From an uncultured Halobacteriales archaeon (GTDB lineage Archaea > Halobacteriota > Halobacteria > Halobacteriales > Haloarculaceae), in the NCBI GenBank assembly GCA_964523745.1, contig CAZGAX010000002.1:7945-71944 (forward strand): DNA of 64,000 nucleotides, read 5' to 3'. This document shows, one piece after another, positions 1 through 64,000 of this stretch. The notes below the pieces were generated by a model that made no database searches, was not told the origin of the DNA, and saw nothing but the letters and a program-made list of their open reading frames with translations. The translations under genes and the position numbers were made by a program. Position 1 is the first letter of the stretch. The number at the start of each line of letters is the position of its first letter.

Positions 1-226
1 CCGTCGCGCCGTCCGCGACGTCGTCGAGGTCGAACTCCACGATGGCCAGCGTGTTCGGCTCCCGGACGCCCGGCGGCGTCGCCGTGCTGGTCGTCCAGGT
101 GACCACCTCGCCGGTCCGGTCTGCGAGGTCGACGAAGTCGTCCTGGTGGCGGCCGCAGGTGGGACAGCGTGGATGCGGCGGGTAACTGACGTGGCCGTCG
201 GGACAGACGCCTGCTTCCAGCGTCAT
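1..226 (-). CDS. Zn-ribbon/OB-fold (DUF35-type) partner subunit of the thiolase; 3' end cut by the window edge
   Basis: Manual minus-strand translation from ATG at 226 gives MTLEAGVCPDGHVSYPPHPRCPTCGRHQDDFVDLADRTGEVVTWTTSTATPPGVREPNTLAIVEFDL. It has a CxxC ribbon followed by OB-like strands. There is an ATGA start/stop overlap with the upstream thiolase ORF. Confidence 0.7.
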   Translation of the reverse strand, partial: MTLEAGVCPDGHVSYPPHPRCPTCGRHQDDFVDLADRTGEVVTWTTSTATPPGVREPNTLAIVEFDLDDVADGAT

Positions 227-1374
227 CGTGCGGCCTCCATGATCGTGGTGGTGATGCAGTTGCCAAAGCCACCGACGTTACACGCCAGGCCGACGTCGGC
301 GTCGACCTGCCGCGGCCCGGCCTCGCCGACCAGCTGTTCGTAGATCTCGACGGCCTGGGCCACGCCGGAGGCGCCGAGCGGGTGGCCCTTGGACTTGAGT
401 CCGCCGGAGGTGTTGACCGGCAGGTCGCCGTCTTTCGCCGTTTCGCCGTCCATCGCCAGTTTCCAGGCCTCGCCCTGGTCGGCCACGCCGATGCCCTCCA
501 GCTGGAGGAATTCGAGGATGGTGAACATGTCGTGGAGTTCGGCCACGTCCAGGTCGTCGGGGCCGACGCCGGCCATCTCGTAGGCCTGCCGGCTGGACTC
601 GACGACCCCGTTCATGACCGTCGGGTCGTCGCGTTCGTGGACGACCTGGGTGTCGGTGGCGCCAGCGACCCCCGAGACGACCGCGTAGTCCGTTCCGAGG
701 TCCTGTGCCCGTTCCTCGGTGGTGAACAGCAGGGCCGCGCTGCCGTCGGTGACCGGGCAGAAGTCATAGAGGCGTAGCGGGTCGGCGATGATCGGACTGT
801 CCAGGATCGTCTCGACGTCGACTTCCTTCTGGAACTGCGCCTTGGGGTTGTCGACGCCGTTGCGGTGGTTCTTCGCGGCGACTCGTGCCAGGCTCTCGCG
901 GGGTGCCTCGAACCGCTCGAGGTAGTTCCGGGCCGTGAGCCCGGCGAACGACGGGAGCGTGACGCCGTGTTTGTACTCGTCCGGATGGGTGATCGAGGCG
1001 ATGATGTCTGTGGACTCGCCGGTCGTCTTGTGAGTCATCTTCTCGCCGCCGACGAGCATCGTCGTCTCGCTGGCTCCCGACGCGATCGACTGCCAGGCGG
1101 CGTAGATTCCGGCGCCGCCGGAGGCGGAGGTCTGGTCGACCCGCTGGGTGTAGGCAGGCATCGCACCCAGGTCGTGGGCCAGGGAGTTCATCACCCCCGT
1201 CTGTCCCTCGAACTCGCCGCTCGTCATGTTCGCGGTGTAGAGGTGGTCCAGGTCGCTCGGTTCGACGCCGGCGTCCGCGAGGCAGGCCTCGCCGGCCTCC
1301 GCCAGGAGGTCGCGGATCCATGCGTCGCGCTGTCCGAACTTCGTCATTGCCGCACCGATGATAGCTACTCGCAT
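223..1374 (-). CDS. Thiolase-like protein (archaeal acetyl-CoA acetyltransferase / beta-ketothiolase catalytic subunit)
   Basis: 383-aa ORF. The N-terminus MRVAIIGAAMTKFG and C-terminal GLACNVGGFGN are typical of archaeal thiolase-fold proteins. It is translationally coupled to the DUF35-type ORF. Confidence 0.85.
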   Translation of the reverse strand: MRVAIIGAAMTKFGQRDAWIRDLLAEAGEACLADAGVEPSDLDHLYTANMTSGEFEGQTGVMNSLAHDLGAMPAYTQRVDQTSASGGAGIYAAWQSIASGASETTMLVGGEKMTHKTTGESTDIIASITHPDEYKHGVTLPSFAGLTARNYLERFEAPRESLARVAAKNHRNGVDNPKAQFQKEVDVETILDSPIIADPLRLYDFCPVTDGSAALLFTTEERAQDLGTDYAVVSGVAGATDTQVVHERDDPTVMNGVVESSRQAYEMAGVGPDDLDVAELHDMFTILEFLQLEGIGVADQGEAWKLAMDGETAKDGDLPVNTSGGLKSKGHPLGASGVAQAVEIYEQLVGEAGPRQVDADVGLACNVGGFGNCITTTIMEAAR

Positions 1375-1398
1375 TGATTGGATTGGTGTAGTGGGTAG

Positions 1399-1821
1399 TC
1401 AGAAGCCGGTTCGTGCTGCCGCCGTCCACTCGTCGCCGGGTTCGACGCCCGTCTGCCAGCGGCCGGCGTCGCCGCCGTCGAGGCGACCGGCGAGGCGCCA
1501 CTCGTCGGCGTACTCGGGTTCGGCGGCCGCCGCTGCAGCCACCGCGGCCCGCCGACGGTCGGTGAGATGGGCGCCGATGGCCGCGGCGATGGCGGCAGCC
1601 TCGGCAGCCGTCGCGTCGGCCGGGACGGCTAGCGTGGCCGCGTCGTCGACGGTGAGAGTGATATCGGCCCCGGTCGGCCCCGGTCGGTCGGGGTCGGGCG
1701 TGGACGGACCGGGCGAGTCGGTCTGGTCGGTCGATTCGGCCTGGTCGGGCGTCTCGGACGAGTTGGTCCGCGTGGTCGCGTCGGTTCGGTCGGAGTGGTC
1801 ATCGGTTTCGAGGAGTTGCAT
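1399..1821 (-). CDS. Small acidic protein downstream of pccB, possibly an acyl-CoA carboxylase small (PccX/epsilon-like) subunit
   Basis: Internal start MQLLETDD at 1821 lies 1 nt from the pccB stop (1823). The protein has an acidic low-complexity N-terminus and an Ala-rich C-terminus. Assignment rests mainly on position next to the carboxyltransferase. Confidence 0.45.
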   Translation of the reverse strand: MQLLETDDHSDRTDATTRTNSSETPDQAESTDQTDSPGPSTPDPDRPGPTGADITLTVDDAATLAVPADATAAEAAAIAAAIGAHLTDRRRAAVAAAAAAEPEYADEWRLAGRLDGGDAGRWQTGVEPGDEWTAAARTGF

Positions 1822-1822
1822 A

Positions 1823-3412
1823 TCAGAGCGGGATGTTTCCGTGGTCTTTCGGCGGCGAGTCGGCCCGTTTGCGCTGGAGAACCTCCAGGTCGTCAATCAG
1901 GCGTTTCCGGGTGTCTTTCGGCTCGATGACGTCGTCGACGTAGCCCCGCCTGGCGGGGCCGAAGGGGTGGGCGAACTCCTCGCGGAAGTCGTCCATGAGT
2001 TCCTGGCGCTTTGCCTCGGTGTCCTCGGCCGCCTCGAGTTCGTCCCGGAACAGGATGTTGACGGCCGCCCGGGGGCCGACGACGGCCATCTCCGCGCCGG
2101 GCCAGGCGTAGTTGACGTCGCTGCCCAGGAACTTCGAGGACATGACGATGTAGGCGCCGCCGTAGGCCTTTCTGACGACTACCGAGAGCAGCGGCACGGT
2201 CGCCTCGGCGTAGGCGTAGATCAGCTTCGCCCCCCGGCGGATGACGCCCTGGTGTTCCTGGTCCGTTCCGGGCATGAACCCCGGGACGTCGACGAGCGTC
2301 ACGATGGGGAGGTTGAACGAGTCACAGAACCGGACGAACCGGGCGGCCTTCTCGGCGGCCTCGCTGTCCAGCGTCCCGGCGTTCACGTTGGGCGAGTTGC
2401 CGACGACGCCGACCGGCCGGCCGTCCAGCCGGGCGAAGCCGACGACGACGTTGCGGGCCCACCGGCGCTGGACCGGCAGGAACGAGCCGTCGTCGACGAT
2501 GCGTTCGACGACGTGCGTCATGTCGTAGGGTTTGCGCGGCGCCTGGGGCACGACGTCCCCGACCTCCGGGATCTCGCGGTCCGGGTCGTCCCACGGCTCG
2601 ACGCGCGGCGGGTCCTCGACGTAGTTCCGGGGCAGGTACGATAGCAGCATGCGGATGCGGTCCAGCGCCTCCTCCTCGGTGTTACAGGCGAAGTGGGCGA
2701 CGCCGGAGGTACCGGTGTGGGCGTCGGCGCCCCCGAGTTCGGCCTTGGAGACCTGCTCGCCGGTGACGGTCTCGACGACGTCCGGGCCCGTGAGGAACAT
2801 GTGGCTGGTGTCCCGGACCATCACCGTGAAGTCCGTCAGCGCGGGGCTGTAGGTCGCCCCGCCGGCACAGGGCCCCATGATGGCCGAAATCTGCGGGATC
2901 AGGCCGCTTGCTTGCGTGTTGCGCTGGAATATTTTGGCGAAGCCGGCCAGGGCGTCGACGCCCTCCTGGATGCGGGCCCCGCCGGAGTCGTTCAGCCCGA
3001 CGACCGGGACGCCGGCCTCCATCGCCCGGTCGTAGACCTTGGAGACTTTGTCTGCGACCGCCTCGCCCACCGACCCGCCGAGGACGGTGAAGTCGTGGGC
3101 GTAGACGAACACTGAGCGGCCGTCGACCTCTCCGTGACCGGTGACCACGGCGTCGCCAGGGTAGTGTTTCTCGTCCATCCCGAAGTTCGTCGACCGGTGC
3201 TCGACGAACGTATCGATCTCGGTGAAGGAGTCGTCGTCCAGCAGGTAGTCGATGCGTTCTCTGGCCGTGAGTTTGCCCTTCTCGTGCTGGGCGTCGATTC
3301 GGGCCTGACCGCCGCCGCGCTCGGCAGCGGCCCGGCGCTCGCGGAGTTCCTCGACCGGGTCGGAGCGGGCCGCCTCGTCGGCCGCGTTGGGTTGCTGACC
3401 CACCGTTACCAC
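1823..3412 (-). CDS. pccB: Acyl-CoA carboxylase carboxyltransferase (beta) subunit, propionyl-CoA carboxylase / methylmalonyl-CoA carboxyltransferase type
   Basis: 529-aa ORF with the carboxyl_trans pattern (LNDSGGARIQEG, MGPCAGGATYSPALTDF, GGAYIVM). It overlaps the upstream reductase stop by 7 nt. Confidence 0.9.
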   Translation of the reverse strand: MVTVGQQPNAADEAARSDPVEELRERRAAAERGGGQARIDAQHEKGKLTARERIDYLLDDDSFTEIDTFVEHRSTNFGMDEKHYPGDAVVTGHGEVDGRSVFVYAHDFTVLGGSVGEAVADKVSKVYDRAMEAGVPVVGLNDSGGARIQEGVDALAGFAKIFQRNTQASGLIPQISAIMGPCAGGATYSPALTDFTVMVRDTSHMFLTGPDVVETVTGEQVSKAELGGADAHTGTSGVAHFACNTEEEALDRIRMLLSYLPRNYVEDPPRVEPWDDPDREIPEVGDVVPQAPRKPYDMTHVVERIVDDGSFLPVQRRWARNVVVGFARLDGRPVGVVGNSPNVNAGTLDSEAAEKAARFVRFCDSFNLPIVTLVDVPGFMPGTDQEHQGVIRRGAKLIYAYAEATVPLLSVVVRKAYGGAYIVMSSKFLGSDVNYAWPGAEMAVVGPRAAVNILFRDELEAAEDTEAKRQELMDDFREEFAHPFGPARRGYVDDVIEPKDTRKRLIDDLEVLQRKRADSPPKDHGNIPL

Positions 3413-4149
3413 TCCATCCCGCCGTTGACGCCGAGCACCTGGCCGGTCATGTAGCTCGATTCCTCGCTGGCGACGAACCGGACGATGCCGGTGACGTCCT
3501 CGACCCGGGCGAACCGGTCCAGCGGAACGTCCTGGAGGATCTTCTCCCTGACGCGGTCCGGGACGTGTTCGAGCATGTCGGTCTCGGTGAAACCGGGCGC
3601 AACGCAGTTCGCCGTCGAATTCTCGTGGGCGAGTTCCAGCGCCAGCGTCCGGGTGAAGCCGAACAGGCCGGACTTCGTGGCGGCGTAGTTGGCCTGGCCG
3701 ATGTTGCCCTGCTGGCCGACGACGCTGGAGACGTTGATCAGTCTGCCCGCCTCGGCGTCGCGAACGTCCTCGTAGAACGTCTTCGTGCAGTTGAACACGC
3801 CGCCGAGGTTGACGTCGATGACGCGGTCCCAGTCCTCCCGCGTCATCTCCTCGAAGGTCCGGTCGACGGTGACGCCCGCGTTGTTGACCAGGACGTCCAC
3901 CCGGCCGAAGGCGTCGTGGACCTCCTCGGCCATATCCTGGACGTCGGCCAAGTCGGCGACGTCCGCCTGGACGGCGATGGCGTCACCCCCGGCCGTCTCG
4001 ACGGCGTCGACCGTCGCCATGGCTGCCTCCTCGGACGACCGATAGTTGACGACCACCTCGGCCCCCTCAGCGCCGAGTTCCTGTGCAATTCCACTCCCAA
4101 TTCCCCGTGACGAGCCCGTGACGAGGCACGTCCTATTTGTCAATGACAT
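3406..4149 (-). CDS. Short-chain dehydrogenase/reductase, 3-oxoacyl / acetoacetyl-CoA reductase (FabG/PhaB-like)
   Basis: 247 aa with TGSSRGIG cofactor motif, NNAG, and catalytic S...YAATK. The FabG/PhaB-type C-terminus is GQVLGVNGGMEW. Confidence 0.85.
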   Translation of the reverse strand: MSLTNRTCLVTGSSRGIGSGIAQELGAEGAEVVVNYRSSEEAAMATVDAVETAGGDAIAVQADVADLADVQDMAEEVHDAFGRVDVLVNNAGVTVDRTFEEMTREDWDRVIDVNLGGVFNCTKTFYEDVRDAEAGRLINVSSVVGQQGNIGQANYAATKSGLFGFTRTLALELAHENSTANCVAPGFTETDMLEHVPDRVREKILQDVPLDRFARVEDVTGIVRFVASEESSYMTGQVLGVNGGMEW

Positions 4150-4399
4150 ATATCTGAGCTGATGCCAGTCGTAACGTGACTTCCGGGCGTGTTCGTCTGT
4201 CGATGCGATTCCTCTCGAAGAGACGAGAGACGACCAGGTCGACGACGGCGACCGATGCCTCGACGAGGACGAACGAAACCCGAACGTCCGTTTCGTAGTA
4301 CTTCCTCGGTGAATATCAAGGCTGGCCCTCCGGGCAGTATTCGCGGGATCAGTTCAGTACCTCCCCGTCGGGAGCGAGCGGTCGGAGCGCCGTCCGCCG

Positions 4400-4615
4400 T
4401 CACCGTCCCTCCCGGGCCGCCTCGAGCGACGCGACGAAGCCGTAGTAGGCGACGACGCCCGCCGCCATCGTCAGGTAGTAGGCCCACTGCGGTCCCCCCA
4501 ACACGTCGAAGACGACCGTGACGACCGTCACCCAGGCGACGGCGAACGCCAGGTCGAACACCAGGCCGCTGCGGTGTTTGCGAACGTACGATACGAGGTC
4601 GTCGACGGGTGACAT
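4400..4615 (-). CDS. Small 2-TM membrane protein, unknown function
   Basis: 71 aa with two hydrophobic helices (FDLAFAVAWVTVVTVVF, YYLTMAAGVVAYYGFVA). Its start is 3 nt after the usp stop, making it the last gene of the acs-symporter operon. Confidence 0.5.
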   Translation of the reverse strand: MSPVDDLVSYVRKHRSGLVFDLAFAVAWVTVVTVVFDVLGGPQWAYYLTMAAGVVAYYGFVASLEAAREGR

Positions 4616-4617
4616 CG

Positions 4618-5088
4618 TCAGTCCCCGTCGTACAGCGTGTCGTCGTCGACGACGAGCACCGGCAGGCTCGTCCGTCGCAGGACTTTCTCGGCCACGCTAC
4701 CGAGCAGGGCCCGCGAGAGGCCGGAGCGACCGTGCGACCCCATCACGACAAGGTCGACGTCGGCGTCGTCGACGAACTTCCGGATGGCGCGTGCCGGTTC
4801 GCCCACCCGGACGTGCTCCTCGACGGGGACGCCGCGTTCCTCGGCGGCCGCTGCGACGTAGCCGGTCGCCTCGTCGGCCGCTTCTTTCACCTCGGGCATC
4901 TCGTCGAGGTGGCCCTGCCGGAGTCGGTCGACCTGCTCGGTGCCCAGCCCGTAGCTCGTCGCGTCGACGTCGATGACGTAGAGGGCGTGGACCGTGGCCC
5001 CGTACTTCTCGGCCAGGTCGACCGCGTGGTCGACCGCGACTTCCGAGGTTTCGCTGCCGTCCGTCGGAACGAGGATGTTGTCGTACAT
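4618..5088 (-). CDS. Universal stress protein (UspA family)
   Basis: 156 aa: MYDNILVPTDGSE ... VVMGSHGRSGLSRALLGSVAEKVLRRTSLPVLVV, the classic Usp ATP-binding C-terminus. Confidence 0.85.
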   Translation of the reverse strand: MYDNILVPTDGSETSEVAVDHAVDLAEKYGATVHALYVIDVDATSYGLGTEQVDRLRQGHLDEMPEVKEAADEATGYVAAAAEERGVPVEEHVRVGEPARAIRKFVDDADVDLVVMGSHGRSGLSRALLGSVAEKVLRRTSLPVLVVDDDTLYDGD

Positions 5089-5091
5089 GGG

Positions 5092-6789
5092 TCAGTCGTC
5101 CGCAGGGGTCTCGCCCCCGTCGGTGCTCACGACGTCCGCTGCCGTACGGTGCTGGCCCATCGGCTCCGGGCTGTGACACTGCCGGACCATCTGCTTGGTG
5201 TCCTGTGGCGGTTCGCTCGTCGCCAGCGAGACGACGATGGTGACGACGAAGACGACCGGCGTGGCGATCAGCGCCGACCCGATTGCCGGCATCCAGGTCG
5301 CCAGCGCCGGCCACAGCGTCTCGCCGCCGAAGAAGCCGTAGGTCGGCACGACTTCGTTTATCATCGGGATGGCCCACAGCACGAGGCCGGTGGTCATGCC
5401 GGCCAGCGCGCCCTGTCGGTTGGTGTTCTCCCACCACATGCCGAGGAAGAACATCGGGAACAGGACGGCGCCGGCCAGCGAGAACGCGTAGGCCACCAGG
5501 GCCGCGATGGGGGCCGCCGGGTCGAGCGCCGCCAGCGTCGTGATGACGCCGAGGGCGATGATGCTCAGGCGGCCGACCAGCACCTGCTGGCGCTGGGTTG
5601 CGTCCTCGTTGATGATGTTTGCGTAGATGTCGTGTGAGATGGCAGACGAGCCGGCGATGAACAGGCCGGCGACCGTCGCGATGGCGGCGGCGATGCCGCC
5701 GGCGGCGACGAAGCCGACCAGCCACGTCGGCAGGTTCGACAGCTGGGCCGCCAGCACGACGATGACGTCGGCTGCGGCACTCGCCATCCCGGGGTCGCCG
5801 TACACCGGGGCGACGTTCTCGGCGTAGAGGTCGGTGCCGAACGCCGCCATTGCGGGGGCAGACCAGTAGAGCAGACAGATGAAGAACAGCCCCCAGACGG
5901 TCGACCAGCGGGCGGTCCGCTCGTTCTCGACGGTGTAGAAGCGGACCAGCACGTGGGGCAGGCCGCACGTGCCGACGATCAGCGAGAAGCACGTCGCGAT
6001 CCAGAGGTAGTAGCTGTCGAAGCTGGCGAACGGCTCGGAGAACTCCGCCGCCAGCGAGTCGATCAGGGCGCCGTACTCCAGCTGGGGGATGACCGTCGAG
6101 TAGCCGTTCACCCAGCCGACGACCCAGACGCCCACCAGGAACGCGGTGATGAGGATGACGTACTGGACGGCCTGGTTCTTGGTCGCGCCCAGCATCCCGG
6201 AGAGCGTGAGATAGAACACCGTCAACGCCATCATCAGTATCACCATCACCTGGTAGCCGGTCAGGCCGGCGACGCCGAAGTCCCCGAAGATGTACAGCCC
6301 GACCAGCGCCATGCCGCGGGCCTGGCCGATGGCGTAGACGAAGCCGATGAGGAACGTCGTCACCGCGGCGATGGCTCTCGCGGTGTCGGAGTTGAAGCGG
6401 TCGCCGACGAAGTCCGGCGCGGTGTACTTCCCGAACCGCCGAAGCTGGGCGGCCAGGAAGATCAGGATGATGAAGTAGCCCGTCGTCCAGCCGACGACGA
6501 ACGCCAGGCCGTACAGTCCTGCCGTGGCGATCAGCGCCGCCATCCCGAGGTATGACGCGGCTGACATCCAGTTCGACCCGATGGCCATGCCGTTCTCGAC
6601 GTTGCCGATCGAGCGGCCGGCGACCCACATGCCCTCGGTGTCGGCCACCTTGAACACGTAGCCGATGACGAGGAAGAGCAGCAACATTGCCGAGACGAGC
6701 AGCGCCGGGACGGGCTTGAACGAGATGTTCAGCCCCTCCGGCAGGAGTCCCTCCTGCAGGACGACGCCTGCGGCGAGCGTGGCGCTCAC
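5092..6789 (-). CDS. Sodium:solute symporter family permease (acetate/monocarboxylate ActP-like)
   Basis: 565 aa and multi-TM throughout. SSS-type sequence, an overlapping upstream DUF4212-type small subunit, and an adjacent acs support the call. Confidence 0.8.
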   Translation of the reverse strand: MSATLAAGVVLQEGLLPEGLNISFKPVPALLVSAMLLLFLVIGYVFKVADTEGMWVAGRSIGNVENGMAIGSNWMSAASYLGMAALIATAGLYGLAFVVGWTTGYFIILIFLAAQLRRFGKYTAPDFVGDRFNSDTARAIAAVTTFLIGFVYAIGQARGMALVGLYIFGDFGVAGLTGYQVMVILMMALTVFYLTLSGMLGATKNQAVQYVILITAFLVGVWVVGWVNGYSTVIPQLEYGALIDSLAAEFSEPFASFDSYYLWIATCFSLIVGTCGLPHVLVRFYTVENERTARWSTVWGLFFICLLYWSAPAMAAFGTDLYAENVAPVYGDPGMASAAADVIVVLAAQLSNLPTWLVGFVAAGGIAAAIATVAGLFIAGSSAISHDIYANIINEDATQRQQVLVGRLSIIALGVITTLAALDPAAPIAALVAYAFSLAGAVLFPMFFLGMWWENTNRQGALAGMTTGLVLWAIPMINEVVPTYGFFGGETLWPALATWMPAIGSALIATPVVFVVTIVVSLATSEPPQDTKQMVRQCHSPEPMGQHRTAADVVSTDGGETPADD

Positions 6790-7190
6790 TGGCGGTCACC
6801 CCCGTCGGTCGCGGCGACGTCCTCGCTGCCACCACCGGCAGCGGCTTCCTCGGCCGGGGCGTGGTCGATGCCGTACTTCTCGTCCAGGGCGTCGCGCTTC
6901 CGGGAGTACCAGAACGCGAGGATCAGTGCCCCGGTCGGGCCGCCGATGGCGATCAGGAAGTAGTGCAGCGGGAAGTCGAGCACCGGCATCTGCGTCGACA
7001 TGGCCTCCGGCGCCAGGAACGTCAGCGTCGGCGGGCCGAAGACGACAACGAACCAGACGGCAAAGCCCGTCCAGACCACCCGGAGGTGGTCCCGCATGAA
7101 CGGCGTGCTCGGGTCCAGGATGTTTATCTCCGTGTCGAGGTAGTCGACGGAACGTTCTTCGCGAGCGGCGACACCGCCGTCTGTCTCCAT
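6786..7190 (-). CDS. DUF4212-type small membrane subunit associated with solute:sodium symporters
   Basis: Internal start METDGGVAAREE at 7190 in the 6786..7697 frame gives 134 aa. Two TM helices are present (VVWTGFAVWFVVVFGPP, YFLIAIGGPTGALILAFWY). ATGA-type overlap with the symporter start. Confidence 0.7.
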   Translation of the reverse strand: METDGGVAAREERSVDYLDTEINILDPSTPFMRDHLRVVWTGFAVWFVVVFGPPTLTFLAPEAMSTQMPVLDFPLHYFLIAIGGPTGALILAFWYSRKRDALDEKYGIDHAPAEEAAAGGGSEDVAATDGGDRQ

Positions 7191-7231
7191 CGAGCGACCC
7201 CCCTCGCTCCCCGTTCCACCCTGGTCCGTCA

Positions 7232-9211
7232 CTAGGATCCACCCCGCACTTTCTTCTCGATTTCCCTGACTATCTCCGGATTGCGCAGCGTGCTGGTGTT
7301 GCCGAGTTCGTCGCCGTTGGCGACGTCCTCGAGGAGGCGACGCATGATCTTGCCCGAGCGGGTCTTCGGGAGTTCCGGCGTGAAGACGACGGCCTCGGGC
7401 CGGGCGATCGGCCCGATCGACTCCTCGACGGCGTCCTCGATCGTGGCACGGAGGTCGTCGCCGGCCTCGTAGCCGTCCTCGGTGATGACGTAGGCGTACA
7501 CGGCCTCGCCTTTCACCTCGTGGTCGCCGCCGACGACTGCGGCCTCGGCGACCCCCTCGACGCCGACGATGGCCGACTCGATCTCCATCGTTCCCAGCCT
7601 GTGGCCGGAGACGTTCACCACGTCGTCCAGCCGTCCCAGGATGGTGAGGTAGCCGTCGTCGTCGATCTTGGCGCCGTCCTCCGGACAGTAGACCCACTCG
7701 TCCGCGTCGGGGTCGGAGTACTTCTGCCAGTACTCCTCGACGAACCGGTCGTCGTTCTTGTACAGCGTTCGCAGCATTCCCGGCCAGGGCTTGTCGACGA
7801 CGAGGTTGCCGGCGTCACCGGCGCCGATCGGCTCGCCCTCGGAGTCGACGACGTCGGCGCTGATCCCCGGCAGCGGCGGCCCGGCCGACCCCGGCTTCAT
7901 CTCGTCGAGGGCCGGCAACGTCGTGATCATCATGCCACCGGTCTCGGTCTGCCACCACGTGTCGACGACCGGACACTCCTCGTTGCCGATGTGTTTGTAG
8001 TACCACTTCCAGGCCCGGGGATTGATCGGCTCGCCGACCGTCCCCAGCAGGCGTAGCGACGAGAGGTCGTGGGCCTCGGGATACTCCTTGCCCCACTTCA
8101 TGAACGCCCTGATGGCGGTGGGAGCGGTGTACAGTTGCGTGACGTCGTAGTCGTCGACGATCTCCCAGAGCCGGTCCTTGTCGGGATAGTCGGGCGTCCC
8201 CTCGTACATCACCGTGGTCGTCCCCAGCGCCAGGGGGCCGTAGACGATGTAGGAGTGGCCGGTGATCCAGCCGATGTCGGCCGAACACCAGTAGGTGTCG
8301 TCGGGCTTGACGTCCAGGACGGCGTGGCTCGTCCAGGCCACGTACGAGAGGTAGCCGCCGACGGTGTGTTTGACGCCCTTGGGCTTGCCGGTCGTCCCCG
8401 ACGTGTACATCAGGAACAGCATGTCTTCGGCGTCGCGGTCGACCGGGTCGACCGAGGCGCCGGCGTTCGCTTCCACCAGGTCGCCGTACCGGTGGTACGT
8501 GTCGCCGGCCGAACCTTCGTAGTCGTCGCCGAGACGCTCGACGACGACCGTCTCGACGTCGTGGGTGGCGTCGGCCAGGCCCTCCTCTGCCTTCGAGAGG
8601 TGGTCCAACGCGTCGCCCCGGCGGTAGTAGCCGTCACAGGTCACCAGGAACGACGAGTCGGCGCTCTCCAGCCGGGTCGCCAGCGCGTCGGCCGAGAAGC
8701 CGGCGAACACCACGCTGTGGGGCGCCCCGATCCGGGCACAGGCCAGCATGGCAACCGGCAACTCGGGAATCATCGGCATGTACATCGTCACGACGTCGTC
8801 CTCGCCGACGCCCAGCTCTCGGAGGCCCGCCGCGAACTCGTTGACCTCGCGGTGGAGTTCCTCGTAGGTGTAGGTCCGCGTCTCGCCAAGTTCGCCGACC
8901 CACTCGATCGCCGCCTCGTCTCCACGGTCGTCGAGGTGGCGGTCGACGCAGTTGGTACAGGCGTTGAGTTCCCCGCCGACGAACCACTCGTAGAACGGCG
9001 CGTCGTCGTCGTTCAGTACCTGGTCGTAGGAGTCCTCCCAGGTTACCAGGTCGGCGGCACGTTCCCACGCCGCCGGCCAGTTCTCGCGGAACTCCTCGCG
9101 TATCGATTCGTCCGTGACGTTCGCCTGCTCGACGAACGTCTCCGGCGGCTCGAACGTGTCCTGCTCGTCGAGCCGTGCCTCGAGGTCACCACCGAGTGCT
9201 TCTTCTGACAT
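7232..9211 (-). CDS. acs: Acetyl-CoA synthetase (AMP-forming)
   Basis: 659 aa with YTSGTTGKPKG AMP-binding motif, WWQTETGG, and C-terminal LPKTRSGKIMRRLL. Confidence 0.92.
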   Translation of the reverse strand: MSEEALGGDLEARLDEQDTFEPPETFVEQANVTDESIREEFRENWPAAWERAADLVTWEDSYDQVLNDDDAPFYEWFVGGELNACTNCVDRHLDDRGDEAAIEWVGELGETRTYTYEELHREVNEFAAGLRELGVGEDDVVTMYMPMIPELPVAMLACARIGAPHSVVFAGFSADALATRLESADSSFLVTCDGYYRRGDALDHLSKAEEGLADATHDVETVVVERLGDDYEGSAGDTYHRYGDLVEANAGASVDPVDRDAEDMLFLMYTSGTTGKPKGVKHTVGGYLSYVAWTSHAVLDVKPDDTYWCSADIGWITGHSYIVYGPLALGTTTVMYEGTPDYPDKDRLWEIVDDYDVTQLYTAPTAIRAFMKWGKEYPEAHDLSSLRLLGTVGEPINPRAWKWYYKHIGNEECPVVDTWWQTETGGMMITTLPALDEMKPGSAGPPLPGISADVVDSEGEPIGAGDAGNLVVDKPWPGMLRTLYKNDDRFVEEYWQKYSDPDADEWVYCPEDGAKIDDDGYLTILGRLDDVVNVSGHRLGTMEIESAIVGVEGVAEAAVVGGDHEVKGEAVYAYVITEDGYEAGDDLRATIEDAVEESIGPIARPEAVVFTPELPKTRSGKIMRRLLEDVANGDELGNTSTLRNPEIVREIEKKVRGGS

Positions 9212-9487
9212 TGCAAGCGAGCAGTGCTGGCGAGACCCCCATAAGTCACGCCGCTAACTTTCGTAATTCTTCATGATATCCTCGGCACCTGGTACCCAAA
9301 AAGAAGAAATCCTTTCCGGTAGCAGGGGAGAACGGGGCGCCTCGCTTATAAAGAAGTCGGGGCGGCCGCGTCCGACCTGTTGTTGCCTTCGAAGGTACCC
9401 ACCGAAAGGTATCGGATGCTCGATACGAGGGCTAACTATCTAGTGTGAACCGTTCCCACGGTCTGATGGGGCACTCGTCCGGCCGGG

Positions 9488-11215
9488 TCACCGGTCGGTC
9501 TCGATGACCGTCTCGAACAGCTTGCCCTGGGCCTTCCGAAGGTGGTTGTGGAGGGTGGGCGAGGAGATGCCGAGCGTGTCGGCGAGTTCTTCTGCGGTGC
9601 TGCCGCGGGGCCACTCGAAGTAGCCGGCGTGGTAGGCCGCACGGAGGACCGACCGCTGTTTGTCGGTCAGGTCGGACTCGACGGTAGTCCGGAGGTCGGC
9701 GGGCGAGGTGCCGGCCCGTTCGGTCTCCTCCTTGCGCTGGAACGTGGTGGAGGGATACCGTTCCTGGAGGGCGTCGCGGACGGCCCTGACGTCGACGTCC
9801 GGGGCGAACTCGGCGACTATGCGGGCACGGCCGTCGGTCACCTGGAGGTCGGCCACCCGGCCGCCCCGGGCGGCCAGCGTCCGGACCGGCGATTCGTCCT
9901 TGAGGACGACCTCGAGGAGGGCGCCGTCGGCGGTGCTGCGCAGCAGGCGGGCCTCGACCGAGTGGCGGTCGGTCAGGCGACCGAGGGCGTCCTCGCCGGC
10001 CGTGTCCGAGACGGTGAGAAAACAGACGATGGCGCCGTCGTCGCCCGAGACGGTGCCTTCGAGCGTGACGGTACAGTCCAGCGCGGCCGAACAGTCGACG
10101 AAGAGGGCGTCGCGGTCCTCGTAGGTGAACTCCAGGTGCAGGACGGCGTCGCCCAGCAGCAACTGCTTGCGTTCGACGGCGGTGATGGCGAAGCCGACCC
10201 GTCGGCCGAGGTCGGCCAGCGCGGTGCGCTCGGGGTCGTCGAAGGCCGACCGCGTGTCGGCACGAACGACGAGCGCCCCGTAGTCGGCGTCGCCGTGGCC
10301 GACGGGAATGGCCGCCAGCAGCGTCTGTTCCGGGCGTCTCGCCCCCCGGTCCGGGCCGACGAGGACCCGACCGGCGTCGAGCGCCCGGCGGATGAGGCCG
10401 GCGTTGCCCATCTCACGGACGACGGCGTCGTCGGTCCCCGCGCTGGTCCGCACCACGACGCCGTCGCCGTACGACTCGCGCTCGACCAGCCAGGCCGCCT
10501 CGTAGGGGTTCCCGGTGCCGAGCCGGTCACAGACGCCGGTCTCGACGGCTTCGCGGGAGCCGGCCGTGGCGAGCGCCTCGCCGACGTCGGCCAGCAGCGG
10601 GACGACCGACGTGAGACGGCTGGCGTCGCCGGTCGGGTCGTCGTCCAGGCGTTCGAAGGCCTCGACGACCGCCGGCCGGTCGGGTTCGTCGCGGTCGGGC
10701 AACAGCCCGTCCAGGCCGGCCCAACCGCCGACGTGCAACACGACTCGCGGGTCGACGCCGTGGGTGACCAGTAGCTGGCGGGCGAAGTGGTGGCGGAGCG
10801 TCGTCGGCGTCACCGCAGCCAGGTCGTGGTGGCGAGTGGCCTCCGCCGCCCGCTCGGCGACGTCGTTGACGAGCATCTGGACCCGTCGGGGCGTGACGTC
10901 GACGACCCGCTCGTCGGCGGCGACGTCGTGGGACCGGACGTACTGCAGGAAGTCGTGAGCGACCGCGCCGGGGACGTACGCCTCCCGCTCGCCGTCGCTC
11001 TCCCTGACCGTCAGGAAGTACCGCGTTCGACCGCCGACGGCCCGTTCGGTGACGTCGTCGGGACGGACCCGCGTCACCTCGACCGCCCGGAGCCCCACCT
11101 CGCCACAGAGCCGCAACACCAGTTCCTCCCGATAGGTCTCGCTCGCCCGTCGGAGCGCCTCGTATCCCGACGCCGTCAGGCGAACGTCGTCGTGCTGGGT
11201 GGTCTCCCCGGCCAT
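9488..11215 (-). CDS. Bat-type transcription regulator: tyrosine-recombinase-like N-terminal domain + GAF-like + BAT/HTH_10
   Basis: 575 aa. The N-terminus resembles an integrase catalytic fold (GLRAVEVTRVRPDDV ... TPTTLRHHFARQLL ... LHVGGWAGL) but lacks the catalytic Tyr. The C-terminus LTDKQRSVLRAAYHAGYFEWPRGSTAEELADTLGISSPTLHNHLRKAQ is a canonical HTH_10. Confidence 0.8.
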   Translation of the reverse strand: MAGETTQHDDVRLTASGYEALRRASETYREELVLRLCGEVGLRAVEVTRVRPDDVTERAVGGRTRYFLTVRESDGEREAYVPGAVAHDFLQYVRSHDVAADERVVDVTPRRVQMLVNDVAERAAEATRHHDLAAVTPTTLRHHFARQLLVTHGVDPRVVLHVGGWAGLDGLLPDRDEPDRPAVVEAFERLDDDPTGDASRLTSVVPLLADVGEALATAGSREAVETGVCDRLGTGNPYEAAWLVERESYGDGVVVRTSAGTDDAVVREMGNAGLIRRALDAGRVLVGPDRGARRPEQTLLAAIPVGHGDADYGALVVRADTRSAFDDPERTALADLGRRVGFAITAVERKQLLLGDAVLHLEFTYEDRDALFVDCSAALDCTVTLEGTVSGDDGAIVCFLTVSDTAGEDALGRLTDRHSVEARLLRSTADGALLEVVLKDESPVRTLAARGGRVADLQVTDGRARIVAEFAPDVDVRAVRDALQERYPSTTFQRKEETERAGTSPADLRTTVESDLTDKQRSVLRAAYHAGYFEWPRGSTAEELADTLGISSPTLHNHLRKAQGKLFETVIETDR

Positions 11216-11357
11216 GAGTTCGGTATACTTCAGGGACGCGAAATAGCTACAAAGGTGTTGTGGTGGAAATCGTCCGGTCTCACCGGGAACGGGGACCGAG
11301 TCACCGGCCCAGGGTGCCCCAACAGTTTCGGAATCCGATCAGATAGCGAACCACCGG

Positions 11358-13343
<1,986 letters not shown>

Positions 13344-13414
13344 CCCTAAATACCCGCGTTTACGGTCGTCGGGCCGACATCACACCTTTGGTCCAGCGCC
13401 GCACACGGACTTCT

Positions 13415-13882
13415 ATGCAGAAAGTGGCCACTGACGACGTCGACAACTGGATCGGACCGTCCGACGTGAAACGCCCCCTGGCCCGGGCCCTGGGGACCGA
13501 GCACGTCGCAATTAACTACTACGAACTCGCCCCGGGAGACGCGTTCGGCTTCGGCTACCACCGCCACCCCGACCAGGAAGAGGTGTTCTACGTCTTCGAG
13601 GGGACGGCGACGTTCGAGACCGAGGACGGCGACGTCGACGTGGCCGCCGGGGAGGCTATCAAGTTCGACCCCGGCGAGTGGCAGCTCGGCCGCAACGACG
13701 GCGACCGGCGGGTGAAAGCGCTCGCCCTCGGTGCCCCCGCCGACGCCAACGAGGCCGAGATGACCCGAGAGTGCGACGACTGCGGCGAGCGGACGGAGAA
13801 TCGGGTCGAGCGGGCCGACGACGGCGAGGGCCTGGTGACGGTCTGTGTGGACTGCGGCGCGGTCACCGGCCGGTTCGACTAG
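13415..13882 (+). CDS. Cupin domain protein with C-terminal CxxC...CxxC zinc ribbon
   Basis: Start MQKVATDD. Cupin motifs are GYHRHPDQEEVFYVFEG and GEAIKF. The C-terminus is CDDCG...CVDCG. Confidence 0.7.
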   Translation: MQKVATDDVDNWIGPSDVKRPLARALGTEHVAINYYELAPGDAFGFGYHRHPDQEEVFYVFEGTATFETEDGDVDVAAGEAIKFDPGEWQLGRNDGDRRVKALALGAPADANEAEMTRECDDCGERTENRVERADDGEGLVTVCVDCGAVTGRFD

Positions 13883-13948
13883 GTGATAGCCCCGGTGGTG
13901 GGGTGGTCCGGGGAAGACCCTTGTCCGTCCCGGCCGTCACTCCGCAGT

Positions 13949-14269
13949 ATGATCGTGGTTGCAAACCGGTTCCACGTCGCGGAGGACTACGAGGAGGAGT
14001 TCGTCGAACGGTTCGCAGACAGCACTGGTACCGTCGCGGACCACGACGGGTTCGTCCGCTTCGAACTCCTGACGCCGGAGGCCCATCCCCACGGCGAGAC
14101 CGAGACGCACGTCGCCATGACCTACTGGGAGTCGATGGACGCGTTCCGTGCCTGGACCGAGAGCGAGGACTTCCAGGAGGCCCACAGCAACGACGCCCCG
14201 GACGGGATGTTCACGGCGCCGAACGAACTCGAGATACACTCCGTCGCCGTCGAGCGGACTCCGGAGTGA
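13949..14269 (+). CDS. Antibiotic biosynthesis monooxygenase (ABM / IsdG-HmoA-like) domain protein
   Basis: Start MIVVANRFHV. The length (~106 aa) and the pattern YWESMDAFRAWTESEDFQEAH are typical of the ABM ferredoxin-like fold. Confidence 0.65.
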   Translation: MIVVANRFHVAEDYEEEFVERFADSTGTVADHDGFVRFELLTPEAHPHGETETHVAMTYWESMDAFRAWTESEDFQEAHSNDAPDGMFTAPNELEIHSVAVERTPE

Positions 14270-14338
14270 GGAGTGCTCGCCGCCGACACGGTCGCCAGCC
14301 GAGACGCCTAAGACCCGCCGTCCCCGACTGCCGACCGA

Positions 14339-15358
14339 ATGACCGAGTCGCTGTCGGCCATCGTCGCCAAACCCCGGGCCCAGGCAGCCATCGCCTCGCT
14401 CCGGGACGAAGGCGTCTACGACGACAGCCGGAGCGTCTACGAGTGCGGCGACGAGAGCGTCGCGATTCCGATCACTGCCCATCCCGAGTACACCGATGTC
14501 ATCGAGGTGGTCCGCGACGAGGGCGAACCCCGCCTGCGAACCCTCGAAGACCACCTCCGGGAGCGGGGCTGGACCGACGACGAAATCGACAAGGCGCCGG
14601 GCTCCTGGGCGGTCGTCGGCAGCGTCGTGCTCGTGGAGGTGAGCGACGCACCCCATCCCGAAGACGTGGGTGAGGCGCTGCTGGCGCTCCACGGCCAGGC
14701 CGACACCGTCCTGGCGCGGGGCGGCGTCGGGGGTCCCCACCGCGAACCCGACGTGACCGTCCTGGCCGGCGAGGGCGACACCGAGACCGTCCATCAGGAA
14801 CACGGGACGACTTACGCCCTGGACTTCGCGGAGGTGATGTTCTCGCCGGGGAACAAGGCCGAGCGAGCCCGAATGGGAGAAATCGTCGGGGACGGTGAGC
14901 GAGTCCTCGACGCCTTCGCCGGCATCGGCTACTTTGCGCTGCCGATGGCCCGGGCCGGGGCCGAAGTGACGGCCGTCGAACGCAACCCGGCGGCGTTCCA
15001 GTACCTGATCGAGAACGCGATGCGGAACGGGGTGCAAGAGCGGATCCACGCCTACCGGGGCGACAACCGGGAGGTAGTGCCGGAGCTGGCGAAAGACGGC
15101 GTTGCCTTCGAGCGAATCTGCATGGGTCACTACGACGCCTGGGAGTCGCTGGAAGCGGTGTTGCCGGCGCTGGAATCAGGTGGAACGGTCCACGTGCACG
15201 AGGCGACGCCGGAAGCGCTGGTTCCTGAGAGGCCGGTGGAGCGGCTGGAAGACGCGGCGGCGGACCTGGAGCGGTCGGTGGAGGTGCAGGAGGTCCGGAC
15301 GGTCAAGACCTACAGCGAAGGCGTGGCCCACGTCGTGGTCGACGCCGTGGTCGAGTAA
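14339..15358 (+). CDS. Class I SAM-dependent methyltransferase, Met-10+/Trm5-TYW2 family (tRNA modification)
   Basis: 339 aa with VLDAFAGIGYFALPMA SAM motif, NP loop (ERNP), and Met-10+-like architecture. Confidence 0.75.
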   Translation: MTESLSAIVAKPRAQAAIASLRDEGVYDDSRSVYECGDESVAIPITAHPEYTDVIEVVRDEGEPRLRTLEDHLRERGWTDDEIDKAPGSWAVVGSVVLVEVSDAPHPEDVGEALLALHGQADTVLARGGVGGPHREPDVTVLAGEGDTETVHQEHGTTYALDFAEVMFSPGNKAERARMGEIVGDGERVLDAFAGIGYFALPMARAGAEVTAVERNPAAFQYLIENAMRNGVQERIHAYRGDNREVVPELAKDGVAFERICMGHYDAWESLEAVLPALESGGTVHVHEATPEALVPERPVERLEDAAADLERSVEVQEVRTVKTYSEGVAHVVVDAVVE

Positions 15359-15368
15359 CCGGCCAGGA

Positions 15369-16085
15369 CTAGCCAGCACGCCGGACCGCCAGCGTCGCGA
15401 CGCCGACGGCGACGAGCGCGAACCCTGCGAGAGCGCCGACGGACGCGGCAAAGTCGCCTGCGTCGCCCACGCCGAGGACGACGTACTCCATCGCGTCGAT
15501 GAGGTGAGTGATCGGCATGACCAGCGCCGGGTACTCCAGGTAGACCGGGAGTTCCGAGACGGGCAGGAAGGTGCCGCCGAGGATGACCTGTGGGGCGATG
15601 ACGACGGGGATGAACTGGACCGCTTGAAACTCGTTCTGGGCAAACAGCGAAAGTACGATACCGAGGCCGAGCGCGGTCAGCGCACCGAGGAGTTCGACGC
15701 CGACGAAAGTCGGAATTCCCTGCGCGAAGGTGACGTCGAGGAAGACGACCGCTGCGCCGAGCAGGACCAGCGCCTGGACCGTGGCCAGGGCCCCGTAGCC
15801 CAGGAGGTACCCCAGCACCAGCCCCGACCGCGAGATCGGGGAGACCCGGACCCGCTCCAGGGTTCCCGCCGTCCGTTCCCGGAGGAAGCCGATGGCCGCC
15901 AGCAGATACGTGAGAAAGAAGACGAACACCCCCAACAGGATGGGTGCGACCGGCTCGGGCCGGGGGAACACTTCGCCGAGCAGCCAGATGATGAACACCG
16001 GGACGACGACCACCAGCCCGAGCGTTCGGGGGTCGCCCCGAAGCGACCGGAGGAGGCGCCCCGCCACCGGCAGTGCGCCCCTCAT
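15369..16085 (-). CDS. ABC-2 type transporter permease
   Basis: Internal start MRGALPVAG at 16085, with ATGA overlap to the ATPase stop. About six TM helices and the ABC-2 motif RERTAGTLERVRVSPISR. Confidence 0.8.
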   Translation of the reverse strand: MRGALPVAGRLLRSLRGDPRTLGLVVVVPVFIIWLLGEVFPRPEPVAPILLGVFVFFLTYLLAAIGFLRERTAGTLERVRVSPISRSGLVLGYLLGYGALATVQALVLLGAAVVFLDVTFAQGIPTFVGVELLGALTALGLGIVLSLFAQNEFQAVQFIPVVIAPQVILGGTFLPVSELPVYLEYPALVMPITHLIDAMEYVVLGVGDAGDFAASVGALAGFALVAVGVATLAVRRAG

Positions 16086-16864
16086 GCGACTCCCTCCGCC
16101 GTGGCATCGCCTCGGTCGTCCGGGGAATCGTCGCCATCGGTCGCAAGCAACGAGAGGAACGCCGCCTCCATGTCGTCCGTGGCAGTCTGCTCGCGGAGCA
16201 CCTCCGGGGAATCCCTGGCGAGCACCCGCCCCTCCCGGAGGAACAGCACCTCGTCGCAACGCGAGACCTCCTCAAGGTAGTGCGTCGACACGACGACGAT
16301 GGCTCCCTCCTCGCGGTGCTCCCGGAAGCCCTCCCACATCGACGCCCGGAGTTCTGGGTCCAGGCCGACCGTCGGTTCGTCCAGGCAGAGGAGTCGGGGT
16401 TCGTGGACGACGGCACAGGCCAGGCTCGTCCGGCGGACCATCCCGCCGGAGAGCGACCCGATGCGGTCGTCGGCCCGGTCGGCAAGACCGACGAACGAGA
16501 GCGCCCGGTCGACGGCCGCCTTCCGGTCTGCGACCCGGTAGAGGCTGGCGAAGAAGGCCACGTTCTCCCTCACCGTGAGGTCGCGGTAGATGGCCGTCTC
16601 CTGTGGCATGTAGCCGAGGGCGGCCCGCTGGTCACCGTCGAGGTGGCGGGCCGGCGTGTCGTCGATTCGTACCTCGCCGGCGGTCGGCGCCAGGAGGCCG
16701 AGCAGGCAGCGGATCAGCGTCGTCTTGCCGGAGCCGTTCGGGCCGGCGACGCCGACTATTGTCGGCTCGTCGAAGGCGAGGTCGACGCCATCGACGGCGG
16801 TCACGGGGCCGAACGAGCGTCGTAACCCCTCTATCTCGACTGTCGGGGGTGTGTCTGTGTCCAT
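16082..16864 (-). CDS. ABC transporter ATP-binding protein
   Basis: Start MDTDTPPTVEIEGL at 16864. Walker A GPNGSGKTT, signature LSGGMVRR, Walker B LLCLDEPT. The longer ORF-track extension upstream is Arg/Pro-rich and not credible. Confidence 0.88.
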   Translation of the reverse strand: MDTDTPPTVEIEGLRRSFGPVTAVDGVDLAFDEPTIVGVAGPNGSGKTTLIRCLLGLLAPTAGEVRIDDTPARHLDGDQRAALGYMPQETAIYRDLTVRENVAFFASLYRVADRKAAVDRALSFVGLADRADDRIGSLSGGMVRRTSLACAVVHEPRLLCLDEPTVGLDPELRASMWEGFREHREEGAIVVVSTHYLEEVSRCDEVLFLREGRVLARDSPEVLREQTATDDMEAAFLSLLATDGDDSPDDRGDATAEGVA

Positions 16865-16948
16865 ATCAGGTGATATTCCTGCGACTCCGTAAGTCGTTAT
16901 GCGTCGTATAGCCGGTGTATTTAAGTTTGTTCCTCCAAGAGTCCCCGT

Positions 16949-17623
16949 GTGAAGTCCGTCCGCCTGGTCAGTCGGCCGCCGCCGGACCTGGCGCCGCGGC
17001 CGTTCACGCTGCTGGCAGACTCGGCGTTCGTCACGGAGACGCGACTGCTCGACTGGAACCTCGCGGCGCCGGAGACGGTGACGGGGCTGTTCGTCGTCGA
17101 CGGCGACGGCGAGCGGCTCGCCGCGGAGCTTCGGGAGGAGGCCGTGGTTACGTCTGTCGACGCCGAGCGGCTGGCCGACGACCGATGGGTCGTCCTCGTC
17201 CAGCTCCGGTCGGACGCCATCTCCCTGCTGGAACAGGTCCTCGGAAGCGTCAGCCGGCCCGGCCTCGTCCTGACGATGCCGGTGGTCTACCGGGACGGCC
17301 GGGTCCACGTCCGGCTGGTCGGGGCCGACGACGCCCTCCAGGCGATGCTGGACGGCCTGCCGGATGCCATCGACATCGACGTCCGGGCCGTCGAGACGTT
17401 CCGACCGGAGCGGGCCGAGCCGGGTGCGGCGCTGAGCGAGCGCCAGCGAGCCGCCGTCGACGCGGCGCTGGAGTTGGGCTACTACGACACGCCGCGGCAG
17501 GCGACCCACGCCGACGTGGCCGACCGGTTGGGCTGTGCGCCGAGCACGGCCAGCGAGCACCTCCAGCGGGCCGAGGCGAAACTCGCCAGGGCGACGAGCG
17601 ACGGCGTGGAGCGACAGTCCTAA
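16949..17623 (+). CDS. HTH_10 (Bat-like) DNA-binding protein
   Basis: 224 aa. The C-terminus LSERQRAAVDAALELGYYDTPRQATHADVADRLGCAPSTASEHLQRAEAKL is an HTH_10 motif. It is divergent from the ABC-2 exporter pair. Confidence 0.8.
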   Translation: MKSVRLVSRPPPDLAPRPFTLLADSAFVTETRLLDWNLAAPETVTGLFVVDGDGERLAAELREEAVVTSVDAERLADDRWVVLVQLRSDAISLLEQVLGSVSRPGLVLTMPVVYRDGRVHVRLVGADDALQAMLDGLPDAIDIDVRAVETFRPERAEPGAALSERQRAAVDAALELGYYDTPRQATHADVADRLGCAPSTASEHLQRAEAKLARATSDGVERQS

Positions 17624-17647
17624 TTCCCGGCAGGTCCAGGTGGCCGT

Positions 17648-17734
17648 ATGGACCGCCAGCAGATCATCGCCATCATCTTCGTCATCCTCATGATTGGCTC
17701 GTCGGTCGTCTACGGCCTGAGTTACATTCTCTAG
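17648..17734 (+). CDS. Candidate 28-aa single-TM micro-protein
   Basis: Manual translation ATG 17648 to TAG 17734: MDRQQIIAIIFVILMIGSSVVYGLSYIL. It has lower-GC, codon-like periodicity in an otherwise empty spacer. There is no other support. Confidence 0.3.
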   Translation: MDRQQIIAIIFVILMIGSSVVYGLSYIL

Positions 17735-19521
17735 TCCCAGACGTCCGAGAGGGGATGGTCGGCGACGGCGTCGCTGCTCCCGCCGGACGAACTTCCCGAC
17801 GAGCCACTGGACGACCCACCGGTCGACCGCCCCGACGATCTCCCCGTCGACCGCGCCCTCGATACCGTCCCGGAGGTGTCCCGAAGCGCCCCGGCGACGG
17901 TCCCCTCCGGCAAGTCGGGCCGCTCCATCCGGTCGACCTGTTCGGCGAACCAGTCCGGCATGTCGGTTCTCGCCCGTTCGAACAGGTCAAGCAGCGACGA
18001 GTCCGCCAGGTACGTCGCGCCGTAGTCGTCCGGCGCCCTGACGACGCGGCCACAGCCCTGGATCACGGTTCTGAGCGCCGTCCGGTAGTACCAGCCCCAC
18101 TGGCCGTCCTCCAGTCTCGCGGCGACTCTCGAATCCCGGGTGTTGGGATACGGTGCCTTGCAAAGCACCTGCCAGCGGGCCAGGTCGCCCTCCAGGTCCA
18201 GCGCTTCCTCCATCTTCACCGAGAGGAAGACGTTCGGCGCGTCGTTGCGCTTCCAGGCGGCCAGCTGCCCGTCTCTATCGTCCCGGTCGTGGCTCCGCAG
18301 GCGGCTCTCGACGCCCAGATCGGTGAGGTGGTCCAGCAGTCGCTCCTGGATGGCGTAGGAGTGGCAGTGGACGATGCCTTTCTCGTCGGGATGCTTGGCC
18401 ATGATCCGAACGAGGGTCTCGGCGATGGCCGGGATGGTCTCGTCGCGGTGCTCGTAGGTCATCTTCCCCTGGGTCACGTCGTAGAGCGGCCGGTGCTCGA
18501 CGGGGAAGGTGTGGGGCACCTCGACGAGGGCCACGTCGTCGGTGTTCAGGCCGACGTTGGCACAGAAGGCGTCCTTGTTCAGAATGGTGGCCGACAGGAG
18601 GGCGAACTTCTGGCCGCGGTCCCAGACGGTGTGTTTGAGGTACCGCTCGGGGTTCATCGGCTTGATGGTGACGCTGCTGCCCTGGCCCTCTGGCTGGTCG
18701 ACCACCCACGTCGTCGGGCTCTCGGGGTCGCGGTACTCCTCGACGAACCACTTGAGTTCTGACTTCAGTTCCTGCCAGCGGTCGCGTTCTGCGACCTCGT
18801 CGGGCGACAGTTCGGCGTTGCCACGCAGGTCGTCGAGCCGTCGGTCGCAGGCCGAGCGGACCCGGTCGGCGTACTGGACGGCGGCGTCGAGGTCGTCGTC
18901 CACGTTCGGCGGTTCGAGTTCGTCCCACGCCGGGACTCTCTCGGGTCCGAGGTCGATGGTGGCGTACATCTCCGCCCAGGTGCCGAGGCCGTGAGCCTCG
19001 TCGATGACGACGACGTCCCGGGGGCCGAAGACGTCCGAGCCGGCGGTCTGCATGAAGTACGCCAGCGTCATCGCCGCGATGCCCGTGTTTGCGGCGATGG
19101 AGCGGTCGGAGAAGTACGGACAGCGGTGTTTGACCTGGCAGTTGAATTCGCGTTCTCTGGCGCAGGGCGCCTGATTCACGGGGGTATCGGTCTCGCCGGG
19201 CAGGATACACGAGTAGTTGTTCTTGCCCCGAATGATGGAAAGGTCGTCCATGAGCGGGTCGCCGGCGACGTCGTCCAGCTGGGAGACCTGCGGCGTGGTG
19301 TAGTACGCGCCGATGGGGAGCGTCGAGTCCTCGACGTTTGCCTGCCTGGCGCAGCCCGCGATGGCTCGCGCCAGGAGGGACTTGCCGCTGCCCGTCGGGG
19401 CGCGGACCAGCACGACGTCGTTACCGGCTTCGAATGCTGCCCGAATGTCGGAGAGCGCCTGTTCCTGGGCGCCACGGTAGTCGGGTGCCGGAAATGCCTC
19501 GTGAATGCGGGAGGGCTCCAC
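17731..19521 (-). CDS. XPD/Rad3/DinG-family superfamily-2 DNA helicase with 4-Cys (FeS-type) insert
   Basis: 596 aa with Walker A APTGSGKS, DEAH box VVVIDEAHG, and four Cys in CILPG...C...C...C between them. It ends in a Ser/Gly-rich tail. Confidence 0.8.
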   Translation of the reverse strand: MEPSRIHEAFPAPDYRGAQEQALSDIRAAFEAGNDVVLVRAPTGSGKSLLARAIAGCARQANVEDSTLPIGAYYTTPQVSQLDDVAGDPLMDDLSIIRGKNNYSCILPGETDTPVNQAPCAREREFNCQVKHRCPYFSDRSIAANTGIAAMTLAYFMQTAGSDVFGPRDVVVIDEAHGLGTWAEMYATIDLGPERVPAWDELEPPNVDDDLDAAVQYADRVRSACDRRLDDLRGNAELSPDEVAERDRWQELKSELKWFVEEYRDPESPTTWVVDQPEGQGSSVTIKPMNPERYLKHTVWDRGQKFALLSATILNKDAFCANVGLNTDDVALVEVPHTFPVEHRPLYDVTQGKMTYEHRDETIPAIAETLVRIMAKHPDEKGIVHCHSYAIQERLLDHLTDLGVESRLRSHDRDDRDGQLAAWKRNDAPNVFLSVKMEEALDLEGDLARWQVLCKAPYPNTRDSRVAARLEDGQWGWYYRTALRTVIQGCGRVVRAPDDYGATYLADSSLLDLFERARTDMPDWFAEQVDRMERPDLPEGTVAGALRDTSGTVSRARSTGRSSGRSTGGSSSGSSGSSSGGSSDAVADHPLSDVWD

Positions 19522-19670
19522 GGCAAGGAGTGGTGACGGCTTGGGTCATAAACTTCGGGATGTTCGGTCCAGTACCGTGGCGGCGGTACCGACGACCCGT
19601 CCGGTGCATCCGGTGTCCAAGGCCGTCCCCCGGCGAAACACCTACACGTCTGCATACACGATGTATGCAC

Positions 19671-19868
19671 ATGAGCACCTCGATTCGAGTCGACGAGGAG
19701 ACCAAGGATCGACTGAAGCGACTCAAGCGGGAGGACGAGACGTGGAGCGAGTTCCTCGACCGACTCGCCACCGAACGGGGGTCGATGGAAGCAGGGGCGT
19801 GGGAAGGCACTGACAAAGCGGAGAAGGCCCGAGCGGCCAGGAAGCGAGCACGAGAGAGCTTTCGATAA
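19671..19868 (+). CDS. vapB: Antitoxin (VapB-like small DNA-binding protein)
   Basis: MSTSIRVDEETKDRLKRLKREDETWSEFLDRLA... (start 19671 or 19665). Its stop shares 1 nt with the start of the PIN gene. Confidence 0.7.
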   Translation: MSTSIRVDEETKDRLKRLKREDETWSEFLDRLATERGSMEAGAWEGTDKAEKARAARKRARESFR

Positions 19869-20254
19869 TGGCGTTTCTAGACTCGTCGGTTATCATCGAC
19901 TACCTCGTCGGCGTTGACCACGTCGTCGAGTACGTCGACGACCAGTCCTCCCTCTTCACGTCGAGTCTGTGTGTCTACGAGGTACTCGAGGGCGAAGTTC
20001 TCGGTAGCGGAGAGACGGACGTGATCGGCGCCAGACAGGCGTTCGGGCGGGTGAAAGCACTCGAATTCAACGAGGAGTTGGCGCTCGAAGCAGCCCGGAT
20101 GCAGGATCAACTGGCCTCGTCAGGAAACGCGTTGCCCACGTACGATTTGCTAATAGCCGCCTCGGCGCGGTCGACGGGAGACGAACTCGCAGTTACGGAC
20201 GACGACTTCGTCACCGACGCGTTGGAGGACGTCGTCGACGTTCGACGGCTGTGA
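19868..20254 (+). CDS. vapC: PIN-domain ribonuclease toxin (VapC)
   Basis: 128 aa with MAFLDSSVIIDYL (first acidic residue), EVLEG, and DLLIAASA, in typical PIN order. Confidence 0.8.
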   Translation: MAFLDSSVIIDYLVGVDHVVEYVDDQSSLFTSSLCVYEVLEGEVLGSGETDVIGARQAFGRVKALEFNEELALEAARMQDQLASSGNALPTYDLLIAASARSTGDELAVTDDDFVTDALEDVVDVRRL

Positions 20255-20271
20255 GGACCGGACATTGTACG

Positions 20272-20343
20272 CTACTCACCGAGTTCGGCCACGTCATAGA
20301 CCGTCACGTCTCGGCCGTCGAGCGCCTGCTCCGGAGCGACGCT
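20272..20343 (-). pseudogene. Possible 3' remnant of a paralog of the small zinc-finger gene at 21094..21351
   Basis: The frame ends ...EQALDGRDVTVYDVAELGE versus ...TEKLPDDREVTAEDVAELGE in the intact gene. DNA similarity runs over ~60 nt, there is no plausible start, and the upstream part overlaps the 20420 gene. Confidence 0.3.
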
Positions 20344-20419
20344 GCCGCGCCCCGCCTTCCGGCTACGCGGCGGTATCGAAGGATATACGATAATACAGTT
20401 GGATTGACGGGTCGAGACG

Positions 20420-20881
20420 ATGCAACGACGAGACGTACTCGGACGATGTTGTGCCGCCGTCGGGACACTGGCACTCGCCGGGTGTTCCGGGCTGACCGGT
20501 GACGGGTCGGGAACGAGCGACGGTTCCGGCGGCAGCACGCCGACGGCCGTCCCTCCACGGGGTTCCTTCACGTTCGAACTCGAGTCCAGGGGCAGCGACC
20601 GGGGACTGCTGACTGTTACGCGCCAAAGTGGTGATGTGATTCCCGCGGATGAACTCTACGTTCGAGGTGAGAGCTTCGCCGACGTCGACGAAGCCGAGAT
20701 GACCGAGTCCGGTTCGTGGGCAGGAAGTGCCTCCGGCAGTGCAGACGGCGGTTCGGCCGTCGTTTCCGGCGATTCCGTTTCGGTCGGCGTCCGGATGGAC
20801 TACGAGGTACGGGTCGTCTGGGAGGCAAGCGACGCCGACAAATCGATGCCGCTAGGTACCGACCGCGGGCCGGACGCCTGA
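20420..20881 (+). CDS. Secreted lipoprotein, unknown function (Tat-like signal + lipobox)
   Basis: MQRRDVLGRCCAAVGTLALAGCSG gives a twin-Arg, hydrophobic region and LAGC lipobox. A Ser/Gly linker is followed by a beta-rich domain. Confidence 0.7.
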   Translation: MQRRDVLGRCCAAVGTLALAGCSGLTGDGSGTSDGSGGSTPTAVPPRGSFTFELESRGSDRGLLTVTRQSGDVIPADELYVRGESFADVDEAEMTESGSWAGSASGSADGGSAVVSGDSVSVGVRMDYEVRVVWEASDADKSMPLGTDRGPDA

Positions 20882-21093
20882 CCGGCCACAGGGACGCTGG
20901 TCGGTACTGGACGATGCCGAGGTCAGCGGGTCAGTAGGCTGTGATCCGGCCGTCGTGGCAGGTGACACGGCCTCGATCTCCGTCCGAGGCGAGTACTTCG
21001 TGGGATTGCTGAGGAACCCGGACGGTGGCGGCCCGTCACGGCGTCTCGCCAGTGATAGCGGGGCCGGGAGCTAACTCCGTACGGTTGCGGGTG

Positions 21094-21351
21094 CTATTCC
21101 CCGAGTTCGGCTACGTCCTCGGCGGTGACCTCGCGGTCGTCGGGCAGTTTCTCGGTGCAGGAAAAACACAGGAAGTGTTCGGTGCCGTCGGCGAGTTCCA
21201 GCGTGATGCCGCCCGTGGTATCCTTCTCAAGCGTCCAGATGTTGGCGATCCCGCCCGCTATCGGAACGTCCGTCCCACAGCCGTCGCAGGGCTGGCGGGC
21301 CATGAGCGATCCAGCGGGTCCAGGGTCATAGCGGTTGTCCTCTGGGGCCAC
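21094..21351 (-). CDS. Small zinc-finger protein (CxxC...CxxC)
   Basis: 85 aa: CDGCG ... CFSCTEKL, with an acidic C-terminus. This type is common as a small haloarchaeal protein. Confidence 0.65.
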   Translation of the reverse strand: MAPEDNRYDPGPAGSLMARQPCDGCGTDVPIAGGIANIWTLEKDTTGGITLELADGTEHFLCFSCTEKLPDDREVTAEDVAELGE

Positions 21352-21454
21352 GCCGGCGGGCTGGTTGCGTTACGCTATGGTGACGGTGGCGTCGCTACCG
21401 ACGTGGACGGTCGGGGCGGACTAGCGCGCTGTAGCGGTGCTACTCGCGACAGAA

Positions 21455-21628
21455 CTAGGACGACTGGATCTCTTTGAACTGGTCGAGCAAGTCCTCTGTG
21501 GATTCACCGGTATCGTACTCTACGCTTCCCTCGTACTCGGTGCGGTCGTCGTCGAAGCTGGCGTCGACCTCGGAGTTCTTGCGCTCACGACGTTCGTGTT
21601 CCTCTTCGTCATATGCTCCCATCGACAT
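21455..21628 (-). CDS. Small highly acidic protein (haloarchaeal conserved type, DUF5786-like)
   Basis: Start MSMGAYDEEEHERRERKNSEVD. 57 aa and Asp/Glu-rich. The family name is from memory only. Confidence 0.5.
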   Translation of the reverse strand: MSMGAYDEEEHERRERKNSEVDASFDDDRTEYEGSVEYDTGESTEDLLDQFKEIQSS

Positions 21629-21797
21629 TGGTAACCACACTCACCCTTGCCAGTTAGTGCCTATCAATGTAACGGTCATTCGTATCACAATTTTAGGCCG
21701 ATAATAAAGCCGAGAAACGTATAATCAGAGGCTCGAACGGCCGAATCGTGAACTCGTCAAATATCCAACTTGCGGCGAAAGCGGGGCAGCCGGATGC

Positions 21798-23786
21798 CTA
21801 CTCCGCCAGGTCGAGCGTGGTGGTCCGGTCCCAGGTCGTCTCGTCGATCACCGCGACCTGGCTCCCGGCGAAGACGTACAGGGAGTTTTCGACGTATCTC
21901 GCCCTGGTGGTCCGGTAGTCCATCGCCACGGAGGTGGTGATGTCGAGGGTGCCGTTGGCGTAGCTGACGACGTGGCCGTTCTCGCCCGCCGGGAGGAAGA
22001 ACACCTCGTGGCGGCGGTCGATGGTGAACGCGTGATGCGAGTTGCTCACTGCCGACCAGCGGGCGTCGAAGATCCGGGAGTCCTCGATCCTGGGGTTGGC
22101 GGGGTCAGAGACGTCGAACAGGACGGTCTTGACCTTCCCGTCCTCCTCGCCGATGCCCAGCACGTGGTTCTCGTCGATGGGATGGAGATAGTTCGAGAAT
22201 CCGGGTAGCTTCAGGGTGCCCACCTCCTCGGGGTTGGCGGGGTCCGAGAGGTCGACGACGTGGAGGGGGTCGACCCGGCGGAACGTGACGACGTATGCCG
22301 TGTCGTCGACGTACCGGACGGCGTAGACTCGCTGGTCTTCGCCCATTCCGGTGACGGCGCCCTGTCGCTCGAGGGTCTCGGCGTCGAGCGTGTAGAGGTC
22401 GTTGACGCTGGAGGCGTCGCCGGCCGCGGGAATCGTCGTGGCTACCCGGAGCGTGCCCTCGTGCTGGTCCATCGAGAACTGGTTCAGGGGACGGCCCGGG
22501 ACCGTGCTGGTCGTCTCGACGGCCAGGTCGGTGCCCTGGACGTCGACGCGGACGATGCCCGTCCGGTGGAGGGACCGCTGGCGGTCGGCCAGGTAGTCGC
22601 GGTACTGCTGTTCGAGTTCCGCACGGACCTCGGCGCGCTCGTCCTCGTCGAGCGAGGTCAGCCAGTTCCGGACGGCGCGTTCGATCTCCCGGCTCTCGGA
22701 GTACGACGAGATGTCGTAGGACCGGATCTCCCGGATGCGATTCTCCAGGGAGGCGGGGGTGCGGTCGAACTCCTCGAGGAAGAACGCGGCCCGGCGGTCG
22801 GCCCGGGAGACCGACTCGGTGTAGGTGACGTACAGCGCGTCGTGGGACATGTAGACCACCGTGTTGCGGTTCGTCCCGACGAAACTGGCCGAATCGTGGA
22901 CCGAACCGTCGCTGGCGTCGAGGGCGAAGGCCGTGTAGGTGGCGTCGACCGGGATCTGGCCGTTGGGATGGTAGACGGCGCCACAGTCGACGGGCGTCGA
23001 GTCGCCCAGCGGCGTCAGCGGACAGACGGGGTCGCTGCCGACGTTCGTCCGGGTGACGAGGTAGACGGTGCCGTTGCGTTCCCTGGCGGTGACGAGGGAG
23101 TCTTCGAGGGACTTCTCCCAGACCACCTTCGGATTCGAGGCGTTGCTGACGTCGTAGCCGAGGATGCGGTCGTGCTGGAAGACGAGCAGTCGGTCGCCGG
23201 TCTGGAGCATCCGCCCGGGGTGGTCGATGGCAGCGACGGCCTCGGGGTCTGCGGGCTGGCTGGCGTCGATGACGTAGCCCTCGCCCTCCCGGCGGACCTT
23301 CTTGTGCTCGCCGTCCTCTTCGACGACGACGGTGTGGTCGCCGGTCGACGGCGCGTAGAAGAAGTGCCGGCCGTCGGTCTTCACCAGGTCGGGTTCGTCG
23401 AGGCCGGCGACCTGGACGTTCGTCTCGCCGATGCGGTCGGGGGCCTCGACCTTGGCGCTCGATCCACCGGCGTCGGCGGTCGGCGCTCCGGCCTCGAGGG
23501 CCACGTCGCCGCCGTCGGCGCCGCCGGACCGGGACGTGAAGACGACGTGGTGGCCCCCGGAGCGTCGCTGGCCCGCCCGGACGTACTCGGCGAAGGCTGA
23601 TTCGGAGCCGAACTGTTCGACGCTGGCGTCGCCGTCGAGGACCGAGTTCGGCGAATCGGGCGAGTCGGCGTGTGGGCCGGCATCGGCGCCCGGTGCCGCC
23701 GGGCCGATGGCCGTGACGGCCGCGCCGACGCCCAGGACCGCACCGAGGAGGACGCCGACGACGAGCAGGGTTGACTGGCGTGACAT
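21798..23786 (-). CDS. Secreted/membrane-anchored beta-propeller domain protein
   Basis: 662 aa with an N-terminal hydrophobic signal/anchor (LLVVGVLLGAVLGVGAAV). The C-terminal half has repeated strand motifs typical of the Beta_propel family (YVVTFRRVDPLHVVDLSDP, GFSNYLHPI). Confidence 0.65.
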   Translation of the reverse strand: MSRQSTLLVVGVLLGAVLGVGAAVTAIGPAAPGADAGPHADSPDSPNSVLDGDASVEQFGSESAFAEYVRAGQRRSGGHHVVFTSRSGGADGGDVALEAGAPTADAGGSSAKVEAPDRIGETNVQVAGLDEPDLVKTDGRHFFYAPSTGDHTVVVEEDGEHKKVRREGEGYVIDASQPADPEAVAAIDHPGRMLQTGDRLLVFQHDRILGYDVSNASNPKVVWEKSLEDSLVTARERNGTVYLVTRTNVGSDPVCPLTPLGDSTPVDCGAVYHPNGQIPVDATYTAFALDASDGSVHDSASFVGTNRNTVVYMSHDALYVTYTESVSRADRRAAFFLEEFDRTPASLENRIREIRSYDISSYSESREIERAVRNWLTSLDEDERAEVRAELEQQYRDYLADRQRSLHRTGIVRVDVQGTDLAVETTSTVPGRPLNQFSMDQHEGTLRVATTIPAAGDASSVNDLYTLDAETLERQGAVTGMGEDQRVYAVRYVDDTAYVVTFRRVDPLHVVDLSDPANPEEVGTLKLPGFSNYLHPIDENHVLGIGEEDGKVKTVLFDVSDPANPRIEDSRIFDARWSAVSNSHHAFTIDRRHEVFFLPAGENGHVVSYANGTLDITTSVAMDYRTTRARYVENSLYVFAGSQVAVIDETTWDRTTTLDLAE

Positions 23787-23932
23787 ACCAGTTCCTGGGA
23801 CCGACGTGACGCTTAAGCTACCGTTGGCTCAAACCGCCGTTTGAGTGACCGGCGAGCGGCTCGTATCGAGTCCGGACCCGACCGGGAGGACGCAACGCAA
23901 CACACTAGTGGCGTGACAATCTACCTCGGCGC

Positions 23933-24919
23933 GTGGCAGGGCCGATCCGCCTCCGGAAATCGCACGAGTCGTGGAGCGTCGGCCGCGTCGAACGCGAGTT
24001 GCTGAAACCCCTGGACGACCGATTCGGGGCTACGCTCTCGCCTCCCTGGTTCAAACCGCCCGGTGGCTTCGAGGCCCGTCGGCTGGAGATGGACAACGGC
24101 GACCTGGCCCTCTTCTGCTGGAGCGATTCGCAGGCGTACTGGCTGGGCAACACGGAGACGCCCGAAGCCCTCTGGCGGACGGACAAGGTGACCTTCGACG
24201 AGGCGCCCTACGACGTCGCCCGGTGGGCCCAGCGCGAACTCCTGGCCAGCCTCCACGAGGACGAGCCCTGGCTGGCCGACTACGACCACCTCTCGTGGTT
24301 TTTCCTGCCGGTGTTTTGCTCCAAGGACGGCCGTGAGACGACGCGGGCCTTCTTCCGCGACCACTCGGCGGGCTTTCCCGACGCCGACCGCGACGAAGCG
24401 CTGCAGTTCTACGAGGACTTCCTGAAAACGGGCGTGCTCGACGACTACCGGTACACGATGGCCGCGAAGCTGGGGACCAGCGAGCGCAACGACCTCGTCA
24501 GGATGGGGGCGACCATGGCGGAGTTCAACGCCGCGAAGCTACTCCGGGACGCCGGTCACGACTTCCAGCCGGAGGTCGAACTGGACTCGGGCCACGCCCT
24601 GGATTATCGGGTTGCCGACACGCTCGTCGAGGTGACGCGGCCGTCGCCGCCGAGTGAACGGCGTGCTGGGACGCCAGCGAGTGCCCTCCGGGAGACTGTC
24701 GATGGGAAGACCAGAGACCAGCTGAAGGCCCACGAGGGGGCCGTGCTGCTGGTCGACTGTTCGAGCTTCAGGGACGACGAGTGGCAGAGCCTGCTGGCGG
24801 AGAAGCCCGACCCCGGGTACAAGCCTGCGGCGGTCTATCGGCTGCGGCCGGACGGACGGGTCGAGGGCTACACGACCGGTCGGATGCCGCTGGACCTGGA
24901 CTCGCTGTTCGAGAACTGA
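23933..24919 (+). CDS. Conserved hypothetical protein; C-terminal part possibly a PD-(D/E)xK-like fold
   Basis: 328-aa acidic ORF with good coding character. The nuclease-fold idea rests only on the pattern GHALDYRV...LVEVTR. Confidence 0.6.
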   Translation: MAGPIRLRKSHESWSVGRVERELLKPLDDRFGATLSPPWFKPPGGFEARRLEMDNGDLALFCWSDSQAYWLGNTETPEALWRTDKVTFDEAPYDVARWAQRELLASLHEDEPWLADYDHLSWFFLPVFCSKDGRETTRAFFRDHSAGFPDADRDEALQFYEDFLKTGVLDDYRYTMAAKLGTSERNDLVRMGATMAEFNAAKLLRDAGHDFQPEVELDSGHALDYRVADTLVEVTRPSPPSERRAGTPASALRETVDGKTRDQLKAHEGAVLLVDCSSFRDDEWQSLLAEKPDPGYKPAAVYRLRPDGRVEGYTTGRMPLDLDSLFEN

Positions 24920-24968
24920 GCGTCGACTGCGATACAGTTTGCTGGAACAGATAGGGACTGACCGACAG

Positions 24969-25249
24969 CACCGCAAACAGCCAGAAAGCCCCGACTGTCT
25001 CGACTCGGTGCGCCGGCTGCGCTCCTCGCTCGTTTCACTCGCTGCGGTGCTTGACCGCCGCGCCTTCGTCGAGACAGTCGCCCCTTTCAGTCCCACCCCG
25101 TAGCTCGACTGGCCAGCCGAAACGGGTGGGACTGAAAGGGGCCGGTCGCTCGGTGGCATCTGAGGAAGCAAGCACCGCAGGCCGGAGGCCGAGGAGCGCA
25201 GCGACTCAGGGCCGCCGAGCGACCGGGGGCTTTCTGGCGGTTTGCGGTG
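24969..25249. repeat. 281-bp nested inverted repeat able to fold as a four-way junction (outer stem + three hairpins)
   Basis: Outer arms 24969-24992 / 25225-25249 match at 23 of 24 positions. Hairpin A is 24992-25004 / 25068-25080 (13 bp perfect). Hairpin B is 25081-25098 / 25124-25141 (18 bp perfect). Hairpin C is 25142-25153 / 25215-25226 (12 bp perfect). Confidence 0.85.
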
Positions 25250-25338
25250 CCAGCAGCAGTCACGACACGATTACCTGGCGCCATTCCATTTATATACCCT
25301 CGACGGAATCACGCAGACAGCAAGGGAGTCACGGGCAG

Positions 25339-26427
25339 ATGGTACGCATCCTCCACACGGCCGACGTCCACCTGGACCCCGACCACCCGGAGCGAGTCGA
25401 CGCCCTCGAATCGGTCCTCGAACTCGCCACCGAGGAGGGGGTCGACGTGCTCACCATCGGCGGCGACCTGTTCGACAGCGAGCGGGCCGCCGAAGACCTC
25501 CGGAGCGACTTCCGGACCCTGTTTTCCGACCTCCCGTTCTCCGTCCTCGCCATCCCCGGCAACCACGACGCCGCAGCGTTCCGGGACGACCTCTTCTTCG
25601 GCGAGGACTTCGAGGCGGCGGTCACCGAACCCTTCGGCCACCACGAGTTCGACGAAACCCGGGTGACCACGGTACCCTATCGGGCCGGCGACCCCGACGA
25701 GGTCCTCCTGGCCCTCGCAGACCGCGATCCCCACGACGGCCCGGAGGTACTCGTCCTCCACTGTAGCCTCGAAGCGCCGGTCGACTCGACGGCGGGCGAC
25801 GAGGGCGACGTCCGGTACTTCCCGGTCGACCGCCACCAGCTGGCCGAACTGGACTTCGACTACTGCCTGGCGGGGCACTTCCACTCGGCCCACGAACTCG
25901 CCCTCCCCAGGGGCGGCCGGTTCGTCTATCCCGGCAGCCCTGCCTCCGTGACGAGGGCCGAGCAGGGCCGGCGCGGCGCCGTCCTCGTCGACACCGGGGA
26001 AGCATCCGTCGACCGGCGGCGCCTCGACACGTTCCACTACGACCGCCTCGACCTGACCGTGACGCCGGGCGAGGAGGCAGCGGTTCTCGAGACGATCGAT
26101 TCACGGACGACGGCCTGGGCCGACCGGCACGTCGACGCCGCGGTCACCGTCGATGGGTTCGTGGCGATGCCCGAAGCGGAGTTCCACGACGACCTCCAGG
26201 CTGCCAGCGGCGGATTTCCGCTGGACGACCGGACCAGGACCGTCGGCTGGCTGGAGTCACACGGGCTCTACGATGCAATCGAGGACGAACTGGCCGACCG
26301 CGACCTCCCGACAGACGCCGTCGAGGGCGATAGTGAGGACTACGCCCCCGATGCCTTCGAAGGAGACGTCCGGAGGGCGCTGCTGGCAGCGTTCTCGGCG
26401 CTCGAAGCGGAGGGTCGGCTCTCGTGA
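25339..26427 (+). CDS. Calcineurin-like metallophosphoesterase, SbcD/Mre11-like nuclease subunit
   Basis: Start MVRILHTADVHLD. Motifs appear in order: DVH, GGDLFD, GNHD, VLHCS, GHFH. The stop overlaps the start of the following ATPase gene. Confidence 0.8.
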   Translation: MVRILHTADVHLDPDHPERVDALESVLELATEEGVDVLTIGGDLFDSERAAEDLRSDFRTLFSDLPFSVLAIPGNHDAAAFRDDLFFGEDFEAAVTEPFGHHEFDETRVTTVPYRAGDPDEVLLALADRDPHDGPEVLVLHCSLEAPVDSTAGDEGDVRYFPVDRHQLAELDFDYCLAGHFHSAHELALPRGGRFVYPGSPASVTRAEQGRRGAVLVDTGEASVDRRRLDTFHYDRLDLTVTPGEEAAVLETIDSRTTAWADRHVDAAVTVDGFVAMPEAEFHDDLQAASGGFPLDDRTRTVGWLESHGLYDAIEDELADRDLPTDAVEGDSEDYAPDAFEGDVRRALLAAFSALEAEGRLS

Positions 26428-28715
26428 ACCTCGAGTCGATCCGACTGGACCGCTATGGACCCCTCGGCGGCTTCGAGCACGACACCGACGGCGGCCTGGA
26501 AGTACTCTACGGCCCGAACGAGGCGGGAAAGACCCTCCTGCTCGAAGGCATCCTCCGGTTGCTCGCGCCGGACGGCGCGGACGCCTTCGACCGCCTCGAC
26601 AGGGTCGACGACGACCCCGTCGGGACGGTGGTGCTGTCCCGGAGCGAGGACGAAATTACCTTCGAGGGCGAAAAGATGCTGGCAGACGAAGTGGGCGTGA
26701 CGGCCAGGGAACTGCGCAACGTCTTCGTCGTGCGGGACAGCGACCTGCGGCTGGACGGCGAACACGCCTTCTACGACTCGGTGACCGACCGCATCGGCGA
26801 CCTGCACACCAGCGAACTCGACGCGCTCCGGGACGAACTGGTCGAGCAGGGTCGGCTGACGCCGACGCGGCTCGACCTGGCGTCGGCAGAAGACCACCAC
26901 GACGTCAGTGCCGTTCGCGACGAGGCGAGCGACCTTGCCAGCGAGATGCGCAACTACGTCGAGACCGCCGAGAGCGAGGACTACGACGAACTGGAGGCGC
27001 GGCTGCTGTCGGTTCGAGGGGAACTCCGTAGCGCCGAGGACGAGCTTGCGGCCCAGCAAGCGGCCCAGGAGGCCCACCGCCACCGGCAGCTGGCCGAGCG
27101 GCTGGAAACCTACCGGGAGGCGACCGACGCCCTGGGGGCAGCGAACGTCACCGAAGACGACCTGGAGCGACTCAAAGACCACCAGCGGACCGTCGAGACG
27201 GCGACGGAAACGATCGAATCCCTGGGAGTGGACCTCGAGGAGCGTCGGGGGAACGTGGCCGACCTCGAAGGGCGTCTCGAGGAGGTGGAAACGGAACTAC
27301 AGCCACTGGAGCGACGCGAATCCGAGGTGTCGGCGGTGGCGGATGCCTACGGCGAAGCGCCGGTCGGAGACGGCGCGGAACCCGGCCAGCAGGCACTCTG
27401 GTTCGCTGCCGGACTGGCCATCGCCGGCGTCGCCAGCGGCGGCCTGGGTGCGGCGGTCGGAGCGGCGCCCGTCGGCCTGGCGGCGCTGCTCGTCGGCGTC
27501 CTCGCGCTCGTCGGCTGGCTGGTGCTCTACCGACGTCGGCGGGCCCACCGACGGGCGGCGGCCGACCTGCAGTCGAGAGCCAGCGAGGCGGGGCTGGACG
27601 TCGAGTCAGTCGGGGACGTTCCGCGAGCAGTGACGGACTTCGACGACCGCCTGGCGAGGCTCCGGCGTGAACGCGACGACCTGGCCGAGGACCTGCGACT
27701 GGCGCGGTCACGGCTGAACGACTGCGAGGAGAACCTGGCGGAGGCACGGGAGCGGCGGGACGCGGCCCGGGACCAGATCGACGCGTTCCTGGCCGACGCC
27801 GGTTTCGAGAGCGTCGCTGCCTGCGAGGCCGCGGTCGAGGCTCGCCAGGCGGCCGTCACCGAGCGCCAGACGGCAAACGAAATCCTCGCAGGTGGGCTCG
27901 GCGAGCCGGACGCAGCCGACCCCGGCGAGCGGATCGACTACTGGGAGTCGGCGCTCGCGGAGCTGGAACCGGGGGACGCGGTCGACCCCGACGACTTCGA
28001 CGAGGGCCGCCTCGCCGACCTCGAAGCGGCCGTCGCGGAACGCTCCGAGCGCAAAGAGCGCCTCGCCGACGAGCTTGCCGACCACCGGGACCGGCTCCGG
28101 GCGTTCGAACGACGGGTGGCGGGGCTGGTGACGGAGCCGTTCGTCGAGGAGGACCTGACGCTCTCGGCCAGGACCGTGGCGGGAATCGAGCGGACGGCTG
28201 ACGACCTCGAACGGCTGGTCGCGACCGTCGACCGGGAGGCCGACGTGGCCCGGGAAGCCATCGACGTCGTCGAGACGGTTCGGGACGCAGAACAGGAGAA
28301 GATAGCCGACCTGTTCGGCGGGCAAGGGCGGGCCGCCGAAGTGTTCGGCCGGATCACCGACGGTCGGTACACCGGCGTGACCTACGACGCCGGGGCGGAG
28401 ACGCTGTGCGTCCACCGGGGCGACGGCGAGACGCGACGGCCGGCACAGTTGAGCCACGGGGCGACGGCCCAGCTGTACCTCGCCGCGAGGGTGTCCCTCG
28501 CCGAGCAGTTGCTCGGCGGCGAGCCGGGGTTTTTCCTGCTGGACGACCCGTTTCTTCCCGCCGACCACGACAGACTCCACAGCGGGTTCGACGTGCTCGC
28601 GGACCTGGCGGCGGCCGGCTGGCAGGTCCTCTACCTGACGGCCAAGCGCGAAGTCGGCGAGGGCGTCGTCGAGCGCCTGGGACTGAGGCGACGGCGACTC
28701 GACGGACCGCTATGA
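26424..28715 (+). CDS. SMC-like AAA ATPase (SbcC/Rad50/YhaN-like) with a central double-TM hairpin
   Basis: 763 aa with Walker A GPNEAGKT, long heptad-like Glu/Arg/Leu-rich arms, and signature/Walker B SHGATAQLYL...FFLLDDPF. The mid-protein segment ALWFAAGLAIAGVASGG...LAALLVGVLALVGWLVLYRRRR replaces a CxxC hook. Confidence 0.8.
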   Translation: MNLESIRLDRYGPLGGFEHDTDGGLEVLYGPNEAGKTLLLEGILRLLAPDGADAFDRLDRVDDDPVGTVVLSRSEDEITFEGEKMLADEVGVTARELRNVFVVRDSDLRLDGEHAFYDSVTDRIGDLHTSELDALRDELVEQGRLTPTRLDLASAEDHHDVSAVRDEASDLASEMRNYVETAESEDYDELEARLLSVRGELRSAEDELAAQQAAQEAHRHRQLAERLETYREATDALGAANVTEDDLERLKDHQRTVETATETIESLGVDLEERRGNVADLEGRLEEVETELQPLERRESEVSAVADAYGEAPVGDGAEPGQQALWFAAGLAIAGVASGGLGAAVGAAPVGLAALLVGVLALVGWLVLYRRRRAHRRAAADLQSRASEAGLDVESVGDVPRAVTDFDDRLARLRRERDDLAEDLRLARSRLNDCEENLAEARERRDAARDQIDAFLADAGFESVAACEAAVEARQAAVTERQTANEILAGGLGEPDAADPGERIDYWESALAELEPGDAVDPDDFDEGRLADLEAAVAERSERKERLADELADHRDRLRAFERRVAGLVTEPFVEEDLTLSARTVAGIERTADDLERLVATVDREADVAREAIDVVETVRDAEQEKIADLFGGQGRAAEVFGRITDGRYTGVTYDAGAETLCVHRGDGETRRPAQLSHGATAQLYLAARVSLAEQLLGGEPGFFLLDDPFLPADHDRLHSGFDVLADLAAAGWQVLYLTAKREVGEGVVERLGLRRRRLDGPL

Positions 28716-28842
28716 CGGGCCGTCGTCCGGGAGCCGGCGCCTCGAAAGGGTTCACGAGAACTCCGGAGGGCTCGGGAGTCCGTCCGACCAATCATCAGGA
28801 TTATGTACGGCACATGCCAAGCATTGAAGACATACTGGGTCA

Positions 28843-30636
28843 ATGACCTCAGGGAGTTCTGGCACACTTGACGCGACGACCAGGCGGCAAGTGATAGCCG
28901 CCGGTGTGGCCGGTGTAGGCGTCGCGACGAGCGGCTGCCTCCAGCGCGTCCGGAGCCTCGTGGGTCGACCCGCGAGCGACCAGGTGTCCCTGACGATCAA
29001 GACCATGCCGGCCGACGCCGACGCGCAGGCGACCCGGATCGCCCGGACGCTGGCGACCAACCTCGAGGCGGTCGGCGTCAAGGCCAACATCGCGCTGATG
29101 CCACGGGAGGAACTCCGACGGGACGTCCTCACCGGGGGCAAGTACGACATCTACGTCGACCAGTGTCCGACCTACCCCGACCCCGACTACCTCCGGCCGC
29201 TGCTCGCCTCCCGGTTCAAGGGCGAACCCGGCTGGCAGAACCCCTACGAGTTCACCAACCTGGAAGTGGACGAACTGCTGACCGAACAGCGCAAGGCCAG
29301 CGGCGGAGCTCGTCGCCGGATCGTCAACGAGATCCAGGACGAGATCGCCCGACTCCAGCCGTTTACGATCGTCGCGATACCGACGGAGATCAGCGCCGTC
29401 CGGGCGGACCGGTTCGTCGGCTGGAACGGCTTCGGCCTGAGTTCGCCGCTGAGCTACGTCGCACTCGAACGAGCCGACGAGACGGGGCCGGCCGGCAAAC
29501 TCCGCGTGACCGTCACCGACAGCCGGATCACCGAGAACCTCAATCCCATCGCCGTCGAGTTCCGCGACCGGGGGACGTTCACCGGGTTGCTGTACGACTC
29601 GCTCGCCCGGTGGATCCACGGTGAGGTCCGGCCGTGGGCGGCCGAATCCTGGACGTGGCAGGACGAAGGCGAGACCGTGGCGACGGTCACGCTGCGGGAG
29701 GGGCTCACGTGGCACGACGGGACGGACCTGACGGTCTCAGACGTCGCATTCACCTACCGGTTCCTCCAGGACACGACGCTCGGCGACGACGGTCCGGCGG
29801 TACCGGCCCCGAGATTCCGCGGCCGGACGTCGCTGGTGACCGAGGCCGAGGTGTTCGACGACCGAACCGTCCGGCTACACTTCGGCGAGACGACGCCGGA
29901 GGTGGCCCGACGAGCGCTGACGGTCCCCGTCCTCCCGCGCCACGAGTGGAAGCCCCGGACCGACGAGGCCGACATCGCCGGCGTCGACGTGAACAACCGC
30001 GTGACCGAGGCGCTGGTCTGGGCGAACGCCGAGCCGGTGGGTAGCGGCCCGCTCCGATTCGAACGCCTCGTCCAGAAGGAGGCGCTCGTCCTCTCGCGGT
30101 ACGACGATCACTTCCTCCACGGCGACCCGCCGGAGAACCTGGTCGAGTTCGTCGGCGCCGGCGTCCCGTACGAACAGCTGAGCGCCCGGGTCGTCCCCTC
30201 CGACGCCGCCGCCATCGAACTCCTGGCAGCGAACGAGGCCGACGCCACCGCCTCCAGCACGAACCCGGCAGTCGTCCCCCGCATCGGTCGGAACGACTCC
30301 CTGAAGCTACTCGTCGACCGGTCCCCGTCGTTCTACCACATCGGATACAATACGCGCCAGGAGCCGCTCGGCAATCCCCACTTCCGGCGGACGGTCTCCC
30401 GGCTGGTGGACAAGTTACACGTCGTCGACGAGGTCTTCAAGGGCTACGCGGAGCCGGCGGCGAGTCCCCTCGCCGGCACCAAGTGGACTGCGCCGTCACT
30501 GGAGTGGGACGACGCCGACCCCGTCATGCCGTTCCTGGGCGAGAACGGCGACCTGAACGTGCCAGCCGCCCGGGAACTCCTCCGGGAGGCAGGCTTCAAG
30601 TACGACGACCACGACCGCCTCCTCCACCAGCGATGA
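28843..30636 (+). CDS. ABC transporter substrate-binding protein, family 5 (peptide/nickel type), Tat-lipoprotein
   Basis: 597 aa. TRRQVIAAGVAGVGVATSGC gives the Tat motif plus lipobox. There is SBP_bac_5-like sequence throughout. No cognate permease or ATPase genes are adjacent. Confidence 0.75.
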   Translation: MTSGSSGTLDATTRRQVIAAGVAGVGVATSGCLQRVRSLVGRPASDQVSLTIKTMPADADAQATRIARTLATNLEAVGVKANIALMPREELRRDVLTGGKYDIYVDQCPTYPDPDYLRPLLASRFKGEPGWQNPYEFTNLEVDELLTEQRKASGGARRRIVNEIQDEIARLQPFTIVAIPTEISAVRADRFVGWNGFGLSSPLSYVALERADETGPAGKLRVTVTDSRITENLNPIAVEFRDRGTFTGLLYDSLARWIHGEVRPWAAESWTWQDEGETVATVTLREGLTWHDGTDLTVSDVAFTYRFLQDTTLGDDGPAVPAPRFRGRTSLVTEAEVFDDRTVRLHFGETTPEVARRALTVPVLPRHEWKPRTDEADIAGVDVNNRVTEALVWANAEPVGSGPLRFERLVQKEALVLSRYDDHFLHGDPPENLVEFVGAGVPYEQLSARVVPSDAAAIELLAANEADATASSTNPAVVPRIGRNDSLKLLVDRSPSFYHIGYNTRQEPLGNPHFRRTVSRLVDKLHVVDEVFKGYAEPAASPLAGTKWTAPSLEWDDADPVMPFLGENGDLNVPAARELLREAGFKYDDHDRLLHQR

Positions 30637-31523
30637 CGCTCGTCCAGCTGCTCGTCCGGGTCGTCGTCATCGTGGGGGCACTGGTCAGCCTGTCGACGCT
30701 GACGATCGTCGGCCGGCCGCGGCTCCGCAGGTTCGCCGCGAACTACCGGTCACGGCTCCGCGAGGTGTTGCCGTATCTCACCCTTCTCGGGGGGATTCTC
30801 GCCATCAACAGCGTCGCCCGGAAGGTGAGTCCCGCCATCTCGTGGCTCATCGGCTGGAACGTCACGGGCACCATCTACGCCATCGAGGGGGAGTTCGTCG
30901 CCTGGGTCCAGTCGTTCGCCACGGCCGAGCTGACGGCCTACTTCTCGTTCATGTACGTCTACGGCTACGTGTTCGTCCTCTGTTTCCCGGTGGTGGCCTA
31001 CGCCGCGCTGGACGACCAGCGGTACGTCCGCCAGACCTGTCTTGCCTTCTCGCTGAACTACGCCATGGGCCTCGTGATGTATGTCCTGTTCATCGCCTAC
31101 GGGCCCCGCAACCTGATGCCCGAACTGGTCGAGTCGCTGATGTACACCAGCTGGCCCGAATCACAGCTCCTGACGAGCGAGGTGAACACGAACACGAACG
31201 TCTTCCCGTCGCTGCACAGCTCGCTCGCCATCACGGTGGCGCTCCTCGGCGTAAAGACCCGCAAGCACTATCCGGCCTGGACCTACCTCTCTGCGGCCTT
31301 CGCGGCCAGCATCGTGACCGCGACGATGTATCTCGGTATCCACTGGGGCACCGACGTCGTCGCCGGCGCGGCGCTGGCGGCGTTTACCGTCTGGGCCGCT
31401 CCGCGACTCGACGACCGGCTCAGGGCGAGAAACTGGGGCGATGGTCACACCGGACGGGCCCTCGACGCGCTCGAGAAATCCGCTGCACGCCTCCGGCGAC
31501 TCGTGGCAGAACGCGACCCCTGA
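30633..31523 (+). CDS. PAP2-superfamily membrane phosphatase/transferase
   Basis: Start MTLVQLLV (ATGA overlap with the SBP stop). Multi-TM. PAP2 C2/C3 motifs are FPSLHSS and HWGTDVVAG. Confidence 0.75.
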   Translation: MTLVQLLVRVVVIVGALVSLSTLTIVGRPRLRRFAANYRSRLREVLPYLTLLGGILAINSVARKVSPAISWLIGWNVTGTIYAIEGEFVAWVQSFATAELTAYFSFMYVYGYVFVLCFPVVAYAALDDQRYVRQTCLAFSLNYAMGLVMYVLFIAYGPRNLMPELVESLMYTSWPESQLLTSEVNTNTNVFPSLHSSLAITVALLGVKTRKHYPAWTYLSAAFAASIVTATMYLGIHWGTDVVAGAALAAFTVWAAPRLDDRLRARNWGDGHTGRALDALEKSAARLRRLVAERDP

Positions 31524-31783
31524 CGGCAGGTAGGACGCAAGTACGATTTTCCGTCACTGGGCCGGGCTAGGGCACATGGAAGCCCACGAAGCCGTAGTTC
31601 TCGACCGGATTCCCGACGAGAGAACAGCGGGCAGTCTCACCTTCGTTCGGGGAGAAGGGGCGACTTCGGCGCCGGCGACCTCGTCGCCGCGCCAGCGCAT
31701 TTCGCTGCCCTGGGCCAGCGACTGCCGTGGGGCCAACCCGTCGAGCGGCCGGCGATGAGTTGCGGCAGTGCCGACGGAGACGC

Positions 31784-32773
31784 ATGACGGCAGTACTGTA
31801 CACCCTCGAGTACCCCTTCCAGGCAAAGACCTACGAGGCGGTCCACCCGCACGTCGACGCCGACGCGGCCTACCTTCCGCTACGGCCCGACGCGCTCGAC
31901 GCCACAGTCGCCGTTCCCCAGGTGGATCTGCACTGGGGCGAGGTAGGCTACGTCGACCGGCAGGTCCGCGAGATAGACCCGGACGTCGTCGTCTACAACC
32001 ACAACTTCCGTCACCGGGCCATCGACTTCCAGGCCGACTACCCCCTGGTCCACCTGCGTCACGGCGCCTCGGTCGGTCGCGGGACGGTGCGGGACGACGT
32101 TCGCGAGGTGTTCCCGCTGGTCGACGCGGCGCTGGCCCCCGGAATGTGGTGGGCCGACCAGTACCGCCAGACGGGACCGGACCTCCGCGTCCAGACCGTG
32201 GGGGTCCCGGAGGCCGACCCGCTCGTGGCCGAGGACCCACCGAGGGAGCGACGGGTCCTGTACGCGCCGACGAACCACCGGTACGGCGAGGGATCGCTCC
32301 TGAACACCGCCGGGCACGTCCTCGACGTCTTCGACGGGTCTGCCTACGACCTCGTGTTTCGTCCCCACCTTCACGATACCCGACAGGCGCCGGCCAGGGA
32401 GGTCGTCCGGCGGTGTCGCGAACGGATCTGCGACCTGCCGAACGTCACCTTCGACGACCGCTGGTCGCCGCTGCCGGCGCTCCGGAGTGCGGACCTGCTG
32501 CTGTCGGACTACTCGGGAATCGTCACCGAGTGGTTGCACACGGACCGGCCGCTCGTCCAGTTCGAGAACGTGGTTTCGGCGGAAAACAGCGTGCCGGCGT
32601 TCGGGTACCGGACGGACTCGCTGGACCTCGAGACGGTCGACCGGCTGTACGACGCGGGTCACGAGCCGGCAGTCGCCGAGCGACGGGCGGCCTGGCTGGA
32701 GAAGCTGGGGATACCGATGGACGGCCGGGCCGGCGAGCGGGCCGCACGCGTCATCGAATCGTACGTGAGGTAG
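31784..32773 (+). CDS. CDP-glycerol glycerophosphotransferase-like (TagF/TagB family) protein
   Basis: Start MTAVLYTLEYPFQ. The C-terminal half (LYAPTNH..., FRPHLH, ADLLLSDYSGIVTEW) matches the Glyphos_transf pattern. Confidence 0.6.
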   Translation: MTAVLYTLEYPFQAKTYEAVHPHVDADAAYLPLRPDALDATVAVPQVDLHWGEVGYVDRQVREIDPDVVVYNHNFRHRAIDFQADYPLVHLRHGASVGRGTVRDDVREVFPLVDAALAPGMWWADQYRQTGPDLRVQTVGVPEADPLVAEDPPRERRVLYAPTNHRYGEGSLLNTAGHVLDVFDGSAYDLVFRPHLHDTRQAPAREVVRRCRERICDLPNVTFDDRWSPLPALRSADLLLSDYSGIVTEWLHTDRPLVQFENVVSAENSVPAFGYRTDSLDLETVDRLYDAGHEPAVAERRAAWLEKLGIPMDGRAGERAARVIESYVR

Positions 32774-32848
32774 CCACGGTTCCTACGTTGGCGTAGCCAG
32801 GGCTCCTGCGTGGCGTCGCCGCAGTTCCGGTCGGCAGAAAAGCGCTGT

Positions 32849-33862
32849 TCAGGCGACGGCGGCCTCGTCGGCCTCCAGCAGTTCCTGATAGCGGTTGCGG
32901 ATCGTCACCTCGGAGATGGAGGCCACGTCGCTGACCTCGCTCTGGGTGAGCTTCTCGTTGCACAGCTGTGCCGCCGCGTACACGGCCGCTGCGGCCAGCC
33001 CCACGGGGCTCTTGCCGACGTGGACCTGGGCGTCCTTGCCGGTCCGGAGCAGTTCCCGGGCCCGGCGTTCGACCTCGTCCGGGAGGTCGAGCGCCGAGAC
33101 GTAGCGGGCGACGTAGCTCTCGGGGTCGGCCGGCTCCATCTCGAGACCGAGTTCACGGACGACGTACCGGTACGTCCGGGTGAACTCCATGTCGTCGATG
33201 CGGCTGACGGTCACTACCTCGTCGATGCTGCGGGGGGTCCCGGCCTGTCGAGCGGCGGCGTAGACCGCCGCCGAGGCGACGCCCTCGATCGACCGGCCCG
33301 GCAGGAGGTCCTCCTCGAGGGCCCGGCGGTAGATGACCGAGGCGGTTTCGCGAACGCTCTCGCCGAGGCCGAGTGCGCTGCCCATCCGCTCGATTTCGCC
33401 CAGCGCCTGCTTGAGGTTGCGGTCCTGGGAGTCTTTCGTCCGGAAGCGCTCGTCCCAGGTGCGCAGCCGCTGGAGCTGCTGGCGCTTGCGCGACGACAGG
33501 GCGTTGCCGTAGGCGTCCTTGTTCTGCCAGCTGATAGTCGTCGACAGCCCCTTGTCGTGCATCAGGTTCGTCGTCGGGGCGCCGACGCGGCTCTTCTCGT
33601 CTTTCTCTGCCGAGTCGAAGGCGCGCCACTCCGGCCCGGGGTCTATCTCGTCGGTGTCGACGACCAGACCGCACTCGTCACAGACCGTCTCGCCGTGAAC
33701 CTCATCGCTGACCAGCGACCCGCCACACTCGGGACAGGTCCGCTCCGCTTCTCGCTCCGTCTCTCGGCTCGTCTCTCGTTCTATCTCTCGGTTCGCCTCG
33801 TCCGTTTCGCGGGTGGCTACCCGGTTCTGTTCGTCTCCCTGGTGAAGTCGTGCGTATGCCAT
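32849..33862 (-). CDS. tfb: Transcription initiation factor IIB (TFB)
   Basis: 337 aa with N-terminal Zn ribbon CPECGG...CDECG, B-reader IDPGPEWRAF, and two cyclin repeats. Confidence 0.92.
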   Translation of the reverse strand: MAYARLHQGDEQNRVATRETDEANREIERETSRETEREAERTCPECGGSLVSDEVHGETVCDECGLVVDTDEIDPGPEWRAFDSAEKDEKSRVGAPTTNLMHDKGLSTTISWQNKDAYGNALSSRKRQQLQRLRTWDERFRTKDSQDRNLKQALGEIERMGSALGLGESVRETASVIYRRALEEDLLPGRSIEGVASAAVYAAARQAGTPRSIDEVVTVSRIDDMEFTRTYRYVVRELGLEMEPADPESYVARYVSALDLPDEVERRARELLRTGKDAQVHVGKSPVGLAAAAVYAAAQLCNEKLTQSEVSDVASISEVTIRNRYQELLEADEAAVA

Positions 33863-34083
33863 GGTGGTTGGAGGGCGGGGGCTACCGAGGGGGAATGCCG
33901 AAAAAGCCCGGCAGCCAGAAGTCCTACGCGATTATATGCACCGAGCGTATTTAAAAGTTTCGTGATAGTTCATCCCAACATCCCCTTACAGTACGCTGTT
34001 TTTCTATCTGACAATATTCGTATATGACGGTGATAGCCGGACCGGGAACGCGACGGTCGTCAGTCAGGACCGGTCGAGCGGAG

Positions 34084-34710
34084 TCACGGCCGATCGAGGT
34101 AGGTCATCGCCTCCTCGTCGGTGACCTGACCGAACCGGCGGTAGAACTGGCCGACCGCCCGGAAGCCGGGCGGCGCGTCGACGGTGACGACGGCGTCGGC
34201 TTCCCCTCGCAGGTCCCGGAGGGCGCTGGGTGAACTGACCGGCACCGCGAGGACGACCGAGGCGGGCTCCAGGTCGCGAACGAGGCGGAGGCAGGCTCGC
34301 GCAGTCGCTCCGGTGGCGATGCCGTCGTCGACGACGACCACGTGCTTGCCGGCGAGGTCTGGTGGGTCGGGCGTCCCCCGGTACCGCTCGGTTTTCTCCC
34401 GGGCCGTCTCCATCTCCCGTTCGCGCTGGCGGTCGACGTAGTCCCGCGAGACGCCGAGCTGTGCGATCGCCTTGTCGTTGAGCCACGTCGCGCCGTTGCT
34501 CGCCACCGCACCGATGGCGTACTCGGGGTTGTTGGGGGCGCCGATCTTCGAGGCGACGACGACGTCGAGCGGCGCGTCGAGTCGGTCCGCGACCGGTCTG
34601 GCAACGGGGAGCGCTCCGCGAGGGATTCCCAGGACGACGTCGGCCGTGATCCCCTCCTCTACGAGGCGATTAGCGAGTCGCCGGCCGGCGTCGGCGCGGT
34701 CGTTGAACAT
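34084..34710 (-). CDS. Phosphoribosyltransferase family protein
   Basis: 208 aa with MFNDRADAG and the PRPP-binding loop VVVVDDGIATGAT. Confidence 0.8.
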   Translation of the reverse strand: MFNDRADAGRRLANRLVEEGITADVVLGIPRGALPVARPVADRLDAPLDVVVASKIGAPNNPEYAIGAVASNGATWLNDKAIAQLGVSRDYVDRQREREMETAREKTERYRGTPDPPDLAGKHVVVVDDGIATGATARACLRLVRDLEPASVVLAVPVSSPSALRDLRGEADAVVTVDAPPGFRAVGQFYRRFGQVTDEEAMTYLDRP

Positions 34711-35415
34711 ACTGAGTCACCTGGGCCCTCTAGGGGAGTCGGGGATTTGTGGCTAGCGTCGGCTGTCGCCGGCCGGCGGCGATGCAGCCATCTGTGCAAC
34801 GTTACCTCCTCGTCCGGCACGGAGCCCGCGCTTCCGGTTCGCGAAATAGGTTTCTGCGAACGAGGGATTCGCAGACCGCTGCGAAACGACGTCCACTCCG
34901 GCGGCGACGGTCGGTCGTCCCGGTCGGCCCCTCTGACTTACCGCCCCGCAGTGGCGCGGTTCGCGGCCCCGTTTCACCTTTCTCGACGATTGTGAAACGG
35001 CGGAACTGTTTTCGGAGCAAACCGACGGACGCGGGCCAAGCGGTGGAGACGGCGAGGGGCCGGTGACCTGACTGAAGACTACCAAGATCAGGCCGCGAGC
35101 CGTGGTGACGGCCACCCCGACGACGCCACGGCCGGGCGAATACAGCCCATTTCGGTTCATTCAATATTTCCGAAATGGACCGATGTACCGTCCGTTGGCG
35201 GCCGTGTCTGCCGCTCGCCGTACGGGCGAGGCCCCGGGCCGGCAACCGGAAGCGTCGTTGCGCCGGAGTTGGCGTTCGTGGGGTGACGGAGGCACGCTCC
35301 CGGGGAAAACGCAGAACAGCGCGGGGCCGACTGTCGAGGGGCGGCACGAGGCCGACGGTCAGCACGGGGCCGACAGTCGAGGTCGTCCCGTTTTCCCCGG
35401 GCAATTGGTGAGAAT
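34711..35415. other. 705-bp spacer with no credible ORF, rich in perfect hairpins; candidate structured RNA or decayed sequence
   Basis: All ORFs here are strongly basic (Arg-rich), unlike the acidic proteome. Perfect stems are 34853-60/34868-75, 34971-77/34992-98, 35147-55/35170-78 and 35299-311/35389-401. The last encloses a 17-nt direct repeat at 35323-39 and 35366-82. Confidence 0.4.
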
Positions 35416-35802
35416 TCAGGCGTTACAGACCAGGACCGGCCGTTCCGTGTTGAGGATGACCTCCTGGGTGACGCTCCCGAACAGGAGTTTGCCGGTCGCC
35501 GAGCGCTTTCGACCCGCGAGGCCGATGACGTCGGCGTCGAGTTCGTCGGCGAGGTCGATGATAGACCGGGCCGGCTCGCCGCTCTCCTCGTGGAACTCGA
35601 TGTCGACGCCGGCGTCCTCCAGGATGTCCTGTGCCCGGTGTATCGCGCCGACCTGCATCACCGAGGCGCCCTCCGGATTGTCGACGAAGTCGTGAAGGAG
35701 ATGGACGCGAACGTCCCCCGTGTCGAACAGTTCGACGACCTTCTTCGCGAGGACTGTCGCCCGCTCTTCGTCTTCGTCGATGCCGAGTAGTACGTCTTTC
35801 AT
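35416..35802 (-). CDS. Universal stress protein (UspA family)
   Basis: Internal start MKDVLLGIDEDEE at 35802 gives 128 aa. The C-terminus is VIGLAGRKRSATGKLLFGSVTQEVILNTERPVLV. Confidence 0.8.
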   Translation of the reverse strand: MKDVLLGIDEDEERATVLAKKVVELFDTGDVRVHLLHDFVDNPEGASVMQVGAIHRAQDILEDAGVDIEFHEESGEPARSIIDLADELDADVIGLAGRKRSATGKLLFGSVTQEVILNTERPVLVCNA

Positions 35803-36452
35803 AGCGAGACGTTCGACAACGTCTCTCATATAACCATGGTCTAGCTTACCAGGGTTCGAGGGAGAGGACGGCGTGGCGTGGTGGGAACCGAGGCGTCGAA
35901 TCTTGTGCGCGATTCGTCGCGAGAGCGCCGCGAACGCCGTCACAACGGGGGCGGGTGACGGCTCCGGCGGCCAGCCGGTGGCCACCGAGCGGCCGATATC
36001 GGGAGCCTTGGCCGTTGAGAGTCGGATATACGACCGTCATTCGAAGAACTGACCGCCTGGCCGTCACGATACTATATTCCACAGCTTCGTGGCCGCTGGA
36101 AACCTCATATTTTGTTATTTAGATGGCACCCTTAATACACACTAGTTTGAGTTCAGCCCTGCTGTATGCGTCGGGTGTTAACTGGTATCAACGGCCGGCC
36201 GGCCTCGTTCGTGGCCGTCGGTCCGTCCGAATCTCGTCCCATTCGTGCGGAAGCCGAGGAGCACCTCCGCAGAACGGTCGAGACGGACCAGCCGGTGCGT
36301 CGGCTCCGGATGACCGGCAGCCGTGTGCGCACCAGTTACCACCTGACCGCCAGCGGAAACTCGCGACGACAGACCTCACGGGCCCGGCGACCGACCCGGT
36401 CGTCAGGGTCCGTCGCTCCGGGGCCTGTCGGGGAGTCAGGACTACAATACTC
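35803..36452. other. 650-bp non-coding spacer upstream of the Liv-type binding-protein gene, including ~320 nt of GC-rich sequence downstream of an AT-rich TATA-like patch
   Basis: No acidic ORF is present. An AT-rich block at 36085-36135 (ttttgttatttagatgg) is followed by GC-rich sequence. That sequence has long-range complementarity (gttaactggt 36176-36185 / accagttac ~36331). Confidence 0.3.
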
Positions 36453-37865
36453 ATGAGCGAAACCGATCCGACGTTCGATAGGCGAAACGTGATCAAATCA
36501 CTCGGTGCGGCTGGGCTCGTCGGCCTCGCAGGCTGTACCAGTACCGACGGAGACGGCGACGGTGGCGGTGACGGCAACGGTGGCGGCGACGGCGACGGTG
36601 GCAGCACCGACGGTGGCGACGGCGGCAGCGACTACCCGGCTATCGGGAACTTCCCACCGGAGGGTGACACGGCCACCTTCGGTTTCAACGTTCCCCAGTC
36701 CGGCCCCTACGCGTCGGAGGGGAAAGACGAACTCCGGGCCTACAGGCTGGCCGTCGACCACCTCAACAACGGGGGCGGCTGGGTCGACTCACAGTTCGAC
36801 GACCTCTCGGGCGACGGCGTGCTCGGCTACACCATCGACCACGTCGACGGCGACACCGCGACGGACGCCGACCAGGCACGACAGTCTGCCTCCCGGATGA
36901 TCAGCCGGGACAAAGTCCTCATGGTCAGTGGTGGTTCGTCCAGTGCAACCGCCATCTCGATGCAGAGCCTGTGCCAGGAGGAGAAGGTCATGTTCATGTG
37001 CTGTCTGACGCACTCGAACGACACCACCGGGAAGGACTGTGTGCGGTACAGCTTCCGGGAGGTCTTCAACGCCTACATGACCGGACAGGCGCTGGCACCG
37101 GTGCTCAAAGAGGAGTACGGTGAAAATCTGTCCTTCTACCAGCTATACGCGGACTACAGCTGGGGACAGACCCAGCAGGCGTCGATGAACAAGTTCTTCA
37201 CCGAGGTCGCGAACTGGAACGAGATCGACAGCGTCGCCACCCCGCTGGGGACCAGCGACTACCAGTCGTACCTCTCGGAGGCCGCAAACTCCGGCGCCGA
37301 CGTGCTCGTGTTGAACCACTACGGGCTGGACGGCGCGAACTCCGTCGGCCAGGCCTTCGACGCCGGCCTCAAGGAGGACATGGAGATCGTCCTCCCGCTG
37401 TACAACCGGCCGATGGCCAACGCCGTGGCCCCCGAGGCGATGGAGGGCGTGTTCGGCACCGTCGCCTGGGACCCCCAGATCGACAACGCACCCTCGAACG
37501 AGTTCACCAAGGTGTTCCGCGACGAGTACGACCGGTATCCCTCCGGGCCGGCACAGCTGGCGTACGCTCAGACGCTGCAGTACGCCGCTGCCGCCGAGCG
37601 GGCCGGGACGTTCTACCCGCCCGAGGTCATCCGGCAGCTGGAGGGCTTCGACTACGACAACATCGGCATGGGGTCGGAGACGATGCGGGCCTGCGACCAC
37701 CAGGCCCAGCGCGCCGTCCCGGTCGTCAGGGGCCTGGGTCCTGACGAACAGGAGGCCGGACGGCTGTACGATATCGTCAACCTGACCAGTCGAGAGGAAC
37801 TGGGCTACGCCTGCGACGAAGGCCCCGCTGCGGAGTGTGAACTCGGCAACTACGGCGACGAGTAA
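36453..37865 (+). CDS. livJ: Branched-chain amino acid/amide-type ABC substrate-binding lipoprotein (LivJ/K-like)
   Basis: Start MSETDPTFDRRNVIKSLGAAGLVGLAGC (Tat motif plus lipobox). A Gly/Asp linker is followed by a Peripla_BP_6-like body. Confidence 0.8.
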   Translation: MSETDPTFDRRNVIKSLGAAGLVGLAGCTSTDGDGDGGGDGNGGGDGDGGSTDGGDGGSDYPAIGNFPPEGDTATFGFNVPQSGPYASEGKDELRAYRLAVDHLNNGGGWVDSQFDDLSGDGVLGYTIDHVDGDTATDADQARQSASRMISRDKVLMVSGGSSSATAISMQSLCQEEKVMFMCCLTHSNDTTGKDCVRYSFREVFNAYMTGQALAPVLKEEYGENLSFYQLYADYSWGQTQQASMNKFFTEVANWNEIDSVATPLGTSDYQSYLSEAANSGADVLVLNHYGLDGANSVGQAFDAGLKEDMEIVLPLYNRPMANAVAPEAMEGVFGTVAWDPQIDNAPSNEFTKVFRDEYDRYPSGPAQLAYAQTLQYAAAAERAGTFYPPEVIRQLEGFDYDNIGMGSETMRACDHQAQRAVPVVRGLGPDEQEAGRLYDIVNLTSREELGYACDEGPAAECELGNYGDE

Positions 37866-37981
37866 CGACTTCGCAGCCCGGAAACCCTCTCATGATCAAA
37901 TCCATACATGTATCAGAGCGATCCCGCTCAGCGACTCGCACGTCGTCACGTCCGTACGAGGCGGTCACACGATACAGGACA

Positions 37982-37988
37982 TTTATAA
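37982..37988 (+). promoter_or_regulatory. TATA-box-like element upstream of livH
   Basis: tttataa lies 35-41 nt upstream of the livH ATG (38023) in an AT-rich patch. The spacing is consistent with a near-leaderless transcript. Confidence 0.35.
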
Positions 37989-38022
37989 CAATTCCAAAAC
38001 GTGACTCCAACGGTGAGCGTGA

Positions 38023-38958
38023 ATGAGTGTTGTTAACGAAACCCTAGTCGTCCTCTTGAACGGGCTCCAGAACGGGGCGATCTACGTCCTGCTGGCCGTG
38101 GGCCTGTCGATCATCCTCGGGACCCTGAAGTTCGTCAACTTCGCACACGGTGCCCTGTACCTGATCGGCGCCTACGTCGGGCTCCTCGTGGCACTGGAAA
38201 CCCAGCTGACCGGCGGCAAGCTATCGGAGTGGGGCTACCAGACGATCGGGCTCGACATGGGTTTCTTCGCGGCGCTGGTCGTCGTGCCAATCGTCGTGTT
38301 CGTCATCGGCCTGGCCTTCGAACGGCTCGTCGCACAGCCGTTCTACGACCGGCCGGACACGGACCAGATCCTCGTGACGTTCGGGCTGGCGATCGTCGTC
38401 CAGGAGCTGTTCCACGTCATGTTCGGGAGCCAAAGCATCGACTTCGCCCAGCCGGGCTGGGCGTCGGGCCCCATCGGCCTCCCGATCATCGGGTCCTACC
38501 CCAAGTGGCGACTGGCGATCATCGTCATCACGGCGGCGCTGGTCTTCCTGGTGTACCTGTTGATAGAGTACACCGACTTCGGACTGGTCGTGAAAGCGGG
38601 GACGCTCGACGCCGAAATGGTCGAACTGCTCGGTATCAGGCTCTCGCGTCCCTACCTGCTCGTCTTCGGCGTGGGTGCGGCCCTCGCTGGCGTCGCCGGC
38701 GTCGTCGGTGGGCCGATCGAGGTCGTCAACCCCGACATCGGGATGACTATCCTTGTACCCGCGTTCCTCGTCGTCGTCATCGGCGGCGTCGGCAGCATCG
38801 CGGGGGCAGTCCTCGGCGGGATCATCTTCGGGTTGACCGAGTCCGTCCTCATCTCGGTCGCTCCGGCGTGGTCGCAGATCGGTATCTACGTCCTCGCGGC
38901 GATCATCCTGCTCGTCAGGCCCCAGGGCCTGCTCGGTAACGAGGAGGTGGCTCCGTGA
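38023..38958 (+). CDS. livH: Branched-chain amino acid ABC transporter permease (LivH type)
   Basis: 311 aa and multi-TM, with NFAHGALYLIGAY typical of the LivH family. Confidence 0.88.
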   Translation: MSVVNETLVVLLNGLQNGAIYVLLAVGLSIILGTLKFVNFAHGALYLIGAYVGLLVALETQLTGGKLSEWGYQTIGLDMGFFAALVVVPIVVFVIGLAFERLVAQPFYDRPDTDQILVTFGLAIVVQELFHVMFGSQSIDFAQPGWASGPIGLPIIGSYPKWRLAIIVITAALVFLVYLLIEYTDFGLVVKAGTLDAEMVELLGIRLSRPYLLVFGVGAALAGVAGVVGGPIEVVNPDIGMTILVPAFLVVVIGGVGSIAGAVLGGIIFGLTESVLISVAPAWSQIGIYVLAAIILLVRPQGLLGNEEVAP

Positions 38959-40145
38959 GCGACGAAACGCCGACCTCGGAGCCGCACGCGGCGGCCTCCG
39001 AGCAGGCGGAGGCCCCGACGCTCGCAGAGATGTTCCGGCCACACGGCCGGGAAGCCCGGACGATCGGCCTGACTGCGCTCGCACTGGTGGTGTACCCCTG
39101 GCTGTTCACGGAGGCCCCGGTCATCAGCGGTCTCCTGCAGGGCTACCACCCGCTGGCGTCGCTGATCCTGGTCTGGGGCATCTTCGCCCTCGGCTTCGAC
39201 ATCCTGCTGGGTTACACCGGCCTGCTGTCGTTCGGTCACGCGGCGTTCTGGGGCGGGTCTGCCTACGCCGCCGGGGTATTCTCCCACCGGTTCCTGGGCG
39301 ACCCCCTGGTCATCCTCGCCGTCGCCATCGTATTCGCCGTCCTGCTGTCGTGGGTCATCGGCTTCATCTCCCTGCGACGGGGCGGCATCTACTTTGCCAT
39401 CCTGACGCTGGCGTTCGGACAGATGCTGTTTTACCTGTCCGCGTCACCGCTTGGCTGGCTCACCGGCGGCGAGAACGGGTTCACTGACGTGGCTATCGGG
39501 CCGATCCTGGGTACGATCGACCTCGGGATGGATCTGCCGGTGCTGACGATTCCGGGGCTCGGCATGGGCTTTGACCTCTCCATGTTCCTGGGGACCTGGC
39601 TCTACCTGTTCATCGCCATCTGCACCCTGCTGGCCGTGGCACTGGGATACCGCATCCTCAAGTCGCCGTACGGCATGGTGTTCAAGGCGATCCGCGAGAA
39701 CGAACAGCGGGCCGAGTTCGTCGGGCTGAACGTCTGGCGCTACAAGCTCATGGCGTTCGTCATCTCCGGCGGCTTCGCCGGCCTCGCCGGCGGTCTGTAC
39801 GTCATCCACCAGCAGTACGTACCGCTCAGTTCGCTGAACTGGGCGGTCAGCGGTGAAGTCGTCGTCATGGCGGTGCTCGGCGGGACCGGCTCGCTACTGG
39901 GCCCCATGTTCGGCGCCGGCCTCTACAAGTACATCCAGAACGTCGTCAGCGGGATGGACCAGCTCGTCGTTCCCATGACGGACATCGTCCTCATCACGGA
40001 CTTCGGCCACTACTGGCACCTGCTGCTGGGACTGGTGTTCGTCCTGGTCGTCTGGCTGGCACCCCGTGGACTCTGGGGCGCCTTCGAGGACGGGCGAGAC
40101 TTCCTCGTACGGGCACTCGACCGGTTCCGCGGAGGTGACGAGTGA
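38955..40145 (+). CDS. livM: Branched-chain amino acid ABC transporter permease (LivM type)
   Basis: 396 aa and multi-TM, with GYTGLLSFGHAAFWG typical of the LivM family. 4-nt overlap with livH. Confidence 0.88.
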   Translation: MSDETPTSEPHAAASEQAEAPTLAEMFRPHGREARTIGLTALALVVYPWLFTEAPVISGLLQGYHPLASLILVWGIFALGFDILLGYTGLLSFGHAAFWGGSAYAAGVFSHRFLGDPLVILAVAIVFAVLLSWVIGFISLRRGGIYFAILTLAFGQMLFYLSASPLGWLTGGENGFTDVAIGPILGTIDLGMDLPVLTIPGLGMGFDLSMFLGTWLYLFIAICTLLAVALGYRILKSPYGMVFKAIRENEQRAEFVGLNVWRYKLMAFVISGGFAGLAGGLYVIHQQYVPLSSLNWAVSGEVVVMAVLGGTGSLLGPMFGAGLYKYIQNVVSGMDQLVVPMTDIVLITDFGHYWHLLLGLVFVLVVWLAPRGLWGAFEDGRDFLVRALDRFRGGDE

Positions 40146-40903
40146 TGGCGCTACTGGAAACGCAGGAACTCACGAAGAACTTCGGCGGCCTCACGGCCAC
40201 CGACAACGTCAGCATCGAGATCGAACAGGGCGAACGCGTCTCGATCATCGGCCCGAACGGCGCCGGCAAGTCGACGCTGGTGAACCTGATCACGAGGATG
40301 CTCGAACCGTCACACGGCGACATCCTGTTCAAGGGCGAGTCGATACTCCGGAACGAAGCCCACGAGGTGGTCCAGAAGGGCATAAGCAAGTCCTTCCAGA
40401 CGGCCTCGATCTTTCCGGAGCTATCGGTCCTGGAGAACGCCGAGATCGCGGCGCTGGCCGCGGAACGAGGGCCGTTCAACTTCGACCTGCTCCACCACCG
40501 TGACAGTCTCCGGAACGTCCACGACCTCGCCCGGCGCACCCTGGAGGGCGTCGGCCTGGAGAACCAGGCCGAAATGCCGGCGGAAGACCTGCCGTACGGC
40601 GACAAGCGGCGCCTGGAACTCGGCGTCGCCCTCGCCTCGGAGCCGGACCTGCTGTTGATGGACGAGCCGACGGCCGGGATGTCTCCCGAGGAGACCAACG
40701 AGACGGTCGATCTCATCGAGGACGTAAAAGAACAGTTCGACCTGACGTTCGTGCTCATCGAGCACGACATGGAGATCATCTTCGGGATCTCGGACCGCAT
40801 CATCGTCCTCAACCGGGGCGAGGTCATCGCCCGGGGTACCCCCGAGGAAGTAAAGGGTGACCCGCTCGTCCAGGACGCCTACCTCGGAGGTGTCGAACTG
40901 TGA
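40142..40903 (+). CDS. livG: ABC transporter ATP-binding protein (LivG type)
   Basis: Walker A GPNGAGKST, signature-region YGDKRRLELG, Walker B LLLMDEPTAG. Confidence 0.9.
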   Translation: MMALLETQELTKNFGGLTATDNVSIEIEQGERVSIIGPNGAGKSTLVNLITRMLEPSHGDILFKGESILRNEAHEVVQKGISKSFQTASIFPELSVLENAEIAALAAERGPFNFDLLHHRDSLRNVHDLARRTLEGVGLENQAEMPAEDLPYGDKRRLELGVALASEPDLLLMDEPTAGMSPEETNETVDLIEDVKEQFDLTFVLIEHDMEIIFGISDRIIVLNRGEVIARGTPEEVKGDPLVQDAYLGGVEL

Positions 40904-41643
40904 GCCTGCTCGAACTGTCGGCAGTCGACTCCTACTACGGCGAGAGTCACATCCTGCGTGACCTCTCGCTTACCGTCGACGAGGGCGAAATCTGCGCCCT
41001 GCTCGGTCGTAACGGGGCTGGCAAGACGACGACGCTCCGGAGCATCGCCGGTGCGGAACCGCCGGAGGTGCGCGACGGGACCATCTACTTCGACGGCGAG
41101 GACATCACCGACGTCGCGGCCGACGACGTCGCGATCCGCGGTATCTCGCTCGTCCCGGAAGAGCGGCGCGTCTTCACCGATCTGACCGTCGAGGAGAACA
41201 TCCACCTCCCCGAAGTCGCCTCAAACCGGTCCAACACGATCGGCCGGTCGGTCGCCGAAACCGACGGCGGCATGACGGCCGAAGAGATATACGAGGACTT
41301 CCCGCGCCTCGACGAGCGGCGCACGCAGAAGGCCGGCACGCTCTCTGGCGGCGAACAGCAGATGCTGGCCATCGCCAGGGCGCTCCGGCAGGACACCCAG
41401 TTGCTGATGCTGGACGAACCCTACGAGGGCCTCGCCCCGCAGATCGTCGCCGACGTCGAGGACGCCGTCGAGCGGATCAACGAGCGGGGAACGACCATCC
41501 TGCTCGTCGAGCAGAACGCGGCGGCGGCGATCAACATCTCGGACACCGCCTACGTCATCGACCAGGGCGAGATCGTCTTCGACGGCACGGCCGAAGATCT
41601 GCGCGAGGACGACCAGACCCGCCAGCAGTACCTGGGGGTGTGA
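40900..41643 (+). CDS. livF: ABC transporter ATP-binding protein (LivF type)
   Basis: GTG start overlapping the livG stop. Walker A GRNGAGKTT, LSGGEQQML, Walker B LLMLDEPYEG. Confidence 0.9.
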   Translation: MSLLELSAVDSYYGESHILRDLSLTVDEGEICALLGRNGAGKTTTLRSIAGAEPPEVRDGTIYFDGEDITDVAADDVAIRGISLVPEERRVFTDLTVEENIHLPEVASNRSNTIGRSVAETDGGMTAEEIYEDFPRLDERRTQKAGTLSGGEQQMLAIARALRQDTQLLMLDEPYEGLAPQIVADVEDAVERINERGTTILLVEQNAAAAINISDTAYVIDQGEIVFDGTAEDLREDDQTRQQYLGV

Positions 41644-42323
41644 CTGTGGCGACAGCCGACATCGACCCCGAGGCGGCCCTCGACGCGCTAATAGAGCGGG
41701 GTATCGTCGTCGAGGCGTCTGACGGCACGCTGTCGACGACCGACGACTTCGAGCGGACCCGGGCGGTCTACTACGACACCTACGTCGCGATCGGCGACGA
41801 CGACCTCGTGGCGACCGTCGCCGAGGTCTTCGACGTCGACGAGGAGACGGCCGCCCGCCGCATCGAGGACGAGGACCTCACCCGCGAGGGGATCATCACC
41901 TACCTCTCGTTGCAGTCCGAACTCGACCCCAGACCTGACGACCTGACGCTGGCGGTGATGGCGGAACTCGTCACGCAACTGGGGCCCACGTCGCCGGTGC
42001 CGGAGTCGCTCCAGGAGGTCGACGACGACAGCCACGAGGCGTTCCTGTCGGCGAACCCGGACGCGGTGGTCACGGTCTGGAAGCGGTACTGTGACCCATG
42101 CGACGAGATGAAAGCCGACCTGGACGGGATCTGCGACCGGCTCCCGGACGGCGTCGCGGTGGCAGGCCTGGAGGGCGAAGTGTGTCACGAGTTCGTCAAC
42201 CGGTACGACGTCTCGGCGGCGCCGGCGCTGGTCTGCTTCCGGGACGGCGAGCACGTCCGGACCGAGACCGGCCGCCAGACGCCAGCGGACGTCGGCGCCA
42301 TCGTCGACGAGGTGTACGCGTAG
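41640..42323 (+). CDS. Two-domain protein with C-terminal thioredoxin-like fold (CDPC active-site motif)
   Basis: GTG start overlapping the livF stop. The C-terminus VVTVWKRYCDPCDEMK ... APALVCFRDG has thioredoxin-like topology. Confidence 0.65.
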   Translation: MTVATADIDPEAALDALIERGIVVEASDGTLSTTDDFERTRAVYYDTYVAIGDDDLVATVAEVFDVDEETAARRIEDEDLTREGIITYLSLQSELDPRPDDLTLAVMAELVTQLGPTSPVPESLQEVDDDSHEAFLSANPDAVVTVWKRYCDPCDEMKADLDGICDRLPDGVAVAGLEGEVCHEFVNRYDVSAAPALVCFRDGEHVRTETGRQTPADVGAIVDEVYA

Positions 42324-42406
42324 CGACTCCGTCGGTTAGCGACACAGAGCGGCGCGAGACGCGGCCACCGCGATGGACGGGTCGGCACACGCCACGGCTG
42401 CGGTCC

Positions 42407-43927
42407 CTAGTTCTCGATTGCGCGGTCGTACCACGACGGCCGGTCGACGGACGTTTCGCCGACGGCGGTGTACTCGACCGACCGCTGGACCGCCACCGGA
42501 CCGTTCTCGACGTCGCCGTCGAACGTCACGTCGAACGAACGGACTATCCCACGCTCGTCGATACTCGCCGTGAGGTCGACGTTGCGGGCGTTTTGCACGT
42601 CGAGTACCCCGTCGAGTCTCGCCTTCGAGCGACGCGGCGTCCGTCCGGCGTTCGCCAGTCGATAGACGTGGTCGCCACCGACGGTCGCCCTCCCCACGAG
42701 CGTCGTCGGAATGGCGTCGAACACCGTCCCGAAGTACTGCTCCGGCGTGCCGTCCTGGCCGCCGAACGGGACCGTCGTGACCCAGTAGCGCCAGGAGGCG
42801 GTGAAACCGTCCGGGGGCTCGAACGAGTTGTAGGTGGCGTTGCCATCCCCGGGAGAGAATCGCCTGAGGTAGACGTCGCCGTCTGACCAGTAGGCGGCCG
42901 AGGCCGGCGGTTCGCCGAGCAAGACCGGTGCCTCCGGCCCCGACGTCGCGACGCTCACCAGGTACGTCCGGTCGGCGGCGAGCTGAACGCGGACTGACAG
43001 CGACGAGCGGAGCTGTCGGTCGGCGCCGTGGACCGTTCGCGTCGCTGCCAGTTCGTAGCTGGTGTCGACGAGCCCCCTGGCGTGGGCTGCCGCCAGGGCT
43101 TCGGCGTCGTCGACGCCGGCGGCGGACACGCCGGGTGCGTAGACGGGCCGTTCAGCCGGCGTTCCCGTCTCGGTCGGCTCCGGACTTCCGCCCTCGGCGC
43201 TGGCCCCACCAGCGGGCGAGTCGCCGCTCGTCACGTACCGGATTCCCCGGTCTACGCCGACCCCGACGAGCACGCCACCGGCCGCTGCGGCGAGCAGGGC
43301 TCTGCGACTCGGGCCGGCCGTCGGCCCGGTCGCGCCATCGTCCTCCGCTCCACCTGATCCCACGGCGCCCCCGTCCCCGCCAGCCGCTCCGTCGCCCGAA
43401 GGCGCGTCGGCCGGCGAATCCAGCCACGGCGGCGCTTGCGGCGTCGGTGCCGTCGAATCGACGGCGGGTGATGCCGCCGGCGTACTGACTGCGCGGTCGT
43501 CGTCCGCTGGATCGGTCGCGTCCGGCTCCGTGGCGGCGTCGTCCGTCGGCCTGTCGGCTGCCGGGGTCGGCTCGTAGTCGAAGTGGTCAGAAAGCAGGCG
43601 GTCGGCGACAGCCGGTTCGACGGCGTAGCGCAGCAGCCGGTAGAGGTCGGCGGCGTCGACGACCCTGGCACCCGCCGGGACGGCGTCCGCCGGCAGGTCT
43701 CCGGCCGTCACGACGACGTCCGCGTCGGGCGCAACCGCCGGGTCCGTCCCGGCGGCAACCCGGTACAGGGTCTCGTCGTCCTGGCCCCGAGCCGAGACGT
43801 AGATTCCGTCGTGGGACCGGCGGGTCTCGAACCCCCGGGCTGCCCAGAGGTCGGCAACGAAGGCAGCGAACTCCTCTGGGTCGGCCCCGGAGACGAGTCG
43901 CTCTAGCGTCGCCGCCGAGAGTCCCAT
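42407..43927 (-). CDS. Single-pass membrane protein: Mrr-like N-terminal domain, acidic linker, TM, ~260-aa extracytoplasmic domain
   Basis: 506 aa. The N-terminus EEFAAFVADLWAARGFETRR...GIYVSA resembles the restriction-endonuclease (Mrr_cat) N-terminal pattern. The TM is RRALLAAAAGGVLVGVGV. I cannot assign the C-terminal domain. Confidence 0.6.
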   Translation of the reverse strand: MGLSAATLERLVSGADPEEFAAFVADLWAARGFETRRSHDGIYVSARGQDDETLYRVAAGTDPAVAPDADVVVTAGDLPADAVPAGARVVDAADLYRLLRYAVEPAVADRLLSDHFDYEPTPAADRPTDDAATEPDATDPADDDRAVSTPAASPAVDSTAPTPQAPPWLDSPADAPSGDGAAGGDGGAVGSGGAEDDGATGPTAGPSRRALLAAAAGGVLVGVGVDRGIRYVTSGDSPAGGASAEGGSPEPTETGTPAERPVYAPGVSAAGVDDAEALAAAHARGLVDTSYELAATRTVHGADRQLRSSLSVRVQLAADRTYLVSVATSGPEAPVLLGEPPASAAYWSDGDVYLRRFSPGDGNATYNSFEPPDGFTASWRYWVTTVPFGGQDGTPEQYFGTVFDAIPTTLVGRATVGGDHVYRLANAGRTPRRSKARLDGVLDVQNARNVDLTASIDERGIVRSFDVTFDGDVENGPVAVQRSVEYTAVGETSVDRPSWYDRAIEN

Positions 43928-44136
43928 AGGGACTGATGGGCGAGCAACAAGTCAAAGGTTCCCCCGCAAGCGACTCCACGTCAGGGCTGTCACACCCGGT
44001 CGTTGCCGGCCGACCGGCGTTTGACGGTTGCTGGCGGTCCCCGACGCAGGTCGATGACCGGTCCGGCTCGACGGGCTAGATTACTGGGCTATTTGCCCCA
44101 TTCATCCGGAGACGGCCCGCAGTTTTCCCACGGGAC

Positions 44137-45651
44137 ATGCTGCCCAGCGAACGTGCGACACGGCGACGATTGCGGCGCGAGTTCCCCGACCACCTCGCGG
44201 TGGTCGACCTCCCCCACGGCGTGGCCGCCGGGGACGTCACCCCCGAGACGGCCGTCGTCTGGACGCGGACGGCCGAACCGGCGGTGGTCCACGTCGAGTA
44301 CGCCACCGACCCCGACTTCGCCCGGTCCGACCGGGCGATCCCGCGACCCACCGACGAGGGTCGCGAGGCCGACCGGACGGTCAGCGTCCGGCTTCGGGGT
44401 CTCCGGCCGGGGACGCGCTACTACTACCGGGTCTGGGCGCTGTCGGGTGCTGGCGCCGCCGAGCTGTTCGACGCGCCGGAGTGTGCGACGACCGGCCGGT
44501 TTCACACGGCGCCGTCGCACGACGACGACGCGGCCGTCTCGTTCGTCTGGACCGGCGACACATACGGCCAGCGCCGCGAACCGCCCTACCAGGTCCCCCG
44601 GCAGATGGCTGGCTTCGACCCGGACTGCTTCCTGTACCTCGGCGACACCATCTACGCCGACTCGCCGACGCCGGCGGTCCCCGACGGCGAGCCCGAGTCC
44701 GTCGACGACTACCGCGCCAAGTACCGGGAGGTCCGCGAGGAGGCCACGAACCTCCGGGAGTTCCTCGCCCGGACGGCCGTCGTTCCCATCTGGGACGACC
44801 ACGAGGTGGCAAACGACTGGGCCGGAACGGTAGAAACGCGCCTGCCAGCCGGCCGGCAGGCCTTCTTCGAGTACTGGCCGGTCGACACACACGAGTCGGT
44901 GACGGGCGCCGACGAGCACCGGCTCTACCGGTCGTTCCGGTGGGGCGAGCGCGTCGAACTGTTCGTCCTCGACACCCGGCAGTACCGCGACGACAACGGA
45001 TTGCCGGACGGCCCCGAGAAGACGATGCTCGGCGCCGAACAGCGCGAGTGGCTGAAAGACGGGCTCGAAACGTCCGATGCGACGTTCGCCCTCGTGGCCA
45101 GCAGCACCTCGCTGTCCAGTCCGTCGAGCGACCCCGACGAGCGGGACTCCTGGGCCAGCGGGGATAGCGAGACGGGCTTCGAGTCCGAGCTCCTGGAGAT
45201 CACCGGCCACGTCAGGGAAGCGGTCGACAGCACGGTGGTCTGGCTCACGGGCGACCGGCACTTCGCCCGGCTCGCCTCGTTCGACCTCGACCGCGACGGC
45301 CAGCCGGAGATGTACGAGGCCATGGCGTCGCCGATGGGGGCCTGGCCCCGCGAGCCCGGCGACCCGGACGCGACGCTCGCCCCCACCGTCCACTTCGAGA
45401 AGGGCGGCAAGTACGAGTACGGCGAGTTCTACAACTTCGGTCACGTCGAGGCAGACGACGACGCGCTCCGGGTCAGCATCTACGACAAGGTCGGGGAGCG
45501 TCAATGTACGGTGGAAATCGACGCCGACGGCGGGTGGCCGACCGTCGACCAGCCGGACGGGGACGGGCACGAGAACGGGGACGATGACGCCCCGACCCTC
45601 GCCGAAACGCTCCGGCGGCGATTCGGCGCAACGGTCGGGCGGTGGCTGTAG
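44137..45651 (+). CDS. phoD: Alkaline phosphatase D (PhoD) family metallophosphatase
   Basis: 504 aa. The PhoD N-domain is GVAAGDVTPETAVVWTR ... GTRYYYR. The metallophosphatase core is FLYLGDTIYAD, WDDHEV. Confidence 0.85.
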   Translation: MLPSERATRRRLRREFPDHLAVVDLPHGVAAGDVTPETAVVWTRTAEPAVVHVEYATDPDFARSDRAIPRPTDEGREADRTVSVRLRGLRPGTRYYYRVWALSGAGAAELFDAPECATTGRFHTAPSHDDDAAVSFVWTGDTYGQRREPPYQVPRQMAGFDPDCFLYLGDTIYADSPTPAVPDGEPESVDDYRAKYREVREEATNLREFLARTAVVPIWDDHEVANDWAGTVETRLPAGRQAFFEYWPVDTHESVTGADEHRLYRSFRWGERVELFVLDTRQYRDDNGLPDGPEKTMLGAEQREWLKDGLETSDATFALVASSTSLSSPSSDPDERDSWASGDSETGFESELLEITGHVREAVDSTVVWLTGDRHFARLASFDLDRDGQPEMYEAMASPMGAWPREPGDPDATLAPTVHFEKGGKYEYGEFYNFGHVEADDDALRVSIYDKVGERQCTVEIDADGGWPTVDQPDGDGHENGDDDAPTLAETLRRRFGATVGRWL

Positions 45652-45657
45652 CGGACG

Positions 45658-46677
45658 ATGGCGCTCGAACTCCTAGCCGTCGCCGGGTTGGCGATCGCCG
45701 TCTTCGTCGGCGTGACCGTCGGCGGCTCGTCTACCGGGGTCGCGTTCGGGCCGGCCGTCGGCAGCGACGTCATCACGATGCGCCAGGCGTCGGCGCTGAT
45801 GGCGGGGTTCGTCCTCCTGGGCGGCGTCACCGTCGGGACGCGCGTCGTCGAGACGCTGGGGAAGAAGATCGTGCCGCCGACGGCCTTCACGATGGAGGTC
45901 GCGGTCGGCATCTTGCTGTTCACGGGGCTGAGCATCCTCGTGGGCAACCTCCTGAAGGTCTCCGTCAGCACGAGCGAGACGGCCGTCGGGGCGGTCGTCG
46001 GCACGGCCACGGCGCTGGGCGTCGTCGACTGGGGCGTCGTCGGCCACCTCGTCATCTGGTGGTTCGTCTCGGTCGTCGTCGCGTTCTGGGCGGCGGCGGT
46101 CGTCGGCCGGTACGCCTTCGAACCGCTGCGGGACCGCCTGGACCTCGACTCGGGAGGTCGAAAAGTTTTCTCGCGGCTCCTCGCCGTCGGCCTGGGCTGT
46201 TACATGGCGTTTACGGCCGGGGCGTCGAACACGGCGAGCGCCGTCGCGCCGCTGGTCGGCGCCGGCCGCCTGGGGATGGTGCCCGCCGTCCTTATCGGCG
46301 GGGTCGCCATCGGCCTCGGGAGTTTCCTGCTGGGTCACCGGACGATGGAGACCATCGGCGAGGGCATCACGTCGCTGCCCATCGAGGCCACCCTCGTCGT
46401 CGAGGCGATGGCGGCGACCATCGTCACCCTGCTGAGCCTCGCGGGCATTCCAGCCAGCATCGCCATCACGACGACGACCTGCGTGATCGGCCTGGGCTGG
46501 GGCCGGGCGAGTCGGCGCGAGTCGATCGAGTCGGGGGACGGCGGTAAATCAGCCCGGCGTCGGATCGCCGCGCTCTACGACCGCCGGACCGTCGGTCGCA
46601 TCGTCGCGACGTGGGTCGCCACGCCGACGTTGGCCGGTGGGCTGGCGTTCGTGGCGTTTCGGCTGGCACTTGGCTAG
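45658..46677 (+). CDS. PiT (PHO4) family transporter homolog with altered signature motifs
   Basis: 339 aa and multi-TM. The two PiT signature regions are recognizable (GGSSTGVAFGPAVGS and GASNTASAVAPLVGA). They lack the usual Asp of the GANDVAN-type motif. Confidence 0.75.
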   Translation: MALELLAVAGLAIAVFVGVTVGGSSTGVAFGPAVGSDVITMRQASALMAGFVLLGGVTVGTRVVETLGKKIVPPTAFTMEVAVGILLFTGLSILVGNLLKVSVSTSETAVGAVVGTATALGVVDWGVVGHLVIWWFVSVVVAFWAAAVVGRYAFEPLRDRLDLDSGGRKVFSRLLAVGLGCYMAFTAGASNTASAVAPLVGAGRLGMVPAVLIGGVAIGLGSFLLGHRTMETIGEGITSLPIEATLVVEAMAATIVTLLSLAGIPASIAITTTTCVIGLGWGRASRRESIESGDGGKSARRRIAALYDRRTVGRIVATWVATPTLAGGLAFVAFRLALG

Positions 46678-46759
46678 TGCGATTTCGGTCGGTCGAGCGA
46701 TGAAGATGGGTTCCTCCGCACATCTTATAGCCAGGAGGGGAACAAGCTCTGAAAAGTGA

Positions 46760-47134
46760 ATGCCCGAGAAACCACGGAACTACGACCGCGAGTTCACAAC
46801 GCCACTCGGGTACCGAGCACGGCGACGAATCGGCTACTGCCACGACCACGGCGACGTAACCCGGTTCGTAGTGCAGGTGGAACACCGCCTCGACGGGGAG
46901 TGGGCCGAAGTCGTTCGTTTCGACCACGATCCCCACGGCGAACAGGGCCACGACGTGACCGTCGACGCCGTCCACACGGACGTCTATCGAGATGGCGAGA
47001 AGCTACGGTCGCCGGAGATCTTCCCGCCGATGCCCGCAAACAGTGCCCTCGCGAGTGTCGAAGTACACATTACCCAGCACGGCAAGCGATACGTCAAGAG
47101 GTTTGAGGAATGGCACCAGATCAGGAACCGATGA
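46760..47134 (+). CDS. Hypothetical basic/His-rich 124-aa protein
   Basis: Clean ORF. ATGA overlap with a following 45-aa acidic ORF. No family recognized. Confidence 0.5.
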   Translation: MPEKPRNYDREFTTPLGYRARRRIGYCHDHGDVTRFVVQVEHRLDGEWAEVVRFDHDPHGEQGHDVTVDAVHTDVYRDGEKLRSPEIFPPMPANSALASVEVHITQHGKRYVKRFEEWHQIRNR

Positions 47135-47268
47135 CCGACGACGAACTCGAGGAGTTCGAGGACGCAATGGAAGAGCAGGGTGAAGAACTCCGAGAAGCGC
47201 TCGCTGAGGACCTGGGCGGCGACCCTGACGACTACCGAAAGCGTCCCGTCGCCGACGGCGAGGAGTAA
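47131..47268 (+). CDS. Hypothetical 45-aa very acidic protein
   Basis: Manual translation MTDDELEEFEDAMEEQGEELREALAEDLGGDPDDYRKRPVADGEE. The start overlaps the stop of the previous ORF. Confidence 0.45.
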   Translation: MTDDELEEFEDAMEEQGEELREALAEDLGGDPDDYRKRPVADGEE

Positions 47269-47423
47269 CCGACTCTTCTCTCGATCAGCGATCTTCAGCA
47301 GATTCGTCTCTCGTCGTAAGCGTCCAGGAAACGGGATCGCCTCGGGTCCCATGTTCCGTGTTTGAGCGAAACGCTCGCCAGCCAACTTCGGCGACCCTGC
47401 AATAGAATGCGGGAGAGGAGATT

Positions 47424-49058
47424 TCAGACCGGCCGCCGGTGAATCTCGGTACTACCCGCCGGAACCCGAAACCGCGCAATCGGCCGGCGCTCGACGTCCG
47501 GCGCGTCCCGGGTCTTGTCCACGCTGTAGGCCGTGAACGTACAGGCCTCCGGGGTAAACTCCACCACCGAGTAGCCCCAGTGGTGGCTGTCGAAGCACTC
47601 GTAGTGGGGGTTCATCAGCGTCGCCAGGCCGTTGAACAGCGGTCTCGTGAGCCGCTTGCGAAGACCCCCCTCGACGCCGACCGCCTCGGCGATGTTGACG
47701 CTCGTCACCGAGGGCGTCATGAACTCCACGCCGACGGGCGAGCCGTCCGGGAGGTTCTGGTTCCCGGCGATGGTCGTGTGCATGTCGCCGGTCAGCGTAA
47801 CGGCGTTGTCGGTGCTGTCCAGCGCCTCGTAGACCAGCGTTCGCTCGTAGGGGTAGCCGTCCCAGGAGTCGGGGTTCGGGTGGACGGCCAGCGGACCGAG
47901 GCCGACGCGGAACGGCATCGAGAGCACCTCGTTGGCCCAGACCGTCCAGCGGCCGTCCGACGAGCGGACCGTCTCGCGGAACCACTCGCGCTGCTCGGCG
48001 CCGAGCATCGTCCGCTCGGGGTCGTCCCGGTCGTGGACGGGGACCCAGCCCGGGAATTTGCTGTCGACGCCGGGCGGCGGGCTGCGGAACAGTCGCTCGT
48101 CGGTGAGGACGAGGTCCGCCAGGTCGCCGAAGGGGACGTGACGCCAGAGCTCGAGGGCGTCGTGGAGGTGGTCGGCGTCGGGGTCGTAGTCGATGCGGGC
48201 CGGGGTGTACTCCCACCAGGAGCGGATGCCATCTGCGGTCAACCGCCGCATGAACTCCGGGTCGTCGCCGCGGGGGTGGTCCGGCGCGGCCGGCGCGTCG
48301 GCCTCGTAGTCCCAGTAGCGGTTGTTCGTCACGGCGTGGTCGTCCCAGGCACGGATGACGGTGTGGCGCTCGTGGGCCGCCTGGAGGAAGCCGTCGGTCC
48401 GGTAGGTCCGGTAGATGTGCCGGAAGTCCGCCAGCGTCGTGGCGACGTCGTTCCCGCTGGGCAGCGAGAGATTTCTGCCCTGGTAGGTATTCGACCCCGG
48501 CTGGCGGTACCGCTGGTCCGACGACTCGTAGACGTAGTCGCCGAGGTGGAGGACGAAGTCGACGTCCGCGTCGGCGACGTGGCGGTAGGCGCCGAAGTAG
48601 CCGTTCTGGTAGTGCTGGCAGCTGACGACGGCGAGTGTGACGCTGTCGGGCAACGAGTCGGGGGCCGGAAGCGTTCGACAGCGGCCTAGCTGGCTGGCGA
48701 CGCCGCCGTAGCCGAACTGGTAGTAGTACCGGCGGTCGGGTTCCAGTTCGCCGTCGAGGTCAACCCGGACCGTGTAGTCGTGGCGCGGGCCGACTTCGGT
48801 GGCGGGGATCCGGACCCGGGAGACCACCGACTCGAAGCCGAGGTCGGCGGCAACGACGAGCGAGAGCGGCGTCCCGGGGTCGTAGGCCGAGGGAGCGACC
48901 CGCGTCCAGCAGATGACGCCGGTCGGCGTCGGACCGCCGCTGGCGACCGACTGGGGGAAGACGCGTTCGGTGTCGGCACTCTCGGTGGCGTCGGACAGGT
49001 CCGCCGACGGGGCGTCGGCGGCGCGTACCGGCGACCGGAGACCCATGTCGGGGATCAC
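47424..49058 (-). CDS. phoD: Alkaline phosphatase D (PhoD) family metallophosphatase, second copy
   Basis: 544 aa with VASGGPTPTGVICWTR, RYYYQF, VLHLGDYVYES and WDDHAV. Confidence 0.85.
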   Translation of the reverse strand: MIPDMGLRSPVRAADAPSADLSDATESADTERVFPQSVASGGPTPTGVICWTRVAPSAYDPGTPLSLVVAADLGFESVVSRVRIPATEVGPRHDYTVRVDLDGELEPDRRYYYQFGYGGVASQLGRCRTLPAPDSLPDSVTLAVVSCQHYQNGYFGAYRHVADADVDFVLHLGDYVYESSDQRYRQPGSNTYQGRNLSLPSGNDVATTLADFRHIYRTYRTDGFLQAAHERHTVIRAWDDHAVTNNRYWDYEADAPAAPDHPRGDDPEFMRRLTADGIRSWWEYTPARIDYDPDADHLHDALELWRHVPFGDLADLVLTDERLFRSPPPGVDSKFPGWVPVHDRDDPERTMLGAEQREWFRETVRSSDGRWTVWANEVLSMPFRVGLGPLAVHPNPDSWDGYPYERTLVYEALDSTDNAVTLTGDMHTTIAGNQNLPDGSPVGVEFMTPSVTSVNIAEAVGVEGGLRKRLTRPLFNGLATLMNPHYECFDSHHWGYSVVEFTPEACTFTAYSVDKTRDAPDVERRPIARFRVPAGSTEIHRRPV

Positions 49059-49168
49059 GGGACCGACCTCCAGGGGCGGAGGGTGGTGGTATCGTCGGAG
49101 GCGGGCATCAGTTCGTCGTCGGCCTTCCCGGGGGATGAACCCCGAACTCCGCCCAGAAATCTACCAGG

Positions 49169-49342
49169 TCAGTCGCTGCCTTTCTTGCCGCTCGTCAGCA
49201 TCCAGGTCACCCCGAGGGCGACCGTGCCGACGATAGACACGAGCAGTAGTAGTTCCCACGAGATGGAGACGGAACCACTTCCGCCGCCGGGCGTGGCAGT
49301 CTGTGCGATGGCGAAACCGTCGAGGGTCGTGTGTGTGAGCAT
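49169..49342 (-). CDS. 57-aa single-pass membrane peptide, member 1 of a 3-copy family
   Basis: Manual translation MLTHTTLDGFAIAQTATPGGGSGSVSISWELLLLVSIVGTVALGVTWMLTSGKKGSD. It shares SWE and WMLTSG with the paralogs. Confidence 0.55.
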   Translation of the reverse strand: MLTHTTLDGFAIAQTATPGGGSGSVSISWELLLLVSIVGTVALGVTWMLTSGKKGSD

Positions 49343-49388
49343 CGCTACCCATCGGAAACGTGGCGACGCCCCAACAAATGAAGGTACG

Positions 49389-49410
49389 ACCCGGTAGAGA
49401 GCTACCAGGT
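49389..49410 (-). terminator. Hairpin plus T-rich tract immediately after the peptide-2 stop
   Basis: Minus strand reads ACCTGGTAG-CTCT-CTACCGGGT (9-bp stem including one G-U) followed by CGTACCTTCATTTGTT. Confidence 0.4.
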
Positions 49411-49562
49411 CAGTCCGGCGTCTGGCGCAGGAAGAAGTACCAGATCCCGCCGAGGACCAGGATCCCTGCGAGGACGACGATCGCGATTATTTCCCACGAA
49501 GGCAAACCTCCGCCGGAGCTCTGCAGGACGCTTCCCGTCTGGAGTGCTGCGAGTGCGGTCAT
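49410..49562 (-). CDS. 50-aa single-pass membrane peptide, member 2 of a 3-copy family
   Basis: Manual translation MTALAALQTGSVLQSSGGGLPSWEIIAIVVLAGILVLGGIWYFFLRQTPD. A 15-aa block is identical to the copy at 58671. Confidence 0.6.
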   Translation of the reverse strand: MTALAALQTGSVLQSSGGGLPSWEIIAIVVLAGILVLGGIWYFFLRQTPD

Positions 49563-49609
49563 TGCGACCACGTTCCCAACAACGTGACGGTGGGAAAAGT
49601 GGGGTGTAC

Positions 49610-49631
49610 ACCCGGTAGCACGCTACCAGGT
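49610..49631 (-). terminator. Second copy of the ACCTGGTAGC...CTACCGGGT hairpin, followed by a TTTT tract
   Basis: Minus strand reads ACCTGGTAG-CGTG-CTACCGGGT then GTACACCCCACTTTTCCC. It lies 45 nt after the repeat-protein stop and 48 nt before the peptide-2 start. Confidence 0.4.
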
Positions 49632-49675
49632 TCGAGCGTACCACGAGTGGGCCGAGGAGTCGGAGGCGGTCGTCG

Positions 49676-50242
49676 TTACGCAATGTCAACGTCGTCCGGG
49701 TCGGTGCCGTCGGTGGAGTCCGCGTCGGCGTCCGCATCGTCGTCCGGCGCGGCAGGTGTCGAGTCGTCTGCAGGCGCCGGGTCGTCGGTAGACTTCCGGG
49801 CGGGACCGTCGTCGCTGGTGCCGCCGCGGACGCCGTCGTCGCTGCCAGCCTCTGTCCCGCCGCGAACGGCGTCGTCGGCCGCCGGGCCGTCGCGGACGTC
49901 GACGGTCGTGGAGTTGGCGGCGTTGCTGGCCGCCGCGCCGCCGTCGGGACCGACGGAGGTACTGCCGACTTCGCTGGCTGCGGCCGCTCCGTGGGGCCCC
50001 ACGGCGACGACGCCGACGTCGGAGGCCGCCGACGCGCCGTGTTCGCCGACGGCCGTCGAGACCGAACTGGTGTTGGAGCCGTGGACGCCAGACGCTGCCG
50101 TCGTCGCGCTACTGCTGGCGGGGCCGGTGCCCTGTTCGGCCTGGGCGTCGGCCTTCGAAGAGGTGGTGGCTTCGCCGTCGATTGGCTGCTTGTTCGTCTG
50201 TCCTTCCTTGTCGGAGCTGTTGTCGGGTTTCTTCAGTGCCAT
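49676..50242 (-). CDS. Gly/Ala/Ser-rich protein with four 16-residue tandem repeats and an acidic C-terminal tail (copy A)
   Basis: 188 aa. The repeats are SGVHGSNTSSVSTA / VGEHGASAASDVGVVA / VGPHGAAAASEVGSTS / VGPDGGAAASNAANSTT. There is no signal peptide or TM. The start lies 1 nt after the RHH gene stop. Confidence 0.65.
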   Translation of the reverse strand: MALKKPDNSSDKEGQTNKQPIDGEATTSSKADAQAEQGTGPASSSATTAASGVHGSNTSSVSTAVGEHGASAASDVGVVAVGPHGAAAASEVGSTSVGPDGGAAASNAANSTTVDVRDGPAADDAVRGGTEAGSDDGVRGGTSDDGPARKSTDDPAPADDSTPAAPDDDADADADSTDGTDPDDVDIA

Positions 50243-50243
50243 C

Positions 50244-50441
50244 TTACAGGTCGAGCTGGATTTCGTTCTTGCAGTGCGGACAGCTCAGGCCGTTCTCCGT
50301 CGCCGTCTGGTAGTGGTGTACGAGCCGCCGGAGTATCTCCGCACGTGTCGTCTCGCCGTTCTCCGCCCGTGTGTCCAGAAAGTCCGCCGTCTCCTGGGTT
50401 ACTTTCGTGCTGGCGGTGACGGTCCGATTCGAGTCGGACAT
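50244..50441 (-). CDS. Ribbon-helix-helix (CopG/Arc-like) protein with C-terminal CPHC motif
   Basis: Start MSDSNRTVTASTKVTQETADFLDTRAENGETTRAEILRRLVHHY shows a strand-helix-helix pattern. It ends SCPHCKNEIQLDL. Confidence 0.65.
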   Translation of the reverse strand: MSDSNRTVTASTKVTQETADFLDTRAENGETTRAEILRRLVHHYQTATENGLSCPHCKNEIQLDL

Positions 50442-50711
50442 CAGTTGCCCTTTCGTCGCCGTCGGCATAAGCCGGAAACACGGTCCAGTTCGCTATCACG
50501 TCCCTGCACAGGTCGTCGCCGCTGGACCTGTAGTTGGCGGGCACCGTCCCGGCGAGGACGTGGAGCGTGGTCTGCACCCGAGACGAGGGCCGGTGGCGTC
50601 AGCGGAGCCAGCGAGTGGTACCCGCCTCGGGGGGAAGTACTGCCACGACCGGACGAATCGCTAACACGTCTCGCCGGTCTTTGTGCGAGGACGGCGAAGG
50701 CGGCGACAGGT

Positions 50712-50999
50712 ATGCACACAGCCCTCGAGTGGTTCCCCGTCCTCGCGATCGCACCGCCAACCGTCGCCCAGGTCGTCCAATTCCTGGCTGCGGCGATGAT
50801 ACCGATCGGCCTGTTCTACGTCGCGACGCGACGCGACGAGCAGCGGCTCAAGTGGCGTGACCTCCTGATCGCTATCGGCATCTTCGTGTTGCCGATCGTG
50901 GTCATCCTCGGCATACAGGGCATCCTCTCGTCGTCGTACGCTGCCCTCATCATGGGGATCGTGATGGGTCACGTGATGGCCATGCTCGACGACGACTGA
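50712..50999 (+). CDS. 95-aa 3-TM membrane protein, tandem paralog a
   Basis: Last 95 codons of the 49584..50999 frame: MHTALEWFPVLAIAPP...MGIVMGHVMAMLDDD. It has the same length and topology as 51182..51469. Confidence 0.6.
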   Translation: MHTALEWFPVLAIAPPTVAQVVQFLAAAMIPIGLFYVATRRDEQRLKWRDLLIAIGIFVLPIVVILGIQGILSSSYAALIMGIVMGHVMAMLDDD

Positions 51000-51181
51000 G
51001 AGGGGTGCCGGCCCGAGGGGTCCCGACCCGAGGGACCCGAGCCCGAGTGGGATCAACCGAACCTTCGGTGCGTTCTGCGGCGAGGAACGTCCCGAGCGGT
51101 GGCTGTCGGTTCGGACCCGATTCCTGTCGAAAATCTACCCTCTCTCGGCTACTTTCGGGGCCGGACCCCCAAGCTGTGACC

Positions 51182-51469
51182 ATGACGTTCACGCCCGACG
51201 TGGTTCCCGTTCTGACGACGACCGTACCGACGTTGTCCCACTTCGCCCAGATCGTCCTCGCCGCGACGATGCCGCTGGCAACGTGGCTCGTCCTCGGCAA
51301 GTCGAAGGTCCGGACGGTCAAGTGGTTCGACATGCTGCGGTTGATCGGTGGGCTGCTCGTGCCGACAGCCGCACTCCTCGCGATGCAGGGCGTCCTTCCA
51401 CCGCTGGTGGCGGGGGCTATCGTCGCGACGATGCTCGGCCACACCGCCACCCACGTCGACACGGACTGA
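51182..51469 (+). CDS. 95-aa 3-TM membrane protein, tandem paralog b
   Basis: MTFTPDVVPVLTTTVPTLSHFAQIVLAATMPL...KW(F/R)D(M/L)L...GAIVATMLGHTATHVDTD. It aligns without gaps to 50712..50999. Confidence 0.6.
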   Translation: MTFTPDVVPVLTTTVPTLSHFAQIVLAATMPLATWLVLGKSKVRTVKWFDMLRLIGGLLVPTAALLAMQGVLPPLVAGAIVATMLGHTATHVDTD

Positions 51470-51504
51470 GCAAGGCGTCGGCGCCGACGTATCGGTCAGG
51501 TTGA

Positions 51505-52521
51505 GTGTCTCGCCAGCATACGCCAGACGGTTCCCTCCGTCGTAGTATGGTACTGTCCACGCACGGACCGGTAGTCCTCGCTGCCGTCACGGAGAGCCTG
51601 GACGTCTCACCCGAGGTCGCCGGTGCGATCGTCGGCGGGGCGATCGGTATCACCAGCGCCGCCGTCACGGCCGGCGTCAACTACCTTCTGACCAAAAAGC
51701 GGCTCAAGGCGAAGAACGAGCGGCGACTCGCCGAGTTCTTCCTGGACAAGAAAGTCGAGGCGCTGTCGGCAATCCACACGGAGCTGACGGACTGTTACAC
51801 GACGCTCGGCAAGGCCCTCCAGAACCCCTCGGGGTACGACTGGACCCGGGTCCACGCGGAGATTCATCCGGCGATCGACTCGTTCGAGCAGGCCATAACG
51901 GTCGGCGACGTCTACCTCACGGCCGAACAGGAGTCAGAACTCCGGGCGGCCGTCGACGAGTACCGCGCCGCGGCCGACAAGATAGCCATCCTCGAGAACG
52001 GTCGGCGGGACATGATCGACGACGTGTTCGACGCCACCGAGACCGCCGGCGGGACGCTCGCCGAGGAGATCAACGATCCCATCCGGCGGCTGGAGGGCGA
52101 GGACGGCTCGTCCGAAGCCAGAGAGGAGGCGACGGCCGAGAGTCGAGAGGTACCGGCGGAGACTGACAGCTCGAACTGGGCGGCACTCGCCACCCAGCAG
52201 GACCGCCTCCGGTCCGTCCTCGAGATCGGCGACGACGGCCGAGTTTCGTTTCACGTCGACGTCCAACCGACCGGTCGGGCGCTCTTTCGCATCGTCGGCC
52301 GCCGGTACGCCTACGAACGAGACCTCGTCGAGTCACCGACCGTGGCGGAGTCGGACCTGCTCTCGATCTTCGACGGCGATCCGGCTGCGCTCGACGCGTT
52401 TCTCGACGAGGCCGGCGAGCGGCTGATGAGCGACGACGACGAGTACTACGTGGAGGCAGAGGACATCGAGGAGACCATCGACAGGGCGTCCGAGTACGTC
52501 GTCGAAGCCGGCGGCGCCTGA
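51505..52521 (+). CDS. N-terminally membrane-anchored hypothetical protein (helical domain + acidic linker + C-terminal domain)
   Basis: 338 aa, with an alternative start MVLSTHG at 51547. The TM is AGAIVGGAIGITSAAVTAGVNYLL. The product is acidic. No family recognized. Confidence 0.6.
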   Translation: MSRQHTPDGSLRRSMVLSTHGPVVLAAVTESLDVSPEVAGAIVGGAIGITSAAVTAGVNYLLTKKRLKAKNERRLAEFFLDKKVEALSAIHTELTDCYTTLGKALQNPSGYDWTRVHAEIHPAIDSFEQAITVGDVYLTAEQESELRAAVDEYRAAADKIAILENGRRDMIDDVFDATETAGGTLAEEINDPIRRLEGEDGSSEAREEATAESREVPAETDSSNWAALATQQDRLRSVLEIGDDGRVSFHVDVQPTGRALFRIVGRRYAYERDLVESPTVAESDLLSIFDGDPAALDAFLDEAGERLMSDDDEYYVEAEDIEETIDRASEYVVEAGGA

Positions 52522-52583
52522 CCGCCCACGGCGGTTCGAACCGGCGTCGGTCACCGGCCGGACGCCGGTCCGTGACTCTGACG

Positions 52584-53117
52584 TCAGTCGACGTCCTGGT
52601 GGGGACCGATCGTGTCCGAGACCTTGTTGTTCCAGGAGACGAGGTAGTCGAGACCGGCGGCGTTGCAGGGGTTGACCGTCTGGAGGTGGCCCAGCAAGTA
52701 GTACGTCAGGGCGGTCTCGGAGGTGACGACCGTCAGTTCGTCGCTGTAATCCTCCAGTTCGCTCTCCATGTACTCCCGTGTCCCCTCGTCGTCGGCGTCG
52801 AGTACCACGAGAACCTGGGTTTCGTCGGGGAACGACCCCGTCCGGAGGTACGAGCCCAGCTGGGTGGCCCGGTCGGTGAACAGGCAGCTGTGGTGGACCA
52901 CCCAGACGGCGTACTGGACGAGTTTGTCGTACTCCGGGAGGTCGTCGAGCGAGTGGTAGTGTTCTTCGAGCAGTAGCTTGTCACAGGTCAGTTTCGACCG
53001 CACGTCGTCGAACGTCGGCGCCGGCTGGTCGCCGAAGAGCCTGTCCGTCTCGTTCAAGACGAGCACCGTCGTCTCGTGCGGTATCGCGTCTGTCGGGTCG
53101 TCGTACCGGTCTATCAT
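52584..53117 (-). CDS. Hypothetical acidic cytoplasmic protein
   Basis: 177-aa ORF with typical haloarchaeal composition. No motifs recognized. Confidence 0.55.
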   Translation of the reverse strand: MIDRYDDPTDAIPHETTVLVLNETDRLFGDQPAPTFDDVRSKLTCDKLLLEEHYHSLDDLPEYDKLVQYAVWVVHHSCLFTDRATQLGSYLRTGSFPDETQVLVVLDADDEGTREYMESELEDYSDELTVVTSETALTYYLLGHLQTVNPCNAAGLDYLVSWNNKVSDTIGPHQDVD

Positions 53118-53241
53118 GCGGCTGGTCGTCTGTCAGTGAGTAGGGGTTCGTGGTGCCGGTGCGTGGAGCGTCGTCGGCCATCGCGACCGAGCCGCGACGT
53201 CGGGCCGACGGTACCGACGATAGGTGAAAGACGGTAATGAC

Positions 53242-53260
53242 CTCCTCCGATATGGAGGAG
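53242..53260. terminator. Perfect 7-bp hairpin (ctcctcc-gatat-ggaggag) next to an AT-rich patch
   Basis: Seen directly in the sequence. It lies ~160 nt downstream of the 53418..54230 gene on the minus strand. Function is uncertain. Confidence 0.25.
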
Positions 53261-53417
53261 CGTTAAGATATTCTGTAGATGATAGGTTTGCGTCGTCTCC
53301 CGACGCCGACCGTGCCGACACGTGTTACCGGTTCGGACAGTCTCTGCGGTACTTCTTGCAGCCAGCGCAACGATAGGTACGATGCGTGGAGAGCGACAGC
53401 GCCTGGGTCCCCGTCGT

Positions 53418-54230
53418 TCAGTCGCTACGCCACTCGTGCCAGAGACTCCGGTAGAGACCACGTTCGCTCCGCGTCTCGATCAGCGACTTGATCTCGGCGG
53501 CCGTGGCGCCGACGGCCTGGCGGCGGGCGAGCAGTTCGGGGACCGCACTCTCGGGTGCGGCGGCGGCATCACGCAGCGCCGCGACCATCGCGTCGGCCCA
53601 GCCGTCGTCCCACTCGGCGTAGAACGTCTCGTAGCCCCAGTTGAACTCGACGGAGACGCGGTAGAGGACGGCCGCCGTGTCCACCCGGCCTTCGTCGACG
53701 TCGGCCGCGGTGAGACCGTCGACCTCGTCCCAGAGGAAGTCGAGGGCGGCCGGTTCGAATCCGTGGCCCGTCTCGCGGAACGCCGGGTCGGTGGCGAGCA
53801 CCGGCGCGTTTCGTCGGAACCAGGTCCGCAAGTCGACGGTCCGACCGGACCGGAGTTCGGCCACCGGGTCGCCGTCGGCGGCGACAGTCGGCGGCAGTGC
53901 CCCGACGAACGCGTCGAGGTCTTCCGGTCGTTCGTGGCCGGCCAGTTCGCTGAGGTCGCTGGCGTACCGGTCGAGTGCCTCCGCCAGGTCGGCGTCGACC
54001 CGGTAGGTCTTGTAGTACTCCAGGTCGGCCCACAGCGAGCTGTAGTCGCCGTCCTCGCCGGGGAGTTCGCCGGAGACGACGTTGGTGAGTTCGCCGTACA
54101 GCGGCTGGTACACCTTGGTTTCGAGCCACCGACGCCGTTCGCGGTGGTCGGTCAGCAGTGCCGTCACGAGAGCGAGCGTCAGGCCGGCGAGGGAACTGAG
54201 CGCCGAACCCAGGAGGAGACCCCACTCCAT
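53418..54230 (-). CDS. N-terminally membrane-anchored hypothetical protein
   Basis: 270 aa. The TM is WGLLLGSALSSLAGLTLALVTALL, followed by an acidic Trp/Tyr-rich soluble domain. No family recognized. Confidence 0.6.
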   Translation of the reverse strand: MEWGLLLGSALSSLAGLTLALVTALLTDHRERRRWLETKVYQPLYGELTNVVSGELPGEDGDYSSLWADLEYYKTYRVDADLAEALDRYASDLSELAGHERPEDLDAFVGALPPTVAADGDPVAELRSGRTVDLRTWFRRNAPVLATDPAFRETGHGFEPAALDFLWDEVDGLTAADVDEGRVDTAAVLYRVSVEFNWGYETFYAEWDDGWADAMVAALRDAAAAPESAVPELLARRQAVGATAAEIKSLIETRSERGLYRSLWHEWRSD

Positions 54231-54310
54231 GCCGGGACTAGCGCTGCCGGCGATTTGAACCGCCGACCCGTGTTGAGAATGTCCAACGAATCCGCGACCG
54301 GAGGGACGGC

Positions 54311-55072
54311 GTGACCGGCGTCAGGGGGTTCTGGGCGGCGGCGACCGACACGACGACACAGGGACTCGCAGAGCGGTTGGTCCTGGCGCTCATTCTGTGT
54401 AACACTGTGGCGGTAGTCCTCAGTACCGTCGAGCCGGTGACGGCGCGGTACGGCCCGGTCCTGCGAGGCATCGAATACGTCGCAGTCGGTGCGTTCACCG
54501 TCGAATTCGTCCTTCGGATAGCGAGCCGACTCGCCCGGCCGGCTCCCTCCGGGAGCCGGCTGGCACGCCTTCGCGACCCGTACCTGGTGGTCGACCTGCT
54601 GGCCATCCTGCCGGCGTACGTCGGCGGGACCCGGGGCGTCAACGGAATCGAGTCGTCGAGCCTGGTGCGGGTGCTCCGACTGTTGAAGTTCGTCCGGTAC
54701 TTCAAGGGGGTCGAACGGCTCGGTCGCGTCGTCAACCGCAAGCGGGCCGACCTCGCGGCCTCGGTGTTCTGGACGGGGCTGCTCTGGCTCGTGGCAGCCA
54801 GCGGGGTGTACTTCGCCGAACGGACCGCCCAGCCCGAGGCGTTCTCCAGCATCCCCGCTGCGCTCTGGTGGGCCGGCGTCACTATCACCACCGTCGGCTA
54901 CGGCGACGTCTACCCGGTCACGCCGCTCGGACGACTGCTGGGCGTCGTCGTCGCACTGCTGGGCGTCGGCATCGCAGCGGTCCCGTCGAGCATCCTCGTC
55001 TCGGGGTTCCTGGAGGAGACCGGCCAGAGCACGCAGACGTGTCCACACTGCGGGGAGGAATTCGATGGTTGA
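54311..55072 (+). CDS. Voltage-gated-type (6-TM) potassium channel with TVGYGD filter and C-terminal CPHC motif
   Basis: GTG start. The S4-like segment is SLVRVLRLLKFVRYFKGVERLGR. The pore is WWAGVTITTVGYGDVYP. It ends TCPHCGEEFDG. Confidence 0.85.
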   Translation: MTGVRGFWAAATDTTTQGLAERLVLALILCNTVAVVLSTVEPVTARYGPVLRGIEYVAVGAFTVEFVLRIASRLARPAPSGSRLARLRDPYLVVDLLAILPAYVGGTRGVNGIESSSLVRVLRLLKFVRYFKGVERLGRVVNRKRADLAASVFWTGLLWLVAASGVYFAERTAQPEAFSSIPAALWWAGVTITTVGYGDVYPVTPLGRLLGVVVALLGVGIAAVPSSILVSGFLEETGQSTQTCPHCGEEFDG

Positions 55073-56012
55073 GGAGGGCTCGCGAATCCCCCCGACCGGG
55101 GAGGTGGACGACCCGCTGTCGTCCCACGGCGTCGGACCAGCGCCGTCCGAGACGCCCGAGCCGCGGCCCCACTCGGCTACACTGTCCCGGCGGGGGCAGA
55201 TCCTCCTGGAGTACGTCACCTTCGGCCACGGCGTCCACCACCTGCTGAAGGCCGTCGTCCTCCAGTTCGTCATCCTGTTTCTCGACGCGGGACTGTTCGA
55301 GTACACTACGCGGACCGGCGCGTTCGTCGGGCAGTGGGTCGTTCCGGTCGTCTGGCTGCTGGCGACGCTGGTGTTTTGCTGCATCCTGGTCGTGCTCGTC
55401 AGGCGGATCGGTCGGCGGACGCTCGCGCCGCGGTTCCACCGGCCGCGACACGTCGTCGGGTCGGTCGCGGGCCACCTCACGGCGTCGGGGCTGTCCTTTG
55501 CCTTCGGCTACCTGACGTTCGTCTACCCGCGACGGCCGGTCGAGGGACTGTCGGTGCCCGACCTGCTGCCGGGGACGTTGCTCGTGCTGGTGTTCGCGAC
55601 GTTCGTCGCCATCGGCTACCACGAACAGGTCGACGTGACCGACCATCCGAGGCCGACGGTGATACGCGAGACTATCGACGCCTGGCTCGACGCCCTGTCG
55701 TGGATACAGCGAGACACGGACTCGCTGGCCCGGGAGAACGCCTACGAGGAGTTCAGGGCCCGCACCGACCGGCTGGCGACGCTGTTGTCATACGCCCACA
55801 CCGTCGAGGGGCGCGAACTCGCGGCCGACTTCCGGCAGTGGCACACGCAGTTCGAGACCCACTCTATGTTGAGCAAGGAGTTGATCGTCGAGGGGCAGGC
55901 AGAGGACGACGCACCCGAGAGCGAGCGGCTCGCAGCAGAGCACGAACGATTGCGGCGGCTCCGGGCACGGCTGGTCGTGGTCGCCGAATCGACTGACCGA
56001 CGGTCGTCGTAA
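55065..56012 (+). CDS. Membrane protein (about 4 TM) with C-terminal helical cytoplasmic domain, overlapping the channel gene
   Basis: 315 aa with an 8-nt overlap with the channel ORF. Hydrophobic segments are VVLQFVILFL, WVVPVVWLLATLVFCCILVVLV, ASGLSFAFGYLTF and LLVLVFATFVAIG. Confidence 0.6.
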   Translation: MVEEGSRIPPTGEVDDPLSSHGVGPAPSETPEPRPHSATLSRRGQILLEYVTFGHGVHHLLKAVVLQFVILFLDAGLFEYTTRTGAFVGQWVVPVVWLLATLVFCCILVVLVRRIGRRTLAPRFHRPRHVVGSVAGHLTASGLSFAFGYLTFVYPRRPVEGLSVPDLLPGTLLVLVFATFVAIGYHEQVDVTDHPRPTVIRETIDAWLDALSWIQRDTDSLARENAYEEFRARTDRLATLLSYAHTVEGRELAADFRQWHTQFETHSMLSKELIVEGQAEDDAPESERLAAEHERLRRLRARLVVVAESTDRRSS

Positions 56013-56046
56013 GAAACCCGGAGCGGTAGGAGCGGCGCGCGGTCGC

Positions 56047-56790
56047 TCAGTCGTCGCCGGTCGTCGCGACGTCGCCGTCCTGCATCGAAACGAGGTTCGA
56101 ATTCGCTTCGTCGCTCGACGCCGCGCCGCCTTCCGGCCCGATGACGGCGACGCCGTTCTCGTTGGCGGCCGCCGCACCGTTGGGACCGACGGCGACGACC
56201 GCGACGTCGGACGCCGCCGACGCGCCGTGTTCGCCGACGACCACCGAGACGGAACTGGTCTCGGTCTGGCCGTTTCCGGTGGCGGACGTGGTCGCGCTGC
56301 CTGCCGCCGGGCCGGTGCCCTGCTCCGCCTCGACGCCGACCGTCGACGTCGTCTCCGACGCACCGACCTGGACGGGCTCCTCGTCGGCACCACCGCCACC
56401 GGACCCGACCGACCGTGAATCGGTGCCCCCGGTACCGGACGCCGCGGAGTCGTCCTGGTGACCCGGGTCGGTCTGACCGGAGTCGGCCCCTGCGGCGTCG
56501 CCCGTCTCCGCCAGCGGGTCGTCGGTCGGCTGGCCGGCCGAAGCGTCGGCAGCGTCCTGACCCGCCGCGTCTGCCGTGCCGTCCGGGACTGCGTCGTCAG
56601 TGGCCTGGCCGTCACCGGCGCCCGCGTCGTCTGTGGCAGGCGGGTCAGTGCTTGCCGAACCGCCGTCAGTGACTGACGGACTGTTCGCGTCGTCGGCGAG
56701 CGGATCGGTCGTGGGTTCGTCCGTTCCGGAGGTCGGTTCGTCGGTCGAACTACCGTTCGAGTTGGTGCCGAAGATGGCTTTCCAGATCAT
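56047..56790 (-). CDS. Gly/Ala/Ser-rich 16-residue tandem-repeat protein (copy B), with the acidic region N-terminal
   Basis: 247 aa. The C-terminal core is AEQGTGPAAGSATTSATGNGQTETSSVSVV / VGEHGASAASDVAVVA / VGPNGAAAANENGVAV / IGPEGGAASSDEANSNL. About 62 of 69 nt are identical to copy A (56191-56259 versus 50003-50071). Confidence 0.65.
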   Translation of the reverse strand: MIWKAIFGTNSNGSSTDEPTSGTDEPTTDPLADDANSPSVTDGGSASTDPPATDDAGAGDGQATDDAVPDGTADAAGQDAADASAGQPTDDPLAETGDAAGADSGQTDPGHQDDSAASGTGGTDSRSVGSGGGGADEEPVQVGASETTSTVGVEAEQGTGPAAGSATTSATGNGQTETSSVSVVVGEHGASAASDVAVVAVGPNGAAAANENGVAVIGPEGGAASSDEANSNLVSMQDGDVATTGDD

Positions 56791-57049
56791 GGTGTGGAGT
56801 GGGTGGTTGCCGGTCGCCGTTCGGGAGCGGGTACGGACGTCCGTATCCCGGTCCGCCGCCGGTACACCCGGGCGGCCGAAACCGAGGGACGTGGTTTCGC
56901 GTCGTCACGCCGGTCTCGCTGACGGTTCCGCGACTGGCCGTCAGTTAGACCGAACGCGTCGGGTGGGATAAGCGACGGAGACCCGATACTTCGCTACTAC
57001 GTCCCAAGGGTGACCGTCGCGGGCGAGGAGCGAAGGCAGTAGTGTCAGT

Positions 57050-57135
57050 TCTTCTTACAAAATGATTGCAAAACTAAATACGTTGATAATAGTAGTTTAT
57101 CCAAACGTAGTTCTTGTTTAATACTACCCATCTTC
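57050..57135. promoter_or_regulatory. AT-rich block between the divergent repeat-protein B and tfb genes
   Basis: cttcttacaaaatgattgcaaaactaaatacgttgataatagtagtttatccaaacgtagttcttgtttaatac contrasts sharply with the surrounding GC-rich DNA. It contains several TATA-like motifs. Confidence 0.35.
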
Positions 57136-57214
57136 AACTGTCACTCGCTGTCATGGAGCACGACACGGAGATGGACGGGAGGGAATCGCGTATGGACAGA
57201 CACGGTGGTGCGAA

Positions 57215-58240
57215 ATGAACCAGAAACCACGGACGGGCAACCGGATATCGGGTGAACGGGCTCGCCAGCACCCGACGGCCGACGACCAGCGAACGTCGAG
57301 CGGCCGACGGGACGCCGTCACGTCGGAAACTGAAGAAAACGATCCAGAGGTTTGTTCAGAGTGCGACGGCACGGTCGTCGTCGACGACGAACACGGCGAA
57401 CGGGCCTGTGAAGACTGCGGACTGGTCGTCGAGAGCGACCGCATCGACCCCAAGAGCGACTGGCAGGGGTACGACCCCGACAGTCGCGAGGGGTCGGCGC
57501 GGGTCGGTCCGCCGACGACGAACCGCCAGCACGACCGCGGCCTGTCGACGAACATCGACTGGCGCGACCGGGACGGCTACGGCAACTCCCTGGACGCCAG
57601 CCAGCGAGCGAAGATGCAGCGGCTGCGGACCTGGGACGAGCGGTTTCGCACGCGCGACTCCAAGGAACGGACGCTGAAGCTCGCCCTCGGAGAGATAGAG
57701 CGCATGGCGAGTGCGCTCGACCTGCCCTCGGTGGTCAGGGAGACGGCCAGCGCGATCTTCCGGCGGGCGCTCGAAGAGGACCTGCTCCCCGGACGGTCCG
57801 TGGAAGGGGTCGCCTCCGCCTGCGTCTACGCCGCTGCGCGCCAGAGCGACATGCCCCGCAGCCTGGACGAACTCGGTGACGTAAGCCGCGTAGAGCGCCA
57901 GAAAGTCTCGCGGGCCTACCGCTACGTCATCCAGGAACTCGAACTCGGCGTCGAACCGGCGAGACCGCGCGAGTACGTCCGGCGGTTCAGTTCCGACCTC
58001 GACCTGTCGAAGGAGGTCGCCGACCGGGCCTGCGAACTGCTCGACACGGCCAGCGAGGAGGGGATCCACACGGGACGGAGTCCGACCAGCATGGCGGCAG
58101 CCGCCATCTACGCGGCCGGGCTGTTCTTCGAGATAGAACTCGGTCAGGAAGAGGTGGCCGACGTGACGAACGTCAGTGACGTCACCATTCGCAAGCGCTA
58201 CCGGGAACTCCTCGAGGCCGACCCGAACCATCCCCTGTGA
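57215..58240 (+). CDS. tfb: Transcription initiation factor IIB (TFB), second, more divergent copy
   Basis: 341 aa with Zn ribbon CSECDG...CEDCG, B-reader region IDPKSDWQGY, and two cyclin repeats collinear with 32849..33862. Confidence 0.9.
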   Translation: MNQKPRTGNRISGERARQHPTADDQRTSSGRRDAVTSETEENDPEVCSECDGTVVVDDEHGERACEDCGLVVESDRIDPKSDWQGYDPDSREGSARVGPPTTNRQHDRGLSTNIDWRDRDGYGNSLDASQRAKMQRLRTWDERFRTRDSKERTLKLALGEIERMASALDLPSVVRETASAIFRRALEEDLLPGRSVEGVASACVYAAARQSDMPRSLDELGDVSRVERQKVSRAYRYVIQELELGVEPARPREYVRRFSSDLDLSKEVADRACELLDTASEEGIHTGRSPTSMAAAAIYAAGLFFEIELGQEEVADVTNVSDVTIRKRYRELLEADPNHPL

Positions 58241-58363
58241 CGGGGTGCGGGACGGCCTGAGCGCGCTGCTTCGCACCGGTTTTCGAACGACCGTACTGAC
58301 GCCGGCGACAGACGGTGCCAACCGCTCGCTCGCTGACGTCACCAGCCGACTCGCTGACACCGA

Positions 58364-58537
58364 ATGAAATACGCCGACGTCGTACTCGCGATACTGGTCG
58401 TCGGACAGTTGCTCACAACCACGGTTCTCGTCGCAATCGGCACGACTACCCACGTCGCTGTCGGCGTGGGGTCGCTCGTCGCGATAGCCGTCATCGTCCA
58501 CGCGCTGTTACTCAATCCGCCCGGGTCCGGCCGCTGA
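58364..58537 (+). CDS. 57-aa 2-TM membrane peptide
   Basis: Manual translation MKYADVVLAILVVGQLLTTTVLVAIGTTTHVAVGVGSLVAIAVIVHALLLNPPGSGR. Confidence 0.4.
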   Translation: MKYADVVLAILVVGQLLTTTVLVAIGTTTHVAVGVGSLVAIAVIVHALLLNPPGSGR

Positions 58538-58670
58538 CCGGCGGACTGTCCCGGTCGTCCAGCCGGGACGGGCGACCCGCTGAATCGGAAAGGTCGACCG
58601 GACGTGCAAGCTATCCAACGGATGATCGCGGGTCTTGATGGGGTGTCCCTAACGTCGAGACGTGGTCGAA

Positions 58671-58823
58671 ATGATCACCCCAGCTGCACTCCAGACGGGA
58701 AGCGTATTGCAAAGTTCCGGCGGGGGCATTTCCCTCGAAGTCATCCTCCTCGTCGGACTCGCCGCGGTCGTCGTCCTGGCACTGGCCTGGATGCTGACCA
58801 GCGGTGGCAGTAGCTCGGACTGA
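58671..58823 (+). CDS. 50-aa single-pass membrane peptide, member 3 of the 3-copy family
   Basis: Manual translation MITPAALQTGSVLQSSGGGISLEVILLVGLAAVVVLALAWMLTSGGSSSD. The 5' flank acgtggtcgaaATGA matches acgtggtcgcaATGA of member 2. Confidence 0.6.
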   Translation: MITPAALQTGSVLQSSGGGISLEVILLVGLAAVVVLALAWMLTSGGSSSD

Positions 58824-58924
58824 CGGCCACCTGCGGCCAACCGAACGCTCGACCCGGCCCACCGCGGATACCGGGCGAAACGTTTTCGGCATCACGAGTC
58901 GACAGTCAGCCGACGCCAGTTGCG

Positions 58925-59040
58925 CTGGCTCGAACATACAGTACTGTATTTTGTAGCACCCTGAACGATAAACGATATACTACATATTTATATAATAAGC
59001 CGCTTATTCATGGTACCAACTGGCTAATACTCGGTTGTTG
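58925..59040. promoter_or_regulatory. AT-rich spacer upstream of the PadR-like gene
   Basis: acagtactgtattttgtagcaccctgaacgataaacgatatactacatatttatataataagccgcttattcatgg contains multiple TATA-like elements. Confidence 0.35.
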
Positions 59041-59059
59041 AGACACAGGTGATTCGGAC

Positions 59060-59524
59060 ATGGAAACGGAACACAACTGGGCGAGACGAGACCGGCAGGA
59101 CCCGAACGAGGAGCCCTCGATGACTGTACACGACGCCGACGAGGGCACCCGCGGTCGGCCGACAAGGGCCTGCACCGACGGTGGAACCAACTGGACCGAC
59201 CTCACGGGCTTCCAGCGGGACCTCCTCCAGGCCATCCGGCACTGTACGCGAGAAGGAACCACGCCGACCGGCCAGGAGATAAAGGACCACCTGGAGACGA
59301 ACTACGCCGAAGAGATCAACAACGGACGGCTGTACCAGAACCTGAACGAACTCGTCGAACGAGACTTGCTCGAGAAAGGGTTCGTCGACGGCCGGACGAA
59401 CACCTACCGGCTCAGCGACCGAGCGATGGTGTTGCTGGACGAGACCGTCGAACGGCTCGCAGACGTCTGTGAGATGGAGGTCGTGGGACCGGCGGGCGTC
59501 GAGGACATCGACGTCCCGCAGTAA
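59060..59524 (+). CDS. PadR-family winged-helix transcription regulator
   Basis: LTGFQRDLLQAI...TGQEIKDHLETNYAEEINNGRLYQNLNELVERDLLEKGFVDGRTNTYRLSDRA. The start may be MTVHDADEG at 59120. Confidence 0.75.
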   Translation: METEHNWARRDRQDPNEEPSMTVHDADEGTRGRPTRACTDGGTNWTDLTGFQRDLLQAIRHCTREGTTPTGQEIKDHLETNYAEEINNGRLYQNLNELVERDLLEKGFVDGRTNTYRLSDRAMVLLDETVERLADVCEMEVVGPAGVEDIDVPQ

Positions 59525-59564
59525 GGTACCGGGCCGGGCTGATCCACGCGAGAGAGATACCGAG

Positions 59565-59810
59565 CTAGTACGCGAGCCAGTTGCGACTGGCGCCCCGAGG
59601 CAGGGCTGCCGTCTTGCCCGCCGTCGTAAGACGGTAGAGGCCGTCGCCGACGTGTTCGACGTATCCGTCCCGTTCGAGTCGGGCGAACGCCGCTTCCCAG
59701 TCCTCGACGGGCGTGTCGTAGGTGGCGGCGACGGACTGCGCATCGAGCGGGATGGCGACCGAGGAGAGCAACACGAGGACGAGTTCCTCCCGGTGACAGT
59801 CAGTAACCAT
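59565..59810 (-). CDS. Small winged-helix-like protein
   Basis: 81 aa. FARLERDGYVEHVGDGLYRLTTAG resembles a wing/recognition-helix pattern. Confidence 0.5.
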   Translation of the reverse strand: MVTDCHREELVLVLLSSVAIPLDAQSVAATYDTPVEDWEAAFARLERDGYVEHVGDGLYRLTTAGKTAALPRGASRNWLAY

Positions 59811-59887
59811 CCGTGCGATGGACCCGGGGGTTGGCGGGGCCGGCTCTTATGTATACCGTCTAGTATATGAAGCGACGACGTCCGCCG

Positions 59888-60178
59888 TCAGCTCGTGACG
59901 GCGTCGTCGACTTCGGCGGGCGCCTCGAGTTCGTCGCGGCTAGCCTCGCCACCGAGAAACCGCCGACCGAGCGACGTGATCTCGTAGACCCCGGACGCGG
60001 AGACACCGGCCGGCGTCTCTTGCGGATACCTGATGAGCCCGTGTTCTTGCAGGGCACGTAACCGCTGGCGGAGGTACGTGTAGTCGTAGTCGATCTGGAA
60101 GGCAATGACCTTCGGCGTCAGTGCCATGTCGGTTTCGTCGAGGAGTTCGAGGATGGCGTCGTCGGGACCCCTGTTCAT
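59888..60178 (-). CDS. Winged-helix regulator of the phiH1-repressor-like type
   Basis: Start MNRGPDDAILELLDETDMALTPKVIAFQIDYDYTYLRQRLRALQEHGLIRY...YEITSLGRRFLGGE. This type is common on haloarchaeal plasmids and proviruses. Confidence 0.65.
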   Translation of the reverse strand: MNRGPDDAILELLDETDMALTPKVIAFQIDYDYTYLRQRLRALQEHGLIRYPQETPAGVSASGVYEITSLGRRFLGGEASRDELEAPAEVDDAVTS

Positions 60179-60405
60179 CCAGGAAACTCGTGGGCGCACG
60201 GTAGGATTCAACTCCGTCGGTGTACATGTCCCTGGGCCGTAATATGAAAGTATCGCCTCTACTAACAGGCTCGCTAGCGGCCACAGACAGATCAGTCGTG
60301 TGTGGCAATGGTCGGGACGGTGACAGCCCGGTAGTCACGCCGCCGCCGACCCTGACCAACCCGCAAAAAGCCACTCCACCGGCGCCGCCGACGGGGCTAG
60401 TTGCA

Positions 60406-60930
60406 ATGGCCCAGCCCCAGCTATCCTCGCTCGGTCAGCTGTTCGTCCACGAACTCCAGGACGCCCTGTCGGCCGAACAGCAGGCCGTGACGGCGCTCCA
60501 GCATCTCAGCCAGTGTGGGTCGAACGCACAGCTCCAGCAGGTCTTCAGCACCCACCTGGCGGAGACCCAGAACCAGATCGACCGACTGACCCAGGTGTTC
60601 CAGTCCATCGGCGTCCAGCCCCAATCGAAACTGTGTGAGGGGATGCAGGGCATCGTCCAGGAACACCAGACGTTCGTCCAGCAGATGCAGCCGGCGCCGC
60701 AGGTCCACGCCGTCTTCGACGTGGACAGCGGCCAGAAAGTAGAGCAGTACGAGATAACGACCTACCAGCACCTGGTGGACCTCGCTGAGGCGCTCGGTTA
60801 CCAGCAGGCCGCCCAGGTGTTGGAGGAGACGCTACAGGAAGAACAGCAGCAGCTCGAACGCCTCCAGCAGGTCGAAGAGTCGCTGGACCTCTCGCAGCTG
60901 GCGGGACAGGAACAGCGAGCCGGGACCTGA
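60406..60930 (+). CDS. Ferritin-like DUF892 (YciE/YciF-type) stress protein, unusually Gln-rich
   Basis: Start MAQPQLSSLGQLFVHELQDALSAEQQ. The pattern HLAETQNQIDRL ... EQYEITTYQHLVDLAEALG ... LQEEQQQL is collinear with YciE. Confidence 0.7.
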   Translation: MAQPQLSSLGQLFVHELQDALSAEQQAVTALQHLSQCGSNAQLQQVFSTHLAETQNQIDRLTQVFQSIGVQPQSKLCEGMQGIVQEHQTFVQQMQPAPQVHAVFDVDSGQKVEQYEITTYQHLVDLAEALGYQQAAQVLEETLQEEQQQLERLQQVEESLDLSQLAGQEQRAGT

Positions 60931-61090
60931 AGAGAACGTCTGCTGCGAGGCCGGACCCGCGACCGGCCGCCTCACTCGTCCGGCGCCACCAGGTGGCCGA
61001 GAGCGACCGGCGCCGATAGGTATTCCTTACCGAAGCGGCGGCGAAATACGCGCTCTATTACTTCGGTGACTTTCTGCCAACCCCGGCGGC

Positions 61091-62161
61091 ATGGAAGCCT
61101 CCCCGAGTCCGCCCAGTGGCGACGTCTCGCACCCGGAACCCCCGGAGACGGTTGCGGATCTGGAGGGCGACGTTCGAACACCGCACGTGCTCTGGCTGAC
61201 ACCCGACAAACCCGACGACATCAGCGTCGGCCGCTCCCGGATCGCCGAGCGACTGGAGTCGGCCGGCATCGAGGTGACGGTCCGTGGTACGACGCCGGGG
61301 ACGGTTCTCGACGCGCTCCGGAACGGTGATTCTCACGATACGATCGTCGGGACCACCCGGTCAGGGGCCATCGCGGCGACGCTGGTGAGCACCGTCACGG
61401 ACACGCCATTGATAGTCGACCACGTCGACCCGATCCGGCAACTGGCGGAGACCAACTCGACGTGGCTCGCGACGCTGGTTCGCTGGTTCGAGGACGTCGC
61501 CTTCTGGCGTGCCGACCGGGTCCTGTTCGTGTACGAGGAGGAGGCACCCCGCGTCCGGCGGTTCGCCGACGTCTCCCGGTCGACCGACCTCGGGGTGGAC
61601 TTCGACCGCATCGCCGACCCGTCACGGAAAGTCCGTGACCTCGCACACAGTCGCCTCGCCGCCGAGAATCTCGAGGAGAACGTCGCCATCTACGTCGGCG
61701 GGCTCGAGCCGATCTACCACGTCGAGACGATGCTCGACGCCGCCGACTACCTCGACGGCTGGAGCCTCGTCGTCCTGGGGACCGGCAGCCTCGAACCCGA
61801 TGTACAGCGGGCTGCCATGGACAGCGACGGCGTGGTCTTCCTGGGGAGCGTGCCCCACGAGGAGGTGCCGGGGTACCTGCACGCTGCCGACGTCGGCGTC
61901 TGTCTCGTCGACGACCCCCGGACGCTGAAAGTCCTGGAGTACGGCGCCGCGAGCCTTCCGACGGTCCACTTGGATGGGCGGTCACGCTCCCGGTTCGGCG
62001 ACCTCGTCGAGTACTGCGAGGACGACCCCGAGAGTGTCGCCCGGGCCATCCAGCGGGCACAGGACCGGGACGGCGAGGCGTTGCAGGAGTTCGCCCGCCG
62101 TTTCGACTGGGACGCCATCGGGTCGCAGTACCGCCAAGCCGTCCTCGCGGCGATGGGATGA
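61091..62161 (+). CDS. Glycosyltransferase (GT-B fold, family 4-like)
   Basis: 356 aa. The C-terminal half VFLGSVPHEEVPGYLHAADVGVC ... LEYGAASLP fits the GT1/GT4 EX7E region. Confidence 0.75.
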   Translation: MEASPSPPSGDVSHPEPPETVADLEGDVRTPHVLWLTPDKPDDISVGRSRIAERLESAGIEVTVRGTTPGTVLDALRNGDSHDTIVGTTRSGAIAATLVSTVTDTPLIVDHVDPIRQLAETNSTWLATLVRWFEDVAFWRADRVLFVYEEEAPRVRRFADVSRSTDLGVDFDRIADPSRKVRDLAHSRLAAENLEENVAIYVGGLEPIYHVETMLDAADYLDGWSLVVLGTGSLEPDVQRAAMDSDGVVFLGSVPHEEVPGYLHAADVGVCLVDDPRTLKVLEYGAASLPTVHLDGRSRSRFGDLVEYCEDDPESVARAIQRAQDRDGEALQEFARRFDWDAIGSQYRQAVLAAMG

Positions 62162-62164
62162 GCC

Positions 62165-63520
62165 GTGCGGGACGTCGTCCTCGTCACCGTCGACTCGCTG
62201 CGTGCCGACCGCGTCGGCTGGCACGGCCACGACCGGCCGACGACGCCCACCCTCGACGAACTCGCCAGCGAGGCACGGGTCTTCACCGATGCCTTCGCCC
62301 ACGCCTGTTCCACCCGGCCGTCGTTCCCCAGCATCCTGACGTCCGCCTACGCCCTGATGTACGGCGGCTTCGAGCGACTGTCGGCCGAGCGGACGACGCT
62401 GGCCGAGGTCCTCGCCGAGGGCGGCTACCGGACGGCGGGCTTTCACTCGAACCTCTACCTGTCGGCGGACTTCGGCTACGACAGGGGATTCGACGCGTTC
62501 TACGACTCCCGGACGGACCCTTCGATTACGGCGAAAGCGCGAAACCACGTCAAGCGCCGCCTCGACGACGACGGGCTGGTGTATCAGACGCTCCAGACGC
62601 TGTTCGACGCCACAGAGAAGCGGACCGGGATCGAGGTCGGGTCGCCGTACGTCGGTGCGGCGGAGCTGACCGACCTCGCACTCGACTGGGTCGAGGAAAC
62701 GCGCGACGACGGCCCGCGGTTCCTGTGGGTCCACTACATGGACGCCCACCACCCGTACGACCCGCCCGCCGGGTTCCAGCGCCGGTTCCGCGACGACGTG
62801 GTCTCCGACCGGGATGCCGTCCGGTTGCGCCGGAAGATGCTCGAGACGCCCGGAGACGTCTCGGAAGACGACCTCGCGACGATCCTGGACCTCTACGACG
62901 CGGAGGTCGCGTACGTCGACCACGAAGTCGGCCGGCTCCTCGAGGGAGTCCGCGCCGACTGGGGTGAAGACGCCGTCGTCGCGTTCACAGCCGACCACGG
63001 CGAGGAGTTCGCGGACCACGGCTGCTTCAGCCACAGCGCCACGTTCTACGACGAGGTGCTCCACGTCCCGCTGCTGGTGGCCGATGGGGAGCGCGAGACG
63101 ACCGACCACCTCGTGGGCCTGCTCGACCTCGCCCCGACGCTCGTCGACTGTGCGGGCCTCGAACCTCCGAACGCGTTCCTGGGGTCGAGCCTCTGTGCGG
63201 CAGACGACAGGGGTCGGACCGACGTAGTCGCAGAGTGGGCGGACACCGACCCCGAATCGGACGCCAGGCGGTTTGCCGTCCGGAGCACGGACTGGAAGTA
63301 CGTCCGGCTGGAGGACGGAACGGAGCGGTTGTTCGACCTGGAAGGCGACACGGAAGAACGGGAGAACGTGGTCGAACGCCACCCCGAGGTGGCCGAGGAG
63401 TTCCGGGAGCGACTGGCCGACCACCGGGAACTGGTGGCCGCGACGGGCGGCGACGGGGAGCGGGTCGAGATGGACGAGTCGGTCGCCCGGCGGCTGCGCC
63501 GCCTCGGATACCAGGAGTGA
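62165..63520 (+). CDS. Sulfatase-like (alkaline phosphatase superfamily) hydrolase/transferase
   Basis: GTG start. VVLVTVDSLRAD, ACSTRPSFPSILTS nucleophile region, WVHYMDAHHPY, FTADHGEEF. Confidence 0.8.
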   Translation: MRDVVLVTVDSLRADRVGWHGHDRPTTPTLDELASEARVFTDAFAHACSTRPSFPSILTSAYALMYGGFERLSAERTTLAEVLAEGGYRTAGFHSNLYLSADFGYDRGFDAFYDSRTDPSITAKARNHVKRRLDDDGLVYQTLQTLFDATEKRTGIEVGSPYVGAAELTDLALDWVEETRDDGPRFLWVHYMDAHHPYDPPAGFQRRFRDDVVSDRDAVRLRRKMLETPGDVSEDDLATILDLYDAEVAYVDHEVGRLLEGVRADWGEDAVVAFTADHGEEFADHGCFSHSATFYDEVLHVPLLVADGERETTDHLVGLLDLAPTLVDCAGLEPPNAFLGSSLCAADDRGRTDVVAEWADTDPESDARRFAVRSTDWKYVRLEDGTERLFDLEGDTEERENVVERHPEVAEEFRERLADHRELVAATGGDGERVEMDESVARRLRRLGYQE

Positions 63521-63539
63521 CCAGGGGGCAAGGCGCCGG

Positions 63540-64000
63540 CTACCGGACGATGACCTCGGCGACGCGCTTCAGCGGGCCGAGGTCCACGCCGAACCGTTCC
63601 TCGACGCTGTAGAGCAAGATCAGTTCCTCGTCCTCGACGCCACCGAACCTGAGGACGACGACGCCGTACAGCACGACGAAGGCGGCAAACCCGGCGACGA
63701 GCACCGGGAGCGTGACGACGAAGAACGTCGTCGTGACCCAGTAGACGACGCCGACCAGGGCCAGCGCGACCAGGCTGGGTCGGACCATCCCGGCCGTGAA
63801 CGGCTGGATACCCGTGATCCGGTAGAGCTGGACGGTGTAGAGGACGTTCAGCAGGCCGTAGGCGACGGTCGTCGCGACGGCGGCGCCAAGCAGGCCGTAG
63901 TCGGGGACCAGCAGGACGTTGAGGGCGACGTTGGTCCCGGCCACGGCGACGTTGTCGTACATGATCAGCCGAGTCCGGCCGACGGAAGTCAGGGCGTTAC
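63540..64000 (-). CDS. C-terminal part of a polysaccharide/oligosaccharide flippase (Wzx/MOP-type); 5' end outside the window
   Basis: The frame stays open from 63962 to the window edge (…NALTSVGRTRLIMYDNVAVAG…). Multi-TM. LLVPDYGLLGAAVATTVAYGL is typical of MOP flippase C-termini. Confidence 0.7.
   Translation of the reverse strand, partial: NALTSVGRTRLIMYDNVAVAGTNVALNVLLVPDYGLLGAAVATTVAYGLLNVLYTVQLYRITGIQPFTAGMVRPSLVALALVGVVYWVTTTFFVVTLPVLVAGFAAFVVLYGVVVLRFGGVEDEELILLYSVEERFGVDLGPLKRVAEVIVR

Follow-up and report, generated by a model that had tools for sequence, protein, structure and literature searches.

A rare family of 16-residue repeat proteins paired with a small RHH regulator in haloarchaea and with helical partners in bacteria

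Introduction

The Toastrack domain (DUF4097/DUF2154/DUF2807), which comprises the C-terminus of LiaG/LiaF and YvlB, has been defined in PMC11237479. It is an intracellular beta-repeat domain found with TM partners and in operons with PadR, sigma, two-component, RHH and transport genes, and it has been proposed to offer an extended beta-sheet on which sub-membrane signalling complexes can dock (PMC11237479). The central repeats of the bacterial ice-nucleation proteins form 16-residue beta-solenoid coils (PMC9418140).

Here we describe a locus from an uncultured Halobacteriales archaeon, located in a window of 64,000 nucleotides, by which we mean the whole stretch of DNA that was analysed. A gene for a small RHH regulator is followed by repA, encoding a protein with 16-residue repeats; this protein and its relatives are referred to as rep. 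In common with Toastrack, rep has a beta-strand repeat module, predicted to be intracellular and devoid of catalytic residues, and both are found in the company of small TM or helical partners, PadR-type wHTH, sigma, two-component, RHH, zinc-ribbon and transport genes. The rep unit consists of 16 residues and two strands, whereas the Toastrack coil is that of a three-sided beta-helix, and rep loci differ further in having no PspC or LiaF-TM fusion and no PspA nearby. None of 45 rep members matched the Toastrack Pfam models at E<=1, and no Toastrack or beta-helix structure (4QRK, 4OPW) was among the Foldseek matches in PDB, the best of which had an E of 0.16. This comparison supports a resemblance in operon context, by which rep may work like Toastrack, rather than membership of that family.

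As in rep, the period of the ice-nucleation proteins is 16, each unit has two short strands, and the flat faces carry small or polar residues. Their repeats, however, number in the tens, a TxT/SxT motif is present and the proteins are anchored in the outer membrane, whereas rep has three to five repeats, another consensus and a predicted cytoplasmic location. The curli proteins CsgA/CsgB, too, are built from strand-turn-strand repeats in which Gly, Asn and Ser are conserved, but there the period is about 22 residues instead of 16, and rep has neither a Sec signal nor csgEFG-like genes beside it. The RHH gene resembles the CopG/Arc/MetJ autorepressors in being the first gene of a tight two-gene operon and in having conserved repeat-containing DNA adjoining its promoter. 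Unlike classic CopG, it encodes an invariant C-terminal CPHC knuckle.

The RHH regulator gene and its coupling to repA

All four minus-strand ORFs of the original prediction, encoding the RHH regulator, RepA and two small peptides, are present in the window (Table 1). As had been noted, the RHH gene stops 1 nt ahead of the next start: its TAA codon (50246-50244) is followed by one base (50243) and then by the ATG of repA at 50242. The longest RHH reading frame extends over 50244..50468, and its upstream ATG overlaps a TATA-like box. The start of the 65-aa form is the ATG at 50441, the position at which the original prediction let the region end, and all six relatives are likewise 65 aa long with an equivalent start. 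The protein has an N-terminal beta-strand RTVTAST, then two helices and, at the C-terminus, the knuckle. It belongs to a tiny family of six sequences, restricted to repeat-protein loci. Pfam RHH_1 (PF01402) matches five of seven family members with a best E of 1.3e-7. The copy from the window alone scores below the 20.5-bit cutoff (E=0.0088, 16.4 bits), so the assignment rests on the family, and at that level the prediction of an RHH regulator is upheld.

The RHH–repeat pair is found in 6/6 haloarchaeal loci with an intergenic gap of −4 to +7 nt, and across these loci it is the sole invariant module among the four minus-strand genes of the window. A TATA-like CTTATG (50466-50471) is located about 30 nt before the RHH ATG, and a conserved box ACGTGATAGCGAACTG lies at 50486-50501, 5' of the gene. 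In the related loci L001 and L016, CTTAT(C/G) and ACGTsRTAGCkrACTG are found upstream of the RHH gene at the same distances as in the window, and L017 likewise has a TTAT box there. The conserved box and the two palindromes described below are candidate operator sites for the RHH protein. A 471-aa plus-strand ORF overlapping the module (49584-50999) was considered spurious, since it is the minus-strand frame that is conserved, in genomes of 40-72% GC.

Table 1. Location of the genes and sequence elements in the window
Feature	Coordinates	Strand	Basis and relatives
Motif half-copy TGACCTGGTAG at the pep2 stop codon, without 3' arm	49148..49169	minus	z = +0.7, no hairpin
pep2, 57-aa single-pass peptide	49169..49342	minus	P0054; KD19 2.31
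Palindrome 2, ACCTGGTAGCTCTCTACCGGGT, overlapping the pep1 stop codon (TGACCTGGTAG) and preceding the pep2 TATA-like box	49389..49410	minus	10-bp predicted stem, z = -1.9
pep1, 50-aa single-pass peptide (53 aa if GTG at 49571)	49410..49562 (ATG) or ..49571	minus	P0061 in NCBI record; KD19 2.61
Palindrome 1, ACCTGGTAGCGTGCTACCGGGT, between repA and pep1, then TATA-like CTTTTCC	49610..49631	minus	Similar palindrome in L017:70-95
repA, repeat protein, 188 aa, subtype A (N-terminus MALKKP)	49676..50242	minus	ORF and family of 42 representatives
RHH (CopG-type) regulator, 65 aa	50244..50441	minus	ORF call and family of relatives
Putative RHH-repA promoter/operator	50466..50501	minus	Upstream elements kept in relatives; putative function
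p338, island gene between rep copies	51505-52521	plus	Syntenic orthologs
p177, island gene between rep copies	52584-53117	minus	Syntenic orthologs
p270, island gene between rep copies	53418-54230	minus	Syntenic orthologs
Voltage-gated-type K+ channel, ending in CPHCG	54341-55066	plus	NCBIfam; syntenic orthologs
p315, membrane protein	55065-56012	plus	Syntenic orthologs
repB, 247-aa paralog, subtype B (N-terminus MIWKAIFG)	56047..56790	minus	59% identical to repA over core
TFB, paralogous transcription initiation factor, next to rep gene	57215..58240	plus	Pfam TFIIB 4.5e-46 and Zn_Ribbon_TF
Two-TM protein, 57 aa, ortholog of proteins with DUF8015	58364..58537	plus	41% identical to L018:7693-7863 (carries PF26047)
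pep3, third peptide-family member, 50 aa	58671..58823	plus	P0059
PadR-family regulator, closing the TFB-DUF8015-peptide group	59060..59524	plus	Pfam PadR 5.4e-7; orthologs in L014/L018 and L017

The repeat-protein family

A profile search for the repeat protein revealed 42 cluster representatives among 1.84 billion (1.84e9), 38 of them with E<1e-10, and another search found 13 relatives among 5.8e9 proteins. The related haloarchaeal loci were found with a five-sequence haloarchaeal alignment. Counts of gene context cover the loci other than those of representatives P0014-P0043 (of 42). Haloarchaea and several bacterial lineages, Microbulbifer included, carry the family, with genome GC contents from 40 to 72%. 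The core is strongly conserved, and is kept from haloarchaea to Gammaproteobacteria, high-GC bacteria and one 40%-GC bacterium. A CPxC knuckle is found about 21 aa before the core in 8/45 members; in haloarchaea the knuckle is on the RHH tail.

The protein could not be placed in any known family from its sequence, and the searches agree. Neither Pfam nor NCBIfam gave any match for the repeat protein or the peptides when the four ORFs and their paralogs were searched, and the core remained without a Pfam match across all 45 family members. PADLOC had no match for the repeat protein, and no PDB sequence matched the family profile at E<=10. Foldseek searches with two AlphaFold2 (AF2) models against PDB and BFVD gave best E values of 0.16 and 0.088 and no consistent fold. 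No relatives were found in viral contigs or in phage and plasmid collections, and searches of the literature on DUF8015, on haloarchaeal RHH proteins with alanine-rich repeats and on 16-residue repeat solenoids turned up no account of the family. As no counterpart of the core was found in Pfam, NCBIfam or PADLOC, among PDB sequences or among solved structures and predicted viral ones, we regard it as an undescribed domain and not as a divergent member of a known one. The repeat protein represents a real, conserved, very rare and previously unclassified family.

Repeat period and predicted structure

The conserved core of RepA covers approximately residues 26-118 (window 49889-50167), about 95 aa, and is followed by a disordered Asp-rich tail. 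In the profile of the 45-sequence family alignment the sole autocorrelation peak is at lag 16, with a z of 5.9 relative to 500 shuffles of the columns. Four repeats of 16 residues had been counted in RepA. The period stands and the count is essentially right, if slightly generous, as only the three repeats at residues 58-105 are clean, with degenerate ones on both sides. Members of the family have 3-5 repeats per chain with the consensus VGPxGAAAASxVGVVx, and the repeats include an 'SNAANS' segment. The strand-turn character of the repeat is supported by AF2, which predicts 6-residue strands linked by 2-residue turns (E55-66, 69-73, 77-82, 85-90, 93-98, 101-106 and 111-116), with pLDDT >90 at residues 70-100. 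The model provides the order of strands and turns, the choice between an antiparallel meander and a two-sided solenoid and the oligomeric state lying outside its output. In agreement with the original prediction, no signal peptide or TM segment was found in RepA, where the maximum Kyte-Doolittle value of a 19-residue window (KD19) is 0.97. A twin-arginine motif was not found in its sequence. RepA is predicted to be a cytoplasmic protein.

A repeat of this type could polymerise with itself inside the cell, as a filament or a silk-like assembly of beta-sheets similar to bactofilin or to a beta-solenoid polymer, in which case the helical and TM proteins would be nucleators, caps or anchors and the regulators would time its production. 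A stable monomer is improbable for regular strand-turn repeats with Ala/Gly/Ser/Val on both faces, and cheap amino acids together with disordered termini are typical of abundant structural proteins. The paralog pairs of haloarchaea, the tandem rep pairs of Microbulbifer and the coiled coils fused to rep in P0004, P0027 and P0029 are also consistent with this speculation. On the other hand, no bactofilin or solenoid match was obtained with Pfam in 45 members, no structural analogue was found by Foldseek, each chain has only 3-5 repeats, and the extreme rarity of the family would be unusual for a cytoskeletal element. A filament is rather unlikely in our opinion.

The second rep copy and the haloarchaeal island

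Inspection of the window confirmed the presence of a second rep copy, repB. In RepB the core is C-terminal and is preceded by a long acidic disordered N-terminal region. Orthologs sharing its N-terminus are P0003, L018:4573-5220, L016:67-390 and L001:10140-10403. The gene is transcribed divergently from a TFB gene, and adjacency of rep and TFB is seen in the window, in L014/L018 and in L017. The gene order TFB-DUF8015-pep-PadR is kept in L014/L018 and L017. The two-TM protein encoded in this group has itself no Pfam match, and its orthologs at the same position in L017, L018 and L020 carry PF26047. The island genes located between the two rep copies (51505..56012) have orthologs with 55-72% identity that are syntenic in L001, L012/L014/L018 and L016.

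The second copy had been taken as a sign of a mobile unit. This suggestion is contradicted by the synteny of the repA and repB subtypes in other haloarchaeal genomes, and the absence of relatives from viral contigs, phages and plasmids argues against a mobile-element origin. Judged from sequence and gene order, repA and repB are ancient paralog subtypes at syntenic positions.

The membrane peptides and the palindromes

Pep1 and Pep2 are paralogous membrane peptides, as predicted, with 30% identity, common M/GG/S.E/W/terminal D columns and strong hydrophobicity (KD19 2.3-2.6). The peptide family comprises 19 sequences, 18 of them with Asp at the C-terminal end. The leader, of 20-25 aa, carries no charge, and Gly-Gly is found ahead of the TM segment. 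It had been proposed that the two peptide genes form a compact four-gene module with the RHH gene and repA, read as one transcript. Linkage in the homologs holds for the RHH gene and fails for the peptides, which are located beside repA in this window only and are missing from that position in L001, L012, L013 and L016; the family usually sits with TFB-DUF8015-PadR. Moreover, pep1 and pep2 are each preceded by a palindrome and a TATA-like box, and both appear to have promoters of their own.

The hairpin motif ACCTGGTAG is found in five copies in the window compared with 0.23 expected, and three of these, on the minus strand, bracket the peptide genes. That the same motif would bracket both peptides is thus correct for the motif at three sites, but a complete 9-10 bp palindrome is formed at only two of them, the site after pep2 being a half-site. 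The palindrome arms are ACCTGGTAGC / GCTACCGGGT with a spacer of N2-4. A relaxed GGTAGC..GCTACC pattern occurred 18 times against 18.5 expected from shuffled sequence, so that significance is confined to the strict 9-mer/palindrome. Instead of operators, the palindromes may represent hairpins in the RNA or terminators. Their RNA-fold z-scores are modest, about -1.9, and a role as intrinsic terminators was set aside on these scores and a negative scan for the terminator consensus. No RNA family was found by Rfam over the whole window, and no tRNA by ARAGORN.

A relation of the peptides to Flp pilins (PF04021) was also considered; Pep3 scored only E=0.13, a pilin-type (class III) signal was not found, and there are no pilus genes in the neighbourhood scanned. 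Homology of the haloarchaeal peptides to the helical partners of the bacterial loci described below, with which they have MxT(T)P starts and ..SD ends in common, was rejected at an hhalign probability of 0.2%.

Bacterial loci and neighbouring phosphate and sulfate genes

In every bacterial locus examined, rep is either directly followed by a small helical ORF of 49-75 aa or fused to a coiled coil. The regulators encoded near rep are SigJ/SigF-type sigma factors or NarL-type response regulators, and a sigma factor gene is found within a few genes of rep in L003, L007, L009 and L011. In five of seven distinct bacterial loci, rep has a DASS anion symporter gene as a neighbour (TIGR00785, with scores above cutoff). 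There is no DASS permease in the haloarchaeal island, and a search of the window for an SLC13/DASS permease yielded as the only large symporter a member of the SSF family, 43 kb away, which was discarded.

Genes for phosphate and sulfate scavenging are frequent neighbours. Directly downstream of the module in the window are two PhoD genes and a PHO4 transporter gene, and a sulfatase is encoded at 62165-63520. PhoD follows repA in L001, L013 and L016, and a PhoD paralog does so in L012. Among the bacteria, the Microbulbifer locus is flanked by phytase and PhoX, and L021 has a sulfatase plus FGE. The module may accordingly be an accessory of the response to phosphate or sulfate limitation, with rep as a starvation-induced partner or regulator of an anion transporter, or as a low-cost storage or buffer protein. 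In line with this, RepA of the window has no Cys, and its only Met is the initiator; the DASS symporters would also fit. The hydrolase link is loose, however, with differing families, distances and separate operons, and a Pho-type regulator was not found. Many bacterial members have 1-4 Cys, and in L017 the RHH-rep pair lies beside TFB/PadR with no phosphatase nearby. We consider this explanation unlikely.

A possible docking platform

Our preferred reading, which we hold tentatively and with less than even confidence, is that RHH and repA form an operon, translationally coupled and autoregulated, which provides the cell interior with a docking platform of beta-repeats, following a logic like that of Toastrack. 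The 65-aa RHH repressor, with its CPHC zinc-knuckle tail, would bind the conserved box or the palindromes beside the TATA elements and thereby autoregulate the operon. The RepA core of about 95 aa would be built by stacking units of 16 residues, with two Gly/Ala/Ser/Val strands of 6 residues and turns of 2 residues in each, and would be flanked by a disordered tail at either end. The resulting flat beta surface of small residues would most likely serve for docking or self-association, a function suggested by analogy of gene context. In haloarchaea its partners would be the single-pass peptides with their ..SD ends, and in bacteria the 49-75-aa helical proteins or the fused coiled coil. Transcription would be under dedicated control, by RHH, PadR and a paralogous TFB in haloarchaea and by SigJ/SigF-type sigma factors or NarL-type response regulators in bacteria. 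The surroundings of rep are rich in genes for ion and anion transport and for the scavenging of phosphate and sulfate.

A more far-reaching version, which we regard as distinctly improbable, is that the rep domain is the core of a signalling device common to archaea and bacteria. The platform and a tiny partner ending in ..SD would then control a dedicated initiation factor, a paralogous TFB in haloarchaea and a SigJ/SigF-type sigma factor in bacteria, as an anti-TFB/anti-sigma-like switch tied to ion and anion homeostasis, and the CPHC tail of the RHH protein would be the link to DNA.

The small RHH gene, translationally coupled to the gene downstream, is also reminiscent of a toxin-antitoxin system or a peptide toxin/immunity pair. 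Here the RHH protein, or in bacteria the helical protein, would neutralise a toxic beta-rich protein, and the peptides would be toxins or immunity factors. The patchy and very rare spread over distant taxa with partners of varying type would be explained, as would the Gly-Gly before the TM segment in hydrophobic peptides of about 50 aa. Yet no toxin, antitoxin or defence family was matched in Pfam, NCBIfam or PADLOC, there is no C39 peptidase or ABC exporter nearby, and plasmids, phages and viral contigs hold no relatives. The stable synteny in at least four haloarchaeal genomes and the kept linkage to DASS and sigma genes in bacteria are atypical of mobile toxin-antitoxin cassettes. Such a function is very unlikely.

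Short strand-turn repeats with fixed glycines had raised the possibility of a curlin-type functional amyloid. A secreted amyloid, or a subunit of envelope fibres like those of curli, chaplins or ice-nucleation proteins, would agree with these, and with the 16-residue period of bacterial ice-nucleation proteins (PMC9418140). No Sec/Tat signal or TM segment is present in any rep subtype, however, and neither the window nor the related loci revealed export genes, whether CsgB/E/F/G-like or of another kind. Neither Curlin_rpt (PF07012) nor Ice_nucleation (PF00818) was matched by any of 45 rep members at E<=1, nor was Curlin_rpt matched by the two copies of the window. As each protein also has only 3-5 repeats, we give this interpretation very little weight. 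Least probable of all is a RiPP-type precursor whose Ala/Ser/Cys-rich core, or the downstream peptide, is modified by a maturase: a radical-SAM gene directly follows the 50-aa partner in L007 and the termini of the small peptides are conserved, but such a gene is missing in the sister locus L009, in all other loci and in the haloarchaeal island, and the conserved core and variable flanks of rep are the opposite of the conserved leader and variable core of a RiPP.

Significance

The present value of this work lies in the definition of the family, its boundaries and its linkage. Testable hypotheses follow from the company that rep keeps, which includes the zinc-knuckle RHH protein, TFB or an alternative sigma factor, PadR or NarL-type regulators, tiny partners, and a DASS permease or phosphate-scavenging genes. 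Should rep assemble by itself into a beta-sheet polymer, it would represent a new type of minimal scaffold made of repeats. If the preferred docking platform is correct and serves the control of regulators, it would be a rare case in which the same accessory logic is used for archaeal TFB and bacterial sigma factors.

Gene organization of the locus

The window has a GC content of 67%, a GC3 of ~0.8–0.9 and acidic proteins, all typical of a haloarchaeon. ORF calling confirmed the four predicted minus-strand ORFs, encoding a ribbon-helix-helix (CopG-type) regulator (RHH), the repeat protein RepA and two ~50-aa single-pass peptides. An overlapping 471-aa plus-strand ORF was rejected as a high-GC artefact.

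Features of the repA and repB regions (window coordinates)
Feature	Position	Strand	Remarks
PhoD-like phosphatase	44137-45651	+	
PHO4/PiT phosphate transporter	45658-46677	+	Pfam 2.2e-44
DUF7718	46760-47134	+	
PhoD	47424-49058	-	next gene beyond pep2
pep2	49169-49342	-	small ORF
pep1	49410-49562/71	-	small ORF
repA	49676-50242	-	188 aa; one base between RHH TAA stop and repA ATG
RHH-like ORF	50244-50468	-	longest ORF; start in all relatives equivalent to ATG 50441, giving 65 aa
Three-TM protein (95 aa)	50712-50999	+	C-terminus ..MLDDD
Three-TM protein (95 aa)	51182-51469	+	C-terminus ..HVDTD
Conserved chromosomal island			p338, p177, p270, K+ channel, p315, repB, TFB
K+ channel, voltage-gated type	54341-55066	+	
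repB	56047-56790	-	second repeat-protein copy
TFB - DUF8015 - peptide - PadR block	57215-59524		
pep3	58671-58823	+	third peptide copy
81-aa protein			beyond PadR, start of the island's continuation (59565-63520); syntenic in L014/L018
wHTH protein	59888-60211		syntenic in L014/L018
DUF892 ferritin-like stress protein	60220-60930		
Glycosyltransferase	61091-62161		
Sulfatase	62165-63520		

A rare family with a new repeat domain

Searching 5.8 billion proteins by word index revealed 13 relatives of the repeat protein, and a full HMMER profile search across 1.84 billion cluster representatives revealed 42, 38 of them with E<1e-10. The score cut-off of the latter was sharp, the sole further match being a chance one. 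Members are found in haloarchaea and in bacteria of 40–72% GC, Microbulbifer among them; this is a real, very rare family common to archaea and bacteria. A 15-billion-protein collection contains the contig's RHH and its three peptides but not the exact RepA and RepB sequences; public annotations may have missed the repeat genes or called them differently.

The alignment shows a ~95-aa core between variable, disordered flanks, with the consensus ..TSxVxAEAEQGDGPAAASAS..TSxVSVVVGxxGAAAA(C/S)DxGVVAVGPxGAAAASEVGVxxVGPxGAAAxSNAANSxxV. Autocorrelation of the family profile gave a single peak, at lag 16 (z=5.9), and the core contains three clean 16-residue units with degenerate units on both sides. 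AlphaFold2, run on a 45-sequence alignment, predicted 6-residue strands separated by 2-residue turns, two strands per unit, with pLDDT >90 for residues 70-100. The core had no match in Pfam or NCBIfam (no Pfam match in any of the 45 members), PADLOC or a PDB profile search, and Foldseek against PDB and BFVD matched no known fold. The family is therefore undescribed and far from every library searched, bearing out the claim that this strand-turn repeat protein is unplaceable. Sequence analysis found no signal peptide, TM segment or Tat motif; the core, with a predicted intracellular location, is a new domain of 16-residue strand-turn repeats.

The RHH-repA operon

RHH and repA are paired in all six haloarchaeal loci, separated by -4 to +7 nt. 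Related loci came from the genome of Halobacteriaceae archaeon GCM10025711 (L001), metagenomes (L012/L014/L018, L013) and SRA assemblies (L016, L017). The RHH family has six members among 5.8 billion proteins, all 65 aa long with an invariant C-terminal CPHC; Pfam RHH_1 matches five of seven family members (best E=1.3e-7). Conserved upstream of the RHH start are a CTTAT(C/G) box ~30 nt before the ATG and, ~15 nt further upstream, an ACGTsRTAGCGAACTG box, which point to a near-leaderless promoter with an adjoining operator candidate. RHH-rep is a translationally coupled operon, and the proposed coupling of repA to an RHH holds.

Divergent from the RHH gene are two paralogous three-TM proteins with acidic tails, found at this position only in the window genome; other genomes have FIMAH-domain proteins or nothing there. 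Several haloarchaeal genomes and one bacterial locus (L012:1721-4724, L016:4258-5553, L018:1-87, L011:12-1337) have large proteins with a FIMAH domain at the C-terminus next to the rep locus; the window has none.

The peptides

The original prediction counted the peptides as part of the module. They are instead members of a separate conserved haloarchaeal family of 19 proteins (MITPTALxxGTVLQTSGGGSGISxExILLIGIAAVVVxALxWMLTxxGxxSD), with a single very hydrophobic segment (KD19 2.3–3.2) and a C-terminal Asp in 18 members. Their usual setting is the TFB - DUF8015 - peptide - PadR block (window; L014/L018), which in L017 directly follows RHH-rep and contains three tandem peptides. The window alone among the loci examined has pep1 and pep2 beside repA; their place is taken by a RimB-like gene in L001 and L016 and is empty in L012 and L013.

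The pep1 and pep2 cassettes are tandem duplicates of 221–241 nt, each starting with the motif ACCTGGTAG, which occurs five times in the window (0.23 expected). At the cassettes it forms two complete 9–10 bp palindromes and a last half-site, and a TATA-like box follows each palindrome, ~36 nt before the peptide ATG. A similar palindrome is present in L017. As the RNA folding signal is modest (z ~-1.9), the palindromes may be bound by protein or may act as terminator-like hairpins separating independent transcription units.

The peptide G|ISxE-hydrophobic segment weakly resembles a pilin/Flp-type processing site (Pfam E=0.13). The peptides and the bacterial helical partners described below both start with M-x-T-(T)-P and end in [S/A]-D; hhalign detected no homology between them.

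repB and the conserved island

RepB is a distinct subtype, with the N-terminus MIWKAIFG (also in the relative P0003) and a core ending in ..NExGVVAVGPEGGAxAS; its orthologs in L001, L014/L018 and L016 share its syntenic position. repA and repB are therefore ancient paralogs that reside in a conserved chromosomal island and did not arise from a recent move. The proposal of a mobile unit is not borne out; viral, phage and plasmid collections contained no relatives.

In the L001 ortholog (L001:10140-10403) similarity stops after ..VGPEG and a Pro/Thr/Arg-rich tail follows, which suggests a frameshift or assembly error. The island-conserved K+ channel is 72% identical to that of L018 and ends in ..TCPHCGxxLDE. 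CPHC also ends the RHH, and a CPxC knuckle lies ~21 residues before the repeat core in 8 of 45 members; these knuckles may mediate a shared zinc-mediated contact.

Bacterial loci and neighbouring functions

Seven distinct bacterial loci were examined (L003, L006/L022, L007, L009, L011, L021, L023). In all, the repeat protein either is followed by a small helical protein of 49–128 aa or has a coiled coil fused at its C-terminus. A DASS anion symporter (TIGR00785, above cutoff) adjoins in five, a SigJ-like ECF or SigF-like sigma factor lies within a few genes in four, and NarL-type response regulators occur in three; L021 has histidine kinases and a receiver domain. A small partner invariably accompanies the repeat protein in bacteria, as dedicated transcription regulators do in both domains of life.

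In Microbulbifer (CP116898.1, L006:6001-7830), two tandem pairs of repeat protein and 72–75-aa helical protein come after genes for a DASS permease and two NarL-type regulators. A 112-aa K+ channel-like gene comes after the pairs, and phytase and PhoX lie on the flanks. In L007 (6914-8137) a radical-SAM protein (Pfam 4.4e-20) with CxxxCxxC and a Cys-rich C-terminus directly follows the 50-aa partner; the sister locus L009 lacks it.

Phosphate and sulfate scavenging genes recur near repeat genes: two PhoD, PHO4 and sulfatase in the window, phytase and PhoX in Microbulbifer, and sulfatase and FGE in L021. PhoD or its paralog also follows repA in L001, L012, L013 and L016. A phosphate-acquisition cluster (44137-49058) lies directly downstream of the RHH-repA-peptide module.

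Possible role of the repeat protein

Alternatives to the platform role proposed below are that the predicted intracellular repeat protein forms a polymer, that the module is an accessory for anion limitation, that RHH and the repeat protein form a TA-like pair, or that the locus encodes a RiPP precursor. Least compatible with the data is a secreted amyloid of the curli type to which the repeats had been likened; this point of the original reading is not supported.

The nearest described logic is that of the Toastrack domain, an intracellular beta-repeat module with a proposed role as a sub-membrane assembly platform, found with TM partners, PadR, sigma factors, two-component systems, RHH regulators and transport operons (PMC11237479). 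Membership was tested and the repeat protein is not a detectable Toastrack member, so the likeness is an analogy of function only. We propose that the RHH would autoregulate through the conserved box or the palindromes, and that the beta-repeat surface would be a docking or self-association platform, working with small helical or TM partners and acting close to membrane transport functions.
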